A stretch of 64,000 nucleotides of DNA, taken from sequence record OR525698.1, one strand, 5' to 3'. A model generated the notes under the pieces. It made no database searches, was not told where the DNA came from, and saw nothing but the letters and a program-made list of their open reading frames with translations. Shown here one piece after another: positions 1 through 64,000 of the stretch; positions within the stretch are counted from its first letter, which is position 1; the number at the start of each line of letters is the position of its first letter. A program made the translations under genes and the position numbers. Source of the stretch: Escherichia phage vB-Eco-KMB43.

Positions 1-589
1 ATTGCTTTAAAAGTGCTTCCAGAAACTGCTGACGGGCTTTAGGCGTTACATAGTGTAAGTTAAGACCCAGCATTACAGTATTACCCGCCTTTGTCTTAGA
101 ATCACCCAGACAAATGATCAGCGGGAAAACATCCCAATATGGCAAAGTGTCTTTATACTTCGCATCATACATAAAGGTATAGATTCGCCCTACTTGCGGT
201 TTTACAATCTGGTGTCCCTTTATTCCCGCTTTTATTGTTTTAGTAAACCACTCCTGTGATTTTTCTTTAGGACGACTCTTTGATACAGCACGCATAGACG
301 CACGAAAATCATTAATCATCATCATTGCGCGTTGCTGCTTATTGAGACCCTTTGCGCCTTTCCCTTTTAGTTTTTCAACTTCTATTGCTGTTTTAATTTC
401 GCTTGCATAACGAGACATACTTTTAGTGAAAGTCGCATAGGCTATTCCCTTAGAATCTGCAAATGCTTTAGCTGTCATGCCTTTGGCTTTTGCTTTCGCA
501 AATTCTACACCCAATTCGACCCACTGTTTAGACTTTCTTTTTTGGGGAGACGGCTTTTCGTCTTCTGTGATTATTTCAAATACGCTCAT
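1..589 (-). CDS. gp2: DNA end-protector gp2-like protein, N-terminal ~196 codons; gene runs off the window start
   Basis: ATG at 589 (minus) with open frame to position 1 (translation MSVFEIITEDEKPSPQKRKSKQW...); located next to gene 4 and upstream of gene 53 as in T4. Confidence 0.45.
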   Translation of the reverse strand, partial: MSVFEIITEDEKPSPQKRKSKQWVELGVEFAKAKAKGMTAKAFADSKGIAYATFTKSMSRYASEIKTAIEVEKLKGKGAKGLNKQQRAMMMINDFRASMRAVSKSRPKEKSQEWFTKTIKAGIKGHQIVKPQVGRIYTFMYDAKYKDTLPYWDVFPLIICLGDSKTKAGNTVMLGLNLHYVTPKARQQFLEALLKQ

Positions 590-600
590 AATATTATCCT

Positions 601-1077
601 CTATTTGTTAAGCCCTTTAAAGCCAAACACTTTCTTTAATGCATGTTCGGTGATGATCTTAAACTCCATGTTATGCTTTTGGCACAAATCAACCGCAGCT
701 TTCCACTTTTCCGTGTTTACAGTATATGTGTAACACTCTTGCATGTATCTTTGCTTAGTCTTAGTGGTTATTCTTTTTGGCCTTTCCGGTGGCCGTGTCT
801 CTTTTGCCGGTTTAACTTCCCATAAGAACTCTTTACCATCTACAAATTTCACCCAAAAATCCATATGATACTTTCTGGATCGTTTATCTGCGCTAGACCA
901 GTAAGGTATAATCACACACTCAGAGTTCCATTTAGACACGCTAGGACTACGGTCCAAAAATTTCATTATGTGCAATTCCCAGCTTGATCTATAAGTGATT
1001 TTATGCAAGTTGTTTCCTTTGTACTTCTCAGGATTTTCTGGCTTGAACTTGCCCTTATAAGTGTTAGATCCTCCCAT
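601..1077 (-). CDS. gp4: head completion protein gp4-like
   Basis: 158-aa ORF; synteny between gene 2 and gene 53 as in T4 (gp4 is 150 aa); no motif-level confirmation. Confidence 0.45.
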   Translation of the reverse strand: MGGSNTYKGKFKPENPEKYKGNNLHKITYRSSWELHIMKFLDRSPSVSKWNSECVIIPYWSSADKRSRKYHMDFWVKFVDGKEFLWEVKPAKETRPPERPKRITTKTKQRYMQECYTYTVNTEKWKAAVDLCQKHNMEFKIITEHALKKVFGFKGLNK

Positions 1078-1092
1078 TTTAGCACCCTTTAT

Positions 1093-1100
1093 TATAAATA
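1093..1100 (+). promoter_or_regulatory. T4-type late promoter TATAAATA upstream of gene 53
   Basis: exact TATAAATA about 33 nt upstream of ATG 1133. Confidence 0.5.
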
Positions 1101-1132
1101 CATAATACTATTTATCAATTGAGGGTGCTAAA

Positions 1133-1687
1133 ATGCTCTTTTCTTTCTTCCCTGCCATTGAATACAACGGCAAGATGATTACTGACATTGTGCGCAATTA
1201 CCGCGCCTATTTCAACGCAATAATTTCTGATTATAACATACAAACATATTACATTCAAGGTAGTCCACGACCGGAACAAGTTGCATATGAAGTATACGGA
1301 AACCAACAACTTTATTGGATCTTGCTGATGCTTAATGACGTATACGATCCGTTCCATGACTGGATCACCGATCAAGAGACAGCATATGAATCAGCCGAAC
1401 AGCGATATGCAAATGTAGGAGGAAATCAAGTATTATACCACGTTGATATTGACGGAAACAAGTATTGGAATCTTACCGAATATCCGAAAGGATCAAGCAA
1501 TTGGTATGATAAAGGGGATATTCATCATCGTCATTTGCAGTTTCAAGGTGCACTATCGGCAGTAGACACACTGGAAGATGCGATCCTCCGTAATGAGGAA
1601 CGACGCAAGATCAAGATCATAGATCCTACACAAATTAAACAATTTATTAACGCATTCATTCGAGAAATGGAAAAGGCTGATGTGTAA
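1133..1687 (+). CDS. gp53: baseplate wedge protein gp53
   Basis: 184-aa ORF directly upstream of gp5; T4 gene order 53-5. Confidence 0.6.
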   Translation: MLFSFFPAIEYNGKMITDIVRNYRAYFNAIISDYNIQTYYIQGSPRPEQVAYEVYGNQQLYWILLMLNDVYDPFHDWITDQETAYESAEQRYANVGGNQVLYHVDIDGNKYWNLTEYPKGSSNWYDKGDIHHRHLQFQGALSAVDTLEDAILRNEERRKIKIIDPTQIKQFINAFIREMEKADV

Positions 1688-1698
1688 GGTGATTAATT

Positions 1699-3498
1699 AT
1701 GCTAATGTTTAATAACTCCGTTAAATGGTTTACCGGAATTGTAGAAAACAGGGAAGACCCATTAATGCTGGGGCGTGTTCAGGTTAGGATTCATGGTATA
1801 CATCCCTCGCTATCCGCACACGGTGACATTCAAGGTCTCCCAACCGAAGATCTATTATGGATTACGCCAGTACAAGATATTACAAGCGCGGCGATCTCCG
1901 GTATAGGTCAAAGCCCTACTGGTATTGTTGAAGGTTCAATGGTATTTGGTTTGGCTTTAGATGAACGTTATTTAAACTGCGTTATTCTGGGTACTATTGC
2001 CGGACAATATACAGAGAAACCACTCACTACAGAAGGTTTTTGCGACCCTTCTGGTGCATATCCTCGTTATATTGGTAATGATGTTAATATTCTTGCTCGT
2101 GGCGGTATTAACCCAGAAACCGGACAAACAACAAAACCTGATAGTGTCTATATTCGAGATGAAAACACTGGAGTTGCAGTAAATCCAGACGACGAGCCAT
2201 TAGACCAAATTCCGGTTGATGATAATCCTGATTTTACAATAGAAAAAATGCTGCGGGGCGATGAGGGATATCGCGAGAAATGGTATCTTGATTCAGAAGG
2301 ATATCCGACAATAGGCATCGGGCATTTGATCATTTATAAGAAAACCAGTGATCTGGGTATTATCAATAATGAACTTTCTAAGCTGGTAGGGCGTGAAGTT
2401 ACAAACGGAAGACTTACCGCCGAAGAAGTTAGTAAAGTATTTGCCGACGATATAGAAAAGACTCGTCGTGATATGCGCAAACATCCACGAATTGCACCTG
2501 TCTATAATAAATGTAATGCTTCTCGTCGTATGGCATTAGAAAATATGGCGTTTCAAATGGGTGTTGGTGGATTGGGTAAATTTAAGAATAGTCTTGCTGC
2601 GATGTTAGCGGAAGAATGGAAACAAGCCTATGATGGATTACGTCAATCTGTATGGGCTAACCAAACTCCAGGACGATCCAGCCGTGTTTCTAAAATTATT
2701 TTAACTGGTAACTTAGAATCATATGGCGTAATTGCTCCAAAGAAAGATGAATCTGTTTCTGATGATCCGCGAGCACGTTTGAGAAATGCCCGTATTGCTG
2801 CCTATAAGACGCAGAGAGCAGAAGAAGACCCAGAAGCACCGTTTACCCCACAAGACACACGAATCATGTTTAAAGAGCCTAAGAGTTCGTATTCTGCGAG
2901 GTATCCTTATAACCATGTGTACGAGTCAGAGAGCGGTCATATTATCGAGATTGATGATACTCCTTCTCACGAACGTTATCACCGCAAACATCCTTCTGGT
3001 ACATTTGAAGAAACCAGACCGGACGGAACGAGGGTAGAAAAGATTGAGGGTGATGATTATCTGATCGTTAAGCAAGGCCGGAAAGTCAACGTTAAGGGTA
3101 ATTTGCAAGTTGTTGTTGAAGGTGACGCGCAAGTTTATTATATGGGTAATGTAATGCAAACCGTTGATGGTAACGTCACTGAATTTATTCGTGGCAATGT
3201 TAATCAGACCGTTGAAGGTACTGCTAACATGCATGTTGTAGGTGATGTTACCGCTCAGCTTGACGCTAATTTAACGGCTAATGTCAAGGGTAATGCTGAA
3301 TTAATGATCGAGGGTAACACTACCGAAACAATTAAAGGTAACTATGATTTAACCGTTGAGGGTAATTTTAATATGACCGTCAATGGCACTAAATCAGATC
3401 AGGTTAATGGTGACTGGTCCCGTAATTGTGGTGCAAGCGTTAAAGATATTGCATCTGGTACAGTTAAAATTGATGGTAGCCGTATTGATCTTGGGTGA
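1699..3498 (+). CDS. gp5: baseplate hub/cell-puncturing protein gp5 with lysozyme domain
   Basis: 599 aa; internal T4-lysozyme-like segment YLDSEGYPTIGIGHL; C-terminal octapeptide-like beta-helix repeats (VxGNxxxxV pattern, e.g. VKGNLQVVVEGDAQV, VEGTANMHVVGDV). Confidence 0.85.
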   Translation: MLMFNNSVKWFTGIVENREDPLMLGRVQVRIHGIHPSLSAHGDIQGLPTEDLLWITPVQDITSAAISGIGQSPTGIVEGSMVFGLALDERYLNCVILGTIAGQYTEKPLTTEGFCDPSGAYPRYIGNDVNILARGGINPETGQTTKPDSVYIRDENTGVAVNPDDEPLDQIPVDDNPDFTIEKMLRGDEGYREKWYLDSEGYPTIGIGHLIIYKKTSDLGIINNELSKLVGREVTNGRLTAEEVSKVFADDIEKTRRDMRKHPRIAPVYNKCNASRRMALENMAFQMGVGGLGKFKNSLAAMLAEEWKQAYDGLRQSVWANQTPGRSSRVSKIILTGNLESYGVIAPKKDESVSDDPRARLRNARIAAYKTQRAEEDPEAPFTPQDTRIMFKEPKSSYSARYPYNHVYESESGHIIEIDDTPSHERYHRKHPSGTFEETRPDGTRVEKIEGDDYLIVKQGRKVNVKGNLQVVVEGDAQVYYMGNVMQTVDGNVTEFIRGNVNQTVEGTANMHVVGDVTAQLDANLTANVKGNAELMIEGNTTETIKGNYDLTVEGNFNMTVNGTKSDQVNGDWSRNCGASVKDIASGTVKIDGSRIDLG

Positions 3499-3506
3499 GG
3501 TAACTA

Positions 3507-4073
3507 ATGGTTGAAATTCTTCCGATGAGTTCAAAATTGGAGGATATCAGCGAGCGAGAAATCTTTGAGGTGGTGTTCTCTTATAAAGCAACGCCACCGG
3601 ATGCAAATACCACATACACGATTAAAGAGTTTAAGATCAGCGAGTATCGCCCTAATAAGGGCGTTACCGTTGAAGAAACTAAAATATCTGGTGAGTATCG
3701 GGATAGTTTTTCGCTTGGCGCGGATTCTCTTAAATATATAACGAAAGATAGAATTAAAAAATCTGCCGGAAGTTTTGATGATTTACCAGATCCAACTACC
3801 GCAGATCTATATTATTTTAACGCTCCTACACGTCTACAGGAGGTTTATACTTATAAAGTAACCCTAACCTATATCCAATCTGTTTCAGAGTCTTCTGGTG
3901 GTTCTGATGAAGGAAATAGTGGTGGTTCCAATAGCCGAGAGGGTGCTGGTGAAACTAATCCGCCTCCGGTAGTAACCGAGCACACAATAGAGAAAGTTTA
4001 TACTCAAACCGTTTTTGGAAATTGGGATGTGTGGGCGCAGCAACTAAGAGATTATGTACATAGGGGTGTTTAA
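3507..4073 (+). CDS. 5.1: gp5.1-like hypothetical protein
   Basis: 188-aa ORF in the 5.1 position between gene 5 and the PAAR-like 5.4 ORF. Confidence 0.4.
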
Positions 4074-4366
4074 TGGCTGGATTATCCTACGATAAAGCTA
4101 AAACTACAGGGCACGGAAACTACCCACCTACGGTAATTAATGCAACTCAATCTAAGGTATTTGTTGAGGGTATCCCTGTATTAGTCGAAGGAGACCCAAT
4201 TACACCACATACAAAAACAACAAAGCCTTATGATACACACGGGGGAACTACGGTCGCCAGTACCCCGAAAGTATTTGTTACCGGAAAGAAAGCAATTCAA
4301 ATGGCAGATCGTATTAGCTGTGGCGATACCGTCGCTATGGCATCACCGAAGGTATTCATAAAATGA
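4073..4366 (+). CDS. 5.4: gp5.4-like spike-tip (PAAR-type) protein
   Basis: 97-aa ORF, same length and position as T4 gp5.4; start overlaps the 5.1 stop. Confidence 0.55.
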
Positions 4367-6267
4367 CAAAGCAAAAGATTACACAAATTCCTGATATTTT
4401 TAATGCTGCTACATTCGATGAAATTAAAAGCGCATTAACAGACTGGATGAGAAACCAGGAAGAATTTAAAGATTTTGATTTTAATGGTGCTGGTATTAAC
4501 GTATTGATGGACTTGCTCGCATATAATACCCTTTATATTCAGCAATTCGCCAACGCCGCGCTATATGAATCTTTTATCAGAACGGCAATTAAGCGTAGTT
4601 CAGTTGTTCAAGCCGCGCAAGATTTAGGATATTTGCCAGCAAGTAAAACTAGTGCATCGACTACAATTATGTTGCACGTATCCCATCCGCGAAATCCGGC
4701 AAGTATTCGAATCCCACGAGGAACTAAATTTATTGCAAGTGTGGATCGCCAGACGTCTTACCCGTTTGTGACTACAGAAGACGTTGTGAGCGTTTTAGGT
4801 TCAAATGGTTTATATACGCCCATGCTTAAAGTCGCACAAGGTCGTATTGTTCGTACAGAAATGTTATTTGATCCGAAGAAACAAATTCTGATCCGTGATC
4901 CTGATATTGACCGCGCTCAGGTTAAGTTGTGGGTAGACGGTGCTGAATGGAAAGACTGGACGCGAGAAAGCATTGTTAATGCAACTGGCGCTAGTAATAT
5001 TTTCTATATGCGTGAAACCGTAGACGGACATACTGAAATTTTCTTTGGTGAGGGCGAATCAACTTTATCTGCTGCTGGTGGGGCGCTGGAAGCAAATTAT
5101 ATTGGTGGACTTAAGCCGTCAACTGGTGCTAATATTGTTATCGAATATATCAGCACTAAGGGCGCGGAAGCAAACGGTTCAGTTAATTTCACATACGCGG
5201 ATACCCTTGCATCTATCTCTATTGTTAAAATTATTGAGAATCCGACAAATGATCGTGATTATGTCGGTGCAGATGGTGGTGGTGATCCTGAATCAATCGA
5301 ACGTATCCGTGAACTTGCTCCGGTAATGCGTGAATCTCAGCGTCGTTGTGTAACTGCTTCCGACTACGAGGCTTTTGTATCTAGCCGTTTTGGTAGTATT
5401 GTTCAGGCGGTACAATGTTTCACCGACCGAGAAAAACCAGGTTATGCTTTTGTTGCTGTTAAGCCTAAATCTGGCTTGCGCTTGACAACTGTTCAAAAAG
5501 AAGATATGCGGGATTATCTGGCAAAATATAACCTTGCCCCTATCACGCCGAGCATCATTGACCCTAACTATCTGTATATTAAACAGAATATTAAAGTTTC
5601 CTATTCAATCAATGACTTGTCAGAATCAGAGCAGTGGTTGCGAGGTGCGGTTATTGATCAGATTGATGCATATTATACCGACGAAGTGGAAATTTTTAAC
5701 CAGACATTTAGTAAGTCTAAAATGCTTGCTCGTATTGACAAAGCTGATGTATCTGTGATAGGTTCTAGTGCAGAAATCGAGATGGTGCGAGAGATCGACA
5801 ACTTCTATAAAGCACCGATGGCGGGAATCAAGTTTTTAAACCAGTATAAGAGCGGAATCAAGTCTAGTTCATTCAACTTCGAAAAGGACGACAAGCAATA
5901 TCCGATCCATTATGTAAGTACAGAAATGAACAAAGAATCCGGTTTAGCTAAATTGTTGGTTGGACCTTTCCCTGTTGATTCTACAATCGCTTTACCGCAC
6001 TATTCCGGCACTGATTTTGATAAAGAGGTTATTGACGGGGCGGACCTATACTTTGAGGTTGGAGAGGTTCAGCATTATGACGACCTTATTTCATGGGATC
6101 TGGGTAAACTGAATATCAATAGCGATCGCTTTACTGGTTCATATATTGAGTTGACAGCTAAACCGATTGCTGATAACATCTTTACTAAAGACGGTTCTTT
6201 GATCGTGTTTGAAAACGATCTCCGTCCTCAGTACACAACTATTAGTCTGGAGGCAATTGCTCAATGA
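4363..6267 (+). CDS. gp6: baseplate wedge protein gp6
   Basis: 634 aa; synteny and size (T4 gp6 ~660 aa); ATGA-type overlap with neighbours. Confidence 0.7.
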
Positions 6268-9200
6268 TTAAAGCGCCTAGTGTAACTAGCTTGACAATAG
6301 AAAAATTGTCTGCTAATCAGGCGTATATCACATGGGATGACGTAGGCGAAAACTTCTTTTATTTTGTGGAGTTAGCCGAAACCAGAACACGAGACGGGGA
6401 GATCATCCCCGTCGATGAGTTAAGCTGGGTAAACCTGGGATATACTGCCGACCAAAACTGGTTTGAGGATAAAAACCTTTTTCCAGAATATTATTACAAA
6501 TTTCGTGTAGCAGTAGCCGCAGAAGGATTTGAACAAAGTAAATGGATTGAAACCGAAGAGTTTCAGACATTTAAAACAAACGCATATAATTTTTCTATGA
6601 TGCGAGAGTTCAACCTTGCAAACGAGTTTATAAAGGAAAAATTTACATACGATAATCGAGAGTATGTCAAGTTTAATACCGACCTTATTCAAGCATCATT
6701 GATGAAGGAAGATTTTGTCTTTAGTCCTGAATATGCAAACATGACAAATATCTCAAACTACATTGTAGTTGATGAGAACTTTCATGAAATACAGGATCAC
6801 ATAGAAAAAGTTTGTATTGATATAAACCGCACTATGTTAGCGGAAATGAACGGTGTTTTGTACCTTTTCGAACGGTTCCAGCCGATTGTGAAAGTGTCAA
6901 ATGATAAAGGTCAATCATGGAAAGCATACAAGGCTTTTAATGACCGTGTAGGAAATCCGGTTTCCCGCACATGCGTTTATCAGTCTAAAACCACTACTTA
7001 CGTTTTAGGATATGACCGAATCTTTTACGGACGACAAGCTAGCGATACTCGATGGAGCGCGGACGATGTTCGATTTAGTGATGATACGATCACTTTTGCA
7101 AAGGTTGGTGACGAGAACGATTTAGGCTTTGACGTTGAGGTCTTTGGTGTATTTTCCAGATTAACAGGGGACACCACAAAATACGCCGAAGCTATGGCGT
7201 GCAGTGATGACTATTTGTGGGTTGGTGCTAAAGATGTTATTCGCCGGATTCGTCTTAAGAATACTCCAGTTGATACCGTACAGGGTTCGCCTACGTTTGG
7301 AGAAAAAATATTCGATCCTGATGTTATCCGAGTAACAGGAAATGATAAAGCTGTCATTCAGAAAATGGATGTGATCGACGGTAAATTGCTTGTATTTGTT
7401 ACTGGTGAAGTTAAACAGCGTTATCAAGATCCAACCAAACCAGAAAACGTTGTTCCGTCAGATGATGCGGGTGTATACTTAATAGGGAGTGATGGTCTGT
7501 CTTTTCAGAGAGTATTTGGCAACACTCCGCAGGAAAGGGAATATATTCAGCATGGGTTCAGTAATATGTCAACCAATGGTGATGAGGTGTTCATAAGCCA
7601 TTATAATCATCACTTCGAAAGCATTTTACCTGATCCAGAAACTGCCGAGAAATATGAATTGGGCGAAGCTGTAAAATATTCTCAGGAGCCAACTTATCTA
7701 ACTGATAAGAAAATACATCAAACGACTTTCAGAGCAAGTTATGATGATTTGCGTATTTGGGAATTAGGACCGCAAGCGTATTATAATGAGGCTGATTATA
7801 CATGGATGCGTCGAAACGGTGTTCGTGTATGGATCACAAATGATAATCGCCCGTTGGTTGTTTATCCAGAGGTTATCTATACTCAAGAAGTTGATACTTC
7901 CGGCATTCTTGATAAAAACAGAATTAACCGTGAAGTTTATGATAAAGGGACCGTGACCTGTTATCTTAACAATGTTAAATTTGAAGGATTTAAACAATAT
8001 GCATCCGGTGTAATGTTCCATAAAAACACGGGAGAGATCATAGGATTCTATCAATTTAACTATCGCGTTCGTGATCAGGTTGGTGTATATTGGAAACCTA
8101 CAAATGTAGCATTTGTTGCTGAATTGCAAAATCAGGTTCGAGAGGTTCCCTGGGTTCCGGTTCACTACGATCGAGAACAAGACCCAGATTTGCGACCTTT
8201 ACTGAATAAGATGACACCTGATAGCTTTTTACTTGAGAACGAAAATTTCAGAAAATTCTCTGAATATTATCTGCAATTCTTAAGTGATGGTTCAGGAACA
8301 TATTATAATAAACTAAAAAATCTGATTAAAAACAAATATCCACGCGAGCAAGATGCATATGAGTATCTTTGGTCAGAGATGAACAAACGAAACATCTATG
8401 CAGATAAAAACAAGCGAGATGCGGTCGTAAGATTCTTTGAATCCCGCAAATCAGATTTTTATTCCACTAAGGGCGTGGAGGCTTCTTATAAGTTCTTGTT
8501 TAAGTTACTTTATAATGAAGATGTGGAAATTGAGGTTGAATCACAAGCCGGACTAGAGTATGATATTGTTGTTAGTTCAACGAACATTGACGAGGATATC
8601 GTAGGTCGCACGATTTATACCACGACCGGACGGGCTAACGTGACTTATCTTGAAAGGGAATATGAAGGTGGACGTCTACGCTGGCGAGTAACCATTCATA
8701 ACCTGATCGGGCGGTTCGAAGAAGGTCAAGTGATCAAATCAGAGAAAACAGCGTTTGAAGGGATGATCCTTGTTGGTGTACGTGGTAAAGAGTTGCTGAG
8801 TAGTTCAATCGACTATATCAACCGATCACGAAGCCAATACACCATGAAGATTAAAAGTGCATTGCCAGTTTCGCGCTATGCAAATGATGTAATGCGATTC
8901 GTTCATCCTGTCGGCTTTGGGTTTATCGGTGTTACCCTGCTTACGATGTTCATTAACAGCGGGTTGAGCATGAAGCACACCGAGACTATAATTCAATCTC
9001 TGAAAAATTATAAGTTTGACAGCGGATTGCCTAGCGTGTATCCTGATCGGGTGGCAGACCTTGATGTTGATGGAAATATTAAGATTGACCCACTAACAGG
9101 GAAACCATTATACTTAACGTCACCGACAATTGGCGAAGAGTTCCCTGTTCCTCCTGAATATGATCAGGAGAACAGCGAATTGTTCCACGGACTTAAAGCA

Positions 9201-9350
9201 AGCGAACGAAGATTTGCAATGAGTCCACTGTTTGACCAGTCGGCGGTAACATTCTCTATGTTCCGTGAACTTGTAGATAAAAGGTTGAAGGATAATATAG
9301 GGAATCCACGCGATCCGAAGAATCCGACACAGAGGAAAATTAATGGCTAA
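6264..9350 (+). CDS. gp7: baseplate wedge protein gp7
   Basis: 1028 aa; size and position match T4 gp7 (~1032 aa). Confidence 0.7.
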   Translation: MIKAPSVTSLTIEKLSANQAYITWDDVGENFFYFVELAETRTRDGEIIPVDELSWVNLGYTADQNWFEDKNLFPEYYYKFRVAVAAEGFEQSKWIETEEFQTFKTNAYNFSMMREFNLANEFIKEKFTYDNREYVKFNTDLIQASLMKEDFVFSPEYANMTNISNYIVVDENFHEIQDHIEKVCIDINRTMLAEMNGVLYLFERFQPIVKVSNDKGQSWKAYKAFNDRVGNPVSRTCVYQSKTTTYVLGYDRIFYGRQASDTRWSADDVRFSDDTITFAKVGDENDLGFDVEVFGVFSRLTGDTTKYAEAMACSDDYLWVGAKDVIRRIRLKNTPVDTVQGSPTFGEKIFDPDVIRVTGNDKAVIQKMDVIDGKLLVFVTGEVKQRYQDPTKPENVVPSDDAGVYLIGSDGLSFQRVFGNTPQEREYIQHGFSNMSTNGDEVFISHYNHHFESILPDPETAEKYELGEAVKYSQEPTYLTDKKIHQTTFRASYDDLRIWELGPQAYYNEADYTWMRRNGVRVWITNDNRPLVVYPEVIYTQEVDTSGILDKNRINREVYDKGTVTCYLNNVKFEGFKQYASGVMFHKNTGEIIGFYQFNYRVRDQVGVYWKPTNVAFVAELQNQVREVPWVPVHYDREQDPDLRPLLNKMTPDSFLLENENFRKFSEYYLQFLSDGSGTYYNKLKNLIKNKYPREQDAYEYLWSEMNKRNIYADKNKRDAVVRFFESRKSDFYSTKGVEASYKFLFKLLYNEDVEIEVESQAGLEYDIVVSSTNIDEDIVGRTIYTTTGRANVTYLEREYEGGRLRWRVTIHNLIGRFEEGQVIKSEKTAFEGMILVGVRGKELLSSSIDYINRSRSQYTMKIKSALPVSRYANDVMRFVHPVGFGFIGVTLLTMFINSGLSMKHTETIIQSLKNYKFDSGLPSVYPDRVADLDVDGNIKIDPLTGKPLYLTSPTIGEEFPVPPEYDQENSELFHGLKASERRFAMSPLFDQSAVTFSMFRELVDKRLKDNIGNPRDPKNPTQRKING

Positions 9351-10338
9351 TGAAAATAGTGTGATCTATCGCTCAATCATTACTAGCAAATTCAGAACAG
9401 AAAAACTTCTGAACTTCTATAATTCTGTAGGCGATGGAGCAAATCAAATTACAATTTATGGAACGTTTGGACGTTCGGAGCCGTGGTCAGAAAACGAAAA
9501 AGAGGTGGGCTTTGCCCCACCTTATCCGACCGATTCAACGGCTGGTGTTGTTGACATGTGGACCCATATGATGGGGGCGGTTAAGATTAACAAATCACTT
9601 CTTGATGCGGTTATCCCTCGTAAAGATTGGGGTGATACCGGACAGGATAACCCGCGCACGTTCTTTATCAATGACATTGTTGTCGTAAACTCAGCACCAT
9701 ATAACCGTACAGATGTTGGTAGCGGCTGGATGGTTTACCGTGTAACTGATGTTCCTGATCGCGGTTACTGCTCGATTTCAAGCATTGACGCTAAAGTAGA
9801 GTGTTTGAAGTTGGGCGGAAAGTGGACACCTACCCATGAATCAATTGCGCCACCTGTAGGAAAGGGCGATTCTATTGATATGGGTGATGGGTATCGTTGG
9901 GAATATCTGTACACAATTCCGCCTGATGCGGCGATCAACCGTTGCACCAATGAACATATTGTTGTACCGTTCCCCGATGAACTGCGACAAGATCCGGCGC
10001 GTTGGGGCTATGACAATGTGATCACCTGGTATAATGACTATAATCTGCTTTATCGGCTGAAAGTAGTAACTTTGCGTTTTCAGGCTTATATGGACTCTGC
10101 GCAATTCCCAACTACCGCGTTAGTGGGTAATACTGGTTTCCGTCAGTTAAGCATTATCCTTAACCCATTGGAAAAGAAAGCACGCCCTAGCGATCCAGAC
10201 GTTAAAGCGGTTAAATATAAGTACCGACCGCAAGACTTAGAGCCACACTCAGGAGAAATGATCTACATGGAAAACCGACAACCTATCGTTCGGTCATTAG
10301 ACCAAACAGAACTTGTTTCTGTATTGTTTGAGTTCTAA
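9343..10338 (+). CDS. gp8: baseplate wedge protein gp8
   Basis: 331 aa; size and position match T4 gp8 (334 aa). Confidence 0.7.
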   Translation: MANENSVIYRSIITSKFRTEKLLNFYNSVGDGANQITIYGTFGRSEPWSENEKEVGFAPPYPTDSTAGVVDMWTHMMGAVKINKSLLDAVIPRKDWGDTGQDNPRTFFINDIVVVNSAPYNRTDVGSGWMVYRVTDVPDRGYCSISSIDAKVECLKLGGKWTPTHESIAPPVGKGDSIDMGDGYRWEYLYTIPPDAAINRCTNEHIVVPFPDELRQDPARWGYDNVITWYNDYNLLYRLKVVTLRFQAYMDSAQFPTTALVGNTGFRQLSIILNPLEKKARPSDPDVKAVKYKYRPQDLEPHSGEMIYMENRQPIVRSLDQTELVSVLFEF

Positions 10339-10350
10339 GTGTATGATTTT

Positions 10351-10385
10351 AAAAGCCAATTCGAGAGAGTTGGCTTTTTCCATTT
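10351..10385 (+). terminator. rho-independent terminator after gene 8
   Basis: perfect inverted repeat AAAAGCCAA...TTGGCTTTT followed by T-rich tract. Confidence 0.6.
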
Positions 10386-10391
10386 TTGGTG

Positions 10392-10420
10392 TTGACAATA
10401 TTATTTGGTAAGGTATAATG
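10392..10420 (+). promoter_or_regulatory. sigma70-type (early-like) promoter
   Basis: TTGACA (10392-10397), 17-bp spacer, TATAAT (10415-10420); GGAGGA Shine-Dalgarno before ATG 10449. Confidence 0.6.
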
Positions 10421-10448
10421 CTCACATCTAAACAACGGAGGATAAATT

Positions 10449-10706
10449 ATGGCACGTCGTAAATTTACAGATAATTGTGAAGCAATTCAGGTATCCCCTT
10501 GCGGTTGGTATGTGATCGCGAACGGTGAAAAGATCGGAGAGATCATCGATCATACTCATTCATCACTAGCCGATTACACCGATGAACTATGGGAGGGTAT
10601 CAACTTCATGAATGACACTAAACGATTCAAGACTATCGACGAAGCTATCTATTTTGTGTATAATCCAACTTTCGGTATGTGGGGAACTAGAAAATGGCAC
10701 GCGTAA
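10449..10706 (+). CDS. hypothetical small protein (85 aa)
   Basis: ORF with strong SD (GGAGGA) downstream of a consensus promoter. Confidence 0.45.
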   Translation: MARRKFTDNCEAIQVSPCGWYVIANGEKIGEIIDHTHSSLADYTDELWEGINFMNDTKRFKTIDEAIYFVYNPTFGMWGTRKWHA

Positions 10707-11023
10707 ATATTAAACTGCATTATACAATGGGTAAACCAAAACATCCAATGCATAAAGTGTTTTGGGGCTTGCATCTTCAAGAAAAATGGCATGATAACTA
10801 TTGGTTTTGTGACCATGATAAGAAGTGGCATTCTCAAGATGAAGTTAATGCGATGATGGAACATGGTATAAAATTTAATTACTCTAATTATGACCATAGC
10901 ATTACTTGTATTCGAAAATTGAAACGGTTTATTCGAAAGAATCCGCAATTTAAAAACTTTGTGTTCTTTATGTCTCATGTTTATTTGGGGCATAGCGTTA
11001 CCGTAACAGCAAAGGTTAAATAA
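10694..11023 (+). CDS. hypothetical His/Trp-rich protein (109 aa)
   Basis: ORF overlapping neighbours; begins ATGGCACG like both flanking ORFs. Confidence 0.4.
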   Translation: MARVNIKLHYTMGKPKHPMHKVFWGLHLQEKWHDNYWFCDHDKKWHSQDEVNAMMEHGIKFNYSNYDHSITCIRKLKRFIRKNPQFKNFVFFMSHVYLGHSVTVTAKVK

Positions 11024-11862
11024 TGGCACGACTTTCTAAACAAGAGCAAAAATTACACGATCGGGCGATGGAGCTAATCAATTCAGATCGCCCATTGACC
11101 TATGAAGAAAAAGAATTTTGCTATAACAACTATCATGGCGATGGGCTAGGTGGTTCCGGTGCATTCTTTACCCCAGAAGGGCTTGCCTGGGATTTTACCA
11201 TTGATGCACACTGCACCGGAAAAGTATTGGACCTTTGTGCTGGGATCGGTCGTTTATCTTTTTGTATGTTGCATCGCTGTAAGCCAGAAAAGATCGTATG
11301 CGTCGAACTCAATCCAGAATTTGCGAGGATTGGCAAGCGACTATTACCGGAGGCAGAATGGATCACCAGCGATGTATTCGAATTTGAGTCAAACGAGAAA
11401 TTCGATGTTGTAATTAGCAATCCACCTTTCGGGAAAATCAATACAACCGACACAAAGGATGTATTTGAGTACACTGGCGGCGAATTTGAATTTAAGGTTA
11501 TGACATTAGGCCAGAAGTTTGCCGATGTAGGTTATTTTATTGTTCCTACTGGTTCCGCTGGTTTTGCCTATTCCGGTAGACCTTATTATGATGGATCAGT
11601 GAAGTCTAATAAATATCTAAAATGGAGCAAACAAACTGGTTTGGTGACTTATGCCGGATGTGGGATCGATACATCAATCTATCGCGATGAATGGCACAGT
11701 ACCAACGTTTTAACAGAAGTGGTTGAGGTTCGGTATTACGAGAAAGAAGCCGTAGAAGCGCCTAAATCGCGTCCTAACGAACAAATAGAAGAAAGTAAGG
11801 AGATTACCTTACCGGAACAAGAAACAGCGTCTGGGACGCTCTCAGACTTGTTTGACATTTAA
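11023..11862 (+). CDS. SAM-dependent N6-adenine (gamma-class, M.TaqI-like) methyltransferase
   Basis: motif order GAFFTPEGLAWDF (motif X), VLDLCAGIGRLS (motif I), VISNPPFG (motif IV NPPF/Y). Confidence 0.65.
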   Translation: MARLSKQEQKLHDRAMELINSDRPLTYEEKEFCYNNYHGDGLGGSGAFFTPEGLAWDFTIDAHCTGKVLDLCAGIGRLSFCMLHRCKPEKIVCVELNPEFARIGKRLLPEAEWITSDVFEFESNEKFDVVISNPPFGKINTTDTKDVFEYTGGEFEFKVMTLGQKFADVGYFIVPTGSAGFAYSGRPYYDGSVKSNKYLKWSKQTGLVTYAGCGIDTSIYRDEWHSTNVLTEVVEVRYYEKEAVEAPKSRPNEQIEESKEITLPEQETASGTLSDLFDI

Positions 11863-11867
11863 TTATA

Positions 11868-11892
11868 AGCCGTCCTCGTGGGCGGCTTTTTT
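11868..11892 (+). terminator. rho-independent terminator after methyltransferase gene
   Basis: AGCCGTCC..GGGCGGCT hairpin followed by TTTTTT. Confidence 0.55.
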
Positions 11893-11902
11893 GTATGTAT
11901 TT

Positions 11903-11910
11903 TATAAATA
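11903..11910 (+). promoter_or_regulatory. late promoter TATAAATA upstream of gene 9
   Basis: exact TATAAATA about 28 nt upstream of ATG 11938. Confidence 0.5.
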
Positions 11911-11937
11911 ATACATCATAACATGAGGAATTAAACA

Positions 11938-12792
11938 ATGGCACAAGTTCCAAAGAAAAGAATAGACACAGGTACGGTCGGCAATCCATCGACTGGCGAT
12001 ATCTTATATGATGGCGGTAATAAAATTAACGATAACTTTGATTCAATATATGACGCATTTGCTGATCAACGTCTAAAAGAGATTGATCATGGTGCTGGTC
12101 GAATGATTATTCATGCCACGGGATACTATCAGAAACACCCACGACAAAGCTATGCAGGATCGGCGGTAGAGATTGGTAGCTTACATGATATTGACACAAC
12201 TCAAGGCGCATTAATAGCAATTCTTCCTAAAGCTAAAGTTGGTGAGGGTGTTGTGTTCATAAATAGTAACGGTAGCTTTTCGGCAACAACACCACTAAAC
12301 ATTAGAACTCAAGCAGGAGATTCTATTAGCGGGTATTCCGGTGACGCGGTAATAACTCAACCTTTCTCAAAAGTCACCGTCTGGTGTACTGCCGTCGAAG
12401 GTAGTAGAGTTACCTGGCGGCTGGGCATCGAAAGTATGTTTACCGACACAACCACACCACTAGATAGGACAGTTAATGTAACTGGAGTTGCAACCAACGT
12501 TGCTATTGCAGCAAAAACAGAATATGTATCAATTAAACTATTAACAACCGCTAGCAATACGACGGGTTCAAAAATGCGCTCAAGCGAAACTCTATTGATG
12601 ATTGATGCCAGAGCCGGAAAAGTTTACGCGACAGAATATGCGGTTTTACAGAAAACAGAAGACGAATTATACACGGTTCGTTATTTCATTGGTTCCGGCG
12701 ATAAAGTATATGCAGAGTATAAGGCTACTGGCGAAAATATTCGTTTAGCAGTTAAAGCCACAGACACTATTAAAATCGGGGTTGCTACATGA
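11938..12792 (+). CDS. gp9: baseplate wedge / long-tail-fibre socket protein gp9
   Basis: 284 aa; size and position match T4 gp9 (288 aa). Confidence 0.7.
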   Translation: MAQVPKKRIDTGTVGNPSTGDILYDGGNKINDNFDSIYDAFADQRLKEIDHGAGRMIIHATGYYQKHPRQSYAGSAVEIGSLHDIDTTQGALIAILPKAKVGEGVVFINSNGSFSATTPLNIRTQAGDSISGYSGDAVITQPFSKVTVWCTAVEGSRVTWRLGIESMFTDTTTPLDRTVNVTGVATNVAIAAKTEYVSIKLLTTASNTTGSKMRSSETLLMIDARAGKVYATEYAVLQKTEDELYTVRYFIGSGDKVYAEYKATGENIRLAVKATDTIKIGVAT

Positions 12793-14591
12793 AACAATTA
12801 ATTAATATCGGTAACGTTGTTGATGACGGTACTGGTGATTATCTAAGAAAAGGCGGTCAAAAGATCAACGACAACTTTTCTGAACTTTATACTAAGCTGG
12901 GGGACGGCGATACCCCCCACGCATCCGGTGCATGGAAAACGCATACAGCGCCATTATTAAAGCCTAATTTTGGGGATGCGTGGGCTATCAATACAACAAA
13001 CAACGCGGTGTCGGTAGAGCTTCCTAAAGGTGGAGTTGGTGATTATAACAAGACAATTAAACTTCGTGATGTTTGGCGCTCGTGGGCGTCTCATAACGTA
13101 ACACTTAAGCCAGCACAAGGCGATACAATTAAAGGATCACCAATTGACCGAGAATTGTATAAAGATTTTATGGATGTTGAACTGGTTTATTGTGCGCCTG
13201 GGCGCTGGGAATATATCGAAAACAAGCGAGTTGACACGATCACCACGTCTGACCTAAGCACAGTAGCTAAGGAAGTTTATATTGCCACAGAAGGGCAAAC
13301 AGATTTCCCTAATGTATTTGGTTCTAACACATATAACACTCGAAATGTTGAAGTATATTATCGAGGAAACCTTTTATATTATGGTAAGTCTTTTAGTAAT
13401 GACTCTAACTACGGTTCAATTGGTGAGGATGGATCACTTGTTGAACTTGATGGCAAAAGCATAAAACTTCGTTTTCCTTGTTCGGCTGGGGACACCGTTC
13501 AAATTATTACATACATGGACGGAATTGCATCATTCCGATCTAGTTATATCACACACACAATTAGAGTGTATGATACCGGAATGACAGCACTAGAAACTAT
13601 TCCGGGTGAAGTGTGGGTAGGTGATTTATCGACGAAAAAAGAATTTACCAATGCTGATTTGGGAGTTAGTAAACGTGATATAATTAACCCAAATTCATTT
13701 GAGTTATTAATAAATGGTACTCAAATGATTAAAGCTGGTGATGCTGATCTTCCTTCGTTTGTCTGTGAAGGTGCTGACGGAGAAACCGAAGAGAGTTGCG
13801 CACTTGCTGGCGGTCAGTGGGTACAGTCTGGAGAAGATTATTCACTGGTATTTGATGAGAATAGCATTGTAACAGGGATTAAATTAGCTAAAGCGTTGGA
13901 CAATAGAGATACTATAACAATTCGTTGGTTTAATAACGATATCGGAACTCTATTAGAATGGGATGGTGTCGGCGGAATTAAAGAAAAAGCAGACAAGATT
14001 TATCTCAATAACGAAGACGAAGTTAATTTAACAAAACAAATTGAATATACAGACTTCCAGAATCCTAGTCAGAAAAACACTCGTCCGGCAGAAGAGTATT
14101 CAGGTCGAATTATGGATATATATTCACTGTTTGATATTTTTCATCCGGTCGGCACGATATACGAAAACGCACATAACCCAGCTAACCCAGCGACCTATAT
14201 GGGGTTTGGTATCTGGGTTCGGTATGCGGAAGGAGAATTTCTTGCTGGTTGGTCTTCCGATGCCAGCGACCAGAATTTTGCATTAAACAATAACGATCTT
14301 GATATTCATGGACAACCTACACACACCGCTGGTGGTACTGGTGGTGAAGTTGCCTATCAAATCAAGAAAGATATGATTCCTGAATTACAATCCAGCGATC
14401 GTGTTTTGGTGAAAGACGATACAGGGTCAATTATCATTGGTGGCTGTCAAGTTGATCCTGATGCGGCAGGTCCAGCGTTTACGAAATATAGAGAGGATAT
14501 CGTAAAAGTTAATTCTGGAAATGCCGATCCATCAATGATGGGTATTCTTCCTCCATATCGCACCGTTCATCGCTGGTTAAGGGTAGGTTAA
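12789..14591 (+). CDS. gp10: baseplate wedge / tail pin protein gp10
   Basis: 600 aa; size and position match T4 gp10 (602 aa). Confidence 0.7.
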   Translation: MKQLINIGNVVDDGTGDYLRKGGQKINDNFSELYTKLGDGDTPHASGAWKTHTAPLLKPNFGDAWAINTTNNAVSVELPKGGVGDYNKTIKLRDVWRSWASHNVTLKPAQGDTIKGSPIDRELYKDFMDVELVYCAPGRWEYIENKRVDTITTSDLSTVAKEVYIATEGQTDFPNVFGSNTYNTRNVEVYYRGNLLYYGKSFSNDSNYGSIGEDGSLVELDGKSIKLRFPCSAGDTVQIITYMDGIASFRSSYITHTIRVYDTGMTALETIPGEVWVGDLSTKKEFTNADLGVSKRDIINPNSFELLINGTQMIKAGDADLPSFVCEGADGETEESCALAGGQWVQSGEDYSLVFDENSIVTGIKLAKALDNRDTITIRWFNNDIGTLLEWDGVGGIKEKADKIYLNNEDEVNLTKQIEYTDFQNPSQKNTRPAEEYSGRIMDIYSLFDIFHPVGTIYENAHNPANPATYMGFGIWVRYAEGEFLAGWSSDASDQNFALNNNDLDIHGQPTHTAGGTGGEVAYQIKKDMIPELQSSDRVLVKDDTGSIIIGGCQVDPDAAGPAFTKYREDIVKVNSGNADPSMMGILPPYRTVHRWLRVG

Positions 14592-14592
14592 T

Positions 14593-15237
14593 ATGATTTC
14601 TAAAACACGTTCTAAAGCAAGCGTATTTTCTAGCGACGCAGCATTCATTTCATACGATCCGGGGTCGAAAGACCCCATTATTGGTGACATTCGCCCAATT
14701 GGTGGATTAAACGTAGACCAATCTCGCAAAGGTTCTTTTATTAACAACGTACAATCAGCCATTGATGATTTGTATAGCATTTCTATGCTTAATGTCGGTG
14801 ATGTATTGGTAACTACAAATTCAACTCCACCGGAAGCGGCGGGACAAATAGAAACTCTTTCTTTCACTGGAACGGTAACAAATAAACACGATCCAGCCGC
14901 GACAAAAGTTGTAATTGAAGTTTTGGGTTATCCATTTGTTGTTAATGTTGGAACATCGAATGTTGCATTATGCGAAATGGTCACAACAAAATTTACTGAA
15001 TTGAAAGACAAAAGTATCTTATTCTCTAGAGTTGAGAGGAAAGGTACTGGCAACGATAAAATAGAGATTCAGTATATTGATTCAAATGCACACGAAGCAA
15101 CGGTCGTAGAAAAATATGGTATTAGCGTTCGTGGGGAAATAAATTCCCCTGCTCGTTATGGTTATGGTGCATGGTCCAGAATGGGAACGGAAGAAAAATT
15201 TGGTTCAACACTATTTTATTTTAAGCGTATTGCGTAA
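14593..15237 (+). CDS. gp11: baseplate wedge / tail pin protein gp11
   Basis: 214 aa; size and position match T4 gp11 (219 aa). Confidence 0.65.
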   Translation: MISKTRSKASVFSSDAAFISYDPGSKDPIIGDIRPIGGLNVDQSRKGSFINNVQSAIDDLYSISMLNVGDVLVTTNSTPPEAAGQIETLSFTGTVTNKHDPAATKVVIEVLGYPFVVNVGTSNVALCEMVTTKFTELKDKSILFSRVERKGTGNDKIEIQYIDSNAHEATVVEKYGISVRGEINSPARYGYGAWSRMGTEEKFGSTLFYFKRIA

Positions 15238-15247
15238 GGTGTAAATT

Positions 15248-16651
15248 ATGAATAACACTATTAATCACGTAAAAGACGATGCACAGTATGTTAAGTTTGA
15301 CCCTACCGGAAATTGGCCTAGCAATATAAAAAACGTACAAGCGGCATTAGCCGCTATTCAGGGGTTTGCTATTGCAGGTCTTCCAACGGCAACCGAAGAA
15401 ACAGCGGGTATTGCTGAAATTGCTACTCAAAAAGAAGTAGATGATGGGTTGGATGGAACTAAAATTGTTACCCCAAAAACATTGGCTGTTAAGCTGTCAA
15501 GACCGGACGCAACAAAACTTGTCAAAGGGATCACTCGCTATGCTAATAACGATGAAGCTATGGGCGATACTCCAAATATTGCAATTGGTCCTGATACATT
15601 AACCCATGTATTCGAGAAGAAGAAGGCAACGGAAACCGTACAGGGTACAATTAAAATTTGTTCTATGGATGCGGCAAAAATAGGTAGCGATGACACTATG
15701 GCAGTAACGCCTAAAAAGATGCACGCTGCGATTGCTCAGATTGTTCCTGGATTGATCCCAGAGCAAAATACCGCTTCCGAATCCCGTGAGGGTCTAGTTA
15801 GGCTGGCAACAAGCCAACAAACGCTTGCTGGTACTATCAGAGAAGGATTTGCCGTTAGCCCATATGCATTTTCCAACGCAAGAGCCAATGAAAATCAGGC
15901 GGGTACTGTTAAAATTGCGTCATCCCAACAAATGATTGACGGTAATGACAACACAGTAGTAGTATCAGCACAAAAATTTGCGAACACTAAAGCAACCACT
16001 GGACAATTCGGTGTTGTTAAGCTAACAGATAATCCCGGTTCCGGTGAAGCAAATGCTGCGTTATCTGCAAATGCTCGTGTATTGCCTCTAAGCGGTGGTG
16101 TCGTTACTGGTGATGTGTATCGTCATAGTGGAGGTGACGGAAACCAGTTTACCACTAAAAACGAAATGGATGCATGGTGTATGCCAATTGGTGCAATTAT
16201 TCTAACTGCATTCAATAGCAATGATCACGGTGCATTTAAAATTTGTAACGGGCAATGGTTGAATAAACACCAATATCCTACGCTATTTGCTCGCATCGGA
16301 TTTACATATGGTGGTGACGGTGGAGATCATTTCGCTGTTCCAGATATGCGCGGTCTTGTTGCTCGTGGGTGCGATTGGGGAAGAGGTTTAGACCCAGGTC
16401 GTGGATTTGGTACTTATCAAGACGACACCATGCAACATATGACAGGTAACTTCCCTGTAGCTAACCGTTGGCGCGGTTGGACTGGTGGTGCATTTGCTAT
16501 CACAGGTGGTCAATGGAGCACGAACTATAAAAACGGTGGTGGTGATGATTGGGGTAGTATTGTTAACTTTGACAGCGCAAGACAGGTTAGAACGTCTGGC
16601 GAAACTCGCGTTAAAAGCCTTGCATTAAACTACGTTATAAGGGTACAATAA
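15248..16651 (+). CDS. gp12: short tail fibre protein gp12
   Basis: 467 aa; position after gp11; Gly-rich C-terminal region typical of fibre tips. Confidence 0.6.
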   Translation: MNNTINHVKDDAQYVKFDPTGNWPSNIKNVQAALAAIQGFAIAGLPTATEETAGIAEIATQKEVDDGLDGTKIVTPKTLAVKLSRPDATKLVKGITRYANNDEAMGDTPNIAIGPDTLTHVFEKKKATETVQGTIKICSMDAAKIGSDDTMAVTPKKMHAAIAQIVPGLIPEQNTASESREGLVRLATSQQTLAGTIREGFAVSPYAFSNARANENQAGTVKIASSQQMIDGNDNTVVVSAQKFANTKATTGQFGVVKLTDNPGSGEANAALSANARVLPLSGGVVTGDVYRHSGGDGNQFTTKNEMDAWCMPIGAIILTAFNSNDHGAFKICNGQWLNKHQYPTLFARIGFTYGGDGGDHFAVPDMRGLVARGCDWGRGLDPGRGFGTYQDDTMQHMTGNFPVANRWRGWTGGAFAITGGQWSTNYKNGGGDDWGSIVNFDSARQVRTSGETRVKSLALNYVIRVQ

Positions 16652-18420
16652 TGATCGAACAATTAAACATTCGAAAGATCCCTAACGTCGATGGTGTCCC
16701 TGGAGAGGGACAACATTCTATTAGCTGGATTAAAAATGGTGAATGTCTAAGCGCAGCAACCACAGAAACAGGACACGAGGGGACGCTTAACCGCGCCCCT
16801 TATGCGATTCAAGAAAATATTGTTCGTTTGGATGAAAATTCTAAGACAACGGTAACAAAAGTTAACGAAGTTGTTACAGCAGTTAATGATATTAAAACTA
16901 CTTTAGGCGCGGTTGCTGATGGTAGTATTATTGATATTGTCAATCAAACTATTGCAAAGGTTGAGTCTGTAGAAGAAAATTTAGGAGAAACTTCAAGGAC
17001 ATTACAAACCACAGTAGATGAACTGGCGGAGACAGGAAAGAAAATTGGTGTTCGTCCGGCAGCAGATCCGAGTACACGAACAATATATGATGATATTTCT
17101 TTCATCAAACAAGAATTGGGCGCTTTCCCTAACTTCAATATCAACGGTTATCCAGATCCAGGTAGTTCCGGTTCCGGTATCAAATATCGAGTTATCCAGA
17201 ATACGGAAGCATTAAACAACCACGGTCAGCGAATCCGCCAACTAGAAAACGACTGGCAAGATTCTGACGTTGGAGAGCTAACAGAACAAGTTAACAAAAT
17301 GCGAAGCGAGCTAGGAGACACATCACTAGCAACACAGGACAATGTTTATCTTCGTCTTCGCACAAACACTCGCAATATCGCTAGTATATCAAACGAAGTT
17401 CAGGAAGTAAAGAAAGCGATTCTATTTGAATCAATTCCCGATATCGGGACTAAAGTAACTAAGCTACAATCTGATTATACACAGCTTAATGATGAAGTCA
17501 ACGGCTTTGACGCTGGTATCCGTCCTCGTTTAACTCTTCTGGAAAATAAGATCGGCAATCCTCAAGCCGCTGGAAGTATTGATTATCGATTGACCAATCA
17601 AGAACTGGAATTTGTAGATCTTAAATCTATTGTCGGTGTCAGTGGTGCTGATGGCCTACGTGGTGAGGTTGCACGAATCTCTAACACAGTTGGTACTGAC
17701 AGTGAGCGTCATACTATCGCAGGTCGTCTAAAAATTGTAGAAAACACACAGGGACGACTAGAAGCTAGCGTACAGGATATCGAGCAAATGATCGGCGATC
17801 GAGATTCCGGTCTAACCGCCGGGGTTATTAAGCTGTCAAGCGACATGTACGGCAATCCAGAAGGAAGCACGCAGCTTGAACAAGATGGGATCGTGAAAAC
17901 TGTTAAGGAATTGAGCACATCAAATGCAAGCAAGGTAACAGACGTTCCTGATGATGGTTTCCATTATCTACGTAAGCACGGGGAATGGGTTCAGGTCGCA
18001 TGGGCGGCTGGTGCATTTAAAAACACCGCTCAGATTGATATTACTCTCGACGGACAAGATCAATACAAAGGAATCCCGCTAAACGATATGACCGAAGAAG
18101 TTCCTGCGCGTGGAATGGTTAAGAGCGAATCTCTTGTTACGGTTAACGACAAAGGCTTATTCCGTTGTGTTTTCCGTTGTTCTGTAAATGCGGCACATAA
18201 CGCTACTTTCGTAGTCGGTATTGCTAAAAATGGTCAGATTGTACATGAGGTACGACATGGTCATTATGGAACTGATGATTTAATTAGCTATTCTACCAGT
18301 GCTTTCCTAAATATTGAAAAGGGCGACCGGATCGATATTCGCATTAAGGGCGTATCCGAAGAAGCATTAGCGCAACAGCTACAAATTAAAGAGTTCCTCT
18401 TTGGGATTTCTCCGGTATAA
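16651..18420 (+). CDS. wac: fibritin (whisker) Wac-like with C-terminal extension
   Basis: 589 aa; coiled-coil-like segmented sequence; foldon-like segment DGFHYLRKHGEWVQV followed by ~150 extra residues. Confidence 0.55.
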   Translation: MIEQLNIRKIPNVDGVPGEGQHSISWIKNGECLSAATTETGHEGTLNRAPYAIQENIVRLDENSKTTVTKVNEVVTAVNDIKTTLGAVADGSIIDIVNQTIAKVESVEENLGETSRTLQTTVDELAETGKKIGVRPAADPSTRTIYDDISFIKQELGAFPNFNINGYPDPGSSGSGIKYRVIQNTEALNNHGQRIRQLENDWQDSDVGELTEQVNKMRSELGDTSLATQDNVYLRLRTNTRNIASISNEVQEVKKAILFESIPDIGTKVTKLQSDYTQLNDEVNGFDAGIRPRLTLLENKIGNPQAAGSIDYRLTNQELEFVDLKSIVGVSGADGLRGEVARISNTVGTDSERHTIAGRLKIVENTQGRLEASVQDIEQMIGDRDSGLTAGVIKLSSDMYGNPEGSTQLEQDGIVKTVKELSTSNASKVTDVPDDGFHYLRKHGEWVQVAWAAGAFKNTAQIDITLDGQDQYKGIPLNDMTEEVPARGMVKSESLVTVNDKGLFRCVFRCSVNAAHNATFVVGIAKNGQIVHEVRHGHYGTDDLISYSTSAFLNIEKGDRIDIRIKGVSEEALAQQLQIKEFLFGISPV

Positions 18421-18426
18421 GAAATT

Positions 18427-18449
18427 AAAGGGGCGTTAAGCCCCTTTTC
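18427..18449 (+). terminator. hairpin terminator after wac
   Basis: GGGGCGTTAAGCCCC palindrome followed by TTTTCC. Confidence 0.5.
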
Positions 18450-18466
18450 CGTTTATAGGTGATATT

Positions 18467-19399
18467 ATGTCAGGATATGTAACCAATAACCCAAGAGAAT
18501 TAAAAGACGCTATTCTGCGTCGTTTAGGCGCACCAGTAATTAACGTAGAAGTCACAGAAGACCAGATTTACGATTGTATTCAGAGAGCACTAGAACTCTA
18601 TGGGGAATATCATTTCGATGGTGTGAATAAAGGATATAAAGTATTTCGTGTTAGTGCAGAGCAAGCGCAACACGGGGTATTTGATTTAAGCGATTCTGGA
18701 GTATTCGCAGTAACTAAAATAATTCGAACAAACGTAGGTAGCGCGGCTACGATGGATGGCACTGCCGTTTATCCGTGGTTTACTGACTTTCTGTTGGGTT
18801 TAGCGGGTGTAAATGGCGGTTTAGGATCTGGCTGTAGTAAATTTTATGGTCCAAATGCAATGGGTGGTGATCTAGGATATTTCGAACAGCTTATGAGCTA
18901 TCGAGCCACTATGCAAAATATGCTCAATCCGCTGCCAGACTATTGGTATAATAGCGCAAACGGACAACTTAAGATTACAGGAAACTTCCGAGAAGGTGAT
19001 CTCATTGTTGTTGAATTATATGTTAAAAGCTATATAGACGTTCCTGACATGATCGGCGCGGTTGCTGGTTATGCTCATGCAGGAGGATGTTCTACCGCTG
19101 GCGGGATTAGCGCCGTTTATGATAATCCAACTGCTGGTTTAAGCGGGATTGTTGCTGGAATGGGACCGATCCGTGATAACAAGCAGGGCGCATATAATAA
19201 CCGTTGGGTTAAAGACATGGCAACCGCTTTCACTAAGGAGGTGTGGGGGTCCATCATGGCTAAACATCAAGGTCTGCAATTACCCGGCGGTGTCACTGTT
19301 GATGGTATCCGAATCATTGAAGAAGCACGCGCCGACATTGAGAAATTGCGACAAGAACTAGAATTATTAGATCCTCCGTTCGGCATCCTCATGATTTGA
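18467..19399 (+). CDS. gp13: neck protein gp13
   Basis: 310 aa; size and position match T4 gp13 (309 aa). Confidence 0.65.
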
Positions 19400-19405
19400 T
19401 TTATT

Positions 19406-19421
19406 GGGGGAGTATTCCCCC
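19406..19421 (+). other. stem-loop between genes 13 and 14
   Basis: GGGGGAGTATTCCCCC palindrome; weak T tract. Confidence 0.35.
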
Positions 19422-19435
19422 ATTTGGAGTAACAT

Positions 19436-20176
19436 ATGTTTAACAACACTCTTTTTGCTCGCCTTGAATCGCAGAAGGACTACGAGAATACACGACAAAC
19501 AGAGATTCTTAATCCTTATGTGAACTTTCACAAATATACAAATACTCAGACGTTAGCCGACGTTATGGTCGCCGAAGCTATTCAGATGCGAGGTGTAGAA
19601 TTATATTACATCCCTCGTGAATTTGTCAAACCAGATATGATCTTTGGTGAGGATGTTCAAAGCAAATTTACTAAAGCATGGAAATTTGCGGCTTATATTA
19701 ACTCATTTGATGGGTATGAAGGAGCGGGTAATTTCTTCTCTAGTTTCGGGTATCAAGCTAATGATGAACTAACTTTTACGGTTAACCCCAACCTATTCAA
19801 GCATCAAGTAGATGATCAAGAGCCAAAATCAGGTGACTTAATTTATATTCCTATGAGCAATGATTTATTTGAAATCTCATATGTAGAGCCATATCAGCCG
19901 TTTTTTCAGGCTGGCAAAAATGCCATGCGTAAAATTATTGCAGAGAAATTCGTGTATAGCGGTGAGGAATTGCGACCAGAATTACAACGCAATGAGGGAA
20001 TTAATGTTGATGAGTTTGCGGATCTGGATCTTGCACCGATCACTAATCTGGACGGGTTAACAGATATCAACTTAGATCAGTACAAAGAAGATAAGCAATT
20101 CAGAAGCGAAGGACAAGATTTTATTGATCCGTTTGATCCTATTAATGGCAAGGGTTCACCTTTCGCCGATTTTTGA
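19436..20176 (+). CDS. gp14: neck protein gp14
   Basis: 246 aa; synteny. Confidence 0.65.
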
Positions 20177-21036
20177 TAAATACTCATAAACAAGGGGGTC
20201 AAATGTTCGGTTGGCACTATAATTCGTCAATTAGAAGGTATATTGTATTGCTGGGTAATTTATTCTCCGGCGTACAAATTAAAAGGGTGCGTAGTGACGG
20301 TGAGCGTTTTATTAAAGTTCCTATCACCTACGCAAAGAAAGAAAAATTCATGATGAGTCTGGACAAATATAACAATATCTTAAGCGAGGAAGACGTAGCA
20401 AAGGTAGAAACTATTTTACCTCGTATGTGTCTTTCTTTGATTGATATGACATACGCCCAGAACTTTAAAACCAATATTGCAAATAAGACAGTACCAAAAT
20501 ATACAGAGGATGGAATCAGGAGCGTAACACAATATAATCCTGTACCATATAAGTTTACTTTCGAGTTAGGGATTTATACGCGTAACGAAGATGATATGTT
20601 TCAGATAATTGAACAGATTCTTCCTTACTTCCAGCCTCATTTTAACTGTAAGATTAAAGAACTACACGGTAATGATGTATGGATTGATCGAGATATTCAG
20701 GTCACAATTAGTTCTATTACTCCAGATGAACAGGTAGGCGAAGATAAGTTTTCTCGTCGTCGTCTTGAGTGGACCATTATGTTCGAATTTATCGGGTTTA
20801 TATATCCTCCAGCTACCGACGTTAAGGGGGAAATCAGAACGATTTATCTTGATTTTCATGCTAATTCTCGTGAATTGAATCCTAGCGGTAATTTTGAATC
20901 AGTGGATCACGAGGTCGTTAAACGTGACGTCGAGCAAGAAGATTGGGACGGAACTATCAAAGAATCATATTCTAGTGATATTCCAATACCAGTTGCACCG
21001 ACTCCACCGGGTCCACGTAGTGTAAGAGAATTTTAA
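20173..21036 (+). CDS. gp15: tail sheath stabiliser/terminator gp15
   Basis: 287 aa; synteny. Confidence 0.65.
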
Positions 21037-21049
21037 GAGGTAATTTATT

Positions 21050-23370
<2,321 letters not shown>

Positions 23371-23401
23371 CGATAATGCATAAAAAGATGAGGAAATTCT
23401 A

Positions 23402-25402
23402 ATGACTCTATTATCACCGGGTTTCGAAACGAAAGAAACTACTCTCTCCACTACCATTGTGCAATCTGCGACTGGTCGCGCGGCGCTGGTAGGTAAATTT
23501 CAATGGGGTCCAGCTTTCCAGATTGTTCAAGTAACTAATGAAGTTGAATTAGTTAATAAATTTGGTCAGCCGGATAATAACACCGCAGACTATTTCATGA
23601 GCGGGGCTAACTTCCTCCAGTATGGCAATGACCTGCGTGTTGTTCGTGTACTCAATAAAGAAAAAGCAAAAAACGCAACCGCACTGGCTGGTAACGTCGA
23701 GTTTGAAATCACAAACGAAGGTTCAAACTATGAAGTAGGCGATACCATCAAGATTAAACATAACCGTCAAGATATTGAAACGGCAGGTAAAGTAACTAAA
23801 GTTGATGGTGATGGTAAAGTTAAGGGAGTATTTATCCCAACTGGTAAAATTATCGCTCACGCTAAAGCAATTGGTGTTTATCCAGAACTTGATGGCGATT
23901 GGACGGCAGAGTTCACTTCTTCGTCAGGTAACGGCAGTGCGGCGCTGTCAGTAACTAAAATTGTTACTGATTCCGGTCTTCTGTTAACGGATCTGGAAAC
24001 TTCCCGCGCCAATATCACAAATCAAACTTTCTTGACTAAACTCCAGAAGTATGATATGCCAGCGGTAAGCGCGATCTATGCTGGTGAGATTGGCAACTCG
24101 CTGGAAGTGGAAATTCTGGCGCGTAGTGCGTTTAAGAACACTGCACCGGATCTGACCATATATCCTTATGGTGGCGAGCGCACCGCAGCACGCAACCTGA
24201 TTCCATATGCACCGCAGAATGATAATCAATATGCGTTTATTGTTCGTCGTGATGGTGTTGTGGTAGAATCCTATGTACTGTCTACTCTGAAAGGGGATAA
24301 AGACGTATACGGCAATTCTATCTATATGGACGACTTCTTTGCTCGTGGTTCTAGCCAGTACATCTATGCAACCGCTCAGGGCTGGGTAGATGGTTTCAGT
24401 GGCATTATCTCTCTTGCTGGTGGCGTTTCTGCTAACGAATCCGCAACTGCTGGTGTTGGTGCTGATCCGTTCATCGGTGCGATGATGCAAGGATGGGATC
24501 TGTTTGCTGAACGTGAATCTATTCACGTAAACCTGTTGATTGCTGGTGCATGTGCTGGCGAAGGCGATGCGTTCTCTACCGTACAGAAACATGCTGTTTC
24601 CATCGGTGACGAGCGTCAGGATTGCTTAGTAATGGTTTCTCCGCCGCGTAGCACTGTTGTTAATATTCCGGTGACTACCGCAATTGATAACCTGATTGCA
24701 TGGCGCGAAGGTTCAGGAAACTATAATGAAAACAACATGAACATTAATACCACTTACGCGGTTATTGATGGTAACTACAAATATCAGTATGACAAATACA
24801 ACGACGTAAACCGTTGGGTTCCGTTGGCTGCTGATATTGCTGGTTTATGTGCTCGAACTGATGTGGTATCTCAACCGTGGATGAGTCCGGCAGGTTATAA
24901 CCGTGGTCAGGTCATGAACGTGGTTAAACTGGCAATTGAGCCTCGCAAGGCGCACCGCGATCGTCTGTATCAGGCCGCAATTAACCCGGTAATCGGTGCT
25001 GGTGGTGAAGGGTTTATCCTGATGGGTGATAAAACCGCTACGACTGTTCCTAGCCCGTTTGACCGCATTAACGTTCGTCGTCTGTTTAACATGCTGAAAA
25101 AGAATATCGGCGATTCAAGCAAATACAAACTGTTTGAAAACAACGATAACTTTACTCGCGCTTCCTTCCGTATGGAGGTTTCGCAATATCTCAGCACGAT
25201 TCGCTCTCTTGGTGGCATTTATGACTTCCGAGTACAATGCGACACCACGAACAACACGCCTGATGTAATTGATCGTAATGAATTTGTTGCTAGCATGTTC
25301 ATCAAACCGGCAAAATCGATCAACTATATCATGCTCAATTTCACTGCTGTTGCAACTGGTGCTGATTTTGACGAAATTATCGGTCCAGCTAACCAGGCAT
25401 AA
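23402..25402 (+). CDS. gp18: tail sheath protein gp18
   Basis: 666 aa; position and size (T4 gp18 659 aa). Confidence 0.85.
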   Translation: MTLLSPGFETKETTLSTTIVQSATGRAALVGKFQWGPAFQIVQVTNEVELVNKFGQPDNNTADYFMSGANFLQYGNDLRVVRVLNKEKAKNATALAGNVEFEITNEGSNYEVGDTIKIKHNRQDIETAGKVTKVDGDGKVKGVFIPTGKIIAHAKAIGVYPELDGDWTAEFTSSSGNGSAALSVTKIVTDSGLLLTDLETSRANITNQTFLTKLQKYDMPAVSAIYAGEIGNSLEVEILARSAFKNTAPDLTIYPYGGERTAARNLIPYAPQNDNQYAFIVRRDGVVVESYVLSTLKGDKDVYGNSIYMDDFFARGSSQYIYATAQGWVDGFSGIISLAGGVSANESATAGVGADPFIGAMMQGWDLFAERESIHVNLLIAGACAGEGDAFSTVQKHAVSIGDERQDCLVMVSPPRSTVVNIPVTTAIDNLIAWREGSGNYNENNMNINTTYAVIDGNYKYQYDKYNDVNRWVPLAADIAGLCARTDVVSQPWMSPAGYNRGQVMNVVKLAIEPRKAHRDRLYQAAINPVIGAGGEGFILMGDKTATTVPSPFDRINVRRLFNMLKKNIGDSSKYKLFENNDNFTRASFRMEVSQYLSTIRSLGGIYDFRVQCDTTNNTPDVIDRNEFVASMFIKPAKSINYIMLNFTAVATGADFDEIIGPANQA

Positions 25403-25436
25403 TCAGTAAATTAGCATAGATTAAAAGTTAAATCAA

Positions 25437-25455
25437 GCGGGGAGAAAATCCCCGC
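25437..25455 (+). terminator. hairpin/attenuator after gene 18
   Basis: GCGGGGAGAAAATCCCCGC palindrome. Confidence 0.45.
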
Positions 25456-25475
25456 TCTATTAAGGAATATCAATT

Positions 25476-25970
25476 ATGGCACTCGATTTGAATGATATTA
25501 CACGCGGTTTCGAGTCTGGCGATTTTGCTCGTCCTAACCTGTTTGAAGTTGAGATCCCGTATCTGGGGCAAAACTTTAAGCTGATGTGTAAGGCTGCGAC
25601 CGTCCCGGCTGCGACCGTAGAAAAAATTGCTATAGGTTATCAAAACCGTAAAATTAACATCGCTGGCGACCGTGTATACGACGACTGGACCATCACTGTA
25701 TTCAACGATGACGCACACAAGATCCGTGATGCTATCGTTGCATGGAGCGATCAGACACACGGCACTGGTTCGGCGATCACTGGCGCAACTCCTGCACAGT
25801 ATAAGAAACAAGCTATTGTTCGTCAACTTAACCGTAACACCGAATCAACTAGCGAAAAAACATTGTACGGTATTTTCCCGACCAACGTAGGTGAAGTAAC
25901 CCTCGATTGGGAACAAAACAACGAAGTTGAAACGTTTGAAGTTACTTTTGCTATCGATTGGGTAGAATAA
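25476..25970 (+). CDS. gp19: tail tube protein gp19
   Basis: 164 aa; N-terminal NLFEVEIP and C-terminal TFEVTFAIDW tube motifs; synteny. Confidence 0.85.
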   Translation: MALDLNDITRGFESGDFARPNLFEVEIPYLGQNFKLMCKAATVPAATVEKIAIGYQNRKINIAGDRVYDDWTITVFNDDAHKIRDAIVAWSDQTHGTGSAITGATPAQYKKQAIVRQLNRNTESTSEKTLYGIFPTNVGEVTLDWEQNNEVETFEVTFAIDWVE

Positions 25971-25982
25971 ATATATTATCAT

Positions 25983-26001
25983 GCGGGGAGAAGTTCCCCG
26001 C
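25983..26001 (+). terminator. hairpin after gene 19
   Basis: GCGGGGAGAAGTTCCCCGC palindrome, near-copy of the one at 25437. Confidence 0.45.
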
Positions 26002-26028
26002 CTAATTTCTCCCAATTCGAGGTGAATA

Positions 26029-27594
26029 ATGTTTAGTAGATTAAAAATGCTTGCGCGTTGGGCTGATTTTGACAACGACAAATACGAAGAACAAATTAAA
26101 GATAAAGCAGAGTCTATCGCCGCACCTAAAAACAATGATGGTGCTACGGAAGTAGAAATTAATGATAATTTACCTGCTAGCGCGTGGAACTCTCTTACCC
26201 AGCAATTTTACAGCACCGACCAGAAAATCAGCACAACTAAGCAATTAGTTAACACATATCGCGGTTTGATGAATAACCATGAAGTCGAAAACGCTGTACA
26301 AAATATCGTTAACGATGCGATTGTATTTGAAGAAGGTCATGAAGTTGTTTCATTAAATCTTGAGGCGACTGGTTTTAGTGAATCTGTAAAAGAGCGCATT
26401 CATGAAGAATTTAAAGATCTTTTAAACACTATCCAGTTTGATAAGCGTGGTCAGGATATGTTCCGTCGCTGGTATGTCGATTCGCGTATTTTCTTCCATA
26501 AGATCATCGGTAAAAATCCAAAAGATGGTATCGTAGAATTACGCCAGCTTGATCCACGAAATCTTGAATATGTTCGCGAGATCATTACAGAAGACACCCC
26601 GGAAGGTAAAATTTATAAAGCAACGAAAGAATATTTCATTTACACCGTAGGCAATAGTTCTTATTGCGCGGGCGGTCAAGTATTCTCTCCTAATAGTCGC
26701 GTTAAAATCCCGCGTAGTGCTATTACATACGCTCACAGCGGCTTGATGGATTGCGATGATAAATATATCATTGGTTATTTGCATCGGGCTGTTAAGCCAG
26801 CAAACCAGCTTAAATTGTTGGAAGACGCAATGGTCGTTTATCGTATCACGCGTGCACCGGAACGCCGAGTGTTCTTTATTGATACCGGAAACATGAACAA
26901 CCGCAAGGCTGCACAGCACATGAACTCAGTGGCACAGTCTTTTAAAAACCGCGTTGTTTATGATGCATCGACTGGTAAACTTAAAAACCAGCAAGCAAAC
27001 CTATCAATGACAGAGGACTACTGGTTACAGCGTAGAGATGGTAAAGCAATCACCGATGTTACTACTTTACCCGGTGCATCCGGTATGAGTGATATCGATG
27101 ATATTCGCTACTTTAACCGTAAATTGTATGAAGCGTTGCGTGTGCCATTGTCACGTAGCAATCTCTCCGATGCTAATATGGTGATCGGTGGTGACGGTTC
27201 AGAAATTACTCGCGATGAGTTGGAATTTTCGAAATTCATTAGAACTCTGCAATCACAGTTTTCGGAAGTATTGCGCGATCCGCTTAAATATAATCTGATT
27301 CTCAAAAATGTAATTACGGAAGACGATTGGGATCGTGAAATAAATAATATCAAGGTGGTTTTCCATCGGGACTCTTACTATACAGAAGTTAAAGACGCGG
27401 AAATTTTAGAACGTCGAATCGGTCTAATCGAACGTATTACACCTTACATTGGTAAATATTTCTCTAACCAGACAGTGATGCGTGACATTCTGAAATATAC
27501 CGATGACCAGATGGACACCGAGAAGAAACAGATCGAAGAAGAAGCGAACGATCCGCGCTTTAAACAAACTCCCGATGAAATAGAGGATTTTTAA
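26029..27594 (+). CDS. gp20: portal vertex protein gp20
   Basis: 521 aa; size and position match T4 gp20 (524 aa). Confidence 0.85.
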   Translation: MFSRLKMLARWADFDNDKYEEQIKDKAESIAAPKNNDGATEVEINDNLPASAWNSLTQQFYSTDQKISTTKQLVNTYRGLMNNHEVENAVQNIVNDAIVFEEGHEVVSLNLEATGFSESVKERIHEEFKDLLNTIQFDKRGQDMFRRWYVDSRIFFHKIIGKNPKDGIVELRQLDPRNLEYVREIITEDTPEGKIYKATKEYFIYTVGNSSYCAGGQVFSPNSRVKIPRSAITYAHSGLMDCDDKYIIGYLHRAVKPANQLKLLEDAMVVYRITRAPERRVFFIDTGNMNNRKAAQHMNSVAQSFKNRVVYDASTGKLKNQQANLSMTEDYWLQRRDGKAITDVTTLPGASGMSDIDDIRYFNRKLYEALRVPLSRSNLSDANMVIGGDGSEITRDELEFSKFIRTLQSQFSEVLRDPLKYNLILKNVITEDDWDREINNIKVVFHRDSYYTEVKDAEILERRIGLIERITPYIGKYFSNQTVMRDILKYTDDQMDTEKKQIEEEANDPRFKQTPDEIEDF

Positions 27595-27828
27595 ATGAAA
27601 CAATTTATCGAAGCAATTAAAACTCGCGATCTAACGCTGATCGAAAAAGAATTTGATAAGATCATGGAGGCTAAAAAAGCCCAGATCATCGAATCCCAGC
27701 GTGTCGAAATCGCATCCAGTATCATGATCGAAGGTGAAGAAGAAAAAGACCGCGATGATGAAGATATGGAAGATGAGGACGACGAAGATCGCAAAGACGA
27801 TAAAAAAGACAAAGAAGACGACGAATAA
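27595..27828 (+). CDS. gp67: prohead core protein gp67 (acidic)
   Basis: 77 aa, highly acidic C-terminus (EDMEDEDDEDRKDDKKDKEDDE); position after portal. Confidence 0.55.
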   Translation: MKQFIEAIKTRDLTLIEKEFDKIMEAKKAQIIESQRVEIASSIMIEGEEEKDRDDEDMEDEDDEDRKDDKKDKEDDE

Positions 27829-27840
27829 TAGGAAGCCAAC

Positions 27841-28248
27841 ATGATTAAAGATTTTACTCCTAAAGCTGACTTAGAAACTTTTCTGCCGGAAGCACAGGAA
27901 AAATTGGACATGTTGGCTATGTTTGAGTCAGAAGAACTATTGAAAATCGTTGAAGGTATCTCCGAGGATGAGCCGGAACTGGCGGTAGCAATGCTGTCTA
28001 TCATCGACGGAATTACTGTAAATGAAGCAATGGTTAAACATGTAAACGCACGCGGGGAAGTTGCACGTAAGAAAGATCGCAAAACCCGTGAGCGTAATGC
28101 TTACATGACTACTGGCCTAAGCAAAGCTAAACGCCGTCAAATTGCCCGTCGTGCTGCAAAAACCAAACGTGCAAATCCATCTATAGAACGTCATGCGGAA
28201 CGTAAGCGCAAAAAAGCAATGCGTAAACGTAAGGCGTTAGGATTATAA
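27841..28248 (+). CDS. gp68: prohead core protein gp68
   Basis: 135 aa, basic C-terminus; synteny. Confidence 0.55.
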   Translation: MIKDFTPKADLETFLPEAQEKLDMLAMFESEELLKIVEGISEDEPELAVAMLSIIDGITVNEAMVKHVNARGEVARKKDRKTRERNAYMTTGLSKAKRRQIARRAAKTKRANPSIERHAERKRKKAMRKRKALGL

Positions 28249-28259
28249 CAGGAAACAAC

Positions 28260-28955
28260 ATGGAAAAGAACGAATTACTGATCGAACAATGGGGCGTTCC
28301 TTGTGCTCGCGGTAGTTCGTCATTGCTTGAATCATTTGATGATAAGGCTACAGGAAATCTCTATATTCAAGGGATTTTCCTGCAAGCCGAAACGGTAAAC
28401 CGCAATAAACGCTGGTATCCTCGCAGTGTTCTAGAAAATGCGGTTACTAAATACATACATGAACAAGTTGAGACACATCAAGCTCTAGGCGAACTTAATC
28501 ACCCAGCAAGAGCAATGCCAGATCCATCTAATGCTTGCATCATAATTGAAAAATTATGGTGGGAAGGTAATAACGTGATGGGTAAAGCCCGTGTTATTGA
28601 AGGGGATAAAGGCGCAGGTGATAAACTTGCTGCACTGATTCGCGCTGGCTGGATTCCTGGCGTTTCCTCCCGTGGGTTGGGTCGTTTGAAAGACTCAGGT
28701 CGCGGATACAATATTGTACAGGAAGGTTTTGTGTTGACGGTTGGTGTTGATGTTGTATGGGGTCCGAGCGCACCTGATGCGTGGGTAACTCCGGTGGTTG
28801 AGTCAACGGATAGCGATTCTAGCGCGTCAGACGCACCAGAAAGCGATAAAACCGAAAAAGTGACTAACCCTACAGCCTCGCAACAAAACATCGTAGAATC
28901 GAATAATAGCGCGTTTATGGCGCTCGCAGAAGCGTTATCTAAACGCTATAAATAA
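28260..28955 (+). CDS. gp21: prohead core scaffold/protease gp21
   Basis: 231 aa; synteny between 68 and 22. Confidence 0.7.
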   Translation: MEKNELLIEQWGVPCARGSSSLLESFDDKATGNLYIQGIFLQAETVNRNKRWYPRSVLENAVTKYIHEQVETHQALGELNHPARAMPDPSNACIIIEKLWWEGNNVMGKARVIEGDKGAGDKLAALIRAGWIPGVSSRGLGRLKDSGRGYNIVQEGFVLTVGVDVVWGPSAPDAWVTPVVESTDSDSSASDAPESDKTEKVTNPTASQQNIVESNNSAFMALAEALSKRYK

Positions 28956-28986
28956 TAACGTCGTTATCAACAAGAAGGTTATAACC

Positions 28987-29781
28987 ATGCTTAAAGAAAT
29001 GCTGCTCGAAGAAGCAAAACAGATCACCGTAGACCTTGCTCTCGATGACCTGTTTGAATCCGTCGAACTGTCGCCGGAAGTAAAAGAAAATTTTGGTACT
29101 ATCTACGCTCAGGCGGTAAAAGCTAATGCTGTTGCACTGGCAGAAAGCCACATTGAAAAAATCGCCGCTAAAGCCGATGAACTGGTAGAATCAAAGGTCG
29201 AAGAAGCACGCACCGAGATTGAAACCAAACTGTACGAAGATGCAGATAAATTCCTGAATCACTTAGGCGCTAAATGGCTGGCAGAAAATAAAGAAGCCGT
29301 TACCCGTAATATTAAAGCGGATCTGTGCGAATCCCTGATTGGTTCTCTGAAAGATGTTTTCGTTACTCACAATGTTGTAGTACCGGAAGAATCTGTAGAC
29401 GTTGTTGCTGAACTTGACGAAGCACTCAAAGAAGAAAAAGAAAAAACCTCCGAACTCTTTGATGCCAAACTGCAACTTGAAAGCGAAATTCGTGGCATGA
29501 AGCGCGAACAAGCGATCAATGAAAGCACTCGTGATCTTTCCGATACTCAGAAAGAAAAAGTAACCGCGCTGATTGAAGGTCTGGAATATAGCGAAACTTT
29601 CGATAAGAAATTAACTGCAATTGTCGAAATGGTTGCTAAGAAAGAAGACAAACCAGCGAAGATTGAAGAATCACTAAATACTGATGCCGACAAGCTGAAT
29701 GTTATTGCAGAAGCTGTCGAAGAATCAGAGAAAAAGGCAACTGTAGATTCCGGCGTATCCCGCTACCTGAATTTCATCTAA
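28987..29781 (+). CDS. gp22: prohead core scaffolding protein gp22
   Basis: 264 aa, acidic/helical composition; synteny. Confidence 0.65.
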   Translation: MLKEMLLEEAKQITVDLALDDLFESVELSPEVKENFGTIYAQAVKANAVALAESHIEKIAAKADELVESKVEEARTEIETKLYEDADKFLNHLGAKWLAENKEAVTRNIKADLCESLIGSLKDVFVTHNVVVPEESVDVVAELDEALKEEKEKTSELFDAKLQLESEIRGMKREQAINESTRDLSDTQKEKVTALIEGLEYSETFDKKLTAIVEMVAKKEDKPAKIEESLNTDADKLNVIAEAVEESEKKATVDSGVSRYLNFI

Positions 29782-29799
29782 TGTAATTCAAATCTACTT

Positions 29800-29807
29800 T
29801 ATAAATA
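29800..29807 (+). promoter_or_regulatory. late promoter TATAAATA upstream of gene 23
   Basis: exact TATAAATA about 34 nt upstream of ATG 29841. Confidence 0.55.
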
Positions 29808-29840
29808 CTTTAGGTTAACAACAAACAAGGTTTAAAGAAC

Positions 29841-31439
29841 ATGAAAACTACCAAAGAACTGATGGAAAAATGGTCCCCGCTGCTGGAGAACGAAAAACTG
29901 CCGGAAATCGCAACTGCGTCTAAGCAGAAACTGGTTGCTAAAATTCTGGAATCTCAGGAAGCGGATTTTGCTGTAGACCCGATCTATAAGGATGAAAAAG
30001 TTGTTGAAGCATTCGGTGGCTTTATCGTAGAAGCCGAAGTTGCTGGCGACCACGGTTATGACGCATCTCAGATCGCGGCTGGTCAGACTACTGGTGCAAT
30101 CACTAACGTAGGTCCGGCTGTTATCGGTATGGTTCGCCGTGCTATCCCTAACCTGATCGCATTTGATATTTGTGGTGTTCAGCCGATGAGCACTCCGACT
30201 AGCCAGATCTTTGCAATCCGTTCTGTATACGGTCCAGATCCGCTGGCAGGTGGCAATGCTCAGAATGTTCGTGAAGCATTCCATCCGATGTATGCACCTG
30301 ATGCGTTCCATAGCTCTCTTGCTGCTAAAGGTGCAACTGTAGGTTCACCAACTGGTACTGCATTCGCTAAACTAACTCTCAGTACTCCGATTGCTGCAGG
30401 TGATATTGTACACCACACCTTCGCAGAAACTGGCATTGCATATCTGCAAAACGTTACCTCAGGACAAGTAACCCCGACCAAATCTGGCAGCGAGTCAGAT
30501 GATGAAGTTGTCATGAAGCTGATTGAAGAAGGTAAACTGGCTGAAATCGCTTTCGGTATGGCGACTTCCATTGCCGAAATTCAGGAAGGATTTAACGGTT
30601 CCAGCAATAACCCGTGGGCTGAAATGTCAATGCGTATTGACAAACAGGTTGTTGAAGCGAAATCTCGCCAACTGAAAGCCCGTTACTCTATCGAAGTTGC
30701 GCAGGATCTGCGTGCTGTACACGGTATGGATGCTGACGCTGAACTGAATGCTATCCTGGCTAACGAAGTTCTGCTGGAAATCAACCGTGAAATCGTTGAC
30801 GTCATCAACTTTACCGCTCAGGTTGGTAAGACTGGTATGACTCAGACCGTTGGTTCTAAAGCTGGTGTATTTGACCTGCAAGACCCGATCGATACTCGCG
30901 GTGCTCGTTGGGCTGGTGAATCCTTCAAATCTCTGATCTACCAGATCGACAAAGAAGCTGCTGAAATCGCTCGTCAGACTGGTCGCGGTGCTGGTAACTT
31001 TGTTATCGCTTCCCGTAACGTTGTAAACATTCTGGCTTCTGCTGATCAGGGTATCAGTCTTGCTATGCAGGGTGCTGCAAAAGGTCTGAACACCGACACC
31101 ACTAAAGCTGTTTTCGCTGGTGTTCTGGCTGGTAAGTACAAAGTGTTCATCGACCAGTATGCTCGTCAAGACTACTTCACCGTAGGTTACAAAGGCGACA
31201 ACGAAATGGATGCTGGTATCTACTATGCTCCGTATGTTGCTCTGACTCCGCTGCGTGCAACTGACCCGCAGTCTTTCCACCCGGTTCTGGGCTTCAAGAC
31301 TCGCTATGGCATCGGCATTAACCCGTTTGCAGACAGCAAATCCCAGGCACCGTCCGCTCGCATCACCTCCGGTATGTTGAGCAAAGACAGCGTAGGTAAA
31401 AACGCATACTTCCGTCGTGTATGGGTTAAGGGTTGCTAA
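29841..31439 (+). CDS. gp23: major capsid protein gp23
   Basis: 532 aa; size and position match T4 gp23 (521 aa); highly biased codon usage typical of a highly expressed gene. Confidence 0.9.
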   Translation: MKTTKELMEKWSPLLENEKLPEIATASKQKLVAKILESQEADFAVDPIYKDEKVVEAFGGFIVEAEVAGDHGYDASQIAAGQTTGAITNVGPAVIGMVRRAIPNLIAFDICGVQPMSTPTSQIFAIRSVYGPDPLAGGNAQNVREAFHPMYAPDAFHSSLAAKGATVGSPTGTAFAKLTLSTPIAAGDIVHHTFAETGIAYLQNVTSGQVTPTKSGSESDDEVVMKLIEEGKLAEIAFGMATSIAEIQEGFNGSSNNPWAEMSMRIDKQVVEAKSRQLKARYSIEVAQDLRAVHGMDADAELNAILANEVLLEINREIVDVINFTAQVGKTGMTQTVGSKAGVFDLQDPIDTRGARWAGESFKSLIYQIDKEAAEIARQTGRGAGNFVIASRNVVNILASADQGISLAMQGAAKGLNTDTTKAVFAGVLAGKYKVFIDQYARQDYFTVGYKGDNEMDAGIYYAPYVALTPLRATDPQSFHPVLGFKTRYGIGINPFADSKSQAPSARITSGMLSKDSVGKNAYFRRVWVKGC

Positions 31440-31524
31440 TATAAGCCAATTCCTGAAAACTCCGGTCGGGTGCAATACCCGACTTATCATAAACCTTATG
31501 ACAGTGTAAAGTGTTAATTCCAAA

Positions 31525-31553
31525 GGGAAGACTCGAAAGGGTCTTCCCTTTTT
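31525..31553 (+). terminator. rho-independent terminator after gene 23
   Basis: GGGAAGAC..GTCTTCCC hairpin followed by TTTTT. Confidence 0.65.
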
Positions 31554-31569
31554 GCGTATTATAACCAGT

Positions 31570-31577
31570 TATAAATA
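31570..31577 (+). promoter_or_regulatory. candidate late promoter TATAAATA in the 23-24 intergenic region
   Basis: exact TATAAATA; no long ORF immediately downstream. Confidence 0.35.
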
Positions 31578-31938
31578 AGGTTGCAAGCCTATATTCTATT
31601 GGGAGCGAAAATAGATACACACAACAAAGACAGGAAGATGCAGAACATCGGTGGGTTGCTAGCCTAAATCCGGTGGCTATGATATGTGATTGATTTTGAT
31701 GCTGGATTTATTAAAACACAACAAACAATTCCACCAATTTTCGTAGTAACTGCATGGCAAAGGGACCAATGAATGAAATGAGCGTTCATGTTGATATTGG
31801 GTCGGATAGATTTGGTAGATATACAGATCTGGTGTCTGCCGACCTTGTTATGACATTCCAGTGTGACGCTAGCGGTAATTTTTGGTTTTGGTACGCTGTT
31901 CCCCGAATTAACCCAAAATTCTCCATAAGGAGGAATGC

Positions 31939-32091
31939 ATGAGTAAGAAAGAAAACAGCTATGTTATGACTCGTAAGGAATACAACGAATTGATGTTAGC
32001 ATTAGCTTATGCAATTATTCGTTCTGATCATGCAATTAATCTGGTAAACAAAGTTAACCGTAGCGTTGATAATGTTTCTAGGAAGAAGTAA
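31939..32091 (+). CDS. hypothetical small protein (50 aa)
   Basis: ATG preceded by AAGGAGG at 5-nt spacing; below the 60-aa cutoff of the ORF track. Confidence 0.4.
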   Translation: MSKKENSYVMTRKEYNELMLALAYAIIRSDHAINLVNKVNRSVDNVSRKK

Positions 32092-32130
32092 GTTTATTTT
32101 TGGAATCCTTTGGATTCCTTTTTCTTTTTG

Positions 32131-32138
32131 TATAAATA
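32131..32138 (+). promoter_or_regulatory. late promoter TATAAATA upstream of gene 24
   Basis: exact TATAAATA about 38 nt upstream of ATG 32176. Confidence 0.5.
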
Positions 32139-32175
32139 TGATATATCCATTAAGGCAAATACAGGATTCATAAAC

Positions 32176-33417
32176 ATGACTCATATTTTTACTGAACTGT
32201 TGCGGGAATCTACTTCCTCAGTAGCTAACCAGACAGCGCGACCGCAACTATTATCATTAACTCGCGCGGTAAACAACCTGATTTTCTCTGATCTGGTAGC
32301 AATCCAGCCAACGGATCAACCAGTATCTGCATTGTACGGCCTACGTTATCTTAATCATGATGGTCAGATGACTTTCCGAACTGCTGCAACCTACGGTGGT
32401 GCGGTTGGTGATCGCACAGAGATTGAAGAGTTTTCAAAAGAAAAATCTTATGACGAAGGCGCACTATTCAAATCAGGCGATGTTGTATACGAAGTTGTGA
32501 CCGCTGGTACAGTCGGTGAAGATGCCGAAACTCCAGAAGCTGCGATCTTTAAAGGCGTAATGACAAACAAAATTCGTTTCTATAGCGATTGTGCATCGGT
32601 AGAATACTTTGAAGATAAAAACACCGAAATTGCGTCTACCTCTATGCAGTTTGACAAGTGGCAAGTTAATGTAGGTTCTCGTAAACTGAAAACCTCGTTC
32701 ACCACTGAATTAATGCAGGATCTTGAGGCAAGCCAAATCAACTCTGAAAACTCTGTAATTGATCTTCTGGCTACTGTTGCTTCAGAAGAGATCAACAAAG
32801 ATATTATTCAGAAGTTGATCACTGTATCATCTCGCTATAAAATTAAAGGGATCACCCCTGATGGCGTACTTTCTCTCGTTAGCGTTCAGGATGCACCAAC
32901 ACAAGCGCGTGAACTTTACCGCTATGCTTGCGAGATGAGCAATCAAATGTTGCGGACTTCCTCCTTTGCTGGTACATACGTTTTGGCGTCTTCTCGCGTG
33001 GTTGGCCTCCTGCAATCTTCCGGTTGGATGGAAGAAACCGACAATGCTCTAAGCGAAGGTCGTCTACGTTGCGGTCTGGAAGTGTACGCAGACACGACAA
33101 CACCTTTCGATTATATGCTCGTTGGTTGTAAGCACATGATCGGTGATATGGAGAGTGTCGGTTCTCTGTTCTACTCCCCATATACAGAAGCCGACGGCGC
33201 TGGCGCGTATAAGAGCGTAATTGACCCTAATAGCTTCCAGCATCATGTAGCTATTATGAATCGTTATTCACTCTCTGTCAACCCATATACATCAAAAGTT
33301 GATCAGGAAGAACACCAGGTCATCAAGGGTGACGATTGGGGTAAAATGGCTGGACGTTCAGAAATGTCCTACATTTTAGGAATCGAACTGCCACCGCTTG
33401 AGATTGACAACGCTTAA
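32176..33417 (+). CDS. gp24: head vertex protein gp24
   Basis: in-frame ATG 32176 (MTHIFTELL) downstream of the late promoter; the ORF-track start at 32110 would place the promoter inside the gene; gp23-paralogue position. Confidence 0.8.
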   Translation: MTHIFTELLRESTSSVANQTARPQLLSLTRAVNNLIFSDLVAIQPTDQPVSALYGLRYLNHDGQMTFRTAATYGGAVGDRTEIEEFSKEKSYDEGALFKSGDVVYEVVTAGTVGEDAETPEAAIFKGVMTNKIRFYSDCASVEYFEDKNTEIASTSMQFDKWQVNVGSRKLKTSFTTELMQDLEASQINSENSVIDLLATVASEEINKDIIQKLITVSSRYKIKGITPDGVLSLVSVQDAPTQARELYRYACEMSNQMLRTSSFAGTYVLASSRVVGLLQSSGWMEETDNALSEGRLRCGLEVYADTTTPFDYMLVGCKHMIGDMESVGSLFYSPYTEADGAGAYKSVIDPNSFQHHVAIMNRYSLSVNPYTSKVDQEEHQVIKGDDWGKMAGRSEMSYILGIELPPLEIDNA

Positions 33418-34005
33418 CTAAATATCTAACCAAGACAAGTCAGATCCGCCCAAGATTTTTTCGACGGCGGATCTATTTTCTTGATGATATAAGTTAAAAC
33501 ATGGTATCCCATGTCTACGGGCAACATAAACAGCAATTCTAGTTCCTCCCGAAACGATTCCATTAACTTCTTTCGCCCAAAATATCACACAATCTACCGG
33601 ATCATCAAGTGTCTCACCTAAGACTTGAGCAACATTTCTAGAAAACAGATTTTGCATGTATAACGGTATAGAACGAGGATTATCATAAACATGTTCTAAT
33701 TCATCCATCGCCAGATTTTTTTGTTCTAAGGTTTGCCATGCAATCACATCATGACCGTTATGCTTGTGGTCATAAAACTTCCAATTTGGAATGAAAATTT
33801 TTCTATAATCTGGATCGTAATACTTCATGAAAGCATTGTCCATACCGTAAGCCCCTCCAGAATGCGCTACAACGCGATTTTCTGACAATACCCTCCCAAT
33901 GGTACTAGCCATTATCAAAATGTCGCTAGGCGCTTTTCTAGAGCCGATTAAAGCACATCTACGAAGTGGTTTTACTCCAAATAGATCTTGTAACTGGTCA
34001 AACAT
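33418..34005 (-). CDS. DprA/Smf-like (SLOG-type Rossmann) domain protein
   Basis: 195 aa; motifs LIGSRKAP, HSGGAYGMD, LFSRNVAQVLG, SGGTRIAVYVARRHGIP matching the DprA core pattern GSR / SG.A.G.D / RNR / SGS..TA. Confidence 0.45.
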   Translation of the reverse strand: MFDQLQDLFGVKPLRRCALIGSRKAPSDILIMASTIGRVLSENRVVAHSGGAYGMDNAFMKYYDPDYRKIFIPNWKFYDHKHNGHDVIAWQTLEQKNLAMDELEHVYDNPRSIPLYMQNLFSRNVAQVLGETLDDPVDCVIFWAKEVNGIVSGGTRIAVYVARRHGIPCFNLYHQENRSAVEKILGGSDLSWLDI

Positions 34006-34158
34006 AATATTTCCTCCATAGAAAGCAATATCATACTACAAGTTAATAACAAATACAAGTATCCGCGTAGCGGAAGCGAGCACAGCGAGCATTAAAAACA
34101 CTTCCAGTAATTGATTAATAAATGTTCGAAACAAATTTTTATTATTTTATAAGATAAG

Positions 34159-34329
34159 TCTTCGTTTTGATCATAATTTAAACATACATGTAAAACTACA
34201 CAAAAGGATATCGCTTCGCGAACTCCTACGGAGTATAACATTTGTGTTACAATATGTAGTGATTAATAATTAACCAAAGATACATTTTCTATGTTCTAAA
34301 GATCTTTCTTCGTTTTGATCATAATTTAA
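34159..34329. repeat. pair of direct repeats (23-bp core TCTTCGTTTTGATCATAATTTAA at 34159-34181 and 34307-34329) in AT-rich non-coding region
   Basis: two identical 23-mers plus shared downstream CATGTAAA(A)CT about 148 bp apart. Confidence 0.6.
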
Positions 34330-34385
34330 TCAAACAGTATTAATATTGTGCACATGTAAACTAAAATTATGTTAATAATAGATAC

Positions 34386-34410
34386 AAAAAAGCCGCCCAG
34401 AAGGACGGCT
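34386..34410 (-). terminator. rho-independent terminator (minus strand)
   Basis: AGCCGCCCAGAAGGACGGCT hairpin with T-run on the minus strand, just downstream of the ORF ending at 34419. Confidence 0.6.
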
Positions 34411-34418
34411 AATGTTAA

Positions 34419-34856
34419 TTATTTGTTGATAACGATCTGATTTCGGCGAATGGTAACATTACTCTTAGAGATGATCAGATCATCCGGCACTACGTTAGTT
34501 TTGTATGGTTGGAATCGAACAAGCATCTGATTGCGTTTAGACCCTTCCTTAATCTTGATTTCCATCTGGATATTGTTGCCTACGTGAGCAACCGCAATTT
34601 CACCTTTATTCTCATAGACCCACTTGCTGGTAACGTCTCCAGCAAAAGCCTTAATAACTTGCAATGCTTCGTCGTATGCGGTAGAGCTGTGAACTTTCAG
34701 AAGGCCAGCCGTAGCAAGACGGGAGCAGGTGATCGCCGGAGATTGCCAAACATCAACATTAATTTGCTCAATCATAGTAACACCGCCCTGATCAACTGCT
34801 TTGAATGCTTCGAACATTGCCTTTTTCATTGCTACGTGGTTTTTACGGAATTTCAT
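34419..34856 (-). CDS. hypothetical protein (145 aa)
   Basis: ORF in the 24.x position; no recognised motifs. Confidence 0.4.
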   Translation of the reverse strand: MKFRKNHVAMKKAMFEAFKAVDQGGVTMIEQINVDVWQSPAITCSRLATAGLLKVHSSTAYDEALQVIKAFAGDVTSKWVYENKGEIAVAHVGNNIQMEIKIKEGSKRNQMLVRFQPYKTNVVPDDLIISKSNVTIRRNQIVINK

Positions 34857-34902
34857 AATTATTCACCTCTATTGATTAGTTATTCAGAATATTAATTACA
34901 AA

Positions 34903-35178
34903 TTAGGACATTGCCCGTTTGAATGCGTCCATTATAACAGTGTTATTTGGCTTGTCAACACGTTTTTGAACTTTATTTTTAAATTTTTTGTTGATGTGGT
35001 GTTTACGATAAACAACCTTTTCACGGCTGGCGTAAGCCTCGCGTGCATCTTTTACCATCAACCATTCCTTAGCCGCATCTTGTCCGCTGATCCCGCCAAT
35101 CTTCTTAGCAATATCAACAAAATTAAGACCGTGGTCTTCGCGTAGCATGTAAACCATTAACGCTGTTTTCTTGTCCAT
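34903..35178 (-). CDS. hypothetical basic protein (about 91 aa from ATG 35178; alternative start 35286)
   Basis: ATG overlapping the stop of the upstream ORF (TGATG coupling); basic C-terminus. Confidence 0.35.
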   Translation of the reverse strand: MDKKTALMVYMLREDHGLNFVDIAKKIGGISGQDAAKEWLMVKDAREAYASREKVVYRKHHINKKFKNKVQKRVDKPNNTVIMDAFKRAMS

Positions 35179-35375
35179 CACTTCGCCCCATTGACGATTA
35201 ACAGGATAGTGATCAGTACCGGAAACTGGATCATGACAGTACCAAAAAACCGGATAAACGCATTTTCCGACTTCCACACATGACATGCGACTAGCTGATA
35301 GACCATTGTTGCAACCAAAGCCAGAAAATACATCTCGATTGGTGCTTCTTTGATCAATCGTACAACCTCATTCAT
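35178..35375 (-). CDS. small hydrophobic (membrane) protein, 65 aa
   Basis: strong SD GAGGTGA 5 nt upstream of ATG 35375; two hydrophobic stretches. Confidence 0.4.
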   Translation of the reverse strand: MNEVVRLIKEAPIEMYFLALVATMVYQLVACHVWKSENAFIRFFGTVMIQFPVLITILLIVNGAK

Positions 35376-35569
35376 ACTTCACCTCATACATTCATAAACA
35401 CAACAACGAATAGGACAGTAACAGTTATTAAAGCCATTTTCAACCCCATATTCATAATATTTTCCTCATAGGGTAACGCCCTGTCGATGCGTGCCATTAT
35501 AGGCATCTAAATCGCTCTGTCAAGCACAAAAACAAAAAAGCCACCCCGAAGGATGGCTGATAGATTTCA

Positions 35570-36784
35570 TTAAGCAGGATGCGTTTCACGAATGCGTAGA
35601 ACTCGCTCTAACGTCTCTCGGTCCAGTTTATGTAACTTTTTGGACTGATACATGAAACCATTGCGAGATTCCATGCAAGTGCAATCACTATATTTTTCTT
35701 CCGCTGCCGCGATTGTCTCCAGATCTTTGGCGTACTTGCTGGTTGAATAAACTTCTCGGTTACGCCACTCTAACCCAGCCTCATTGAATTTAACAATCTC
35801 GTCAAATACCCACCATCCAATGTAGATAAATGAAGTTTTGCGCCACGGGATCGGGTGTACGTAACGAAACATTTTAACAACTTCCATTGAACATTTTCTA
35901 CTTGTACTTGTTGCAACTTCTACTGTTTCATCTTCGATCTGTTGATATAGTTTAGCAACACACCAGAATTTGGCTGTGTCATCGTAAGTAGCACTCTCTT
36001 TGAACAGATGACCGTCTGGCATGATAGAAAATCCTTCCTGTGCTTCGCCGACCTCACTACCGATCAGAGTCGGTGACAGTTGCCCTTCGCGCTGCAAATA
36101 CCAGTTATATTTGATCGTCAATTCAGGCATACCGCTAGAATCGCCTACAATGTTCTCTGACACAACATAATTAAGTAAGATCTCATTACCTAGTGCCACG
36201 GTCTTTGATTCCACCACATCCTGATCTACGTTCATTGTTGCCAGCATGATTTTAGTCGATGCGCTAGCGGCTGAATCTTCCGACTCACCCCACACTTTTA
36301 CAGTATACACGCCGTTTTTATCTGCTGTAAATTTTTGGATCGTAATATCCTGTGTTGTGTCTATAACGTCTTCGCCCTTACTCCAACTATAATGTAGTTC
36401 ATAGTTGTCTGCTGGAGTATTCCCACCAGAAAATTTTACTGTTGCATGTAATTCTACGTCTGTTTGTGATGATACGTAGAAATGCTGCGGTTCGGTGATA
36501 TTTACGATTAATTCAGCTTCTTCCATGAGGAAAACTTCAGATTCTACTGATTCCGTCGTATCGGTATCTTGTACCGTTACTTTATAGCTACCCGCATTTT
36601 CACTTGTTGCACCTACTACAGATAGCGTAGCTGTGCTATTTTCATGTGGTTGGTCGTCTTTTGTCCATGTATATGTCAAATTGCTGGGTAATGGTTCGTC
36701 ACCCGCTACAGTCGCCGTTAAGGTGAAACCATCTCCAGCAAGAAAACATCTTTTGTCAGATTTAATTGATACTGTGAAAGTCAT
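35570..36784 (-). CDS. hoc: Hoc-like outer capsid decoration protein with Ig-like domains
   Basis: 404 aa; repeated Ig-like segments (LTYTWTKDD..., GSYKVTV, YTVKVWG); hoc position upstream of inh on the minus strand. Confidence 0.6.
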   Translation of the reverse strand: MTFTVSIKSDKRCFLAGDGFTLTATVAGDEPLPSNLTYTWTKDDQPHENSTATLSVVGATSENAGSYKVTVQDTDTTESVESEVFLMEEAELIVNITEPQHFYVSSQTDVELHATVKFSGGNTPADNYELHYSWSKGEDVIDTTQDITIQKFTADKNGVYTVKVWGESEDSAASASTKIMLATMNVDQDVVESKTVALGNEILLNYVVSENIVGDSSGMPELTIKYNWYLQREGQLSPTLIGSEVGEAQEGFSIMPDGHLFKESATYDDTAKFWCVAKLYQQIEDETVEVATSTSRKCSMEVVKMFRYVHPIPWRKTSFIYIGWWVFDEIVKFNEAGLEWRNREVYSTSKYAKDLETIAAAEEKYSDCTCMESRNGFMYQSKKLHKLDRETLERVLRIRETHPA

Positions 36785-36953
36785 ATAAAGCCACTCCCAT
36801 AGAAAATCCGAATTTAATTAATTGAAATAGTTGATTGCCATCAACCAGATAACCATTGCGAGATTCCAATACATGAGTATTAGAATAGTGATGTAACGAG
36901 GCCGAAATAGTATCGATCTCGTCTGGGTATTTGTTCTGTTTGATGTAATACAT
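36762..36953 (-). other. short ORF resembling the Hoc C-terminal segment (possible duplicated fragment or mini-gene)
   Basis: 63-aa ORF; peptide NKYPDEIDTISASLHHYSNTHVLESRNGYL parallels Hoc SKYAKDLETIAAAEEKYSDCTCMESRNGFM; 18-nt identity AACCATTGCGAGATTCCA at 36852-36869 and 35656-35673; no SD. Confidence 0.3.
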
Positions 36954-37049
36954 TGATTTTGTTAGAAATGTAGTATCCTCTTTTTAATTGCATAACGGAA
37001 CTACAATTAAAATTATAACAAATATTTCACAACTTTTATCACCCAAAAA

Positions 37050-37775
37050 TTACTTGAGTGTGTGGAATTGGCTGTGTTTAGTCTCTCGCACCTTGACAGA
37101 CCCATCGCGTTTGATATAATAGATCAGCGACTTGAGGGTGTCGTGTACATACGCGTGCGGGAAACGTTCTGGATACTTCTTCCAATCTGGAGTATTAACG
37201 ATCCAGTCGAAAATCCACCACGGGCAGGAGTAGTAACCACGACCGCCACCGATCAAGCAAATGGTCGGACGGAAGCCAGTAAGATCGCAAAATGAATCAG
37301 TGTCATGTGCTGGGGAACGATGCTCTGCTTCGTTAGAGAAAATGTTGGCTACCGGAGATTCCACTTTAACTTCCGGTGCTTCTTCAACATCTGACTTAAC
37401 TTCTTCGACCACTGGTTCAACTGCCGGAGATTCTTCTTTTGTTTCTTCAATGACGATCTCAGGTTCTTTCATTGCTTCAACCAGAGACGGATCAACTTCG
37501 TCGAATACCACTTTATCATCTGCGGTGTCTGCTGCCAGAATAAGATCGTTAATACTGGTTCCTTCTGCCGGAGTTTCTTCTTCCATTTCGGAAGCCAGTT
37601 TAGTTAATTCTGTTTCTACGAACTCGATCATGTTCTCTAGCGAGAGCGTCTTTTTGACCTTTATATCAAATTGTTTTGCGTAGTCCGCTAATTCTGTTTT
37701 AGCGGCTTTCTGTGATTCTTTGTCGTCGGACGCCGCAATAGCGCGGAGTTCTTCGAAATATTCTTTATCAAACAT
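37050..37775 (-). CDS. inh: Inh-like protein (inhibitor of prohead protease), by position only
   Basis: 241 aa; acidic central region; location adjacent to hoc as in T4. Confidence 0.3.
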   Translation of the reverse strand: MFDKEYFEELRAIAASDDKESQKAAKTELADYAKQFDIKVKKTLSLENMIEFVETELTKLASEMEEETPAEGTSINDLILAADTADDKVVFDEVDPSLVEAMKEPEIVIEETKEESPAVEPVVEEVKSDVEEAPEVKVESPVANIFSNEAEHRSPAHDTDSFCDLTGFRPTICLIGGGRGYYSCPWWIFDWIVNTPDWKKYPERFPHAYVHDTLKSLIYYIKRDGSVKVRETKHSQFHTLK

Positions 37776-37801
37776 GTTATTCTCCTGATTGGGGGTGTTT
37801 G

Positions 37802-37809
37802 TATAAATA
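37802..37809 (+). promoter_or_regulatory. late promoter TATAAATA upstream of uvsW
   Basis: exact TATAAATA 37 nt upstream of ATG 37846. Confidence 0.5.
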
Positions 37810-37845
37810 TTTGTATACTGTATTTATTGAGTGAGGCTATTCGCT

Positions 37846-39330
37846 ATGCAAGATATTAAAATTCACTTTCTGAACTATTCCCATGTTCAAATTGAATGTA
37901 GCGATTCAATTTTATTAGAAATGCGAGATTATTTTAGTTTTGAAGTCGAGGGAGCGCGGTTTCAAAAAAGATTTAAGTATGGTGGATGGGATGGGCGTAT
38001 TCGTCTTTTAGACTACAACGGAAAGTTGCCTATCGGCCTAACTAAAACCGTGGGAATCTTCGCTAAAAATATGGGCTATAGCGTATGGGTAGATCCTCGC
38101 TTATTCGAAAAAGAACAAGTTACAGAAGAAGAAATTACAAAATGGTGTAATGACTTAGAATTATATTCCGGTGCTAACAGGATCACCCCGCACTGGTATC
38201 AATCAAAGGCTGTCTTTGAAGGTATCCATCATAAACGCCGTATGTTAGTTTTGCCTACGTCCGCTGGTAAATCTGCGATTGCTTGTATGTTGTCTCGCTG
38301 GTACTTAGAGAACTACGAAGGGAAAGTGCTGATCATCGTTCCTACCACGTCGCTAGTGCTGCAAATGCGTGATGACTTTGTTGATTATCGCCAGTTTCCT
38401 TATGAAGCAATTCATACTATCATGAGCGGTACTAGTAAACACGTAGGTGATCGCCTGATCGTTGTTAGTACGTGGCAATCAGCATGTAAACAGCCTCGTG
38501 AGTGGTTCCAACAATTCGGGATGGTTATTGTTGACGAATGTCACAAAGCCACTGCTAAAAACCTGCTAAACATCGTTACTGATATGGATCATTGCCAATT
38601 TAAGATCGGTATGACTGGTTCCCCTCGTGACGGGAAAGCTAACATGATGCAGTATGTCGGGCTTTTCGGTGATATTTCTAAGATCGTGAGTATTGACCGC
38701 CTGATGGAAGAAGGGCAGGTGACAAAACTGAAAATTAACTGTCTTTTCCTTCGTTATACCGATGAGGAATGTAGCGCGGTTAAGGGTAGAGAATATGCGG
38801 AAGAGATCAAGTATATTACGTCTAACCCACGACGAAATAAGTTTGCTTGTAATTTGGCGCTAAAACTCGCTAAGAAGGGCGAAAACGTATTCCTTATGTT
38901 CCGCAATACTAAGCACGGAAAACTTATGTATGACGCGTTACAGAAGGTACACGACAAGGTTTATTATATTGACGGTGGAGTTAAGACAGAAGAACGTGAT
39001 GAATTTAAGAAATTAGCGGAAGGGGAAACCGGGATCATTTGCGTTGCATCCTATGGTGTGTTCTCTACTGGTGTTTCAATTAAGAATTTGCACCATGTTA
39101 TTTTCGGTCATCCAGTGAAGGAATCAACTATCGTTCGTCAGAGTATCGGTCGTGCATTGCGTAAACATGGTTCTAAGGATATTGCAACGGTCTGGGATCT
39201 TATAGATCATCTGGCGGTGAAGACAAAGAGCAAGAATGCTAAGAAACAGTTTAGTCACCTTAATTATGCTCTTAAACACGCGCTTTTGAGGATACAGCTT
39301 TACAATACCGATAAATTTGAGTATGCTTAA
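37846..39330 (+). CDS. uvsW: UvsW SF2 DNA helicase
   Basis: helicase motifs LPTSAGKSAI (Walker A-like) and DECHK (DExH); ATG 37846 (MQDIKIHF) downstream of the promoter; T4 UvsW is about 500 aa. Confidence 0.75.
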   Translation: MQDIKIHFLNYSHVQIECSDSILLEMRDYFSFEVEGARFQKRFKYGGWDGRIRLLDYNGKLPIGLTKTVGIFAKNMGYSVWVDPRLFEKEQVTEEEITKWCNDLELYSGANRITPHWYQSKAVFEGIHHKRRMLVLPTSAGKSAIACMLSRWYLENYEGKVLIIVPTTSLVLQMRDDFVDYRQFPYEAIHTIMSGTSKHVGDRLIVVSTWQSACKQPREWFQQFGMVIVDECHKATAKNLLNIVTDMDHCQFKIGMTGSPRDGKANMMQYVGLFGDISKIVSIDRLMEEGQVTKLKINCLFLRYTDEECSAVKGREYAEEIKYITSNPRRNKFACNLALKLAKKGENVFLMFRNTKHGKLMYDALQKVHDKVYYIDGGVKTEERDEFKKLAEGETGIICVASYGVFSTGVSIKNLHHVIFGHPVKESTIVRQSIGRALRKHGSKDIATVWDLIDHLAVKTKSKNAKKQFSHLNYALKHALLRIQLYNTDKFEYA

Positions 39331-39380
39331 ACACGCGCTTTTGAGGATACAGCTTTACAATACCGATAAATTTGAGTATG
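39271..39380 (+). repeat. perfect tandem duplication, 2 x 55 bp, spanning the uvsW stop codon
   Basis: CTTAAACACGCGCTTTTGAGGATACAGCTTTACAATACCGATAAATTTGAGTATG at 39271-39325 and again at 39326-39380. Confidence 0.9.
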
Positions 39381-39446
39381 TCACGAAAACCATCGAGATT
39401 TAATAAATAGGGGCTTTAATGCCCCTTTATTCTACGGAGATTAAAA

Positions 39447-39683
39447 ATGATTAGCTTTAAACGTTTTTTGGTTGAGGCCGCTATTGACGGTTTCATGCGT
39501 AAGATTTATTCTTGTAATACTATCGAGGGATTAAATGAACTTGAGGCATATTATGAGAAGCGCAAGAAAGAAACAGAATTGAAACCTGCTGATGATATTT
39601 CGATCCGTGATGCCATCGCTGGACGCCGTAAGCAACTGGAAGCGGACAACGAGCCAGAAGATGAGCCGGAAGAGGATTTTTAA
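39447..39683 (+). CDS. uvsW.1: UvsW.1-like small protein
   Basis: 78 aa (T4 UvsW.1 76 aa) immediately downstream of uvsW; acidic C-terminus. Confidence 0.55.
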   Translation: MISFKRFLVEAAIDGFMRKIYSCNTIEGLNELEAYYEKRKKETELKPADDISIRDAIAGRRKQLEADNEPEDEPEEDF

Positions 39684-39689
39684 GATATA

Positions 39690-39713
39690 AAAAAGCCCCA
39701 TCATTGATGGGGC
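39690..39713 (-). terminator. hairpin terminator at convergence of uvsW.1 and the uvsY operon
   Basis: GCCCCATCATTGATGGGGC palindrome with T-run on the minus strand. Confidence 0.55.
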
Positions 39714-39746
39714 AAAATAAACCAATTAAAATCGGTTATCAACAAA

Positions 39747-39923
39747 TTACATTAACAGCATTGTTTGCTCTACGAGTTGTTCTTGTTCTTCGCCGTTCGC
39801 ATCTTCACTAATCGAACGTTCTGTTACTAGCTGTAAGCAGTAGCCAGTGTGAACAACGCCGTTTTCTGTCTGGACGGATAACGCATCCTCGACAGGTTGT
39901 TTACAACAAATACAGATTTTCAT
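39747..39923 (-). CDS. small Cys-rich protein (58 aa), uvsY.-1/-2 position
   Basis: AGGAGG SD 7 nt upstream of ATG 39923; MKICICCKQP...GYCLQ cysteine cluster; not in ORF track (<60 aa). Confidence 0.45.
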   Translation of the reverse strand: MKICICCKQPVEDALSVQTENGVVHTGYCLQLVTERSISEDANGEEQEQLVEQTMLLM

Positions 39924-39944
39924 AAAAATTCCTCCTGCATGTAT

Positions 39945-40352
39945 TTAGCGACCAGATTCCAGCATACGCAATTCTATAGCATTCTTGATCGCAAAGCCAC
40001 GAGATTTAACGATATCAAGTGCGCGACCAGCAAAATCCATTACCATCTGGTAATATGCAATTTTCGTATCAAGTGGTAAGATCTCGTCGTCTGCTGCCAT
40101 GACAACTTTCAATTCTGATTTCTCATATTCAGCACGACACCAGTCATCACTACGGTTAGTGTAAAAATCAAGACGATTTTTCATAGCCTTTTTCTTTTTA
40201 GCCTCAAGAGCAATCGTCTCTCTTTTCGCCTCGCTGTAAATCCTTAACCACTTTGAGTATACTACCGGATTATTCAGCGCCTCCCATTGCAACTTAGTCG
40301 CATCGATCTTCATGTCAGCTTCTAATTGTTCTTTCAAATCGTTTAGGTCCAT
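39945..40352 (-). CDS. uvsY: UvsY recombination mediator
   Basis: 135 aa; strong resemblance to T4 UvsY as recalled (DLKEQLEADMKIDATKLQWEALNN..., C-terminal VKSRGFAIKNAIELRMLESG). Confidence 0.8.
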   Translation of the reverse strand: MDLNDLKEQLEADMKIDATKLQWEALNNPVVYSKWLRIYSEAKRETIALEAKKKKAMKNRLDFYTNRSDDWCRAEYEKSELKVVMAADDEILPLDTKIAYYQMVMDFAGRALDIVKSRGFAIKNAIELRMLESGR

Positions 40353-40399
40353 AATATCCCCTTATTCACACTAAGACCTATATCATATCACACACAAAA

Positions 40400-40786
40400 T
40401 CACTTTGCAAGTCTTATGCGTAGTTGTTCAAGATCATCTGGGTTATCTATTACTGAAAAGTAGATTGATACTATGATTGAGTTATCGTCGTACTGCGGAG
40501 TTACTTCTACTGTCAGGTTTCGGACCCGTGGTTCATAGTTTCGGATCGCCTCATTGATGTTTTTTGATAAGGTGTCCACTGTCAGTGGGTTCATGTTCTC
40601 AAACAGTGATTTATTGAGATCGCATCCAAACAGTGGATCAAATGGACGAGATCCCTTGCGAGTAGTCACGATCAGTAGAATAGAATCCTTAACCGCTTTA
40701 ATCCCTATGTTCTTTTTAACGTCGTTATTCCACGATCTGGATATATTGAGATCCAAATCAGTATACATCTGATTAATAGTTGCCAT
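40400..40786 (-). CDS. gp25: baseplate wedge protein gp25
   Basis: matches T4 gp25 as recalled (TTRKGSRPFDPLFGCDL, FSVIDNPDDLEQ); ATG 40786 with GAGGT SD; ORF-track start 40798 is a TTG. Confidence 0.8.
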   Translation of the reverse strand: MATINQMYTDLDLNISRSWNNDVKKNIGIKAVKDSILLIVTTRKGSRPFDPLFGCDLNKSLFENMNPLTVDTLSKNINEAIRNYEPRVRNLTVEVTPQYDDNSIIVSIYFSVIDNPDDLEQLRIRLAK

Positions 40787-40794
40787 GTTATACC

Positions 40795-41424
40795 TCAAAG
40801 AATTTTAAGGAAACTGGATAGACCTGATAATGAATATACACCAGATTCCCCGCATTCGCACTTGATCGGTACTGCCAGCGTGATTTGATTTCTTGTTAGC
40901 TCGTCGATCACTTCTTCCACTTTATCCGTGGTAAGCATATCCAGCACACGGTCAAAGTCCTGTGCGTTCAGGTCGTCTATATTGAATTGCTGATCGCCGA
41001 TCACGATATATTCGATACATGCAATTACCATCTGCATAATATCAACATCTTCTGTAAATTTAGGTTGACGAAACTTGATTTTTACTTGTCCTAAGTCTAG
41101 AATATATGGTTCAACTTCTGGTATCTGTGTGCGTGAAACATCAAGAGAATATACTTTCTCTTTATTGCATACACCACACACCCAAGTAGCATCAATTTTC
41201 ATCTTATTGAGGCTGTGACACCATAAGAGAAGAAAAATATATTCTGCTTCGCATTTCTCTAGCTCTAATGCATTGATCCCCGTACATTCATGTATGATCT
41301 CTATAACAACCTCTGACAGCTTGCCAGTCTCTTTTGCTGCTACCAGTTTTTGAAATTCGCCGAAGGTGAAAGCACGGGCGTGTATCAACTTTTCGCCTAA
41401 TTGGATCTTGAAAAAGTATTGCAT
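40795..41424 (-). CDS. gp26: baseplate hub protein gp26
   Basis: 209 aa (T4 gp26 208 aa) upstream of gp25 on the minus strand; CGVCNKEK zinc-ribbon-like motif. Confidence 0.6.
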   Translation of the reverse strand: MQYFFKIQLGEKLIHARAFTFGEFQKLVAAKETGKLSEVVIEIIHECTGINALELEKCEAEYIFLLLWCHSLNKMKIDATWVCGVCNKEKVYSLDVSRTQIPEVEPYILDLGQVKIKFRQPKFTEDVDIMQMVIACIEYIVIGDQQFNIDDLNAQDFDRVLDMLTTDKVEEVIDELTRNQITLAVPIKCECGESGVYSLSGLSSFLKIL

Positions 41425-41466
41425 AATAAAACACCCTTTATAAACACATAGAATTATTTAGTATTT

Positions 41467-41474
41467 TATAAATA
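41467..41474 (+). promoter_or_regulatory. late promoter TATAAATA upstream of gene 51
   Basis: exact TATAAATA about 21 nt upstream of ATG 41495. Confidence 0.5.
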
Positions 41475-41494
41475 CCCGAAAGGGGGATTATACC

Positions 41495-42265
41495 ATGAAT
41501 ATTATCCGAATAAAACTACCGGAAGGTGTGCAGAGATTTAAACCCTTCACGGTAAAAGATTATAGAGATTTCCTTCTGGTGTCAACTGAAATTAAGATGA
41601 ATCCAGAAGAAGAACAAACGATTCTGGATGAGCTATTAGAAGAAATATATCCAGAAGTAGATCCGGCATTTCGTGAATATATTTTCCTGAATGTCTTTAC
41701 TAGTTCAATTGGTAAAACTAAGATACCGCTTTGTTTTACTTGCCCGACTTGCAACAAAGAAAGAAAAATGTTGCTTAACTTACAGGTTGAAGCACTAAAA
41801 CCAATCGTTCTAGAGGCCGCAGGGCTTAAAATAACTTTCCGGTATGTTAAACCATCAACCGACTATGCAAAAACGTTTCTGGATGCGATAGAGCGTGTAT
41901 CTGATGGTATTAATGATTATCTATGGACTGAATTACCGGAAGAAGTTAGAGAACAGGTTATCGATTCAATCTCATTTGCTGAATTTGAAGAAGTTGTTAA
42001 GCAGATGCACACAATCAAGATCGAACAAAAGATATCTTGTTGTGAAAGTCATGACCTGAAATACATAGGTCTTCTTCCATTGTTCAAATTGTTGTTGAAT
42101 CCAGATGAGTTATTCATCTTTTATCGAATAAACCATCTATTGGCAAAATCAAATTATTCTATCAGTGATCTTATGGACATGTTACCCGTCGAGAGAAACA
42201 TTGCACTGACACTGGTCGAGAAAGACGTAAAAGAGGCAAACAATGCAAAGAACGGGGTTTCCTAA
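41495..42265 (+). CDS. gp51: baseplate hub assembly protein gp51
   Basis: 256 aa (T4 gp51 249 aa); divergent from gp26; CPTCNKERK motif. Confidence 0.5.
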   Translation: MNIIRIKLPEGVQRFKPFTVKDYRDFLLVSTEIKMNPEEEQTILDELLEEIYPEVDPAFREYIFLNVFTSSIGKTKIPLCFTCPTCNKERKMLLNLQVEALKPIVLEAAGLKITFRYVKPSTDYAKTFLDAIERVSDGINDYLWTELPEEVREQVIDSISFAEFEEVVKQMHTIKIEQKISCCESHDLKYIGLLPLFKLLLNPDELFIFYRINHLLAKSNYSISDLMDMLPVERNIALTLVEKDVKEANNAKNGVS

Positions 42266-43352
42266 TGTCTCAATAAAACTTTATCAGGATTATGAGGCAT
42301 TTCTAAATCATCGCTTTATAGAATTGGGTGCTACCTTTGTTACAATGACTCTGCGTGATTCGATTCGTGGGGTGAACGAAGGATTGTTGCAATTCTATGA
42401 TAATAAGGCGATGCATACAAAATTAAACGGGAGAGAGATCATTCAGATTTCTCTATCCACTGCTAATACAGATGAAGTGTTTAACCGAATCTATGGGATC
42501 TCTCATAGTAATGTAACAATTGACCAAAAATCAGACAACATTTTAACATTCCAGTTAAAGAGTTATCATGAAACCCTAAACCTTAAATTTTCTAGCTCAT
42601 TGACAAATAACGCTGTTAATAACGTAACTAGTATGATTGATGCCATCTATAAGGAAGTTCCTTTATGGAAACCTACTATAAAGGGTGATAACGTTGTTAT
42701 TCCTCGTTGTCCGTGGGTTAGTACCATAAATGACTATATGGATTTTGTTAGGGCATACGGGCAAAGCGTAGAAACCGAGTCTTTCGTGTATTGCTGGGAA
42801 GATTTTGATGGTATAACGATCGCTGGACACGATACAATATTAAAAAATGAGCCAATACCAGCTATAATCTGTGAGCCTAGACTCATGGGGCAATTTATTG
42901 ATATGTCGCCTAATCTGATGGTTTTTAATTTCGAGTGGCAGACTAAGAGCAATGCTAAAGTTAAAAATTCATTTAGCAATGTGACATACACAACTATTGA
43001 TTTTGTTACTAAGCAGTATAATAAAATTATTGTTGGTAATGGGGATAATATTGCACACTTTGCTCATGGCGGCGCTTATGGCGATTTAACTTATAAGAAT
43101 GCGTTTTTGGAAGGTTCTAAACTTGCCACAATAGAACAATATGATTCATATGCTACCGCCGTGTGTCACGGTAATTTTTCGTTGCGCCCTGGTATGGTTA
43201 TTCGATTCTTTGATGAGAAGCAACAAGCACGCAATGATTTTATTGTTGACGAAGTTGTGCATGAAATTAGCCGAGAGCAATCATTAACTCACCTGTATAT
43301 GATCGGTAACAGCGAAGAATTACAGGAAGTCAAATTTGAAGGTAAGATATAA
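42243..43352 (+). CDS. gp27: baseplate hub protein gp27
   Basis: 369 aa; position before gp29-like ORF. Confidence 0.6.
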   Translation: MQRTGFPNVSIKLYQDYEAFLNHRFIELGATFVTMTLRDSIRGVNEGLLQFYDNKAMHTKLNGREIIQISLSTANTDEVFNRIYGISHSNVTIDQKSDNILTFQLKSYHETLNLKFSSSLTNNAVNNVTSMIDAIYKEVPLWKPTIKGDNVVIPRCPWVSTINDYMDFVRAYGQSVETESFVYCWEDFDGITIAGHDTILKNEPIPAIICEPRLMGQFIDMSPNLMVFNFEWQTKSNAKVKNSFSNVTYTTIDFVTKQYNKIIVGNGDNIAHFAHGGAYGDLTYKNAFLEGSKLATIEQYDSYATAVCHGNFSLRPGMVIRFFDEKQQARNDFIVDEVVHEISREQSLTHLYMIGNSEELQEVKFEGKI

Positions 43353-45058
43353 TGACAGAAACTAAACCTATGTTAAAATTTGTTGTTCCTGTAAAAAAAT
43401 TAGAGATAAACGGGAAACATATCAAGATCCCAAAAATGGGGATTAAGCAACATCGATTATTAAAAGATGTTCGTAGCTGTGATGAAACATTAAAGATTCT
43501 TCTTGATTCAATCTGTCCTGGGTTAAACGCTGCCGAGTCTGAATTGGTTATGCTTAACCTTTGTGCGTATGAAGAATTGCAAAAACTCAATAATTTCTCT
43601 TCTCAGATGAATGAGAAATTACGTGGTTTTGGTGTTATGATGGAACGTAGATTTGGTGTTGTCAGTAAAATGGCTAGCGGTATTGGTGCGATTGAAGAAG
43701 CACTGAAAAAACCGGAACAACCGCAAACAATGCCATCACCTCAGCCAGTTTTGCCTACTGTACCGGAACAGCCTAATAATGACAACTATCAAGGTCTTCC
43801 AAAGAAAAAACCAGATGTTGAGGAACGGAAGAAAAAGAACGCCGCAGATAAGCGCAATGCGGATTCTATGGAAAATCTTCTTAAAGTTGTTCGTGGAGGA
43901 TTTAAAGAAACCATAGGTATCTCTAATAAGGTCTTAGGGATGTTATTTAAGATCACCTTGACCGCTATGGCAGAAGCCGCAAAATGGGGCGCTATTTTGA
44001 TGGGTATTGTTTTTGCCATTGATACCCTTATGATTCATTTCAGATATTGGAGTGATTTATTCGAAACAAAATTTGATGAATTTATGGATAAAGCCGGAGA
44101 ATGGGCTGGACCCATTAGTGATATTCTAACAACTATTCGTCAAGTTCGAGATTATTGGTCTAAAGGTGAATATGGAGAATTAATTAAATCTCTTGTTATG
44201 GGTATTGGTGATGCATTCTATAAAACCTTTATCCAACTTGATCGAATTATCACTACTGGTATTGCTAAAATTCTTCGCATGATCCCTGGTATGGGTGATT
44301 ATGCCGATAAGTTAGAATATGGTGCTTTAAAATCTGCTGTCGCTCAAGGTTATACGCCAAATGAAAGAGAACTCGAATTAATGGATAAGGTCGAGTCTGA
44401 ACACGAAGAGGACAAATACGGGGAGCGTACTGGTTGGACCGGAAAAGCCCGTGATATTGGTGAGGCTATCGGTGACTCCATTAAAGATAAAGTTAACGAG
44501 GGTCTTGTTAGTCTGGGTTGGAGAGATCAAAAGGATGTTGACGCAGAGAAGCGACAAGAAGAATTAAAGCGCGGAGAATATGAGTCTGTTTCTGCTGAAC
44601 AACGATCTGCTAGTCGTAAACTTAGAATTAAAAGTGAGGGCGCGATCAACAATATTAATGAAGTTATGGAGAATTTGAGCGGTGACTATGACAAAGAAAG
44701 AATGGGAGAGTTGAAAAAGGATATTGATGTTTACCGTGAGCAAGTTCAAGATCCTACATTAGTTGAAAGTGATCGTTCTCAGTTAGAGCGTCTTATTGAA
44801 AAATTTGATGAGATGTATGCTGATAAAACTAAGGGTGTTGTGCAAACACAGCCGGTTCCTGCAACTGAAACGGAAACAGCAAAACAAGCGGAACGTACTG
44901 AACAAATGCAGAAACAAGCTGCAATCCAGAAACAAACGACAAATCAGACCTCAAACGTAAATAATACACAAATTGTAACAAACAATAGAACTATTAAACA
45001 GGGTGCACCAACAACTAGAATTGATGCCCCCGGTACAATTAATATGGGGAACTTTTAA
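43352..45058 (+). CDS. gp29: baseplate hub / tail-length determinant gp29-like protein
   Basis: 568 aa with central hydrophobic/helical segments; position between gp27 and gp48; no separate gp28-sized ORF present. Confidence 0.5.
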   Translation: MTETKPMLKFVVPVKKLEINGKHIKIPKMGIKQHRLLKDVRSCDETLKILLDSICPGLNAAESELVMLNLCAYEELQKLNNFSSQMNEKLRGFGVMMERRFGVVSKMASGIGAIEEALKKPEQPQTMPSPQPVLPTVPEQPNNDNYQGLPKKKPDVEERKKKNAADKRNADSMENLLKVVRGGFKETIGISNKVLGMLFKITLTAMAEAAKWGAILMGIVFAIDTLMIHFRYWSDLFETKFDEFMDKAGEWAGPISDILTTIRQVRDYWSKGEYGELIKSLVMGIGDAFYKTFIQLDRIITTGIAKILRMIPGMGDYADKLEYGALKSAVAQGYTPNERELELMDKVESEHEEDKYGERTGWTGKARDIGEAIGDSIKDKVNEGLVSLGWRDQKDVDAEKRQEELKRGEYESVSAEQRSASRKLRIKSEGAINNINEVMENLSGDYDKERMGELKKDIDVYREQVQDPTLVESDRSQLERLIEKFDEMYADKTKGVVQTQPVPATETETAKQAERTEQMQKQAAIQKQTTNQTSNVNNTQIVTNNRTIKQGAPTTRIDAPGTINMGNF

Positions 45059-46116
45059 TGAAAATTAGTGTTATCAATGATGCCGTTGATAGCTTTAAAG
45101 CGGGGGTTAAAACCTCCGCTGGTTTTACCTCAAAAAATAAAGGGAAAACATTAACCGCTCAATTCCCCGCTGAACGTGCTAGCGGTAATGATGCTAGCGG
45201 TTATTATATCAACGACTTATATAATAATGGTCTGTTATTCACTGCATACGATTACACCTCTCGTACTACTGGATCGCTGCGTGATTTCAGGAAAAAGAAA
45301 AATGTTGCTAGCGGTTTTGGTGGTAGCGTTAATATCGCTGGTTTTGATTTAAATTTGGGTGGGAGAAATGCTGCATTTGACCGAGAGGCAATTGCTAATA
45401 TTCTTCTTCCTCGTAGTCAATCTGACGTTGACGCTGCCAGCCATAAGTTTAATGATGTTGGTGAATCTGTTATTTCTCGCGGCGGTGGTACTTTAGGCGG
45501 TGCTCTTTCTAATATGGCATCTACTGCCGTTTTTGGTGGTATCGAAAGTATTACTGGTGGATACCTTGCCGATCACGGTGAACAGATTTATAATACTGCG
45601 CGAAGCATGTATGCGGGTGCTGATGCACGAACTAAAAACTACGTATGGCATCTAACCCCACGTAGTATTGAAGACCTTCGCAATATTCTGATCATATACG
45701 AAACGTTTTTAGAATTGTCTTATGGTTCTAGTGGCATTTCCAGCACCGCAAAAGAATTAAAAGCGGAAGTTGATGCGTGGTATAAAAATACACTATTGAG
45801 AAAATCCACCCCAGAGGAAGCGAAGAGAAATGATACTCTGTTTGAAGGGATCACCGATTTTCTATCAAACGTAATTACTGTATCTAACCCGACAATATGG
45901 ATGATCTCTAACTTCGGCAAGCGTACATCGTTTGAAGGGCGTAGCGATGCATTTGGTCCCGCTCAGATCTCAAGTGTACGTCTGGACAAGTCGCCTGATG
46001 GTAAGTTTAATGGCCTTGCTATTTCTCCTAACTTGCCGAGTACCTTTGTTCTGGAAGTATCATTTAGAGAGATCTTGACACTTTCCCGTGGTACTATATT
46101 TGGGAGTGCGGCATAA
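45058..46116 (+). CDS. gp48: baseplate tail-tube junction protein gp48
   Basis: 352 aa; C-terminal tube-like motif TFVLEVSFREI; synteny. Confidence 0.6.
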   Translation: MKISVINDAVDSFKAGVKTSAGFTSKNKGKTLTAQFPAERASGNDASGYYINDLYNNGLLFTAYDYTSRTTGSLRDFRKKKNVASGFGGSVNIAGFDLNLGGRNAAFDREAIANILLPRSQSDVDAASHKFNDVGESVISRGGGTLGGALSNMASTAVFGGIESITGGYLADHGEQIYNTARSMYAGADARTKNYVWHLTPRSIEDLRNILIIYETFLELSYGSSGISSTAKELKAEVDAWYKNTLLRKSTPEEAKRNDTLFEGITDFLSNVITVSNPTIWMISNFGKRTSFEGRSDAFGPAQISSVRLDKSPDGKFNGLAISPNLPSTFVLEVSFREILTLSRGTIFGSAA

Positions 46117-46646
46117 TGTTTGATTTAAATGACTTTAACGAACAAGCCGCTAACCTTGACTTTCAGCGATCGAACTTATTCAGCGTGGCATTTGCCACCA
46201 CTCCAAGTAATAAGACACAAGCGATCCTAGAAAGTATGGGTGGTGCGGTATATGATATTATACCAAATGCATTAAATGACTATTTCGGGATTACTCGTGG
46301 TGATTATACTGACGCATTAACAAATCTTGCTGTGCAGGGTGTTAGGCGTGCTGTTGATTCATCTGGTGTCAAAAAGTATCTTTTAGGTGCAATGTCATCC
46401 CGCGTAGTTCAATCTCTTCTGGGGCAATTTGATGTTGGTACATATGCGCTTGACTGGTTCAATCTGGCATATAAGACAAGCGGTCTTCTGGTGTATGCTG
46501 TTAAGGTTCCAGAAAACAGATTGAATTATGAAATGGACCGTAACCACAATGCGCCAAACATTCGATTAATGGTAAGTGTCTGGAAGAAAAAGATGGTCTT
46601 AAGCTGTCTGATGTGTATATTTGTACAGAGACTGAATTTACTTTAA
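46116..46646 (+). CDS. gp54: gp54-like tail-tube initiator, N-terminal segment (frame interrupted)
   Basis: N-terminus MFDLNDFNEQAANLDFQRSNLFSVAF parallels gp19 N-terminus; last ~18 codons look like out-of-frame read-through. Confidence 0.45.
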   Translation: MFDLNDFNEQAANLDFQRSNLFSVAFATTPSNKTQAILESMGGAVYDIIPNALNDYFGITRGDYTDALTNLAVQGVRRAVDSSGVKKYLLGAMSSRVVQSLLGQFDVGTYALDWFNLAYKTSGLLVYAVKVPENRLNYEMDRNHNAPNIRLMVSVWKKKMVLSCLMCIFVQRLNLL

Positions 46647-46867
46647 ATGGTAAAGTCTTTAAATTTAAAAATCCAATGTATACTTCTGACCCCATTATCG
46701 ATGACGCTGATTTCTTGAGTCATCATTATCACGATCCTAGTGTAGACTTCCATGATTTCCCAGCTTTTATTATGGATTGGGCTACAGGATTAAGAAAAAC
46801 TATTGCACTGGATACACCGGAAGGTACTATCTATGGTGGAATTAACATATTGGATCGCCTATCATGA
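46613..46867 (+). other. middle open frame within the gp54 region (frame 2, GTG-initiated in ORF track)
   Basis: frame open from 46544 to 46867, overlapping the 3' end of the previous segment by ~100 nt. Confidence 0.3.
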
Positions 46868-46972
46868 ATGACGCATTAACATCATTTCGCGGGATGCGCA
46901 AGGAAGCGGAAGAAAACCCGATTGATAAACTTAACAAATTAGATAAACGGACGTGATTTCGATCCGCTTGTA

Positions 46973-47425
46973 TTGAGCTTTAGAATGGACTCTAGCGCAT
47001 CAAACTATCGAGCAATGCAGGATTGGGTTAACTCAGTAGAAGACCCCGTTACAGGGCTTCGTGCGCTTCCTGTTGACGTTGAAGCAGATATTCAGGTTAA
47101 CTTACATAACCGAATGGGAGTTCCTCACACGATCATGATGTTTAATGGTTGTGTTCCTGTTGGTGTGAGTGCACCGGAATTAACCTATGAAAATAACAAC
47201 GAAATAACAACATTCGATGTTACTTTCGCATATCGTTCTATGCAAACTGGTGCTGTAGGAGAGCAAGCCGCGCGAGAATGGATTGAGGATAAGGCAATAA
47301 ACGCAATAACAAACACTTTCGGCAATAATTTACTTGATAGTGGGTTATCTGCTGCTGGTAATGCTTTATCGCGTCTAAATGGCGTTGGTGGGCGTGTGGT
47401 GAATACTGTCACTAACTGGTTCTGA
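46973..47425 (+). CDS. gp54: gp54-like tail-tube initiator, C-terminal segment
   Basis: contains tube C-terminal motif PELTYENNNEITTFDVTFAY paralleling gp19 EVTLDWEQNNEVETFEVTFAI; frame open from 46943. Confidence 0.45.
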   Translation: MSFRMDSSASNYRAMQDWVNSVEDPVTGLRALPVDVEADIQVNLHNRMGVPHTIMMFNGCVPVGVSAPELTYENNNEITTFDVTFAYRSMQTGAVGEQAAREWIEDKAINAITNTFGNNLLDSGLSAAGNALSRLNGVGGRVVNTVTNWF

Positions 47426-47433
47426 TAATCGAA

Positions 47434-47460
47434 AGGCGGGGATTATCCCCGCCTTTTTAT
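47434..47460 (+). terminator. rho-independent terminator after gene 54
   Basis: AGGCGGGGATTATCCCCGCCT hairpin followed by TTTTTATTTT. Confidence 0.65.
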
Positions 47461-47942
47461 TTTGCTAAATCATTGCAATATTTTAGTGCCTTAGTTTGAA
47501 ATTCTGCGCTGTTAAGTTCTTCATAACGGTCATAATCACCGTTTAATGCTGCTTTTCTTGCTTCTTGCTCTATCTGCATGTCAGACATGATAATACAGCG
47601 ATCCCGTGCTTTCATCTTCTCAAGTTGTATAAACTCTTCTTTCTGTTTGCGCAATTCTTCTTGACGCTTCTTTTCTTCTCGTGCTTTCTCTTCCCGCGCT
47701 TCTTTGATTGCATCCTTGAACATCTGCGTTTGTGGTGCTAAACCAACTTTAACGCGACCCACGTCTCGACGTTCCATTTTAGAAATAAAGCATGATTCGA
47801 TCTGATCATCACTTGCATATGCTGCTTTACATTCACGAAGCAAGAAAACCGGATCTGATTTAGCATTCATCATAGCTTCCATGTTAGCACAACCAGTAAG
47901 CATGAATGCAGACGCAAGACCAATTAGTTTAATCATTTTCAT
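47457..47942 (-). CDS. predicted lipoprotein with charged coiled-coil region
   Basis: 161 aa; signal peptide plus lipobox LTGC (MKMIKLIGLASAFMLTGC); Lys/Glu-rich helical segment. Confidence 0.5.
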   Translation of the reverse strand: MKMIKLIGLASAFMLTGCANMEAMMNAKSDPVFLLRECKAAYASDDQIESCFISKMERRDVGRVKVGLAPQTQMFKDAIKEAREEKAREEKKRQEELRKQKEEFIQLEKMKARDRCIIMSDMQIEQEARKAALNGDYDRYEELNSAEFQTKALKYCNDLAK

Positions 47943-48763
47943 TTAGTCACCTCACCGAAAATTGTAAATTGTCTACGATTCTCATCGCCGAAAGATTCTA
48001 CTACGTCGTTTACCTTGACGCAAGTCCCGCGCGGTAAAATTACTTCACATTCGCAAGGATTCCATGCAATTGACCCAACAACAAAACCTTTATGATCTTT
48101 TACGTCAATTACCCACGATACATTACAAGAATGTTGCATCTTTCCGGTCATCGATTCATATCGATTCTCACAATAAAGGCTAGTGCTGTTTGATAGCCAT
48201 CCTCCAAAGATGATCGGTGTCATGCTGGTCGATACAAAGTTTTTAAAGGTAAACTCCTTATCTTCAATGATGCGCTCTATTGTCTGAATGTCAAGATGTT
48301 GACCGCGATAAAGAGTACCGTTTAACTTTTCGGTTTTATCCATGACACAATCCATCAAATCGACAATCTCTGATATCTCGTCGGTCATGTCTTCTTCCCC
48401 TAAGAGAGCACCATTTACCCATTCGTATTGTTCAGATACATAATCACAGATTGCATTATATTCTGCTGGGGTTATGTTGTTATGTTTGTAATGTTTGAAT
48501 ACATTATCTCCAAAGTCTTCGGAATGTACTTCATACATCACATTAATGATTTTCTTGACAAATCCATAATCTTGTGTCTCGCGCTCAAGGAAGCGGATAA
48601 CCTTCACATAATCATCAAAGTTAATCTGATCGCTGATCATCTCAGTGATCATGTAACCATTAATCCCCTCAATGTCATATGTTTCAATATAATTGTCCAT
48701 ACGTTCCATCATTGATTCGCGTGATTCTTCCGAAAGACGAAAATCCTGTAATTTCTTGAACAT
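47939..48763 (-). CDS. ADP-ribosyltransferase, Alt-like paralogue (short)
   Basis: 274 aa; R-S-ExE motifs TLYRGQHL, FVSTSMTP, CECEVILPRG shared with the Alt ORF. Confidence 0.55.
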   Translation of the reverse strand: MFKKLQDFRLSEESRESMMERMDNYIETYDIEGINGYMITEMISDQINFDDYVKVIRFLERETQDYGFVKKIINVMYEVHSEDFGDNVFKHYKHNNITPAEYNAICDYVSEQYEWVNGALLGEEDMTDEISEIVDLMDCVMDKTEKLNGTLYRGQHLDIQTIERIIEDKEFTFKNFVSTSMTPIIFGGWLSNSTSLYCENRYESMTGKMQHSCNVSWVIDVKDHKGFVVGSIAWNPCECEVILPRGTCVKVNDVVESFGDENRRQFTIFGEVTK

Positions 48764-48842
48764 TTTAAACCTCCCATATAACAGAAAACGGGGCTAGTAT
48801 AAAACTAGTCCCCGTTTGAGTCAACCATTATTTCTTAAAAAA
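48764..48842 (-). promoter_or_regulatory. intergenic hairpin plus sigma70-like promoter (minus strand) between alt and the alt-like gene
   Basis: on minus strand TTGACT (plus 48809-48814), 17-bp spacer, TATACT (plus 48786-48791); imperfect palindrome AACGGGGCTAGT..ACTAGTCCCCGTT. Confidence 0.4.
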
Positions 48843-50894
48843 TTACATTTTAAATTTATCTGGCATTGCGTCTACAGATACCAGATCAGCGATAAGCTGA
48901 CGTAGAGTTGCCTTATCTGCTTTCTTACGTTCGGTTTTAGCTTCGCTAATGAAGCTGGAGAAAGACAGGTCAGAAGCAGGTTTAATAACACCTTCACGGA
49001 TGAATGCATCACCGTCTGCGATCATCTCGCCAGATTCTTGTAATGCTGCCAGTTCATTTTTGTTCATAATATGTGCCTCAATGTAATAAGTTTCTTGTGA
49101 ATCCGTCGATGCCGTAGCACGAGTTACCGTATCAAAGGATAACACAACACCGCGAGGAAGTAAAATCTCGCATTCTTTGTAAGCAAATGCTTTGTTACCT
49201 ACTGGCAACACAGGGATGTTTTCCGCGCCAGCAATGGAGAAAGCAACATTAGCGCCACCTTCACCGCGAGAGCCAGCCATAGAATCAACACCAGCAACGG
49301 CACTAGCCACGTTTGCATTCCAGCCGCCAAAAATGTTAGGTGCAAGGGAAGTGCTCACATAGTTTTTAAAGTAAAACGCTTTTTGCTTACGTGCAGTTTC
49401 CCACATTTGAGTCCGGAAGTCCATACCACGATACAGAATAGTACCCGGATCAAGTTTAACGCCATAGTTGGAGAAGGCATTATCCAGTGCATCGCACATC
49501 TTGACCAATTCTTCTGGATCTGCGATGCCTTCAAACTCTTCCAGCTTACGATCAGTTAGGAAGTTGTTCATATTGATGTATGCTGCATCGGCATATTCGC
49601 TCAATACAAAACCTTCCGCGCCCGGCAGATCAAGATCAATATCTGCCATCATTTCACCCATGTTGCTAGCAATTGCTTCAAACATACCGGAAGCAACATT
49701 ACGTAGGGCATCGGTTTTAATCTGGGTGATATGACTACGCAGCATTTCAGCTTTTACATCTGCTGGCATAGACTGGTCTACTCGATCCATTGCCAGGGCG
49801 GTGATCTTGTTTTCGAATACTTCCTCGCTCATGATTTCTTTTAAGCGTTTGATTGATGCTGCGATAACTTCCGCAGACAACGGATCATATTGATCCTGAA
49901 CTTTTACCAGTTCGCTTACTGCGTATTTTGCATCTGCTTCGCTTTCAAAAATAGTACGCATGAAACCATAGCGAGTGATAATATCACTTGTCCAGTCATT
50001 CAGAGAACGGGCGGTTGAACGTTCTAATGCTTGACGATCAATCAGAGTATTAAACTGTTTCTTAGGTTCGGCTTCGGTGATATCTTCTTCCGGTTTAAGA
50101 TTAATTTTTTCTGGATGATTCACATAGTCGCTGTTATAGGTCGCTTGAGTTTTCAGCATTTCTTCTTTAGTCAAACGAGATTTAGCCGCTACGCGTTGTT
50201 CTGCTTCCGCGTTTCGTTCTTCTTCTGACACAAGACTAGCCGCATACGCCTCATCTTTAGTCAGAGATTCACCAGTAGCCTTAGATACCCAGCGATCACC
50301 TAAATCACTTTCTACTTTAGTGAACAAGGATTCATCAAGTTTAATCCCTTTAATCTTATCAATCGCCATCCCGCGACGCTTGACAACAACTAAAGCGATC
50401 TTTTTGCTGGTCATTACTTCCTGCTGGAATACTTCAAACTTCGGTGTACGACGCACCAAACGCTCTATAACGCGCTTAACCAGTTCGGTCTTACCTTTCA
50501 TGCGGGATACGTTAAAACGGAACATAACAGCGTCTAATTGCGCTTTACGGGCTGTTTCCATAACCACATCAAAAGCACTTGCCATAACTGCAATCGGGTT
50601 ATCTCCTAGACCATTTTTAAGCTGTACAATACGACCGCTTTTGTTCATTTCGCACAGTACAACATGTGCGGTCTTGTCACCCATACGAATGATTTTAGGT
50701 GTTTTGTTGGTGAAGTTACAAAGACGGACAATCACATCTTTATCGCGTGTCTGTACTGCAAAAAGCTGTTTAGGATTCTGCTTAGGCTTTAAGCACTGTA
50801 CCGGAGCAATACTGCCAAAGTTTTCTTCCTCTTCCGTCAACAGCCATTTCTCGAAAGATTCAATCATTAGATCGTCGATTTCTAAGTTAAACAT
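48843..50894 (-). CDS. alt: Alt ADP-ribosyltransferase
   Basis: 683 aa (T4 Alt 682 aa); ART motifs ILYRGMDF, YVSTSLAP, KECEILLPRG near C-terminus. Confidence 0.7.
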   Translation of the reverse strand: MFNLEIDDLMIESFEKWLLTEEEENFGSIAPVQCLKPKQNPKQLFAVQTRDKDVIVRLCNFTNKTPKIIRMGDKTAHVVLCEMNKSGRIVQLKNGLGDNPIAVMASAFDVVMETARKAQLDAVMFRFNVSRMKGKTELVKRVIERLVRRTPKFEVFQQEVMTSKKIALVVVKRRGMAIDKIKGIKLDESLFTKVESDLGDRWVSKATGESLTKDEAYAASLVSEEERNAEAEQRVAAKSRLTKEEMLKTQATYNSDYVNHPEKINLKPEEDITEAEPKKQFNTLIDRQALERSTARSLNDWTSDIITRYGFMRTIFESEADAKYAVSELVKVQDQYDPLSAEVIAASIKRLKEIMSEEVFENKITALAMDRVDQSMPADVKAEMLRSHITQIKTDALRNVASGMFEAIASNMGEMMADIDLDLPGAEGFVLSEYADAAYINMNNFLTDRKLEEFEGIADPEELVKMCDALDNAFSNYGVKLDPGTILYRGMDFRTQMWETARKQKAFYFKNYVSTSLAPNIFGGWNANVASAVAGVDSMAGSRGEGGANVAFSIAGAENIPVLPVGNKAFAYKECEILLPRGVVLSFDTVTRATASTDSQETYYIEAHIMNKNELAALQESGEMIADGDAFIREGVIKPASDLSFSSFISEAKTERKKADKATLRQLIADLVSVDAMPDKFKM

Positions 50895-50940
50895 TTTATA
50901 TCCTCTAGTTGATAACCTATAAACCTATATTTATGAAAAA

Positions 50941-50955
50941 GGGGCTTAACGCCCC
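50941..50955 (-). terminator. hairpin terminator (minus strand)
   Basis: GGGGCTTAACGCCCC palindrome with T-run on the minus strand. Confidence 0.5.
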
Positions 50956-50961
50956 CATTTA

Positions 50962-51174
50962 TTATAATGCACCATCGAGCAATTGCTCTAAGGTGTATCC
51001 TGAATAGTCTTTTTCAATCAGGATATATTTTCCTACTCGTTTAATACAACCGCGCATTTCAACGTATTCTGCGTAGTTGATGGTGCGAGTTGTTCCATCT
51101 TCCAGTAATGCAGTACCGATTTCGTTAATGCGGTCATAAGTTACGTCGGTAATGATGATTTCGATGTTAGCCAT
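50962..51174 (-). CDS. hypothetical small protein (70 aa)
   Basis: ORF preceded by cassette copy 1 with AAGGAG SD. Confidence 0.45.
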   Translation of the reverse strand: MANIEIIITDVTYDRINEIGTALLEDGTTRTINYAEYVEMRGCIKRVGKYILIEKDYSGYTLEQLLDGAL

Positions 51175-51245
51175 TTGATACTCCTTAGTAGTTCGTTTCG
51201 GTATGGGTGTATTATGATATACACCCTCTGTTATGTCAACAACTT
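51175..51245 (-). promoter_or_regulatory. promoter/5'UTR cassette copy 1 (PeSL-like)
   Basis: minus-strand TTGACA (plus 51234-51239), 17-bp spacer, CATAAT, conserved UTR ...ACACCCATACCGAAACGA..AAGGAG. Confidence 0.6.
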
Positions 51246-51425
51246 TTAGAACATTTTTGAAATCAATTCTGCTTTGATTTCGCAGAGAACATCTAAAGAT
51301 TTCTCGTCACCTGCTTTTGCTGCTTCTGCTTGCATTTTTGAAATGGCTTCAATGTCGGTGCAATTATAAGCCGCTTGAACTTTAGCGATTGCGATGATTG
51401 CCGATTCGATGGTTAAGTGTTTCAT
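51246..51425 (-). CDS. hypothetical small protein (59 aa)
   Basis: ATG 51425 directly downstream of cassette copy 2; not in ORF track. Confidence 0.4.
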   Translation of the reverse strand: MKHLTIESAIIAIAKVQAAYNCTDIEAISKMQAEAAKAGDEKSLDVLCEIKAELISKMF

Positions 51426-51495
51426 GTTTGATTCCCCTTTCGTTTCGGTATGTGTGTATTATAGGGGATCACCGATCCCCCTGTCAACAACTTTT
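51426..51495 (-). promoter_or_regulatory. promoter/5'UTR cassette copy 2 (PeSL-like)
   Basis: TTGACA (plus 51482-51487), palindromic spacer GGGGGATCGGTGATCCCC, TATAAT, conserved UTR. Confidence 0.65.
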
Positions 51496-51498
51496 TAG

Positions 51499-52014
51499 TT
51501 ATTTTTTTAATTGCTCATCTTGCAATAGGGCAATCACATGCTGGCGATGTTCTTCCGATTGAGGCACACCGAAAAAGTTTGTTTTGTAGAAATACTCTAA
51601 TCGGTCTTCTCGTGTGCTCTCTTCCATCATGATCGCGGGTAGTCCGAGATTTCGGAAACGTCGCTTTTCTGCTGGCGTAAAATCACTGTAATACAACATA
51701 GAATCATCATTACCAGCAATGCTAAACTCATCCTTCATAAAGGAGAATATTGCGTTTAAACGCTGTTTACCGTCCACGATTTCGATCTCATAGCGAGAGC
51801 CATCATCAATCTTAGCCATTGCGATAGCACCGACCGGAAAATCATTAATCAGGTTTTCGATAAACATACGTTTGTTTTCGGTGTCCCATACCAAAGGACG
51901 CTGATAATCTGGGTTCATGTTGATATAGCCATCTTCTAACCATGCTTCGTAAACAGAGATGACAAAGTTTTTAGTATTGGTATAGTAACGGCGTTTAGGC
52001 GTTAAACGGTTCAT
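51499..52014 (-). CDS. DUF262 / ParB-like nuclease-domain protein
   Basis: motifs DYQRPLVW and VDGKQR; ATG 52014 with AGGAGA SD, 1 nt after the upstream stop; ORF-track alternative start 52050. Confidence 0.55.
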   Translation of the reverse strand: MNRLTPKRRYYTNTKNFVISVYEAWLEDGYINMNPDYQRPLVWDTENKRMFIENLINDFPVGAIAMAKIDDGSRYEIEIVDGKQRLNAIFSFMKDEFSIAGNDDSMLYYSDFTPAEKRRFRNLGLPAIMMEESTREDRLEYFYKTNFFGVPQSEEHRQHVIALLQDEQLKK

Positions 52015-52015
52015 G

Positions 52016-52348
52016 TTATAGTCTCCTGAATGGATCATCACGTAAATCAATATCTTTTAAGAACTCATCCCATGAATGGCGGATATTGTTCTTAATTCTC
52101 CAGATAAGCGCAGGGATTGAACGCTCTCCCATCTGGAAGTATGGATCATATGATCCGTATGCCCAATATGCTACTACAATTCCACAATCAGCGCAATAGT
52201 ATTCTATTTCACTTGCTGGCGACCAAAGTCCATCAATATGATCGGTGATCTTGCTTTCGATGTTATGGCTATGACAATCAGGGCAACGGATGCAATGACC
52301 TTGTTTATCGTAATTTGACGTTAGCGAATACTTAAACAATCTCATCAT
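52016..52348 (-). CDS. zinc-ribbon protein (two CxxC pairs)
   Basis: 110 aa; CIRCPDC ... CADCG; start overlaps upstream stop (ATGA). Confidence 0.45.
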   Translation of the reverse strand: MMRLFKYSLTSNYDKQGHCIRCPDCHSHNIESKITDHIDGLWSPASEIEYYCADCGIVVAYWAYGSYDPYFQMGERSIPALIWRIKNNIRHSWDEFLKDIDLRDDPFRRL

Positions 52349-53061
52349 AGATCCTTATTTGCTTCAAATACTGCCTTTGCGAATCCTCGCGGGGTAAGTG
52401 ACCTGATAGTCTTTGTTTTCGTTCCTTTCCCGCCTAGCTTAGAATGCTGTTTACTGTACCCTTTATTAATCTGCAAAGGTTTCTTTTCTGGCATTATAAA
52501 GCCTTGTCCGGTCCATAAGCAAGTCTTTTTCGGGTACATATCACGGGCGGCGATATACTCAGGAAAAGTAGGATGTTTATCATCTTCCGGCAAATAACCG
52601 CCATATTCCCACGGATGGAACATATAATCAGGCTTACGCCACATGCTAGAGATAACGCTTACAGGATTCTCTATCATGTAGGGAACTCCTAGCCATTCAC
52701 CCAAATAAGCGGTTATTTTAGCTGCCCGTACATCATGAACTTGAATCAATGGTCCTTGCTCTCGTTTCTTTCGTTCAAAGTGTGCAGCGCCACTAACAGC
52801 TAAATTGGTGCACGGTGGGAATGCAAAGATAATATCCGGTTTCCCCCATTCAAGGTCCATTGCTCTTTCCAGCCAGTTCAAATCAATCCAGGTGTTTACA
52901 TAGGTAATGTTTGGATGTTCAAATCTGGTATTATACTTTTTGTATGTACCGTGGTCGGCGTCATCCGCATTAAAGCAGACTACCTTATGACCTGCTTTAG
53001 CCCATTCTAGCCCCATTATCCCCGATCCGTCAAAGTTACAGAATATTAATTTTTGTTTCAT
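52345..53061 (-). CDS. C5-cytosine methyltransferase-fold protein (atypical PCT motif)
   Basis: 238 aa; motif I-like FCNFDGSGIMG, motif IV-like DIIFAFPPCTNLAVSGA, motif VI-like MIENP; no obvious target-recognition domain. Confidence 0.5.
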   Translation of the reverse strand: MKQKLIFCNFDGSGIMGLEWAKAGHKVVCFNADDADHGTYKKYNTRFEHPNITYVNTWIDLNWLERAMDLEWGKPDIIFAFPPCTNLAVSGAAHFERKKREQGPLIQVHDVRAAKITAYLGEWLGVPYMIENPVSVISSMWRKPDYMFHPWEYGGYLPEDDKHPTFPEYIAARDMYPKKTCLWTGQGFIMPEKKPLQINKGYSKQHSKLGGKGTKTKTIRSLTPRGFAKAVFEANKDL

Positions 53062-53303
53062 ATACGCCCCTTTAATCCAACACAGATTTTAGAAGGTTCT
53101 TTGCCGTGCCACATTAAGTAAAGTCCATTAATGCGGCCTTGTTTTGTATATGATTCTTTTCTGATCTTCTTATAGTGTCGTGCTTCCTCAGCCGATTGTT
53201 TAGAATACCAATCATAAAGGAAGAGGCACAAAGGCCAACCATTAGCGGCCTTAATGCAGTTATTAAGAAATTCCTTATTGCGTTTAATTAATTTTCTTTT
53301 CAC
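53058..53303 (-). CDS. hypothetical basic protein (81 aa)
   Basis: ORF with overlapping start/stop in the operon. Confidence 0.4.
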   Translation of the reverse strand: MKRKLIKRNKEFLNNCIKAANGWPLCLFLYDWYSKQSAEEARHYKKIRKESYTKQGRINGLYLMWHGKEPSKICVGLKGRI

Positions 53304-53551
53304 GCTGCCCCCATTGGTTTGATAGTAACAGAATCTAAAAGACCTTTGTTAGCCAGTTCGCGGCAAGTTTTCAGATCCGCAACTTCCCAGCCAGCCGCAA
53401 TCAGGTTATCGATGAGGCTGTTAGCAACTTCTTCGCTCATGAAAGAGCACTGTTTGCCGATGGTGTAGCGTACACGCTGTAATTTCAGTTTACGGAAGCC
53501 TTTAACGTTCAGGTCTTTAGCGATTTTCTTTGCGGTTTCGATGTTAGCCAT
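53300..53551 (-). CDS. hypothetical protein (83 aa), first gene of the operon
   Basis: ATG directly downstream of cassette copy 3 (AGGAGAATCAAACAATG). Confidence 0.45.
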   Translation of the reverse strand: MANIETAKKIAKDLNVKGFRKLKLQRVRYTIGKQCSFMSEEVANSLIDNLIAAGWEVADLKTCRELANKGLLDSVTIKPMGAA

Positions 53552-53628
53552 TGTTTGATTCTCCTAAGTGGTATCTAGTCTTGATGGTTGTATTGTAGGG
53601 GAGTTATCCTCCCCTGTCAACACTTTTT
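53552..53628 (-). promoter_or_regulatory. promoter/5'UTR cassette copy 3 (PeSL-like)
   Basis: TTGACA (plus 53615-53620), palindromic spacer GGGGAGGATAACTCCCC, TACAAT, conserved UTR. Confidence 0.6.
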
Positions 53629-53634
53629 ATAAAA

Positions 53635-53802
53635 TTATTTGTTAATTTCCGGTGCGTTGCTAGGATAGTAACCTTCTTTAACTCCGAGGTATTTCGCAAC
53701 CATCCCTACAATCTTCTGTGCTACTACAATGTCAAATTTCAGATAATCTTCGCCGTGGGTTTCAATGATATATGCTTCACATGCTGCTTTAGTCTCGAAC
53801 AT
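53635..53802 (-). CDS. hypothetical small protein (55 aa), paralogue of 57256-57423
   Basis: ATG after cassette copy 4; about 87% amino-acid identity to the second copy. Confidence 0.5.
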   Translation of the reverse strand: MFETKAACEAYIIETHGEDYLKFDIVVAQKIVGMVAKYLGVKEGYYPSNAPEINK

Positions 53803-53873
53803 TTTGATTCTCCTATTTCGTTTCGGTATGTGTGTATTATAGGGGATCTCCCGATCCCCGTCAACAACTTTTT
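53803..53873 (-). promoter_or_regulatory. promoter/5'UTR cassette copy 4 (PeSL-like)
   Basis: TTGACG (plus 53860-53865), palindromic spacer GGGATCGGGAGATCCCC, TATAAT. Confidence 0.6.
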
Positions 53874-53880
53874 TTTAAAA

Positions 53881-54162
53881 TTATTCGTGATTAGTTTCGA
53901 TGTTGTGCATTTTGCACCAGTTCAGCCAATCACCCAGATCCTGATAGTTAATGCTTTTATCTGCTGCCATCGTTTTTGTCTTGATACCCATATGTGCGTT
54001 ATGAGTAAGCATTTTTACAGTGAACTCAATTTTATCACCTTTAGCTTTAACATCAACCAGTTTGGTCCACTGGCTACCAGCGCCGCGAATGTTCATACCA
54101 ACGATGTTTCCGATGTATGCTTCTTTGTTTTTCAGGATTTCGGTTGCTTTGATGAATTTCAT
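53881..54162 (-). CDS. hypothetical protein (93 aa)
   Basis: ORF downstream of cassette copy 5. Confidence 0.45.
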   Translation of the reverse strand: MKFIKATEILKNKEAYIGNIVGMNIRGAGSQWTKLVDVKAKGDKIEFTVKMLTHNAHMGIKTKTMAADKSINYQDLGDWLNWCKMHNIETNHE

Positions 54163-54232
54163 TTTTGATTCTCCAGTTCGTTTCGGTATGTGTGTATTAT
54201 GCTATTTTCTTACTTTGGTGTCAACAACTTTT
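54163..54232 (-). promoter_or_regulatory. promoter/5'UTR cassette copy 5 (PeSL-like)
   Basis: TTGACA (plus 54219-54224), CATAAT, conserved UTR. Confidence 0.55.
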
Positions 54233-54233
54233 T

Positions 54234-54503
54234 TTAGATATTTTCAGAAATAAATTTTAAAACTTGACGTAAATGTTTCTCATCTTTGATAGTCGCCGGA
54301 AGTTCTTCTTTTACTTCCTGTGCAAGATAGATATTTCCGTTCCAAGTGAAAGATCCGTCTTCGTTTACGCGATAGCTGAACATCCACTCGCAATCATTTT
54401 CGATTTCATATACACACAGAAGAGTGTAATCTTCAAAGCTATTGATTTCAAGGTCGAAGCCGTGACGTTTTGCAAAGTTGGTAGTGGTTTTAGTCAGTGC
54501 CAT
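54234..54503 (-). CDS. hypothetical protein (89 aa)
   Basis: ORF downstream of cassette copy 6. Confidence 0.45.
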   Translation of the reverse strand: MALTKTTTNFAKRHGFDLEINSFEDYTLLCVYEIENDCEWMFSYRVNEDGSFTWNGNIYLAQEVKEELPATIKDEKHLRQVLKFISENI

Positions 54504-54580
54504 TGTTTGATTCTCCTAAGTGGTATCTCGTCTTGATGGGTGTATTATGCTATAGGCGTGATCTGGTGTCAATGCTTTTT
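54504..54580 (-). promoter_or_regulatory. promoter/5'UTR cassette copy 6 (PeSL-like)
   Basis: TTGACA (plus 54567-54572), 17-bp spacer, CATAAT. Confidence 0.55.
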
Positions 54581-54820
54581 TTAATTTTATGCAATAAAAA
54601 GACGACACTAAGGTCGGCACATTTTAAAAATTCTTGCCATATATGCAAGCCTCATAATCTAGAGGATGACCGCCAATCCTACCCGGCTTAATATTCCAAC
54701 CGCATCGATATTTGCTGACCATGCTAACAGTTTCGGTTCTTAGAGCATTTTCTTTGCAAATCATACCCCATAAATTCTTTTCTATAAGGACAGTCCGCTT
54801 TGCAAGTTGGCGGTTCTACG

Positions 54821-55012
54821 TCATTTAGCGGGTCGGAAGCAGTTGGCTTTATTATCAATTCTTTGTTTGCAATAATCATAAGCACATCCCATTGAAGACA
54901 ATTTAACATCTTCGCAATAAGTGTTGAATCCGTCAAACACGGTCACTTCGTATTTGACTCCATCAGCGATAGCTTTTACTTTATACCATCCATGCTTGTA
55001 TAAAATCTTCAT
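54821..55012 (-). CDS. hypothetical Cys-rich protein (63 aa)
   Basis: ATG directly downstream of cassette copy 7; overlapped out of frame by ORF 54724-54936. Confidence 0.4.
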   Translation of the reverse strand: MKILYKHGWYKVKAIADGVKYEVTVFDGFNTYCEDVKLSSMGCAYDYCKQRIDNKANCFRPAK

Positions 55013-55082
55013 CTTTATTTCCTCAATCTCGTTTCGATGGGTGTATTATGCTATAGGCTAGACCAGGTTGTCAACAACTTTT
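55013..55082 (-). promoter_or_regulatory. promoter/5'UTR cassette copy 7 (PeSL-like)
   Basis: TTGACA (plus 55069-55074), CATAAT, conserved UTR. Confidence 0.55.
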
Positions 55083-55103
55083 TTAATTTTTTGGAAATAA
55101 AAA

Positions 55104-55124
55104 AGCCGACGCTAAGGTCGGCTA
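55104..55124 (-). terminator. rho-independent terminator (minus strand)
   Basis: AGCCGACGCTAAGGTCGGCT hairpin with TTTTTT on the minus strand; degenerate copy at 54597-54620. Confidence 0.6.
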
Positions 55125-55130
55125 ATAAAA

Positions 55131-55439
55131 TCATTTAGACAAATAATCATTCTGTGCAATCCGGTCGGCGTATGCTGGTGTTACGTCAATCGCCAACACT
55201 TTAACGCGTGCTTTCTTGCGACCTGGGTTTTCTCGTAACCAGTGCTCATGACCGTGCACATTTTTATATTTTGATGCGGTTTCGAAGGTACGGATCGGAC
55301 CTGGATAATCTGCGTAAAGGATCTCTAGGTCTTCGGTGATGTAAAAATATACATCATAATTACTGTTCTCTAGTTTAAGCAGAGAATTGCGAAATTGTGG
55401 TAAATTCTCGCGGGTAAATTCAACTACAAGATTTTTCAT
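55131..55439 (-). CDS. small protein, paralogue family A (HxHW ... AxDV.P..AD), member 1
   Basis: ATG 55439 with GAGGA SD; HEHW and VLAIDVTPAYAD motifs. Confidence 0.5.
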   Translation of the reverse strand: MKNLVVEFTRENLPQFRNSLLKLENSNYDVYFYITEDLEILYADYPGPIRTFETASKYKNVHGHEHWLRENPGRKKARVKVLAIDVTPAYADRIAQNDYLSK

Positions 55440-55468
55440 AGTGATATCCTCATTCAGATAGATTAAAA

Positions 55469-55483
55469 GGGGCTTAACGCCCC
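55469..55483 (-). terminator. hairpin terminator (minus strand)
   Basis: GGGGCTTAACGCCCC palindrome, identical to 50941-50955. Confidence 0.5.
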
Positions 55484-55488
55484 GTATA

Positions 55489-55776
55489 TTAAAACAGTCC
55501 TTCCTGTACACCGTAGTAGAGTTCGTCACTGATAATTTCATTAATGCGACGGTGTGCATATTCCTGATTTGCGAAGTTGTCAGCAAGTTCTACTTTAGTT
55601 TCGCCGTCATGAGTCCATTTAGTGATAACTTTACCATCTGCAAATTTGAAGTTGAACTCTTTAGCTACTGCATCGCGTACCAGACGTGCGAACTTGTTGT
55701 TACGGATTGCATTATCGGTTTCGTGTGCAGCGTGAGCAAATTTGTTAACTTTCAGAGTGATAGTAATGTATGCCAT
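55489..55776 (-). CDS. small protein, paralogue family B, member 1
   Basis: 95 aa; LVRDAVAKEFNFK shared with 58658-58969 (LIREVRKALAKEFNTK). Confidence 0.5.
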   Translation of the reverse strand: MAYITITLKVNKFAHAAHETDNAIRNNKFARLVRDAVAKEFNFKFADGKVITKWTHDGETKVELADNFANQEYAHRRINEIISDELYYGVQEGLF

Positions 55777-55859
55777 AATTTGATTCTCCTAGTTAGAAAG
55801 TGTATCTCGTTTCGATGGGTGTATTATGCTATACACCCGATCCATTGTCAACGCCTTTT
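55777..55859 (-). promoter_or_regulatory. promoter/5'UTR cassette copy 8 (PeSL-like)
   Basis: TTGACA (plus 55846-55851) overlapping the stop codon of the upstream ORF; CATAAT. Confidence 0.55.
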
Positions 55860-56183
55860 TATAAAATAATTTTCGATATCTTTATGATGTTTTTCTCGTG
55901 CTTGGTCTGCCTCGGCTGGCGATACGTTGGAAGCGATAATCTTCACTACTGTTGCACCTTTTTCGGTGTCCGACACCCAATGATTATGGAAACCGCTATT
56001 ATTAAACACTTGATAAGAAAATGATTTAATGCTAGGGAAATTATATGTGTAATAGCGTACCTTTAATTCTGAATCTATGTATAGATAGATCACCGCACCT
56101 AGATAGACCGTCTCACTCGTTCCATCAACTAACAGTAGAGTATTTCGCAATTCTTCTAAATTGTCTTTTGTAAGAAAAATCAT
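55848..56183 (-). CDS. small protein, paralogue family A, member 2
   Basis: 111 aa; LYIDSELKVRYY, HNHW, IIASNVSPAEAD. Confidence 0.5.
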   Translation of the reverse strand: MIFLTKDNLEELRNTLLLVDGTSETVYLGAVIYLYIDSELKVRYYTYNFPSIKSFSYQVFNNSGFHNHWVSDTEKGATVVKIIASNVSPAEADQAREKHHKDIENYFIKRR

Positions 56184-56197
56184 AGTATAATCCTCAA

Positions 56198-56533
56198 TTA
56201 AACCAAATTAACTTTGGTGTTGTGGTGTTTTTCTCGTGCTTCGTCCGCTTCTTCCGGTGTCACGTTACGAGCGACTACAATAACACTTGCTGCCTCTCCG
56301 TGATGAGAGATCTCTACCCAATGGTTATGATTTGTGAATCCGTGTTTTATTGCGTAAGCGAACGGCTTGGACGTCCAGTAGTTACTATAATATCGTACAT
56401 TTAGATCGCTATCAATGTACAAATATGTGCTGTCGTTTACATTGCCACTAACAACAAAAACAAGACAATTGCGAAGATCTGGCAATATTTTGTCTGTCAA
56501 TTTTATAATGTGACTGTTCATAATTAACACCAC
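56198..56533 (-). CDS. small protein, paralogue family A, member 3
   Basis: 111 aa; LYIDSDLNVRYY, HNHW, VVARNVTPEEAD. Confidence 0.5.
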   Translation of the reverse strand: MVLIMNSHIIKLTDKILPDLRNCLVFVVSGNVNDSTYLYIDSDLNVRYYSNYWTSKPFAYAIKHGFTNHNHWVEISHHGEAASVIVVARNVTPEEADEAREKHHNTKVNLV

Positions 56534-56733
56534 TCAAGAGTTTTTGAAAACACATCTATCCATTGTTGAGTATATGCAGTTTCTTTCCACGAGACAATAC
56601 CAGTAGAATAATGATTCTTGTTTCCAGAAAAGGACGGGCATTTTGATGCATCTTCCATCATCTTTTCGGCGAACTCTGGTTCGTATACTCGCAAGATCTG
56701 TTGATATGCTTTGTAGTCTTTAAATTTGCTCAT
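56524..56733 (-). CDS. hypothetical small protein (69 aa)
   Basis: ORF between family A members. Confidence 0.4.
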   Translation of the reverse strand: MSKFKDYKAYQQILRVYEPEFAEKMMEDASKCPSFSGNKNHYSTGIVSWKETAYTQQWIDVFSKTLEWC

Positions 56734-56998
56734 AATCGTTAACTACCTTATCAGCTTCTTTTATTGTTTTTACATCAACTGCGATAACCCGTAAAGGTTC
56801 GTCGTGGTTCCACCAATGATCGTGAATATCAGCTTGTGATTTATCACCAAAGGAATCACGAATATCATTTTTACATTTATAGCTAATGTGACCGTCATAG
56901 TCAACATAAAGGTAATTATCGAAAATCGGCGTTTTTAAGATCATGCCGAAAAATCTTTCTTTGTGTGTCTTATCCAGTGTTGCAGTAATTCGCATCAT
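56720..56998 (-). CDS. small protein, paralogue family A, member 4
   Basis: 92 aa; HDHW, VIAVDVKTIKEAD; AGAGGAA SD. Confidence 0.5.
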   Translation of the reverse strand: MMRITATLDKTHKERFFGMILKTPIFDNYLYVDYDGHISYKCKNDIRDSFGDKSQADIHDHWWNHDEPLRVIAVDVKTIKEADKVVNDYEQI

Positions 56999-57010
56999 AA
57001 TATATTCCTC

Positions 57011-57190
57011 TTAGAAAGGGATGGTCATTTCTTGAGCTTGTACATTCTCGTTAGGATTAAACTTCATCCAACCGATATTGTCTACCAGCATATGCACATT
57101 TTTATCATATCCTACGTGAGTAGTCAATACTAAATGTGCTTTACCTTCAACGATGATTTCCATGTACTTCTGAACTTCGATAGCTTTCAT
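57011..57190 (-). CDS. hypothetical small protein (59 aa)
   Basis: ATG directly downstream of cassette copy 9; not in ORF track. Confidence 0.4.
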   Translation of the reverse strand: MKAIEVQKYMEIIVEGKAHLVLTTHVGYDKNVHMLVDNIGWMKFNPNENVQAQEMTIPF

Positions 57191-57191
57191 T

Positions 57192-57255
57192 TTTGATTCT
57201 CCGTTTGTTGTCTTGATGGGAGTATATTACTACTCCCTTTAATCATTGTCAACTA
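57192..57255 (-). promoter_or_regulatory. promoter/5'UTR cassette copy 9 (PeSL-like)
   Basis: TTGACA (plus 57247-57252), 17-bp spacer, TAATAT; palindrome GGGAGTA..TACTCCC. Confidence 0.5.
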
Positions 57256-57423
57256 TTATTTGTTAATTTCCGGTGCGTTGCTCGGATAGTAACCTTCTTT
57301 AACACCCAGATATTTTGCGACCATTCCGGTGATCTTCTGTGCTACTACAATGTCAAATTTCAGGTAGTCTTCACCGTGGTTTGCTACAATGTATGCTTCG
57401 CATTCTGCTTTAGTCTGGAACAT
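57256..57423 (-). CDS. hypothetical small protein (55 aa), paralogue of 53635-53802
   Basis: near-identical nucleotide and protein sequence to the first copy; ATG after cassette copy 10. Confidence 0.5.
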   Translation of the reverse strand: MFQTKAECEAYIVANHGEDYLKFDIVVAQKITGMVAKYLGVKEGYYPSNAPEINK

Positions 57424-57493
57424 TTTTGATTCTCCTATATCTCGTTGGTATGTGTGTAGTATAGGGGATCACCGATCCCCTGTCAACAACTTT
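57424..57493 (-). promoter_or_regulatory. promoter/5'UTR cassette copy 10 (PeSL-like)
   Basis: TTGACA (plus 57481-57486), palindromic spacer GGGGATCGGTGATCCCC, TATACT. Confidence 0.6.
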
Positions 57494-57802
57494 TTATTCT
57501 TCATCTTCATCTTTATCTTGATATGCGTACGTCATAAATTTGTCTGCTACTTTGTCCGCGTTTTCAGGTTCTACGTCTGACGCTAGGACAACAGCTAGTT
57601 CTGTTTTGTCGTTTCCATCATACCAATGATTATGAGTGTCGTTTTCTTCGATATAAAACGAATCATTTGGAGTTGTGCGACAATATACGTCTAAATTCCC
57701 ATCGATATAAAAGATCCAATCCGAATACAAAATGATTGTTTTAGCAAGATTTTTATTGCCTTCAACGAAAGGTTCGGCTACAAACAAATTAGTATGTTCC
57801 AT
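57494..57802 (-). CDS. small protein, paralogue family A, member 5
   Basis: ATG 57802 with GAGGA SD; HNHW, LAVVLASDVEPENAD. Confidence 0.5.
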   Translation of the reverse strand: MEHTNLFVAEPFVEGNKNLAKTIILYSDWIFYIDGNLDVYCRTTPNDSFYIEENDTHNHWYDGNDKTELAVVLASDVEPENADKVADKFMTYAYQDKDEDEE

Positions 57803-57819
57803 AGTATTTTTCCTCAAAA

Positions 57820-58011
57820 TTATACAGCTTCGTAAACTTCCCAATGTCCAACACCAGCACGCTTAACGAAAAGGTTTTCTTTTATGTTATTCATAAACGT
57901 CTGGATGGATTTAATTCGTTTGGAAGGTTTCCAGTCTTCGTTGGTATTGCGTCGATACATCATAACATTACCAGACCGCTTATATTCAGCAACCATTTTA
58001 AGACCACACAT
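57820..58011 (-). CDS. hypothetical small protein (63 aa)
   Basis: ATG 58011 with GAGGA SD downstream of cassette copy 11. Confidence 0.4.
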   Translation of the reverse strand: MCGLKMVAEYKRSGNVMMYRRNTNEDWKPSKRIKSIQTFMNNIKENLFVKRAGVGHWEVYEAV

Positions 58012-58090
58012 AATATTATCCTCAATTTGTGGGAGAGTATTACCCTCCCGATTATTGTTATACTACATTACGCAAAATGGCGTGTCAATG
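58012..58090 (-). promoter_or_regulatory. promoter cassette copy 11 (divergent variant)
   Basis: TTGACA (plus 58083-58088, inside the 3' end of the upstream ORF), TAGTAT; palindrome GGGAG..CTCCC. Confidence 0.4.
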
Positions 58091-58388
58091 CTTCTTTTGC
58101 TGTTCCGCTAAGATTCTCTATCTCTCCTGGCATAACATCAACCGCCAGAACTTCTACAACATCCTCTGATCCTAACCAGTGAGTATGACCTTTGTAGAAC
58201 TTGATAATCAGACTACCTTCCTCATCCCATTTAACGCTATCGCTAGCCCACCACACATCACCGTCGATAAAGTTGATGTAAAGCACACTACGCCACATTG
58301 AATTAATTACTTTCAATACTGCGCCTTTCATATCTTCCACGGTGTGGTCTTCCATTTTGAAGACCTCGCCTACCTGAACTTTTGCCAT
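58068..58388 (-). CDS. small protein, paralogue family A, member 6
   Basis: 106 aa; HTHW, VLAVDVMPGEIEN. Confidence 0.5.
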   Translation of the reverse strand: MAKVQVGEVFKMEDHTVEDMKGAVLKVINSMWRSVLYINFIDGDVWWASDSVKWDEEGSLIIKFYKGHTHWLGSEDVVEVLAVDVMPGEIENLSGTAKEALTRHFA

Positions 58389-58405
58389 TTAGTCACCTCT
58401 CTTTA

Positions 58406-58585
58406 TTACATAACAATTACGCCAGCCGTTGAAAGTTGATGTTTCAACTGAGCATTTTCTGCTACTGTCAAATCAATGATTTCTTGTGACGCTGCAATCA
58501 TATAGCCATTGGTGATATTGTTTTGCATCAGTTCAATGGTTTCTTCGTTGTAGCGGATTTTAGCGATGATTTCGTTGAAGTTCAT
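58406..58585 (-). CDS. hypothetical small protein (59 aa)
   Basis: ATG 58585 directly downstream of cassette copy 12; not in ORF track. Confidence 0.4.
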   Translation of the reverse strand: MNFNEIIAKIRYNEETIELMQNNITNGYMIAASQEIIDLTVAENAQLKHQLSTAGVIVM

Positions 58586-58657
58586 AATTGATTCTCCTAG
58601 TTCGTTTCGGTATGTGTGTATTATAGGGGAGTTTAACCTCCCCTGTCAACAACTTTT
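58586..58657 (-). promoter_or_regulatory. promoter/5'UTR cassette copy 12 (PeSL-like)
   Basis: TTGACA (plus 58645-58650), palindromic spacer GGGGAGGTTAAACTCCCC, TATAAT. Confidence 0.6.
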
Positions 58658-58969
58658 TTAAAGTTTTTCCATGATAACGGTCATAATTACATCTTCTGCG
58701 CGAGCGGTCAGATTATCAGCGTCAGCATGTGGGCGGTTGGTTGTTACAGAGATAACACCGTTGCGCACTGGTTTGATATTGATATCAAGATGATCCGCGA
58801 AACGTTCGCCAGTTACAGAATGAATTTTGGTGTTAAATTCTTTTGCCAGTGCCTTGCGAACTTCACGAATCAGGATAGCGTTTTTCAGTTGGTTCTCCGC
58901 GCTCATGGTCTTCTGAGTGTTCATGGTTCCGTCGAAGTCAATCATTGGCAGCGTTACGATGTATTTCAT
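58658..58969 (-). CDS. small protein, paralogue family B, member 2
   Basis: 103 aa; LIREVRKALAKEFNTK. Confidence 0.5.
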   Translation of the reverse strand: MKYIVTLPMIDFDGTMNTQKTMSAENQLKNAILIREVRKALAKEFNTKIHSVTGERFADHLDINIKPVRNGVISVTTNRPHADADNLTARAEDVIMTVIMEKL

Positions 58970-59056
58970 TTTTGATTCTCCGTTTAAGAAAGTGTGTTTC
59001 GTTTTGATGTGTGTAGTATAGGGGATACGTGATCCCCTGTCAACAACTTTTTTGAA
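58970..59056 (-). promoter_or_regulatory. promoter/5'UTR cassette copy 13 (PeSL-like)
   Basis: TTGACA (plus 59038-59043), palindromic spacer GGGGATCACGTATCCCC, TATACT. Confidence 0.6.
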
Positions 59057-59401
59057 TTATTTTTTCATGAGCTTAATGGCTTCTTCCATAGCCAGCACAT
59101 TTCGATAGTTAGGGTATCGTGTTAGATCGTCATACATTCGCTTAAGGGTGGAAACTTCCTCAAACTCTGGGTTTTCTAGATACAGTTGAACAAATTGTTT
59201 CTCTACCATCTCGGCTTTTAGCTTGTCTGCTTGTTCCTGTTCATATGATTTCGTTGGACCCAACACCAACAAAATGATAAAGGTGATCAACGGGCTAATG
59301 ATCAATGATAGGATAACATAACCAATAACGCTACGGTTTAAACGGCTTGCGTACATGCCTACAAGGAAAACAAAAAGGATATAGATAAACAGAAAGAACA
59401 T
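59057..59401 (-). CDS. small inner-membrane protein (two predicted TM helices)
   Basis: 114 aa; N-terminal hydrophobic segments MFFLFIYILFVFLVGMYA and VIGYVILSLIISPLITFIILLVLG. Confidence 0.5.
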   Translation of the reverse strand: MFFLFIYILFVFLVGMYASRLNRSVIGYVILSLIISPLITFIILLVLGPTKSYEQEQADKLKAEMVEKQFVQLYLENPEFEEVSTLKRMYDDLTRYPNYRNVLAMEEAIKLMKK

Positions 59402-59408
59402 ATAATGG

Positions 59409-59882
59409 TTACTCCTTATTTTCGCGCTCGTACTTTTCGAAATAAAATTCTACTGGCTGGTCGTGGATTGACAGCAAGCCAAAGCGTTTAGCCGCTCGCA
59501 ATCCCATATTGCGCTGAATGTACTTCTGGAAGTTCTCGCGTATACACTTACGCCAGGATTCTAAGCCCATGCAGCTTTTATAAAGATTGCATTGCACACA
59601 TGCCGGATTCATGTTATCAAGTATATCATGCTCCGGTTTATGCATTCCTACAACCTTATACTTCCACGATCCATCATCATTACGGACAATTCGTCCATTT
59701 TCATCATAGACTACCTTTGAGCGTCGCAATACTGGTTTGATGTGGTCTGCGTGCCAGCGATCCCCTAGTTCCTCGCCACAATAGGCACAACGTCCACCAT
59801 ATTTCATTTTCAGGATCTGGCGTTGCTCTTTCTTTGACAATTTTTTAGGTTTAGGGGCTTTCGCCCCTTCATTATCACACAT
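59409..59882 (-). CDS. HNH endonuclease (candidate homing endonuclease)
   Basis: 157 aa; CAYCGEEL...HADHIKPV...NMNPACVQCN (CxxC-H-N-H-CxxC arrangement); start overlaps ligase stop region. Confidence 0.6.
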   Translation of the reverse strand: MCDNEGAKAPKPKKLSKKEQRQILKMKYGGRCAYCGEELGDRWHADHIKPVLRRSKVVYDENGRIVRNDDGSWKYKVVGMHKPEHDILDNMNPACVQCNLYKSCMGLESWRKCIRENFQKYIQRNMGLRAAKRFGLLSIHDQPVEFYFEKYERENKE

Positions 59883-61377
59883 CGAATACCTCTTTTACTG
59901 TATTTGCAGTGGTCTTGTCGTAGCGAATACGTTTGATGATTGGGAGAAATAAAGAGAACTCCGGTTCATCTTCTTTACGTGATTTGCTGCGAATGTACCC
60001 GTTGCATGTCATCTCAATGACTTTTCCAATCAGGTTATGACGGTCAGCCCATAACATTTCTCGGTCGAGTTCATTTCGACGATCGAACGGAATTACACGT
60101 TCAGTACCATCATCACCTTTTTCGGTTGTAGTGTCGGTTAATCCCGATCCGGTGTTAGTCATCATTCGTCCGCACGCACTACGGACAGTAAAACCGCCTA
60201 CCTTATTGGGGTCTTTACTATGCGGATATACATCAACAATTTCCGCGTCGAAGTCAATCACTTCTTTAAATTTAACCTGATCTTTACTACGGCGATCTTC
60301 AAATACACCATGTAAATTTTTAAGGATAATACCTTCTAAGCCCATGTTGACATAACGATGATATACTTCGCGAGCTTCATCGATATTGTTAACTACAGTG
60401 TTTTCTATGATCTGAACACGAGGATCGTTAAGTTCTTCAACAATCTGTTTTAGTTCTTCGAATCGATCTTTATATTGCTTCGTTGCTTTCTCGTTTCCGT
60501 AATACACATCACGGTCGATAACATCCCAGACAGTGTAAACAATACATTGGGCTTCTTCTTTTGGAATAGTTCCTTTAAGTGATTTGTTGAGGATACCATT
60601 TCCGGTCTGACGATCTGCAACAACGGATTCTTTCACTGCTTCCGCTACTGGCGTTAATGGCATTTCCTCTTCTTCAAATATCCATGACAGAGTACCATCA
60701 TAAACGCTTTCAACGAAGTTCTGCGCTGGTGTTTGCGAAAGGGTAGGCATATATACCAATTCGCCATCTAGAACAATTCCACGGCCTCGTAGACGCTCTA
60801 AAACCGCAAACAAATCATCAAGCCCTTGATAGGTATTACCTGAGCGGGTATAGATTGCTAATGTTTCCCCGTCAATATCAGCCATACCACGAGCGCCATC
60901 GCTTTTAAGTTGTGCATACGCCGGATACTTGATATTAGCAATAGTCTTATCAGAACATGACGATGCAAGGTGGCACGGTTGCTGGGGGATCAGTTTCTTC
61001 CATACCTTGTTTGCAGTGGTAGCGGAACAGCCGCATTCCAGATCACGATTCAGGACCATCATTGCAACTTTAGCATCATCCTCTGACAAGCAAGTCAGAG
61101 TATCGGTAACTAGCTGTAATGCTGCATTACCAGTTACTTGACGCGTGGCAAGTTTATTTTTAAAGACCTGTAATGCACCGGATAAAGACAATACAGACGA
61201 ATAGCGAGACGGTTTATCGTATTTCTTTACGCCAAACGTAACCTGTTTGCAATATGCCAGATAAAAGCATTCTTTCAGCGTTTCATTGCTCGCGGATTCT
61301 TTCAGAATCTTTTCTTTCAGCGATGTTTTGTCTGTTGCTGCAAGCTGATTAATGATATTAAGAATTGACATTTTCAC
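59875..61377 (-). CDS. gp30: ATP-dependent DNA ligase (gene 30)
   Basis: 500 aa; adenylation motif AQLKSDGARG (KxDGxR); size matches T4 ligase (487 aa). Confidence 0.85.
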   Translation of the reverse strand: MKMSILNIINQLAATDKTSLKEKILKESASNETLKECFYLAYCKQVTFGVKKYDKPSRYSSVLSLSGALQVFKNKLATRQVTGNAALQLVTDTLTCLSEDDAKVAMMVLNRDLECGCSATTANKVWKKLIPQQPCHLASSCSDKTIANIKYPAYAQLKSDGARGMADIDGETLAIYTRSGNTYQGLDDLFAVLERLRGRGIVLDGELVYMPTLSQTPAQNFVESVYDGTLSWIFEEEEMPLTPVAEAVKESVVADRQTGNGILNKSLKGTIPKEEAQCIVYTVWDVIDRDVYYGNEKATKQYKDRFEELKQIVEELNDPRVQIIENTVVNNIDEAREVYHRYVNMGLEGIILKNLHGVFEDRRSKDQVKFKEVIDFDAEIVDVYPHSKDPNKVGGFTVRSACGRMMTNTGSGLTDTTTEKGDDGTERVIPFDRRNELDREMLWADRHNLIGKVIEMTCNGYIRSKSRKEDEPEFSLFLPIIKRIRYDKTTANTVKEVFDV

Positions 61378-61837
61378 CTCGTTTTGTTAAACGTTCACGA
61401 ATATCATTGAGGATACTACAAAATTCCGATTCAGTCAATATAGTCTTTAACGGATCAGTTCCACCTATGCTATGACGTAATTTCTTATTTCCGGTAGCAA
61501 GTAATGCTTTACAAAATTCTGGGTTATTCCGTGCCATCGTAACAAATGCCAGATGTACCAGTCTGTAATAATGCTCACTCATTCGATGAATCGGGCGACC
61601 CTGAAAATATAACATGTGATTCTCAATCTTTTCAGTTCTTCCGGTTCTTTTTGCTTTGCCACCGTGCATCAAAAAGATTTCTCTTTGTCTCTGAGGGTTC
61701 TTAAATCTTAGCCCCTGTAAAAATCCTTCTGTGCTGTTAATATCGCAGCCAAATAAACGGAATGGTCTTTTATTGAAATTACTCAATTCACCCGATGGAT
61801 AAGGTCCACCCGCATAGATATCAATTTCAGAAGTCAT
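61358..61837 (-). CDS. NADAR / YbiA-like domain protein
   Basis: 159 aa; GELSNF...STEGFLQGLRF and ALLATGNKKL paralleling E. coli YbiA as recalled (GDFSNF...TSEHYFQAQKF, ALLATAPAKL). Confidence 0.6.
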   Translation of the reverse strand: MTSEIDIYAGGPYPSGELSNFNKRPFRLFGCDINSTEGFLQGLRFKNPQRQREIFLMHGGKAKRTGRTEKIENHMLYFQGRPIHRMSEHYYRLVHLAFVTMARNNPEFCKALLATGNKKLRHSIGGTDPLKTILTESEFCSILNDIRERLTKRGENVNS

Positions 61838-61991
61838 TGAAACTAATCTCGCTAATCAGAGAGAACGGATCATAATCGTCATTAGGAATATCGATAGTAA
61901 TCGAATGAGGATTTACCCATACACCAAACTGGTCTTCTTCGGTGAATACTTCGGTATGGATTTCGTGGATGTTTACATTCATAGTTTTCAT
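61827..61991 (-). CDS. hypothetical small protein (about 54 aa)
   Basis: ATG 61991 with AAGGA SD; overlaps the start of the NADAR ORF; not in ORF track. Confidence 0.3.
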   Translation of the reverse strand: MKTMNVNIHEIHTEVFTEEDQFGVWVNPHSITIDIPNDDYDPFSLISEISFNDF

Positions 61992-62045
61992 AATAAAATT
62001 TCCTTAATAATCAATAACTTACAAAATCATATAGCCAAAATATAG

Positions 62046-62064
62046 GCGGGATTATTTCCCGCCG
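62046..62064 (-). terminator. hairpin terminator after gene 31 (minus strand)
   Basis: GGCGGGATTATTTCCCGCC palindrome with T-rich tract on the minus strand. Confidence 0.5.
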
Positions 62065-62074
62065 TTTAAAATCA

Positions 62075-62398
62075 TTAACCGTAAACTACCACAATATTCT
62101 GTTTGTGTGTTACAGTCCATTTCAGGTCGATCTCTTCTTCCTTCTTAACGCCGTTAATAACGTCTGGATGAGGAACTTTATTCATCTTGCCATGTGGCAG
62201 TAAAACAGTTTTACCCAGCAATTCTTTATCTACCGTTTCACCGATATCAATAATCTTACCTACCAGCGGAATCTCGCCCATAGTGCGCTTTTGCTCAATA
62301 ATGATCCCCATAGAGCTTTTTACTTCTGTCCCTGCGCTTTCTGCTTTAGCTTCAATGATCACATAGTCACCAAGTGCTTTAGGAGTTTTAACGGTCAT
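62075..62398 (-). CDS. gp31: GroES-like co-chaperonin gp31
   Basis: 107 aa; GDYVIIEAK and KVPHPDV paralleling T4 gp31; position between ligase and cd. Confidence 0.6.
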   Translation of the reverse strand: MTVKTPKALGDYVIIEAKAESAGTEVKSSMGIIIEQKRTMGEIPLVGKIIDIGETVDKELLGKTVLLPHGKMNKVPHPDVINGVKKEEEIDLKWTVTHKQNIVVVYG

Positions 62399-62439
62399 AA
62401 TTTTATTACCTCTTCAAATCAATACAGTTTAATGATGAA

Positions 62440-62760
62440 TTATTTATAAATTTCGACGATCTGCGCTGGAGTCAGCCCGTCTACATTAATCAGACTATCA
62501 AGCCCAAAACTACGGAAACCTTCAACTGCAATTTCATATACTGGCAAAGATGTTTCTGATTCTTTACGCGGTTTTTCAACATTCGGAACTAACCACTTTT
62601 CGTATGTTTCAAACGGCATCAGTGCCGGATCTCGCGTGGCGATCATCTCACGGACAGTACCATCTTTCTTAGTAAACTGCAAAGAGTGAGTACCGACCGA
62701 AAACATTTTCTTTAGTGCTTCACGAAGTGCGATATTATCAACTTGTTCAGTCATTATCAA
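62440..62760 (-). CDS. hypothetical protein (31.1/31.2 position)
   Basis: 106-aa ORF between cd and gene 31. Confidence 0.4.
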   Translation of the reverse strand: MIMTEQVDNIALREALKKMFSVGTHSLQFTKKDGTVREMIATRDPALMPFETYEKWLVPNVEKPRKESETSLPVYEIAVEGFRSFGLDSLINVDGLTPAQIVEIYK

Positions 62761-63253
62761 TACCCTTCAAATCAGTCAATAATGCTTTTGGAATACGCGT
62801 GATTGTAATATCTGCATTATTCAGAATATCAGCCCAATCACGCCCACCATTTCGATCATATGTGTCGCAATAGTATAGATGTTTAATACCACTGTTTGCA
62901 ATTGCTTTAGCGCAATCTGGACACGGTGAAGCAGTACACCACATACTAGCGCCTTCAATCGATACACCGCTACGGGCAGCAAACAAAATAGCATTTAATT
63001 CAGCATGGATCTCGTTTTTCTGTGACCATGCACTATGCTCTGGTCGTTTTTCTGGGATCATTTTGCCGTCATCATCCAGCCAACCGTTTTTATGTGCATG
63101 ACAGCTACAATTTACTTGCCCTGCTGGAGTTCCGTTAAATCCAGTAGAAATGATTCGCCCGTCTTTTTCGATCAGTGCGCCTACCTTCCACGAAACGCAT
63201 TTAGAGTTCTTTGCGATTAGATAGGCGATCTGCATGTAAGTTTGTGACAACAT
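62747..63253 (-). CDS. cd: dCMP deaminase
   Basis: 168 aa; zinc-binding motifs HAELNAI and PCPDCAKAI. Confidence 0.85.
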   Translation of the reverse strand: MLSQTYMQIAYLIAKNSKCVSWKVGALIEKDGRIISTGFNGTPAGQVNCSCHAHKNGWLDDDGKMIPEKRPEHSAWSQKNEIHAELNAILFAARSGVSIEGASMWCTASPCPDCAKAIANSGIKHLYYCDTYDRNGGRDWADILNNADITITRIPKALLTDLKGIDND

Positions 63254-63274
63254 AATATAATCCTCACATAGTAA

Positions 63275-63478
63275 TTAACCGTATACGCGAAAGTATTCTA
63301 CTGATCCGTCGCTATACTGTTTTACATTGAATGTATTCACACCATGATTATTTCTCATGATGACATATACACTGCGACGTTCATCGCTAAACGGCATAAC
63401 TGGCGCTGGTTCAATATCAACACTAAAACCACGTTTAGCAAGTGCTTCGCCTAATTGCTTGAGTTTATCGGTAAACAT
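63275..63478 (-). CDS. hypothetical small protein (67 aa)
   Basis: ORF in the cd.x position. Confidence 0.4.
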   Translation of the reverse strand: MFTDKLKQLGEALAKRGFSVDIEPAPVMPFSDERRSVYVIMRNNHGVNTFNVKQYSDGSVEYFRVYG

Positions 63479-63954
63479 TAAAAGTCTCCGTAGTTAACCT
63501 GAAAACATTCTACACCAATTGAGCGGTACATGTCAACCACTTGATCACGGTCATCTACCGCCAAAACAACATGATAACGCGGTGCAATTTCAGAGAAGAA
63601 GATCTCTTTCTTCACTTCATGATCAGGACGACGATCATTAGTTTCACGTTGAAAGTGATCACTCGGTTCAATACCCTGTTCACGCAACCATTGCAGAGTA
63701 TCTTCTTCGCAAACATCCTCACGCCCTGAGCATGTAATGATACGATAACCATTATCACGATACAGTTTAAGCATTTCGACCACTTGCGGACGAGGTTTAT
63801 CTTCTTTGACCTTTGTCCAGTCAAACGGATGACGACCGCCCTTATCCGCTAATGTCCCATCAATATCAAAGATCACTGCCTTTGGCAGCATGGTATTCGG
63901 TTTGTATACTTCTTGACCCATATATTCCTGCATCAGATAAAATTGGTTGCGCAA
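63478..63954 (-). CDS. HAD-superfamily phosphatase-like protein
   Basis: 158 aa; HAD motif I VIFDIDGTLAD; C-terminal acidic motif VLAVDDRD. Confidence 0.55.
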   Translation of the reverse strand: MRNQFYLMQEYMGQEVYKPNTMLPKAVIFDIDGTLADKGGRHPFDWTKVKEDKPRPQVVEMLKLYRDNGYRIITCSGREDVCEEDTLQWLREQGIEPSDHFQRETNDRRPDHEVKKEIFFSEIAPRYHVVLAVDDRDQVVDMYRSIGVECFQVNYGDF

Positions 63955-64000
63955 ATGAGAAAGTGGAATTGCTTTCTCACCGCGATATAAATTACGTTTC

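What the first reader, a model, noticed from the sequence alone, without database searches (positions are those of the whole stretch)
55131..58388. Tandem family of six paralogous ~100-aa proteins with an HxHW ... A(V/I)DV.P..AD signature
ORFs ending at 55131, 55848, 56198, 56720, 57494 and 58068 share a common architecture: (L)Y(I/L)D..L.VRYY, a conserved H-x-H-W (HEHW, HNHW, HDHW, HTHW) and a C-terminal (V/I)(L/I)A(V/I)(D/N)V.P(E/A).AD segment, but are otherwise divergent. A second two-member family (55489-55776 and 58658-58969, motif (L/I)(V/I)R(D/E).(V/R)(A/K)(A)KEFN(F/T)K) is interleaved. Diversified tandem paralogues in a phage early region are typical of host-takeover or anti-defence effectors under arms-race selection. 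The conserved His pair suggests metal or nucleic-acid binding.
Basis: seen in the sequence. Interest (0 to 1): 0.65.

Follow-up and report, generated by a model that had tools for sequence, protein, structure and literature searches.

The report
Six-copy orphan protein family, RB49-like phage
Six neighbouring small genes in an RB49-like coliphage really are diverged copies of one previously undescribed protein family with an invariant His-x-His-Trp signature; they sit in a known early-expressed, fast-shuffling accessory region and their function is unknown.

Summary
The window is a Krischvirus (RB49/JSE/phi1-like) genome. Between alt and DNA ligase gene 30, six minus-strand genes of 92-111 aa are true paralogues. 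A profile built from any five finds the sixth as the best hit among 753 window ORFs (E 1e-5 to 1e-20). Independent subfamily profiles match at 88-98% hhalign probability, except D-F at 48%. Tyr, His-x-His-Trp and a VLAxDV strand are conserved.

The genes lie in sigma-70 promoter/stem-loop (PeSL) units, the early cassettes described by Arbiol et al. 2010. They are far more polymorphic than their neighbours. Alleles are swapped as blocks, and some copies are frameshifted, so they are dispensable.

dN/dS is 0.1-0.3, so an arms race is not demonstrated. Anti-defence or host-takeover binding and metal coordination remain inference. Verdict: a real, undescribed member of a known kind, of moderate interest.

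The parts
55131..55439 (-). Paralogue A (102 aa, HEHW); RB49 ORF197c equivalent
   Evidence: (phrog_9345)
55848..56183 (-). Paralogue B (111 aa, HNHW). This allele type is shared only with JSE; RB49-type genomes carry a 92-aa family member of about 25% identity in this slot.
56198..56521 (-). Paralogue C (107 aa, HNHW; an alternative GTG start lies at 56533). It is 45% identical to B and is the most recent tandem duplicate.
   Evidence: (D12)
56720..56998 (-). Paralogue D (92 aa, HDHW); RB49 ORF203c
   Evidence: (phrog_15972)
57494..57802 (-). Paralogue E (102 aa, HNHW, pI 4.1); RB49 ORF206c slot. It is the most polymorphic member.
   Evidence: (phrog_15965)
58068..58388 (-). Paralogue F (106 aa, HTHW); RB49 ORF208c
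   Evidence: (phrog_16486)
55489..55776 (-). Second family, member a (95 aa, phrog_7474; RB49 ORF198c). It is the first gene of the unit that ends with A.
58658..58969 (-). Second family, member b (103 aa, phrog_7474). It is the RB49 ORFan210 equivalent, a gene shown to form PeSL mini-circles.
58586..58657 (-). PeSL (TTGACA, GGGGAGG..CUCCCC hairpin, TATAAT) driving o59b (58406-58585) and then F
58012..58088 (-). Promoter overlapping the 3' end of F (TTGACA-17-TAGTAT), followed by a hairpin; it drives o63b (57820-58011) and then E
57424..57493 (-). PeSL downstream of E that drives the 55-aa ORF 57256-57423. It is the equivalent of RB49 PeSL206/205, which was experimentally a strong promoter.
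57191..57255 (-). PeSL driving the five-gene unit o59a (57011-57190), D, o69 (56524-56733), C and B
   Evidence: hairpin z -4.5
55777..55851 (-). PeSL whose -35 hexamer contains the stop codon of B; it drives second-family member a and then A
55469..55483 (-). Terminator or attenuator hairpin (GGGGC..GCCCC, then T run) between second-family member a and A
55104..55123 (-). Intrinsic terminator after A, followed by the next PeSL (55024-55102)

Best explanation
SHOWN. The six genes form a lineage-specific multigene family, found in Krischvirus and a few uncultured sister phages. The proteins are small, predicted to be soluble, and dispensable. They lie in the alt-to-gene-30 hyperplastic region. 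Each is a downstream gene of a short unit driven by a PeSL early promoter/stem-loop cassette. All members share one compact predicted fold: five beta-strands and a C-terminal helix, with an invariant Tyr and an invariant His-x-His-Trp on the long loop before the last strand. The family arose by old tandem duplications; B and C are the youngest pair. It now diversifies mainly by exchange of diverged alleles and whole gene blocks between co-infecting relatives, under relaxed purifying selection.

INFERRED, about 0.4 overall. The proteins act early in infection as stoichiometric binders of host components, either defence proteins or other takeover targets. The conserved Tyr/His-x-His-Trp patch would be a common anchoring or ligand site, possibly a divalent metal site completed across a dimer, as the natural two-domain fusion P0084 hints. 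The adjacent variable loop, the N-terminus and the very different surface charge (pI 4.1-7.9) would give each slot and allele a different specificity. On this reading a phage carries a six-slot panel whose alleles can be swapped.
For: - Family and motif.
- Six conserved slots in 10 Krischvirus loci and none elsewhere in the genome.
- Restricted distribution: 20 clusters among 1.84 billion representatives, all small ORFans in the same ligase-alt interval.
- Early units: consensus promoters 11-12 of 12 matches, hairpins, GAGG ribosome sites, and no TATAAATA in 53000-59500. PeSL promoter and terminator activity was measured in RB49/phi1.
- Hypervariability: pN is 0.049 (A), 0.091 (E) and 0.026 (F) against 0.002 for ligase. 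The interleaved second-family genes are 95-100% identical across genomes. At 90% identity A forms 36 clusters, F 22 and E 17, against 3 for the whole second family.
- Block replacement of C+B, with breakpoints at gene and PeSL edges.
- Within-slot variation peaks in the loop just before HxHW and at the N-terminus.
- Dispensability: JSE has slot A frameshifted and slot E truncated, and the RB49/JSE E allele has lost signature residues.
- Consistent confident models (pLDDT 81 and 83, pTM 0.79 and 0.78). Their only weak structural neighbours are small binding-type barrels and an immunity protein.
- Tandem fusion P0084.
Against: - There is no functional evidence of any kind: no homologue with a known role, no recognisable fold, and no informative neighbour.
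- dN/dS is below 0.3 everywhere, including the variable loop, so antagonistic co-evolution is not demonstrated. High dS in E shows that the diversity is imported by recombination.
- Only four residues are invariant. Two histidines alone do not make a metal site, and the acidic residues nearby are not invariant.
- Dimerisation rests on one fusion protein from a 2.1-kb metagenomic contig.
- Model coordinates could not be inspected, so it is not verified that the conserved residues cluster in space.
Confidence: 0.4

Rival explanations
1. The proteins are small enzymes. The invariant His-x-His would be a catalytic or metal centre, for example a phosphodiesterase or nuclease acting on a host nucleic acid or an immune signalling nucleotide. 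The active form could be a dimer, which would be consistent with the fusion protein.
For: - The two His and the following Trp are the only strictly conserved polar and aromatic cluster across members that share 20% identity.
- A natural tandem fusion exists.
Against: - The domain is only 85-110 aa.
- No Pfam or NCBIfam enzyme family recurs among 27 members.
- hhalign against two GIY-YIG proteins gives below 1% probability.
- There is only one His motif per domain, and the residue between the two His is polar, unlike the H-hydrophobic-T/S-hydrophobic motif of 2H enzymes (recalled from my own knowledge).
- The acidic residues expected of a metal site are not invariant.
Confidence: 0.15
2. The proteins serve the phage's own programme rather than targeting the host. 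They could be modulators or chaperones of phage early proteins, for example partners of the small ORF that precedes each of them, or proteins packaged into the head and injected.
For: - Every paralogue is a downstream, closely coupled gene behind another small ORF: o59b-F, o63b-E, o59a-D, o69-C-B and second-family a-A.
- The o59b-F pairing is kept in the distant contig L002.
- The E N-terminus MEHTNLFVAE resembles the T4 internal-protein capsid-targeting sequence as I recall it.
Against: - The leader ORFs are unrelated to each other and belong to different PHROGs of unknown function.
- The leaders are nearly invariant while the paralogues vary, which is not expected for co-evolving partners.
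- The E-type N-terminus is unique in the genome and lies in predicted strand beta-1.
- There is no late promoter in the region.
- Copies are lost in JSE without loss of viability.
Confidence: 0.15
3. The genes are essentially selfish or near-neutral cargo of the PeSL shuffling system. They would persist because cassettes are continually copied and re-inserted, and would contribute no specific function to infection.
For: - PeSL-bounded cassettes come and go between close relatives in this very region: the o63a cassette, ORFan192, and a duplicated 55-aa ORF.
- Mini-circles of such cassettes are documented.
- Frameshifted and truncated copies exist.
- Selection is relaxed relative to most neighbours.
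Against: - dN/dS of 0.12-0.27 is clearly below 1.
- All six slots are occupied in every Krischvirus locus examined.
- Family members persist in phages only about 69% identical in DNA.
- Four residues have stayed invariant through divergence to about 20% identity.
- The paralogues are not individually bracketed by PeSLs.
Confidence: 0.12
4. The shared motifs are coincidental and the ORFs are unrelated or non-coding.
For: BLASTP between some pairs is weak, for example C-F at E 0.7. PHROGs splits the six genes into four families.
Against: - The leave-one-out profiles and profile-profile comparisons are significant.
- The predicted topology is the same for C and E.
- The ORFs and their ribosome sites are conserved.
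- Purifying selection is evident.
Confidence: 0.01

Closest known systems
PeSL-associated ORFan cassettes of the RB49/phi1 hyperplastic regions (Arbiol et al. 2010, PMC2839356; Comeau et al. 2014, PMC4122927)
   Same: This is the same genome region (HPR3, RB49 ORFs 197-210). The promoter/stem-loop cassettes are the same. The pattern of insertion, deletion and replacement between close relatives is the same. PeSL206/205 and ORFan210, both studied experimentally in that work, lie inside this array.
   Different: Those papers treat the ORFs as unrelated ORFans and contain no mention of paralogues. Here six of them are shown to be one protein family, with a conserved six-slot layout. The paralogues are downstream genes of PeSL units, not single PeSL-bracketed cassettes.
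Polymorphic small accessory or anti-restriction loci of T-even phages, e.g. the internal protein genes (IPI*) and the alt/alt.-1/alt.-2 duplications (my own knowledge; the alt paralogy is noted in PMC1524935)
   Same: These are small, dispensable, highly polymorphic genes in hyperplastic regions of T4-type genomes. Paralogous duplication occurs next to alt. The role is host-directed, which is only presumed for the present family.
   Different: There is no sequence or fold relationship. There is no shared capsid-targeting N-terminus. The promoters here are of the early type, not late. No target is known.
Adaptive tandem gene amplification in viruses (poxvirus K3L 'gene accordions'; T4 tifA amplification against toxIN; my own knowledge)
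   Same: Tandem copies of a small host-interaction gene arise by recombination between flanking repeats.
   Different: Those arrays are recent, near-identical and unstable. The present copies are ancient (20-45% identity), fixed as six orthologous slots across a genus, and individually diversified.
[not shown]
   Same: They have similar size and an all-beta core followed by a helix. This kind of fold typically binds a partner rather than catalysing a reaction.

Membership tests
PeSL-driven early ORFan units of Krischvirus hyperplastic regions | Location in a hyperplastic region between conserved core genes | tested here: met
   The array lies between alt and gene 30 (DNA ligase), as RB49 ORFs 197c-210c do.
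PeSL-driven early ORFan units of Krischvirus hyperplastic regions | Repeated intergenic cassette: AT-rich tract, sigma-70 -35/-10 hexamers, G/C-rich stem-loop and a Shine-Dalgarno sequence | tested here: met
   Ten repeat copies lie in 53571-59063, with 11-12 of 12 promoter matches and 7-8 bp G/C-rich hairpins.
PeSL-driven early ORFan units of Krischvirus hyperplastic regions | Each ORFan directly bracketed by PeSLs (a single-gene cassette) | tested here: not met
   The paralogues are the second to fifth genes of multi-gene units. Only the unit boundaries carry PeSLs.
PeSL-driven early ORFan units of Krischvirus hyperplastic regions | Presence/absence or replacement polymorphism between close relatives, with breakpoints at the cassettes | tested here: met
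   The C+B block is replaced, with breakpoints at 56515-56519 and at 55892 (about 40 nt from a PeSL -35 hexamer). The o63a and ORFan192 indels fall at PeSLs.
GIY-YIG nuclease superfamily | GIY and YIG strands plus conserved Arg, Glu and Asn; a match to Pfam PF01541; a significant fold match | tested here: not met
   [not shown]
2H phosphoesterases and metallo-beta-lactamase-type anti-signalling nucleases (Acb1- and Apyc1-like) | Two H-x-T/S-x motifs, or an HxHxDH motif, on the corresponding fold | tested here: not met
   [not shown]
HNH (beta-beta-alpha-Me) endonucleases | His, Asn and His spaced over about 30 residues on a beta-beta-alpha finger; a match to Pfam PF01844 | tested here: not met
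   The consecutive letters H-N-H are a coincidence; other members read HEH, HDH and HTH. There is no Pfam hit. The true HNH gene of the region is 59409-59882.
T4-type internal (injected) head proteins | A shared N-terminal capsid-targeting sequence ending in a protease site, plus late expression | tested here: not met
   Only E has a look-alike N-terminus, and no other ORF in the window or the rest of RB49 shares it. There is no late-promoter consensus in 53000-59500. Virion presence was not testable.
Known anti-defence proteins with solved structures (sponges, DNA mimics, Acr proteins) | Fold or sequence similarity to a characterised inhibitor | tested here: not met
   [not shown]
Known anti-defence proteins with solved structures (sponges, DNA mimics, Acr proteins) | Demonstrated inhibition of a defence system | not testable with these tools
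   This requires plating or biochemical assays.
Metal-binding His-x-His proteins | Coordination of a metal ion by the two histidines | not testable with these tools

The most novel reading that the evidence does not exclude
The family is a new fold class of phage counter-defence or host-takeover proteins. It would be built on a conserved Tyr/His-x-His-Trp ligand or metal site next to a variable specificity loop. The genus would keep it as a six-slot panel whose alleles are exchanged through PeSL-mediated recombination, in effect a cassette-based evasion repertoire for a phage lineage that often carries unmodified cytosine DNA.
Probability: 0.2. Interest if true: 0.7.

Novelty: new member of a known kind. 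Interest (0 to 1): 0.4.

Why it matters
The hyperplastic regions of T4-type phages hold hundreds of 'ORFans' and are usually treated as unstructured noise. About a quarter of the genes in one such region turn out to belong to a single ancient family, kept at exactly six slots across a genus while the alleles in those slots turn over. That gives a concrete, tractable target set for asking what these regions do: six genes, one signature, natural knock-outs and natural allele swaps. If the proteins prove to be host or defence binders, the array would add a new inhibitor fold. It would also be an example of how promoter/terminator cassettes (PeSLs) maintain a swappable repertoire. If they prove neutral, that would itself calibrate how much purifying selection such cargo can show.

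Tried and rejected
- Pfam, NCBIfam and PHROGs scans of the six proteins and of 27 family members gave only unknown-function PHROGs and non-recurrent noise.
- A PDB sequence search found nothing.
- An exhaustive HMMER search of 1.84 billion representatives, followed by a second word-index iteration with distant members, found no relatives outside the clade.
- The 2H, HNH, HIT and MBL readings of the His motif were rejected on motif pattern and the lack of any fold hit.
- The idea that E carries an internal-protein capsid-targeting sequence was judged to be chance.
- Predicting the tandem fusion P0084 was abandoned. MAFFT aligned family members half to domain 1 and half to domain 2, which would have produced an artefactual model.
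- A structure for the second family was abandoned because only 3 homologue clusters exist.
- The search for related loci failed with the full alignment because it has no conserved 7-mer. With narrower queries it gave only 2 viral and 2 metagenomic loci, all Krischvirus.
- Literature searches for the family, its motif, or Krischvirus anti-defence genes found nothing specific.
- Tests for positive selection, gene-wide and loop against rest, found none.


Full report
CONTEXT. The 4-kb stretch around the finding matches 58 phage records, all Krischvirus (the RB49, JSE, phi1 and GEC-3S group of T4-type coliphages). The best match is JSE, at 94% identity over 99% of the query. In JSE and RB49 the region lies on the complementary strand between alt (RNA polymerase ADP-ribosylase) and gene 30 (DNA ligase), and every gene in it is annotated 'hypothetical protein'. 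This is hyperplastic region HPR3 of Arbiol et al. 2010 (PMC2839356). That paper describes about 50 repeated 'PeSL' cassettes per genome, each a sigma-70 early promoter plus a stem-loop terminator. It shows that they mediate insertion, deletion and replacement of ORFans and form mini-circles.

OBSERVATION. The six ORFs are present on the minus strand. Using the ATG behind a GAGG ribosome site, and agreeing with the deposited annotations, they are:
- A 55131-55439
- B 55848-56183
- C 56198-56521
- D 56720-56998
- E 57494-57802
- F 58068-58388

A MAFFT alignment shows 22-29% identity to A, with invariant Tyr, His, His, Trp, Ala and Val. With 27 and 57 family members, Met1, the second His and Trp stay invariant, and the Tyr and first His stay above 90%.

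The similarity is statistically real on three counts:
- A profile built from any five members and searched with all filters off against all 753 window ORFs returns the sixth as the best non-training hit. E ranges from 1.4e-5 for D to about 1e-20 for B and C, and the next ORF scores no better than E 0.003.
- hhalign between subfamily alignments that share no sequences gives ABC-D 93%, ABC-E 98%, ABC-F 95%, D-E 95%, E-F 88% and D-F 48%.
- PHROGs places the six in four different families of unknown function (9345, 15972, 15965, 16486), with cross-hits from D, E and C. The unification is therefore not already in that resource.

No seventh member exists in the window or in the other 102 kb of the RB49 genome, where the best E is 0.88.

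The interleaved two-member family is also plausible. Both proteins hit phrog_7474 at about 1e-43. A local alignment around (L/I)(V/I)R..(A/L)AKEFN.K scores 55, against a maximum of 47 in 1000 shuffles. phmmer ranks the partner first at E 0.014, and the global alignment shows 34% identity. BLASTP alone fails.

ANATOMY. The intergenic spacers are copies of one repeat (ten copies between 53571 and 59063). Each consists of an A/T tract, GTTGTTGACA, a 7-8 bp G/C-rich hairpin, TATAAT/TATACT/CATAAT, and then GGAGAATCAAA-ATG. From these the transcription units read as follows:
- PeSL, second-family member b
- PeSL, o59b, F
- a promoter inside the 3' end of F, o63b, E
- PeSL, 55-aa ORF
- PeSL, o59a, D, o69, C, B
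- PeSL whose -35 hexamer contains the stop codon of B, second-family member a, hairpin, A, terminator

Every paralogue is thus a downstream, tightly spaced gene (gaps of 2-17 nt or overlaps; 49 nt with a hairpin for A), and each has its own GAGG site. No T4-type late promoter consensus (TATAAATA) occurs in 53000-59500, although ten occur elsewhere in the window. The PeSL after E corresponds by synteny to RB49 PeSL206/205, which gave about 13,000 Miller units in a lacZ fusion. Second-family member b is the equivalent of RB49 ORFan210, whose mini-circles were sequenced. Early expression is therefore well supported, though not measured for these genes.

DISTRIBUTION.
- A profile search through the 5.8-billion-sequence index found 79 clusters, all from Krischvirus-sized contigs or short fragments.
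- An exhaustive HMMER pass over 1.84 billion representatives found only 20 clusters at E of 1e-3 or better, all 68-203 aa.
- Iterating with the distant members added nothing.
- The distant members lie in the same ligase-alt interval of uncultured phages. L003 is a Krischvirus variant. L005 is only about 69% identical to Krischvirus in conserved genes and has two members. L002 is a 2.1-kb contig with four ORFs carrying five domains, including a natural tandem fusion, P0084.
- Viral and metagenome contig scans gave four more loci, all Krischvirus with six slots.
- No T4 protein or cellular protein is detectably related.

EVOLUTION.
- All ten Krischvirus loci examined have members at the same six positions.
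- Against eight other loci the flanking genes are 95-100% identical in protein, whereas A is 84-99%, E 60-92% and F 83-97%. Slots B, C and D carry alternative alleles of 46-59% identity.
- The C+B pair is replaced as one block between the window/JSE type and the RB49 type. Homology stops at 56515-56519 (o69 stop, C start) and at 55892, about 40 nt from the PeSL.
- The RB49 slot-B protein is a different family member, about 25% identical to the window's B. The window's B is closest (53%) to the RB49 slot-C protein.
- At 90% identity the public database holds 36 clusters for A, 22 for F and 17 for E, against 3 for the whole second family.
- Within-slot variation is concentrated in the loop just N-terminal of HxHW, which is also a hot spot for indels, and at the N-terminus.
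- Selection is purifying. Pooled dN/dS is 0.21 (A), 0.27 (B), 0.12 (D), 0.19 (E) and 0.17 (F), against 0.01-0.26 for neighbours (median about 0.07). The 0.77 for C rests on one near-identical pair. The loop is not above the rest, except mildly in E (0.26 against 0.14). High dS in E (0.37-0.56) shows that the diversity is imported by recombination.
- Decay is tolerated. In JSE slot A is split by a frameshift and slot E has lost its start. The RB49/JSE E allele reads TSNHW and has lost the D and AD signature residues.

STRUCTURE AND REMOTE HOMOLOGY. AlphaFold2 gave confident, concordant models for C (19-sequence alignment: pLDDT 81, pTM 0.79) and for E (57 sequences: pLDDT 83, pTM 0.78). The topology is a short strand, a three-strand meander carrying the LYID Tyr, a long loop (with a short helix in C) carrying HxHW, a fifth strand (VLAxDV) and a C-terminal helix starting at P..AD.

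MECHANISM. The following points are shown:
- The six genes are one family.
- It has one predicted fold.
- The genes sit in early-type transcription units.
- The layout is six fixed slots.
- Individual copies can be lost in viable phages.
- Polymorphism is high and driven by recombination at gene and PeSL boundaries.
- Selection is purifying but relaxed.

What follows is inferred. Small size, an all-beta binding-type core, the absence of any enzyme signature, strongly different surface charge between slots, and a variable loop beside an invariant patch fit a set of stoichiometric binders best. Such binders would share an anchoring or ligand site (Tyr/His-x-His-Trp) and differ in specificity. 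Early expression and dispensability in laboratory hosts point to host-directed accessory roles, either counter-defence or takeover. The His pair may bind a metal, possibly across a dimer, as the fusion P0084 hints. I put this at about 0.4.

The rivals are a small His-dependent enzyme (0.15), a role in the phage's own programme together with the leader ORFs or as injected proteins (0.15), near-neutral PeSL cargo (0.12), and chance (0.01).

COMPARISON AND NOVELTY. The closest known thing is the PeSL/ORFan system itself. The promoter cassettes, the region, and even two of its elements have been studied, but the papers contain no mention of paralogy among these ORFs. Further literature searches found no description of the family or its motif. 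It resembles the polymorphic accessory loci of T-even phages (the internal proteins, and the alt duplications noted) and adaptive tandem amplifications in other viruses (my own knowledge). It differs from these in being ancient, fixed at six orthologous slots, and without a known target. It fails the membership tests for GIY-YIG, HNH, 2H/MBL nucleases, internal proteins and structurally known anti-defence proteins.

I classify it as a new member of a known kind: a lineage-specific accessory gene family in a T4-type hyperplastic region. Interest is moderate. A specialist would not be surprised that such regions contain duplicated ORFans. The fixed six-slot panel, the invariant signature, the unrecognised fold and the natural allele swaps nevertheless make it a good experimental handle.

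Noticed in passing
window 53635-53802 and 57256-57423: A 55-aa ORF (phrog_8009; RB49 ORF191c/205c) is duplicated together with its flanking PeSL sequence. The copies are 87% identical at the DNA level over 172 nt and the proteins are nearly identical. This looks like a recent cassette duplication of the kind the mini-circle model predicts.
   Followed up: partly
window 54619-55025: The segment carrying the 63-aa ORF 54821-55012 is present only in this window and in RB49 among nine genomes compared. It is bounded by two PeSL copies (54523-54592 and 55024-55102), so it is a PeSL-bracketed indel.
   Followed up: partly
window 53874-53881: RB49 ORFan192, the worked example of PeSL excision in Arbiol et al. 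2010, is absent here. The window therefore has the phi1-type topology at that junction.
   Followed up: partly
L001 (JSE) 5187-5494 and 7547-7841: In phage JSE the slot-A gene is split by a frameshift into two annotated ORFs, and the slot-E gene has lost its N-terminus. The RB49/JSE slot-E allele has also lost the first His and two other signature residues. These are natural knock-outs showing that the genes are dispensable.
   Followed up: yes
L002 823-1434 (protein P0084): A 203-aa protein from a 2.1-kb metagenomic contig is a tandem fusion of two family domains. The same contig carries three more single-domain members. This is a possible hint that the domains work in pairs.
   Followed up: partly
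window 55489-55776: The first member of the second family gives a weak Pfam hit to Tox-ART-HYD1, a small ADP-ribosyltransferase toxin domain (E 0.062, 14 bits against a cut-off of 25). It lies a few kb from alt. This is probably noise, and too few homologues exist (3 clusters) to test it by profile or structure.
   Followed up: partly
window 57773-57802 (N-terminus of E): MEHTNLFVAE resembles the T4 internal-protein capsid-targeting sequence MKTYQEFIAE as I recall it. No other ORF in the window or the rest of RB49 has such an N-terminus, and it lies in a predicted strand, so I judged it to be chance.
   Followed up: yes
window 52345-53061 and the ORFs upstream of it (RB49 ORF187c-189c equivalents): The same hyperplastic region encodes a DNA methyltransferase-like protein. 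In a related contig (L003 9676-10194) it also encodes a 172-aa protein with a GmrSD_N (PF03235) domain. A 2026 paper reports that the cytosine-modification pathway of some Krischviruses is still unknown (PMC13390438).
   Followed up: no
protein P0078 (848-bp metagenomic contig): A 71-aa protein joins the first 9 residues of the 59-aa ORF 57011-57190 to the C-terminal two thirds of F. It is either a rearranged variant of the array or an assembly chimera.
   Followed up: no

What the first reader, a model, noticed from the sequence alone, without database searches (positions are those of the whole stretch)
59409..59882. HNH endonuclease inserted next to DNA ligase
A 157-aa ORF with a complete HNH arrangement sits immediately downstream of gene 30. 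Free-standing HNH genes in T4-type phages are commonly homing endonucleases, and this is a plausible mobile insertion whose target may be in or near the ligase gene of related phages.
Basis: partly seen in the sequence, partly recalled or inferred. Interest (0 to 1): 0.4.

Follow-up and report, generated by a model that had tools for sequence, protein, structure and literature searches.

The report
Clade-fixed HNH nuclease gene beside ligase
The 157-aa HNH nuclease gene right after the DNA ligase gene is real, but it is the already annotated RB49 ORF212 of Krischvirus coliphages, an old, vertically inherited and strongly conserved gene rather than a currently mobile homing-endonuclease insertion.

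Summary
A 157-aa ORF (59409..59882, minus strand) with an intact Cys4-zinc HNH (ββα-metal) site starts 8 nt before the stop codon of DNA ligase (gene 30). The window is a Krischvirus (RB49-like T4-type coliphage). The ORF is RB49 ORF212c, listed since 2006 as a putative mobile HNH gene.

- The gene is present and intact in all 58 Krischvirus records that span the locus and in 5 of 5 metagenome contigs.
- Its dN/dS is 0.029, against 0.039 for ligase, at equal dS.
- It is also the first gene after ligase in four uncultured sister lineages (ligase 54–72% identical, HNH 58–86%). There is no co-conversion gradient in ligase.
- Outgroups with ligase at 48% identity or less lack it.
- It has no extra DNA-reading domain.

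Its nearest relatives outside this clade (39–51% identical) are small HNH genes of siphophages, prophages and about 2,700 conjugative plasmids. So it looks like an ancient capture from the enterobacterial mobilome that became a resident gene co-expressed with ligase.

The real presence/absence polymorphism at this locus is the neighbouring ORF211 (59057..59401). The biological role of the HNH remains untested.

The parts
59409..59882 (-). HNH (ββα-Me, Cys4-zinc) nuclease gene, 157 aa; orthologue of RB49 ORF212c / Phi1 ORF212
59778..59789 (-). First zinc knuckle, C32-A-Y-C35
   Evidence: Translation check. Invariant in 78 family members and in 5 ligase-linked orthologues.
59742..59753 (-). H44-A-D46-H47: catalytic Asp-His of the HNH motif (H47 inferred general base, D46 inferred metal ligand)
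   Evidence: Translation check. D46 and H47 are invariant. The catalytic roles are inferred from the established HNH/Cas9/EndoVII mechanism.
59577..59615 (-). N90-M-N-P-A-C95-V-Q-C98-N99-L-Y-K102: second half of the motif (structural Asn, second zinc knuckle, metal-binding Asn, Lys)
   Evidence: Translation check. N90, P93, C95, C98, N99 and K102 are invariant. Model helix 96–102 follows strand 91–94.
59875..59882 (-). 8-nt overlap ATGTGTGA: HNH start codon inside the end of ligase (translational coupling inferred)
   Evidence: Sister lineages have the same tight junction: 1-nt overlap, 1-nt overlap, 16-nt gap, 23-nt overlap.
59889..59894 (-). Shine-Dalgarno AAGAGG for the HNH ORF, embedded in the last ligase codons
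   Evidence: Sequence reading.
59875..61377 (-). gene 30, ATP-dependent DNA ligase (500 aa), immediately upstream in the same transcription unit
   Evidence: Pfam PF01068 at E=2.8e-22 and PHROG 114. Annotated gene 30 in RB49, Phi1 and JSE.
59057..59401 (-). ORF211: 114-aa predicted membrane protein. This is the truly variable cassette next to the HNH gene and is not part of the HNH unit.
   Evidence: Present in 21 of 58 Krischvirus records. The indel spans 59057..~59421, between the HNH tail and the PeSL. Window and FL04 differ by 4 nt over HNH plus ligase yet differ in ORF211 presence. Described as an RB49-unique gene by Arbiol et al. 2010.
59015..59043 (-). PeSL early promoter with stem-loop (TTGACA-GGGGATCACGTATCCCC-TATACT). 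It closes the ligase–HNH(–ORF211) unit and starts the hyperplastic region.
   Evidence: Element class described in PMC2839356 and PMC4122927.

Best explanation
The ORF is a functional stand-alone HNH DNA endonuclease gene, the RB49 ORF212 orthologue. It is a long-standing resident of the Krischvirus lineage and its uncultured sister lineages, not a currently mobile element.

Shown:
- It is the gene immediately after ligase. It shares the ligase transcription unit and overlaps its stop codon.
- It is fixed in every sampled genome of the genus.
- It has been inherited together with ligase across lineages in which ligase has diverged to 54% identity.
- It is under purifying selection as strong as that on ligase.
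- All catalytic and zinc residues are invariant.

Inferred:
- It was captured once, long ago, from the pool of small HNH genes carried by enterobacterial siphophages, prophages and conjugative plasmids. It landed at the border between the ligase block and the hyperplastic small-ORF region.
- The protein uses one ββα-metal site (H47 base; D46 and N99 metal ligands; N90 structural; Cys32/35/95/98 zinc) to nick or cut double-stranded DNA. Specificity is probably short or low, because the protein has only the HNH core, a β-hairpin insertion, a lysine-rich N-terminal tail and a C-terminal helical bundle.
- Because homing cannot select for a gene that has no empty sites left, its conservation implies a benefit to the phage. 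Candidates are an early DNA-transaction role co-dosed with ligase (nick-and-seal, recombination or replication processing) or attack on host or competitor DNA. Which of these applies is not known.
For: Presence and intactness:
- 58 of 58 locus-spanning Krischvirus records carry it.
- 5 of 5 metagenome contigs carry it.

Selection, over 11 genomes:
- HNH dN/dS 0.029 (dS 0.134), ligase 0.039 (dS 0.117), gp30.3 0.024 (dS 0.136).
- No stop codons in any copy.

Deep synteny (ligase identity / HNH identity):
- L053 72% / 85%, L006 71% / 70%, L055 61% / 58%, L056 54% / 58–60%.
- In every case the HNH is the first gene after ligase.
- Flanking genes gp30.3, gp31, gp31.1 and cd are 49–80% identical in the same lineages.
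- Ligase identity does not rise toward its HNH-proximal end.
- The small ORFs further downstream are mostly not conserved in L055 and L056.

Fold and active site:
- The motif residues are invariant.

Expression context:
- 8-nt overlap with ligase and an embedded Shine-Dalgarno sequence.
- No strong promoter between the gp31 terminator (62045..62063) and the PeSL at 59043.

Foreign origin:
- No other Straboviridae-size genome appears among the 40 sampled of 117 tblastn hits outside Krischvirus.
- The best relatives are 39–51% identical, in siphophages and prophages and in 2,685 plasmids.
- GC3 is 0.46, against 0.30–0.39 for neighbouring T4-type genes.

Contrast and precedent:
- Sporadic endonuclease genes exist in the same genus.
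- Conserved early phage HNH nickases with non-homing roles are known: P1 Ref and ΦNM1 Gp16 (PMC12817073).
Against: - No biochemical or genetic data exist for this protein or any close relative. Activity, substrate and role are inferred.
- Placement beside a conserved gene is also what free-standing homing endonuclease genes show.
- The wider family does show presence/absence at fixed junctions elsewhere. At trbC|traN in IncF plasmids it is present in pSLT-like and pMccB17-like plasmids and absent in F. A selfish origin is therefore likely, and residual homing toward unsampled HNH-less relatives cannot be excluded.
- In L053 the HNH (85%) is more conserved than ligase (72%). This could also reflect a later lateral replacement, although gp31 is 80% in the same lineage.
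- The literature counts this gene among putative HEGs.
Confidence: 0.7

Rival explanations
1. Active free-standing homing endonuclease. The HNH cuts the ligase region of related phages that lack it and is copied in by recombinational repair.
For: - It is a free-standing HNH between a conserved gene and a variable region, as with the T4 seg and mob genes.
- It is listed under 'putative mobile DNA elements' and 'other HNH' HEGs (PMC1524935; PMC2993671).
- The family is sporadic at the trbC|traN junction of IncF plasmids.
Against: - No empty site exists in 58 genomes, 5 metagenome contigs or 4 sister lineages.
- Its divergence tracks the flanking core genes, and ligase shows no co-conversion gradient.
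- dN/dS is 0.029 with nothing left to home into.
- No accessory DNA-binding domain was detected.
- It has no own promoter.
- Other HEGs of the genus are sporadic, but this gene is not.
Confidence: 0.08
2. Ancient homing endonuclease, now fixed and kept as an inter-phage weapon. It cuts DNA of co-infecting heterologous T4-type phages, or host or plasmid DNA. This gives marker or phage exclusion rather than homing.
For: - Its origin in the mobilome family.
- Strong conservation after fixation needs a benefit to the phage.
- Krischvirus lacks the hmC system: genes 42, denB and alc are not in RB49-type phages per Table 4 of PMC2993671. A nuclease that discriminates foreign DNA would therefore be useful.
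- T4 HEG-mediated exclusion of T2 markers is established (own knowledge; reviewed in PMC2988022).
Against: - There is no evidence on specificity.
- An unmodified phage genome would need protection from its own nuclease.
- No immunity or partner gene is evident.
Confidence: 0.15
3. Packaging-associated HNH of the HK97 gp74 / GVE2 type, assisting terminase cleavage.
For: - Two of about eleven sampled homologue contexts lie just upstream of terminase genes: Bas78 and Vibrio phage BT-1011.
Against: - There is no sequence similarity to HK97 gp74: BLASTP E=0.35, hhalign probability 0.7%.
- Here the gene lies in the early ligase unit, far from terminase.
- T4-type terminase gp17 carries its own nuclease and packages by headful (established knowledge).
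- Most homologues sit in replication or early modules.
Confidence: 0.02
4. EndoVII-like junction- or branch-cleaving nuclease, acting as a resolvase back-up in recombination-dependent replication.
For: - Weak PHROG hits to 'endonuclease VII' families (phrog_1035 at E=4e-10).
- It has the same length (157 aa) and the same Cys4/D-H/N architecture as T4 gp49.
- It is co-expressed with ligase.
- Alternative nucleases replace gp49 in RB16 and phage 65 (PMC2993671).
Against: - Pfam Endonuclease_7 scores 13.3 bits, below the 23.6 cut-off.
- Only RB16 and phage 65 are reported to lack gene 49, which implies RB49-type phages have it. Presence of gene 49 was not checked directly here.
Confidence: 0.05

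Closest known systems
RB49 ORF212c / Phi1 ORF212 / JSE EpJSE_00219 ('HNH endonuclease')
   Same: The same gene: 96–99% aa identity, same position after gene 30. Already listed as a putative mobile HNH (PMC1524935) and as 'other HNH' in the HEG table of PMC2993671.
   Different: Nothing in sequence. This analysis adds that it is fixed in the genus, conserved in sister lineages and under strong purifying selection. None of the papers found through the full-text searches reports these points.
Free-standing HNH homing endonucleases of T4-type phages (MobA–E, I-TevIII, AP2-HNH such as RB49 ORF040)
   Same: HNH catalytic motif, and a free-standing gene next to a conserved DNA-metabolism gene.
   Different: It is not sporadic among relatives. 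It has no NUMOD, AP2 or IENR1 DNA-binding module, no co-conversion signature, and it is classed 'other HNH', not mob-like. It is small (157 aa) and belongs to the Cys4-zinc HNH type, which is structurally closest to Cas9, McrA and GVE2 HNH.
Small HNH genes of enterobacterial siphophages, prophages and conjugative plasmids (PHROG 2118; e.g. HK225 gp56, Sasha gp76, the IncF 'hnh' between trbC and traN, pHCM1 HCM1.27c)
   Same: The same family: 39–51% identity over about 85% of the length, with all motif residues and the C-terminal F-x-F-E motif shared. They are often translationally coupled to a neighbouring DNA-transaction gene.
   Different: Those copies vary in position and presence; for example F lacks the gene and pSLT has it. 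The Krischvirus-clade copy is fixed next to ligase. None has been characterised.
HK97 gp74 / GVE2 HNH (terminase-associated nicking HNH)
   Different: No detectable sequence relation to gp74. It is not adjacent to terminase, and a T4-type phage does not need it for packaging.
P1 Ref and ΦNM1 Gp16 (conserved early phage HNH nickases with phage-level roles)
   Same: A precedent for a non-homing, early-expressed, conserved HNH nickase (PMC12817073). Ref also combines an HNH core with a basic N-terminal tail (own knowledge).

Membership tests
HNH / ββα-Me nuclease superfamily (Pfam PF01844) | Profile match above the curated cut-off | tested here: met
   26.9 bits against cut-off 21.4, E=5.4e-6, residues 32–53. 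PHROG 2118 at E=4e-54.
HNH / ββα-Me nuclease superfamily (Pfam PF01844) | Catalytic D-H, structural Asn and terminal Asn/His, plus two CxxC zinc knuckles | tested here: met
   C32, C35, D46, H47, N90, C95, C98 and N99 are present and invariant in 78 homologues.
HNH / ββα-Me nuclease superfamily (Pfam PF01844) | ββα-metal fold | tested here: met
HNH / ββα-Me nuclease superfamily (Pfam PF01844) | Metal-dependent DNA cleavage | not testable with these tools
   Needs purified protein.
Free-standing homing endonuclease gene (T4 mob/seg-type behaviour) | Sporadic presence/absence among closely related genomes | tested here: not met
   58 of 58 Krischvirus records, 5 of 5 metagenome contigs and 4 of 4 sister lineages carry it.
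Free-standing homing endonuclease gene (T4 mob/seg-type behaviour) | Located between or next to conserved genes that can serve as homology arms | tested here: met
   Conserved ligase lies on one side. The other side is a PeSL and the hyperplastic region.
Free-standing homing endonuclease gene (T4 mob/seg-type behaviour) | History discordant with flanks, or a co-conversion tract in the adjacent gene | tested here: not met
   HNH identity tracks gp30.3, ligase, gp31 and cd in three lineages. The C-terminal 100 aa of ligase are not more similar than the rest. dS equals that of the flanks.
Free-standing homing endonuclease gene (T4 mob/seg-type behaviour) | Separate sequence-reading DNA-binding module (NUMOD, IENR1, AP2, HTH) | tested here: not met
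   No such Pfam domain at E≤0.1. The model shows only the HNH core, a hairpin and helices.
Free-standing homing endonuclease gene (T4 mob/seg-type behaviour) | Cleaves the cognate endonuclease-less allele and is inherited super-Mendelianly | not testable with these tools
   Needs in vitro cleavage assays and mixed infections. No endonuclease-less allele was found to model.
HK97 gp74-type packaging HNH | Sequence relation to gp74 | tested here: not met
   BLASTP E=0.35 and hhalign probability 0.7%.
HK97 gp74-type packaging HNH | Gene adjacent to terminase or portal genes | tested here: not met
   In the window it lies between ligase and ORF211 in an early unit.
T4 endonuclease VII (Pfam PF02945) | Profile match above the curated cut-off, and a specific fold match | tested here: not met

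The most novel reading that the evidence does not exclude
The ligase-linked HNH is a domesticated nickase that works with, or is buffered by, the co-translated DNA ligase. It would form a conserved 'nick-and-seal' or recombination-priming module of the Krischvirus clade. Alternatively it could be a UvsX/RecA-assisted or competitor-directed nuclease in the manner of P1 Ref or ΦNM1 Gp16. The same protein family embedded in IncF tra operons may play a related, still unknown role in DNA transfer.
Probability: 0.2. Interest if true: 0.5.

Novelty: already known. Interest (0 to 1): 0.2.

Why it matters
As found, this is an annotated gene with a standard domain, so it changes little.

The useful correction is that 'free-standing HNH in a T4-type phage' does not imply 'homing endonuclease'. 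This gene behaves like a core gene of its clade. In some lineages it is more conserved than the ligase, gp30.3 or dCMP deaminase.

It is therefore a cheap and well-defined candidate for asking what a fixed phage HNH nuclease does. The same uncharacterised family sits in about 2,700 enterobacterial conjugative plasmids.

Tried and rejected
1. HK97 gp74 kinship: rejected, no similarity.
3. Defence-system or NCBIfam assignment: only sub-threshold generic HNH hits such as PtuB, retron HNH and Cas9.
4. PDB sequence search: nothing below E=0.1.
5. The apparent HNH-less '59th' Krischvirus record: it is AJ550428.1, a 1,491-nt fragment that ends inside gene 30.
6. Search for empty sites. IMG/VR and JGI metagenome scans with HNH and ligase queries returned only near-identical Krischvirus contigs (all with the HNH) or distant phages with ligase 41–44% identical.
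7. Apparent difference between L006 and L007 ligase identities, which could have meant an identical HNH in different backgrounds. It was an artefact of the aligned ranges; the contigs are 99.8% identical.
8. The L040 HNH 'frameshift'. The same assembly also frameshifts ligase (L041), so it is probably assembly error rather than a pseudogene.
9. Co-conversion gradient in ligase: none.
10. The idea that the HNH mobilises the neighbouring ORF211. Rejected as unsupported: ORF211-plus and ORF211-minus phages carry the same HNH. The indel junctions show GAAAA(A)TAA microhomology next to a PeSL, which fits the recombination mechanism published for this region.
11. BFVD fold search: only family members, and no T4-type phage equivalent.

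Full report
**What is there.**
The window is a Krischvirus (RB49-like, T4-type coliphage). A 3.5-kb query around the finding matches 59 phage records at 96–99.7% nucleotide identity, all of them RB49, Phi1, JSE or GEC-3S relatives. The ORF at 59409..59882 lies on the minus strand and encodes 157 aa. It follows DNA ligase (59875..61377, minus strand; Pfam PF01068 E=2.8e-22; 'gene 30' in RB49, Phi1 and JSE). The two genes overlap by 8 nt (ATGTGTGA), and a Shine-Dalgarno AAGAGG lies 6 nt upstream of the HNH start.

Upstream, ORF215, gp30.3 and ligase also overlap one another. The only strong promoter-like sites nearby are the PeSL promoters at 59043..59015 and 58649..58620, both downstream of the HNH and ORF211. 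A terminator-like hairpin lies at 62063..62045, after gp31. The HNH gene is therefore part of the ligase transcription unit and has no promoter of its own.

**It is an HNH nuclease.**
- Pfam HNH scores above its cut-off (26.9 against 21.4 bits). PHROG 2118 'HNH endonuclease' scores E=4e-54.
- The motif is complete: C32-x2-C35, H44-x-D46-H47, N90, C95-x2-C98-N99 and K102. These residues are invariant in a 78-member family alignment.
- A ~35-aa β-hairpin insertion separates the two halves, which is why Pfam aligns only the first half.
- No additional DNA-binding domain is detectable. The remainder is a lysine-rich N-terminal tail and a C-terminal helical bundle.

**It is already known.**
The gene is RB49 ORF212c. 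Nolan et al. 2006 list it as 'HNH endonuclease' under 'putative mobile DNA elements' (PMC1524935). It is the single 'other HNH' counted for RB49 and for Phi1 in the HEG table of Petrov et al. 2010 (PMC2993671). RefSeq annotates it as HNH endonuclease. I found no experimental work on it.

**Test of the mobility idea within the genus.**
- The HNH DNA is found in 58 records. The one extra record that matched the ligase query is AJ550428.1, a 1.5-kb RB49 fragment that ends inside gene 30. So 58 of 58 records that span the locus carry it.
- tblastn covers residues 1–157 in one piece at 95.5–98.7% identity.
- Five metagenome contigs that reach past the ligase end also carry it.
- Over 11 genomes, HNH dN/dS is 0.029 (dS 0.134). 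Ligase is 0.039 (dS 0.117) and gp30.3 is 0.024 (dS 0.136). There are no stop codons.
- The accepted mobile endonuclease genes of the same genus are sporadic: segC only in Phi1, AP2-HNH ORF040 only in RB49, and ORF131/ORF240 only in Makalu_002.

**Test beyond the genus.**
A ligase homologue search found uncultured sister lineages. In each one the first gene after ligase is an orthologue of this HNH.

| Lineage | Ligase identity | HNH identity |
|---|---|---|
| L053 | 72% | 85% |
| L006 | 71% | 70% |
| L055 | 61% | 58% |
| L056 (169-kb contig) | 54% | 58–60% |

- The ligase–HNH junctions are a 1-nt overlap, a 1-nt overlap, a 16-nt gap and a 23-nt overlap.
- Neighbouring T4-type genes (gp30.3, gp31, gp31.1, cd) are 49–80% identical in the same lineages. 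The HNH therefore diverges like a core gene, or more slowly.
- Ligase identity does not rise toward its HNH-proximal C-terminus, so there is no co-conversion tract.
- The small ORFs downstream of the HNH are mostly not conserved in L055 and L056.
- The next outgroup (L058, ligase 48%) goes from ligase to a 64-aa ORF and then an Alt-like ADP-ribosyltransferase. Hadassahvirus PhT2, Nanhuvirus LPCS28 and four large Aeromonas-type contigs also have no HNH within 3 kb of ligase.

The gene was therefore acquired once, in the ancestor of a clade wider than Krischvirus, and has been inherited vertically since.

**Where it came from.**
- Outside this clade the best phage hits are 26–45% identical. They lie in 35–62-kb siphophages and prophages of Escherichia, Salmonella, Klebsiella, Acinetobacter, Edwardsiella, Vibrio and others. 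Metagenomic relatives reach 51% identity.
- Most of these homologues sit in replication or early modules: HK225 nin region, Sasha and Kpn BU9 between a methyltransferase and ParB, eiAU-183 between polymerase and helicase, fLi-Aba03 after a helicase, and L024 near RecT. Two of about eleven sampled contexts lie just upstream of terminase: Bas78 and BT-1011.
- The family is also on 2,685 of 72,556 plasmids, of which 2,436 are conjugative.
- In IncF plasmids it lies between trbC and traN, overlapping traN by 4 nt in pSLT-type and pMccB17-type plasmids. F itself has trbC overlapping traN with no HNH. The family at large therefore does show the indel pattern of a selfish free-standing gene.
- HNH GC3 (0.46) resembles that of the hyperplastic-region ORFs (0.43–0.47) rather than the T4-type neighbours (0.30–0.39). 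This is a weak hint of foreign origin.

**What is actually variable at this locus.**
- The neighbouring ORF211 (59057..59401) encodes a 114-aa protein with two predicted N-terminal membrane helices. It is present in only 21 of 58 records.
- The indel runs from 13 nt inside the HNH 3' end to the PeSL. This changes the last residues of the HNH (…ERENKE* against …EREHQEK*). GAAAA(A)TAA microhomology lies at both junctions.
- The window differs from phage FL04 by 4 nt over HNH plus ligase and by 0 nt in ORF210, yet only the window has ORF211. Its gain or loss is therefore very recent.
- ORF210 is also missing in Makalu_002 and SSG23.
- This is the PeSL-bounded hyperplastic region described by Arbiol et al. 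2010. The HNH gene is its conserved left border, not its cargo.

**How it most likely works.**
- Shown: the gene is intact, expressed as part of the ligase unit, and conserved at the level of essential neighbours.
- Inferred from the established HNH mechanism: one ββα-metal site (H47 base, D46 and N99 metal ligands, N90 structural, Cys4 zinc) nicks or cuts duplex DNA. Without a separate reading domain, specificity is probably short or relaxed.
- Inferred from population logic: a homing gene with no empty sites left is not maintained by homing. A dN/dS of 0.03 within the genus and conservation across sister lineages therefore imply a benefit to the phage.
- I cannot tell which benefit applies. 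One candidate is an early DNA-transaction role dosed together with ligase. Another is attack on host or competitor DNA; RB49-type phages lack genes 42, denB and alc.
- Conserved early phage HNH nickases with such non-homing roles have precedents in P1 Ref and ΦNM1 Gp16 (PMC12817073).

**Rivals.**
- Active HEG, about 0.08: contradicted by distribution, congruence and selection.
- Fixed ex-HEG kept as an exclusion weapon, about 0.15: compatible with the data but untested.
- gp74-type packaging helper, about 0.02: no similarity to gp74, the wrong genomic context, and T4-type terminase has its own nuclease.

**Verdict.**
Novelty: already known gene. Interest is low (0.2). The only mildly new point is that this 'putative HEG' behaves as a clade-level core gene tightly coupled to ligase.

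Noticed in passing
window 59057..59421 (-): ORF211 is a 114-aa predicted two-helix membrane protein (PHROG 25625, unknown function; weak PADLOC Drt1b-TM hit at E=6e-4). It is the real indel at this locus: present in 21 of 58 Krischvirus records and bounded by the HNH tail and a PeSL, with GAAAA(A)TAA microhomology at both junctions. The window and FL04 are nearly identical around it yet differ in its presence.
   Followed up: partly
window 55131..58388 (-): Six tandem small ORFs (about 92–116 aa) form a paralogous family with invariant Y, H-x-H-W, A and V positions and a V-x-A-x-(D/N)-V-x-P-x-x-A-(D/E) motif (alignment A3). Weak relatives occur in the sister-lineage hyperplastic regions. Function unknown.
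   Followed up: partly
window 59015..59043, 58620..58649, 57460..57486, 53838..53864, 53594..53620 (-): Repeated early-promoter/stem-loop cassettes (PeSL: TTGACA, then a GGGG…CCCC hairpin, then TATA). There are 4 matches to the pattern against 0.02 expected by chance. They punctuate the small-ORF region as described by Arbiol et al. 2010.
   Followed up: partly
plasmid loci L050 2986..3405, L051 2986..3408, L059 (F plasmid) 2379..4822: The same HNH family is on 2,685 PLSDB plasmids (2,436 conjugative). In IncF plasmids it sits between trbC and traN with a 4-nt overlap onto traN, but it is absent from F itself, where trbC overlaps traN directly. This is an uncharacterised, sporadic tra-operon passenger.
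   Followed up: partly
L053 498..938: In the 72%-ligase sister lineage a 146-aa ORF with a weak GIY-YIG hit lies between an nrdB-like fragment and RNA ligase 1. It may be a seg-type homing endonuclease and would be a contrast case to the fixed HNH.
   Followed up: no
L040 435..875 and L041 770..1770 (assembly MAVA01): Both the HNH and the ligase are split into two tblastn pieces in contigs of one metagenome assembly. These are most likely assembly frameshifts, not pseudogenes.
   Followed up: no
window 59409..59882 compared with 59875..63253: HNH GC3 is 0.46, like the hyperplastic-region ORFs (0.43–0.47) and above the neighbouring T4-type genes (0.30–0.39). This is a weak compositional trace of foreign origin despite the gene's long residence.
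   Followed up: partly
L056 (ENA ERZ27275846 k141_68074, 169,010-bp contig): Probably a complete genome of an uncultured T4-type phage lineage with Krischvirus-like gene order around cd–31–30.3–30–HNH. Its proteins there are only 50–60% identical, so it could represent a new genus-level relative.
   Followed up: no

Follow-up and report, generated by a model that had tools for sequence, protein, structure and literature searches.

An orthologue of T4 gene 30.3, very probably coding for the anti-DarT factor AdfN, upstream of the DNA ligase gene of Escherichia phage vB-Eco-KMB43

Analysis of 64,000 nucleotides of Escherichia phage vB-Eco-KMB43 (OR525698.1; this whole stretch is hereafter called the window) indicated that the open reading frame (ORF) at positions 61358 to 61837 is the orthologue of T4 gene 30.3 in a Krischvirus (RB49-type) phage and very probably codes for AdfN (anti-DarT factor NADAR), which would counter DarTG1. 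For the T4 orthologue, family, fold, reaction and counter-defence role have already been published: T4 gp30.3/AdfN removes ADP-ribose from phage DNA and defeats DarTG1 (PMC11825919; in vitro PMC11125620), while it acts neither on thymidine-ADPr nor against DarTG2 (PMC11125620, PMC11825919). The difference of note from T4 would appear to be a Lys-to-Arg substitution in the active site.

We infer the substrate of the enzyme (guanine-ADPr on DNA), its chemistry and its role against DarTG1 by comparison with the T4 orthologue and with further NADARs. Guanine-ADPr on RNA is probably a substrate as well, and removal of RNA guanosine-ADPr is common to all NADAR families (PMC12945103). In the proposed mechanism, host DarT1 would ADP-ribosylate the guanine N2 in phage DNA and replication would be blocked; AdfN, made as a free-standing NADAR core domain from a compact 31.-1/30.3/30 cluster, would then bind the ADP-ribose and hydrolyse the N-glycosidic bond, giving unmodified guanine and allowing replication to resume. 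According to the alignments, Glu37 and His122 would flank the distal ribose and Arg44 would take the phosphate-coordinating role of T4 Lys43. Homology, fold and catalytic residues, with one conservative exception, support the proposal of an earlier note on this DNA that guanine ADP-ribose is removed here against a DarTG-type defence, as published for the T4 orthologue. The T4 AdfN data suggest that this target should be narrowed to DarTG1 (guanine, NADAR-type antitoxin) and should leave out DarTG2 (thymidine).

Organisation of the 30.3 locus

The features identified around the ligase gene, all on the minus strand, were as follows.

62045..62063 (-), terminator-like element just past the end of gene 31 and ahead of 31.-1/30.3/30, a GC-rich hairpin with a T-run after it; from a consensus scan
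61827..61991 (-), ORF 31.-1, 54 aa; phrog_15277 E=3.7e-42; annotated in the RB49 record AJ550428
61358..61837 (-), gene 30.3 / adfN orthologue, 159-aa single-domain phage NADAR with an ATG start; predicted DNA guanine-ADP-ribose glycohydrolase
59875..61371 (-), gene 30, ATP-dependent DNA ligase; PF01068 E=2.8e-22, phrog_114 E=1.4e-141; start and ribosome-binding site as annotated in RB49

The position, the length of 159 aa and the overlap with the ligase start given for the ORF in the earlier note proved exact. The start of the gene 30 ligase and its ribosome-binding site lie within the 3' end of 30.3, and the overlap amounts to 14 nt with the ligase ATG at 61371, as in the RB49 annotation, or to 20 nt with an upstream GTG. 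At the other side the end of ORF 31.-1 overlaps the start of 30.3 by 11 nt, and 31.-1 leads a tightly packed cluster 31.-1/30.3/30 which is also found in the contig P0002. The gene order in the window is cd, 31.1, 31, 31.-1, 30.3 and 30, and comparison with T4, RB49 and the P0002 contig revealed that the slot of 30.3 between gene 31 and the ligase gene 30 is conserved. The hairpin has a 7-bp stem with 6 GC pairs and is a pattern match only; the site counts of the promoter and terminator scan of the region were not above those expected from shuffled sequence. In essentially all of the 59 Krischvirus genomes, RefSeq and GenBank label 30.3 a 'hypothetical protein'.

Unlike in T4, 30.3 directly abuts the ligase gene in this phage, and the locus lacks counterparts of the T4 genes 30.1, 30.2, 30.4-30.9 and rIII; searches for T4 30.4 and the remaining T4 neighbours, as potential partners, gave no homologue. 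The phage also differs from T4 in the absence of AdfA and in its unmodified cytosine DNA (PMC4041780), gene 42 and beta-gt being absent between uvsX and 43. A preference of AdfN for hydroxymethylcytosine DNA, an idea from a preprint, was dropped, since T4-GT7, which is without DNA modifications, still depends on and is protected by AdfN (PMC11825919).

All the ADP-ribosyltransferases (ARTs) of the window were of the Alt type (PF03496) and lay 10-13 kb from 30.3, none adjoining it.

48843..50894 (-), alt, 683 aa, packaged ADP-ribosyltransferase; phrog_802 E=3e-179, PF03496 E=2.1e-9; annotated as RB49p184 in RB49
47939..48763 (-), Alt-like short ADP-ribosyltransferase, 274 aa; phrog_15144 E=2.6e-198, PF03496 E=4.3e-16

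A separation of about 10 kb from Alt and its Alt-like paralogue had been stated earlier, and the measured distance was 10.5-13 kb. The RB49 counterpart of the 274-aa protein, RB49p183, is annotated as 'similar to C-terminal part of T4 Alt'; modB is present in RB49, which with Alt and the Alt-like protein brings the ARTs of the phage to at least three. The idea that ADP-ribosylating effectors and an enzyme removing ADP-ribose are carried together stands in that both are encoded, but their nearness reflects conserved T4-type gene order and need not imply a functional link; since alt also adjoins gene 30 in T4, the proximity of alt and 30.3 is inherited synteny.

Family membership and fold

Profile searches revealed that the ORF belongs to PF08010 (Phage_30_3), scoring 132.5 bits where the cut-off is 36 (E=1.2e-38; 137 of the 138 profile positions covered), and that it matches phrog_652 (E=2.5e-45). 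T4 AdfN aligned to it over the full length at 38% identity (151 aa; BLASTP, E=2e-30), and the ORF at 61358..61837 was the sole match of T4 AdfN in the window (tblastn). The motifs reported before as a NADAR signature were recovered as G16-ELSNF21, S35-TEGFLQGLRF45 and A111-LLATGNKKL120, and the PF08010 score together with strong purifying selection (see below) places the observation beyond chance.

A check by HMM search against DUF1768/NADAR, suggested in the earlier note, came out sub-threshold: the generic NADAR model PF08719 remained below its cut-off (15.5 versus 35.1 bits, E=0.021). PF08719 gave no match at E<=1 with T4 AdfN, an experimentally validated NADAR, and weak matches in 75 of 109 members of the gp30.3 clade (best 1.1e-6); PF08719 is therefore a poor detector of this clade and its result indecisive here. 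The generic NADAR model of NCBIfam was likewise sub-threshold with the ORF, and a PADLOC search with the ORF and T4 AdfN gave no match, DarG-type models included. Alignment of the family profile with YbiA (hhalign, E=2.2e-5, probability 76%, 91 columns) paired E37/Q41/R44 with the E/Q/K of the YbiA motif E-x3-Q-x2-K, and ALLATGNKKL with LLLATAPAKL. When PDB sequences were searched with the family profile (hmmsearch), YbiA alone was reached, at E=0.12-0.25, and an alignment to PnNADAR and the G. lovleyi NADAR through the better-scoring members P0008 and P0082 recovered only the YbiA N-terminus.

The structure model was taken from an alignment-based AlphaFold run, a single-sequence run (pLDDT 46.6) being set aside. 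The model has the YbiA/NADAR fold with E. coli YbiA as the best Foldseek match, and the three NADAR structures that it matched are those matched by T4 AdfN. The assignment as a NADAR is thus based on the match to the family-specific profile, on the fold and on the profile-profile alignment. One further feature was located in the model.

61382..61432 (-), C-terminal alpha-helix, residues 136-152; high-confidence model, aligning with the T4 C-terminus

The helix is intact here, and neither frameshift nor truncation was found in any of the 59 Krischvirus copies. The RB69 allele is inactive, its C-terminal helix being lost by truncation (PMC11825919); this defective allele is frameshifted.

Some weaker matches were rejected. 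The phmmer search of the ORF against PDB sequences contained no NADAR among its matches, and a DltA C-terminal match (E=3.8e-4, with a faint NCBIfam echo) was attributed to chance, the fold searches being without similarity to adenylation enzymes. Weak GidB matches in 51 of the 109 family members were an artefact of 25 N-terminal residues with 'DIGSGxGxP', which resembles methyltransferase motif I. AdfB of phage ICP1 was considered as a precedent for a non-enzymatic NADAR and dropped, since it is not classed among the NADARs.

Active-site residues, selection and related systems

Three active-site positions were assigned by alignment.

61727..61729 (-), Glu37, codon GAA; equals the catalytic T4 AdfN E36, PnNADAR E43 and C7 NADAR E88
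61706..61708 (-), Arg44, codon AGA; site of the Lys coordinating the ADP-ribose phosphate, T4 K43, PnNADAR K50 and C7 NADAR K95
61472..61474 (-), His122, codon CAT; last beta-strand, replacing Glu (YbiA family) or Asp (DarG1 family)

Glu37 pairs with T4 E36 in an ungapped BLASTP alignment and with the YbiA Glu in hhalign. In its column 132 of the 133 family members carry Glu, and a catalytic role of the Glu at this position has been established (PMC11543638, PMC11825919). His122, in the motif KL-R-H-S-I, pairs with T4 H123 and is His in all 133; a His in the last strand defines the gp30.3 phage NADAR clade (PMC11125620, PMC11543638, PMC12945103). At the position of Arg44 the family has Lys in 129 members, Arg in 3 and Asn in 1. 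Arg44 was invariant in 10 Krischvirus alleles and recurred in the syntenic relative P0002 (69% identity), and judging from these alignments it is a lineage-specific, conservative Lys-to-Arg substitution. In column 63, Lys is found here and in 131 of the 133 members, and Gln in T4; this column may be that of the C7 NADAR K115 (Pn K75), which is needed in vivo and dispensable for catalysis. Comparison of natural 30.3 alleles revealed strong purifying selection (dN/dS 0-0.08), and the gene was full-length in 59 of 59 Krischvirus genomes.

The ORF thus resembles T4 AdfN in its PF08010 family, its single-domain size (159 aa against 152 in T4), its slot upstream of the ligase gene 30, the Glu, Gln and His of the active site and the C-terminal helix, and differs from it in Arg44 for T4 Lys43 and in Lys63 for Gln. 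It differs further from DarG1 (E. coli C7 NADAR; G. lovleyi NADAR, PDB 8bat; PMC11543638), in which the catalytic last-strand residue is Asp in place of His122, the protein has about 220-230 aa with an N-terminal extension that the ORF lacks, and a match in PADLOC was not obtained for the ORF; no DarT toxin adjoins 30.3, whose neighbours are 31.-1 and the DNA ligase. DarG1 is a host antitoxin and the ORF, as we interpret it, a phage counter-defence gene. AdfN-Bas32 (T5-like) and AdfN-Bas60 (Vequintavirinae) are orphan phage NADARs like the ORF and both counter DarTG1 (PMC11825919), but they belong to other, independently acquired NADAR clades and neutralise DarT1 in uninfected cells, whereas the ORF clearly falls in the gp30.3 clade.

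Alternative readings and implications

The phages Bas35-47, T2, T4, T6 and RB69 presumably all belong to Tequatrovirus and Mosigvirus. It is these that were assayed against DarTG1 (PMC11825919); a literature search for DarTG1 together with Krischvirus returned neither a paper nor plating data of a Krischvirus on a DarTG1 host. Full activity of T4 AdfN requires a further T-even factor, and wild-type T4 AdfN fails in a toxicity assay in uninfected cells (PMC11825919); nor does it fully rescue T5 or Bas25. That substrate preference or partner dependence has changed in the Krischvirus enzyme, directing it to another guanine-specific ART defence or to RNA, or freeing it of the T-even helper, is unlikely, though worth bearing in mind given the fixed Lys-to-Arg change, the unmodified DNA of the phage and the absence of AdfA. 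We consider it improbable that the protein is an active NADAR whose main natural substrate is other than DarT1-modified DNA, the Lys-to-Arg change marking a shift to another ADP-ribosylated target such as RNA guanosine-ADPr, the products of pierisin/ScARP-like or YarT-like toxins, or collateral nucleic-acid modification by Alt, the Alt-like protein and ModB. Such a shift would fit an Arg44 that is confined to one lineage (3 of 133) and yet stable under strong purifying selection, the action of all NADAR families on RNA guanosine-ADPr, a phage with several ARTs, the DarG1 K95R variant, in which in vitro hydrolysis is uncoupled from DarT1 rescue (PMC11543638), and the suggestion that such factors may detoxify other ADP-ribosylating defences (PMC11825919). 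On the contrary, every gp30.3-type and other phage NADAR so far assayed counters DarTG1 (PMC11825919), and the T4 phage NADAR hydrolyses neither thymidine- nor cytidine-ADPr (PMC11125620, PMC12945103). The substitution is also conservative and retains the phosphate-binding charge. Alt-family enzymes are protein-arginine ARTs, we know of no NADAR that acts on proteins, and the proximity of alt to gene 30 is synteny.

A protein that folds and hydrolyses slowly without protecting in vivo, leaving the phages wholly or partly sensitive to DarTG1 and the gene kept for another role, is very improbable. The C7 NADAR K95R was active in vitro and did not rescue cells from DarT1 (PMC11543638), T4 AdfN K43A was impaired (PMC11825919), Krischviruses are without the second anti-DarTG1 factor AdfA, and the literature search above gave no plating data; but dN/dS values of 0-0.08, full-length copies in all 59 genomes and Arg44 kept at 69% identity argue for strong selection on the exact active site, and the truly defective RB69 allele is, by contrast, frameshifted. 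Since the K95R result comes from another NADAR clade and from the uninfected-cell assay in which wild-type T4 AdfN fails too, it predicts function in the phage poorly. A housekeeping role as a YbiA-like N-glycosidase of riboflavin-pathway intermediates, with no link to defence, is hardly credible, even with YbiA as the best Foldseek match and the only sequence-level PDB match. The ORF differs from YbiA (PDB 2b3w) and the Phytophthora NADAR (PDB 8bau, an ADP-ribose complex) in its sub-threshold PF08719 score and in His for the family Glu. YbiA-type enzymes are linked to riboflavin metabolism, and cytidine-ADPr is hydrolysed by the canonical NADAR/YbiA families and left intact by the T4 phage NADAR (PMC12945103).

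An AdfN directed against DarTG1 being the preferred reading, the annotation of 30.3 in Krischvirus genomes could become AdfN/NADAR. RB49-type phages carry AdfM (Tk.4), a macrodomain against DarTG2, and because AdfA is absent AdfN seems to be their sole factor against DarTG1; with AdfA absent and AdfM present they offer a clean background for genetic work. Provided that the RB49 allele is functional in its own phage and depends on a T4-like helper, the absent T4 genes 30.1, 30.2 and 30.4 would be ruled out as that helper. Arg44 would provide a natural experiment at a position whose importance in NADARs is already established, and should the preference of the enzyme prove to be changed, exchanging K and R between the T4 and RB49 alleles could probe NADAR specificity in vivo.

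Gene 30.3 and its neighbourhood

The window belongs to a Krischvirus, an RB49/JSE-type T4-like coliphage, and the 4-kb region around gene 30.3 showed 95-99% identity to 59 phage records. The ORF predicted in the earlier note was recovered at its exact coordinates:

61358..61837, minus strand, 30.3 ORF with an ATG start, 159 aa

It carries the three NADAR motifs named from the sequence, GELSNF (residues 16-21), STEGFLQGLRF (35-45) and ALLATGNKKL (111-120), and its 3' end overlaps, as had been claimed, the DNA ligase gene (PF01068 E=2.8e-22; phrog_114 E=1.4e-141). The overlap is 14 nt given a ligase ATG at 61371, the start in the RB49 annotation, which also places the ligase ribosome-binding site inside 30.3; at the 5' end the conserved ORF 31.-1 (54 aa) overlaps by 11 nt. 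The gene order cd, 31.1, 31, 31.-1, 30.3, 30 is a T4-type arrangement, whereas T4 genes 30.1, 30.2, 30.4-30.9 and rIII have no counterpart at the 30.3 locus. Between gene 31 and ORF 31.-1 lies a strong GC hairpin (62045..62063, minus strand; roughly GGCGGG-AAATA-ATCCCGCC, then a T-rich tail), a possible terminator or RNA-stability element that would set gene 31 apart from the 31.-1/30.3/30 cluster. A convincing sigma-70-type promoter was not seen downstream of the hairpin. An HNH endonuclease (59409..59882, minus strand; PF01844 E=5.4e-6; RB49p212), with no equivalent at this site in T4, is inserted immediately after the ligase, overlaps the ligase stop and is probably a free-standing homing endonuclease.

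The 30.3 protein is 100% identical to RB49 gp30.3; its profile matches were Pfam Phage_30_3 (PF08010; 132.5 bits, above the cut-off of 36, E=1.2e-38) and phrog_652 (E=2.5e-45). T4 gp30.3 (NC_000866) showed 38% identity to it over 151 residues by BLASTP (E=2e-30), and the 30.3 ORF was its only tblastn match in the window. The kind of protein is already known, and databases have listed the exact protein as gp30.3 for years.

NADAR fold of the 30.3 protein

The generic NADAR profile proposed as a check stayed below threshold (PF08719, 15.5 bits vs 35.1), and the NCBIfam NADAR anti-phage model gave E=0.023. Since PF08719 has no match to T4 AdfN at E<=1 and weakly matches 75 of the 109 gp30.3-clade members (best 1.1e-6) in family alignment A2, built from two database searches, it cannot discriminate for this clade. 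AlphaFold run on the single sequence gave too poor a model to use (pLDDT 46.6), and run on the alignment a confident one (pLDDT 94.3, pTM 0.89). Foldseek against the PDB revealed exactly two significant matches to the latter, E. coli YbiA (2b3w, E=3.9e-6) and the Phytophthora NADAR bound to ADP-ribose (8bau, E=5.9e-4). Alignment of the family profile with YbiA by hhalign (E=2.2e-5, 91 columns) paired E37/Q41/R44 with E/Q/K and ALLATGNKKL with LLLATAPAKL. Fold and motifs thus uphold the NADAR identity claimed in the earlier note.

An unexpected phmmer match among PDB sequences to the C-terminal subdomain of DltA, the D-alanine carrier-protein ligase (7vhv, E=3.8e-4; NCBIfam echo E=0.24), was treated as chance because neither fold search supports it. 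Pfam GidB, an rRNA methyltransferase model, weakly matches 51/109 family members (best E=2.5e-6, just over its cut-off). These matches are a short-motif artefact, in which a 25-residue N-terminal 'DIGSGxGYP' stretch (residues 9-33 in the database protein P0084, about 5-16 in the window protein) mimics SAM-binding motif I, and could cause mis-annotation of gp30.3-family proteins.

ADP-ribosyltransferases and the alt-to-30 interval

The two ADP-ribosyltransferases (ARTs) expected about 10 kb away were located 10.5-13 kb from 30.3:

48843..50894, minus strand, Alt, 683 aa
47939..48763, minus strand, Alt-like ADP-ribosyltransferase, 274 aa

With RB49 modB (8917..9420) the phage thus has at least three protein ARTs. 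In T4 alt directly adjoins gene 30, so its proximity to 30.3 is inherited gene order; small ORFs over about 10 kb widen the alt-30 spacing in the window. NADARs act on nucleic-acid bases, and we know of nothing that links them to protein-arginine modification by Alt. In the interval (50900..59400, minus strand; RB49 114.5-123.7 kb) lie some 28 small ORFs with no known function, and its T4 equivalent contains alt.1 (63 aa) alone. The window interval resembles a hyperplastic early-gene region and could contain further host-takeover or counter-defence genes.

Within it, a 183-aa protein (51499..52050, minus strand) has a GmrSD_N/DUF262 (ParB-like) domain (PF03235 E=5e-20) and PADLOC matches to NsnA (E=1.3e-20) and PD-T4-2_A (E=5.5e-12). 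Only the N-terminal half of these profiles (roughly 385-417 positions) is covered, so that the C-terminal nuclease portion normally found with it is absent. Its neighbours (52016..52348 and 52345..53061, minus strand) are a Zn-ribbon ORF and a phrog_757 'DNA methyltransferase' (RB49p189). Cytosine is unmodified in RB49 DNA (PMC4041780), and gene 43 follows uvsX almost directly, with neither beta-gt nor gene 42 between. A defence-type domain of this sort, carried by a lytic phage whose DNA is unmodified, might serve as a decoy, as an inhibitor or as a weapon against other phages.

Searched by tblastn against the window together with the remainder of RB49, the established T4 anti-DarT factors gave AdfN, an AdfM/Tk.4 homologue outside the window (44% identity to T4 Tk.4, E=9e-39; RB49 NC_005066 50040..50495, locus L016 40..495) and no match for AdfA (gp61.2).

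Active site and predicted function

T4 gp30.3, first placed among 'phage NADARs' by bioinformatics, hydrolyses guanosine-ADP-ribose but not thymidine-ADP-ribose on DNA in vitro (PMC11125620). Named AdfN by Johannesman et al. (preprint PMC11257639; Nat Commun 2025, PMC11825919), it strips ADP-ribose from DNA that DarT1 has modified. T4 and T2 need it to overcome DarTG1, and supplying it in trans is enough for RB69 to do so; DarTG2 is not countered (PMC11825919). Activity is lowered by E36A, K43A and a C-terminal truncation mimicking the frameshifted RB69 allele, and is complete only during T-even infection, probably through a further phage factor (PMC11825919). Whether the DNA is modified does not matter, as T4-GT7 still needs AdfN, a result that corrected the hydroxymethylcytosine hypothesis of the preprint (PMC11257639, PMC11825919). 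A transposon screen found adfN conditionally essential on DarTG1 hosts and Tk.4 to be the macrodomain anti-DarTG2 factor AdfM. T4 AdfN consists of the NADAR core only and removes guanosine-ADPr but not cytidine-ADPr from RNA (PMC12945103).

Taken together, the comparisons indicate that the 30.3 protein is most probably a working AdfN orthologue, namely an orphan NADAR made up of the core alone, which would hydrolyse guanine-N2-ADP-ribose on phage DNA and so neutralise DarT1. Among 133 sequences (131 database proteins, the window protein and T4), Glu37 and Gln41 are each conserved in 132 and His122 in all. This His marks gp30.3-type phage NADARs, YbiA having Glu and DarG1 Asp there (PMC11125620, PMC11543638, PMC12945103). 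A YbiA-like metabolic role, for which the fold match might speak, is highly improbable, and an attenuated allele is quite unlikely. The model retains the whole C-terminal helix (residues 136-152). A full-length, ungapped 480-bp copy occurs in 59/59 Krischvirus genomes (95-100% identity). Ten alleles (window, RB49 and eight divergent genomes) showed 38 variable codons, 29 synonymous-only, with E37, R44 and H122 invariant and pairwise dN/dS against the window allele of 0.00-0.08 (dS up to 0.25), a pattern that, read from sequence, is the hallmark of an enzyme being kept, in contrast to the frameshifted RB69 allele.

The sole active-site departure is Arg44, at the position of T4 Lys43 (PnNADAR K50, C7 NADAR K95), which coordinates the ADP-ribose phosphates. 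The column holds 129 Lys, three Arg and one Asn; Arg occurs in the window protein, in the protein's own 90% cluster and in P0002, a syntenic relative (69% identity) whose contig shares the gene order and the 14-nt ligase overlap, so that Arg44 characterises a broader Krischvirus-like lineage. A shift in substrate preference linked to Arg44 is unlikely. C7 NADAR K95R lost cell rescue from DarT1 but kept guanine-ADPr hydrolysis in vitro (Schuller et al.). Since wild-type T4 AdfN also fails in that rescue assay, done in uninfected cells, the assay is a poor guide to function in the phage context.

Lys63 (codon 61649..61651, minus strand) lies in a column that is Lys in 131/133 members, including the window protein, and Gln in T4 AdfN; hhalign pairs it with an Arg of YbiA. 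C7 NADAR K115 is dispensable for catalysis and required in vivo, and if the columns correspond, the T4 Gln might relate to AdfN failure outside T-even infection.

Arg44 represents natural variation at a position that is informative about mechanism. The earlier note correctly recognised a recently characterised counter-defence gene, one that reference genomes still annotate as 'hypothetical protein'.
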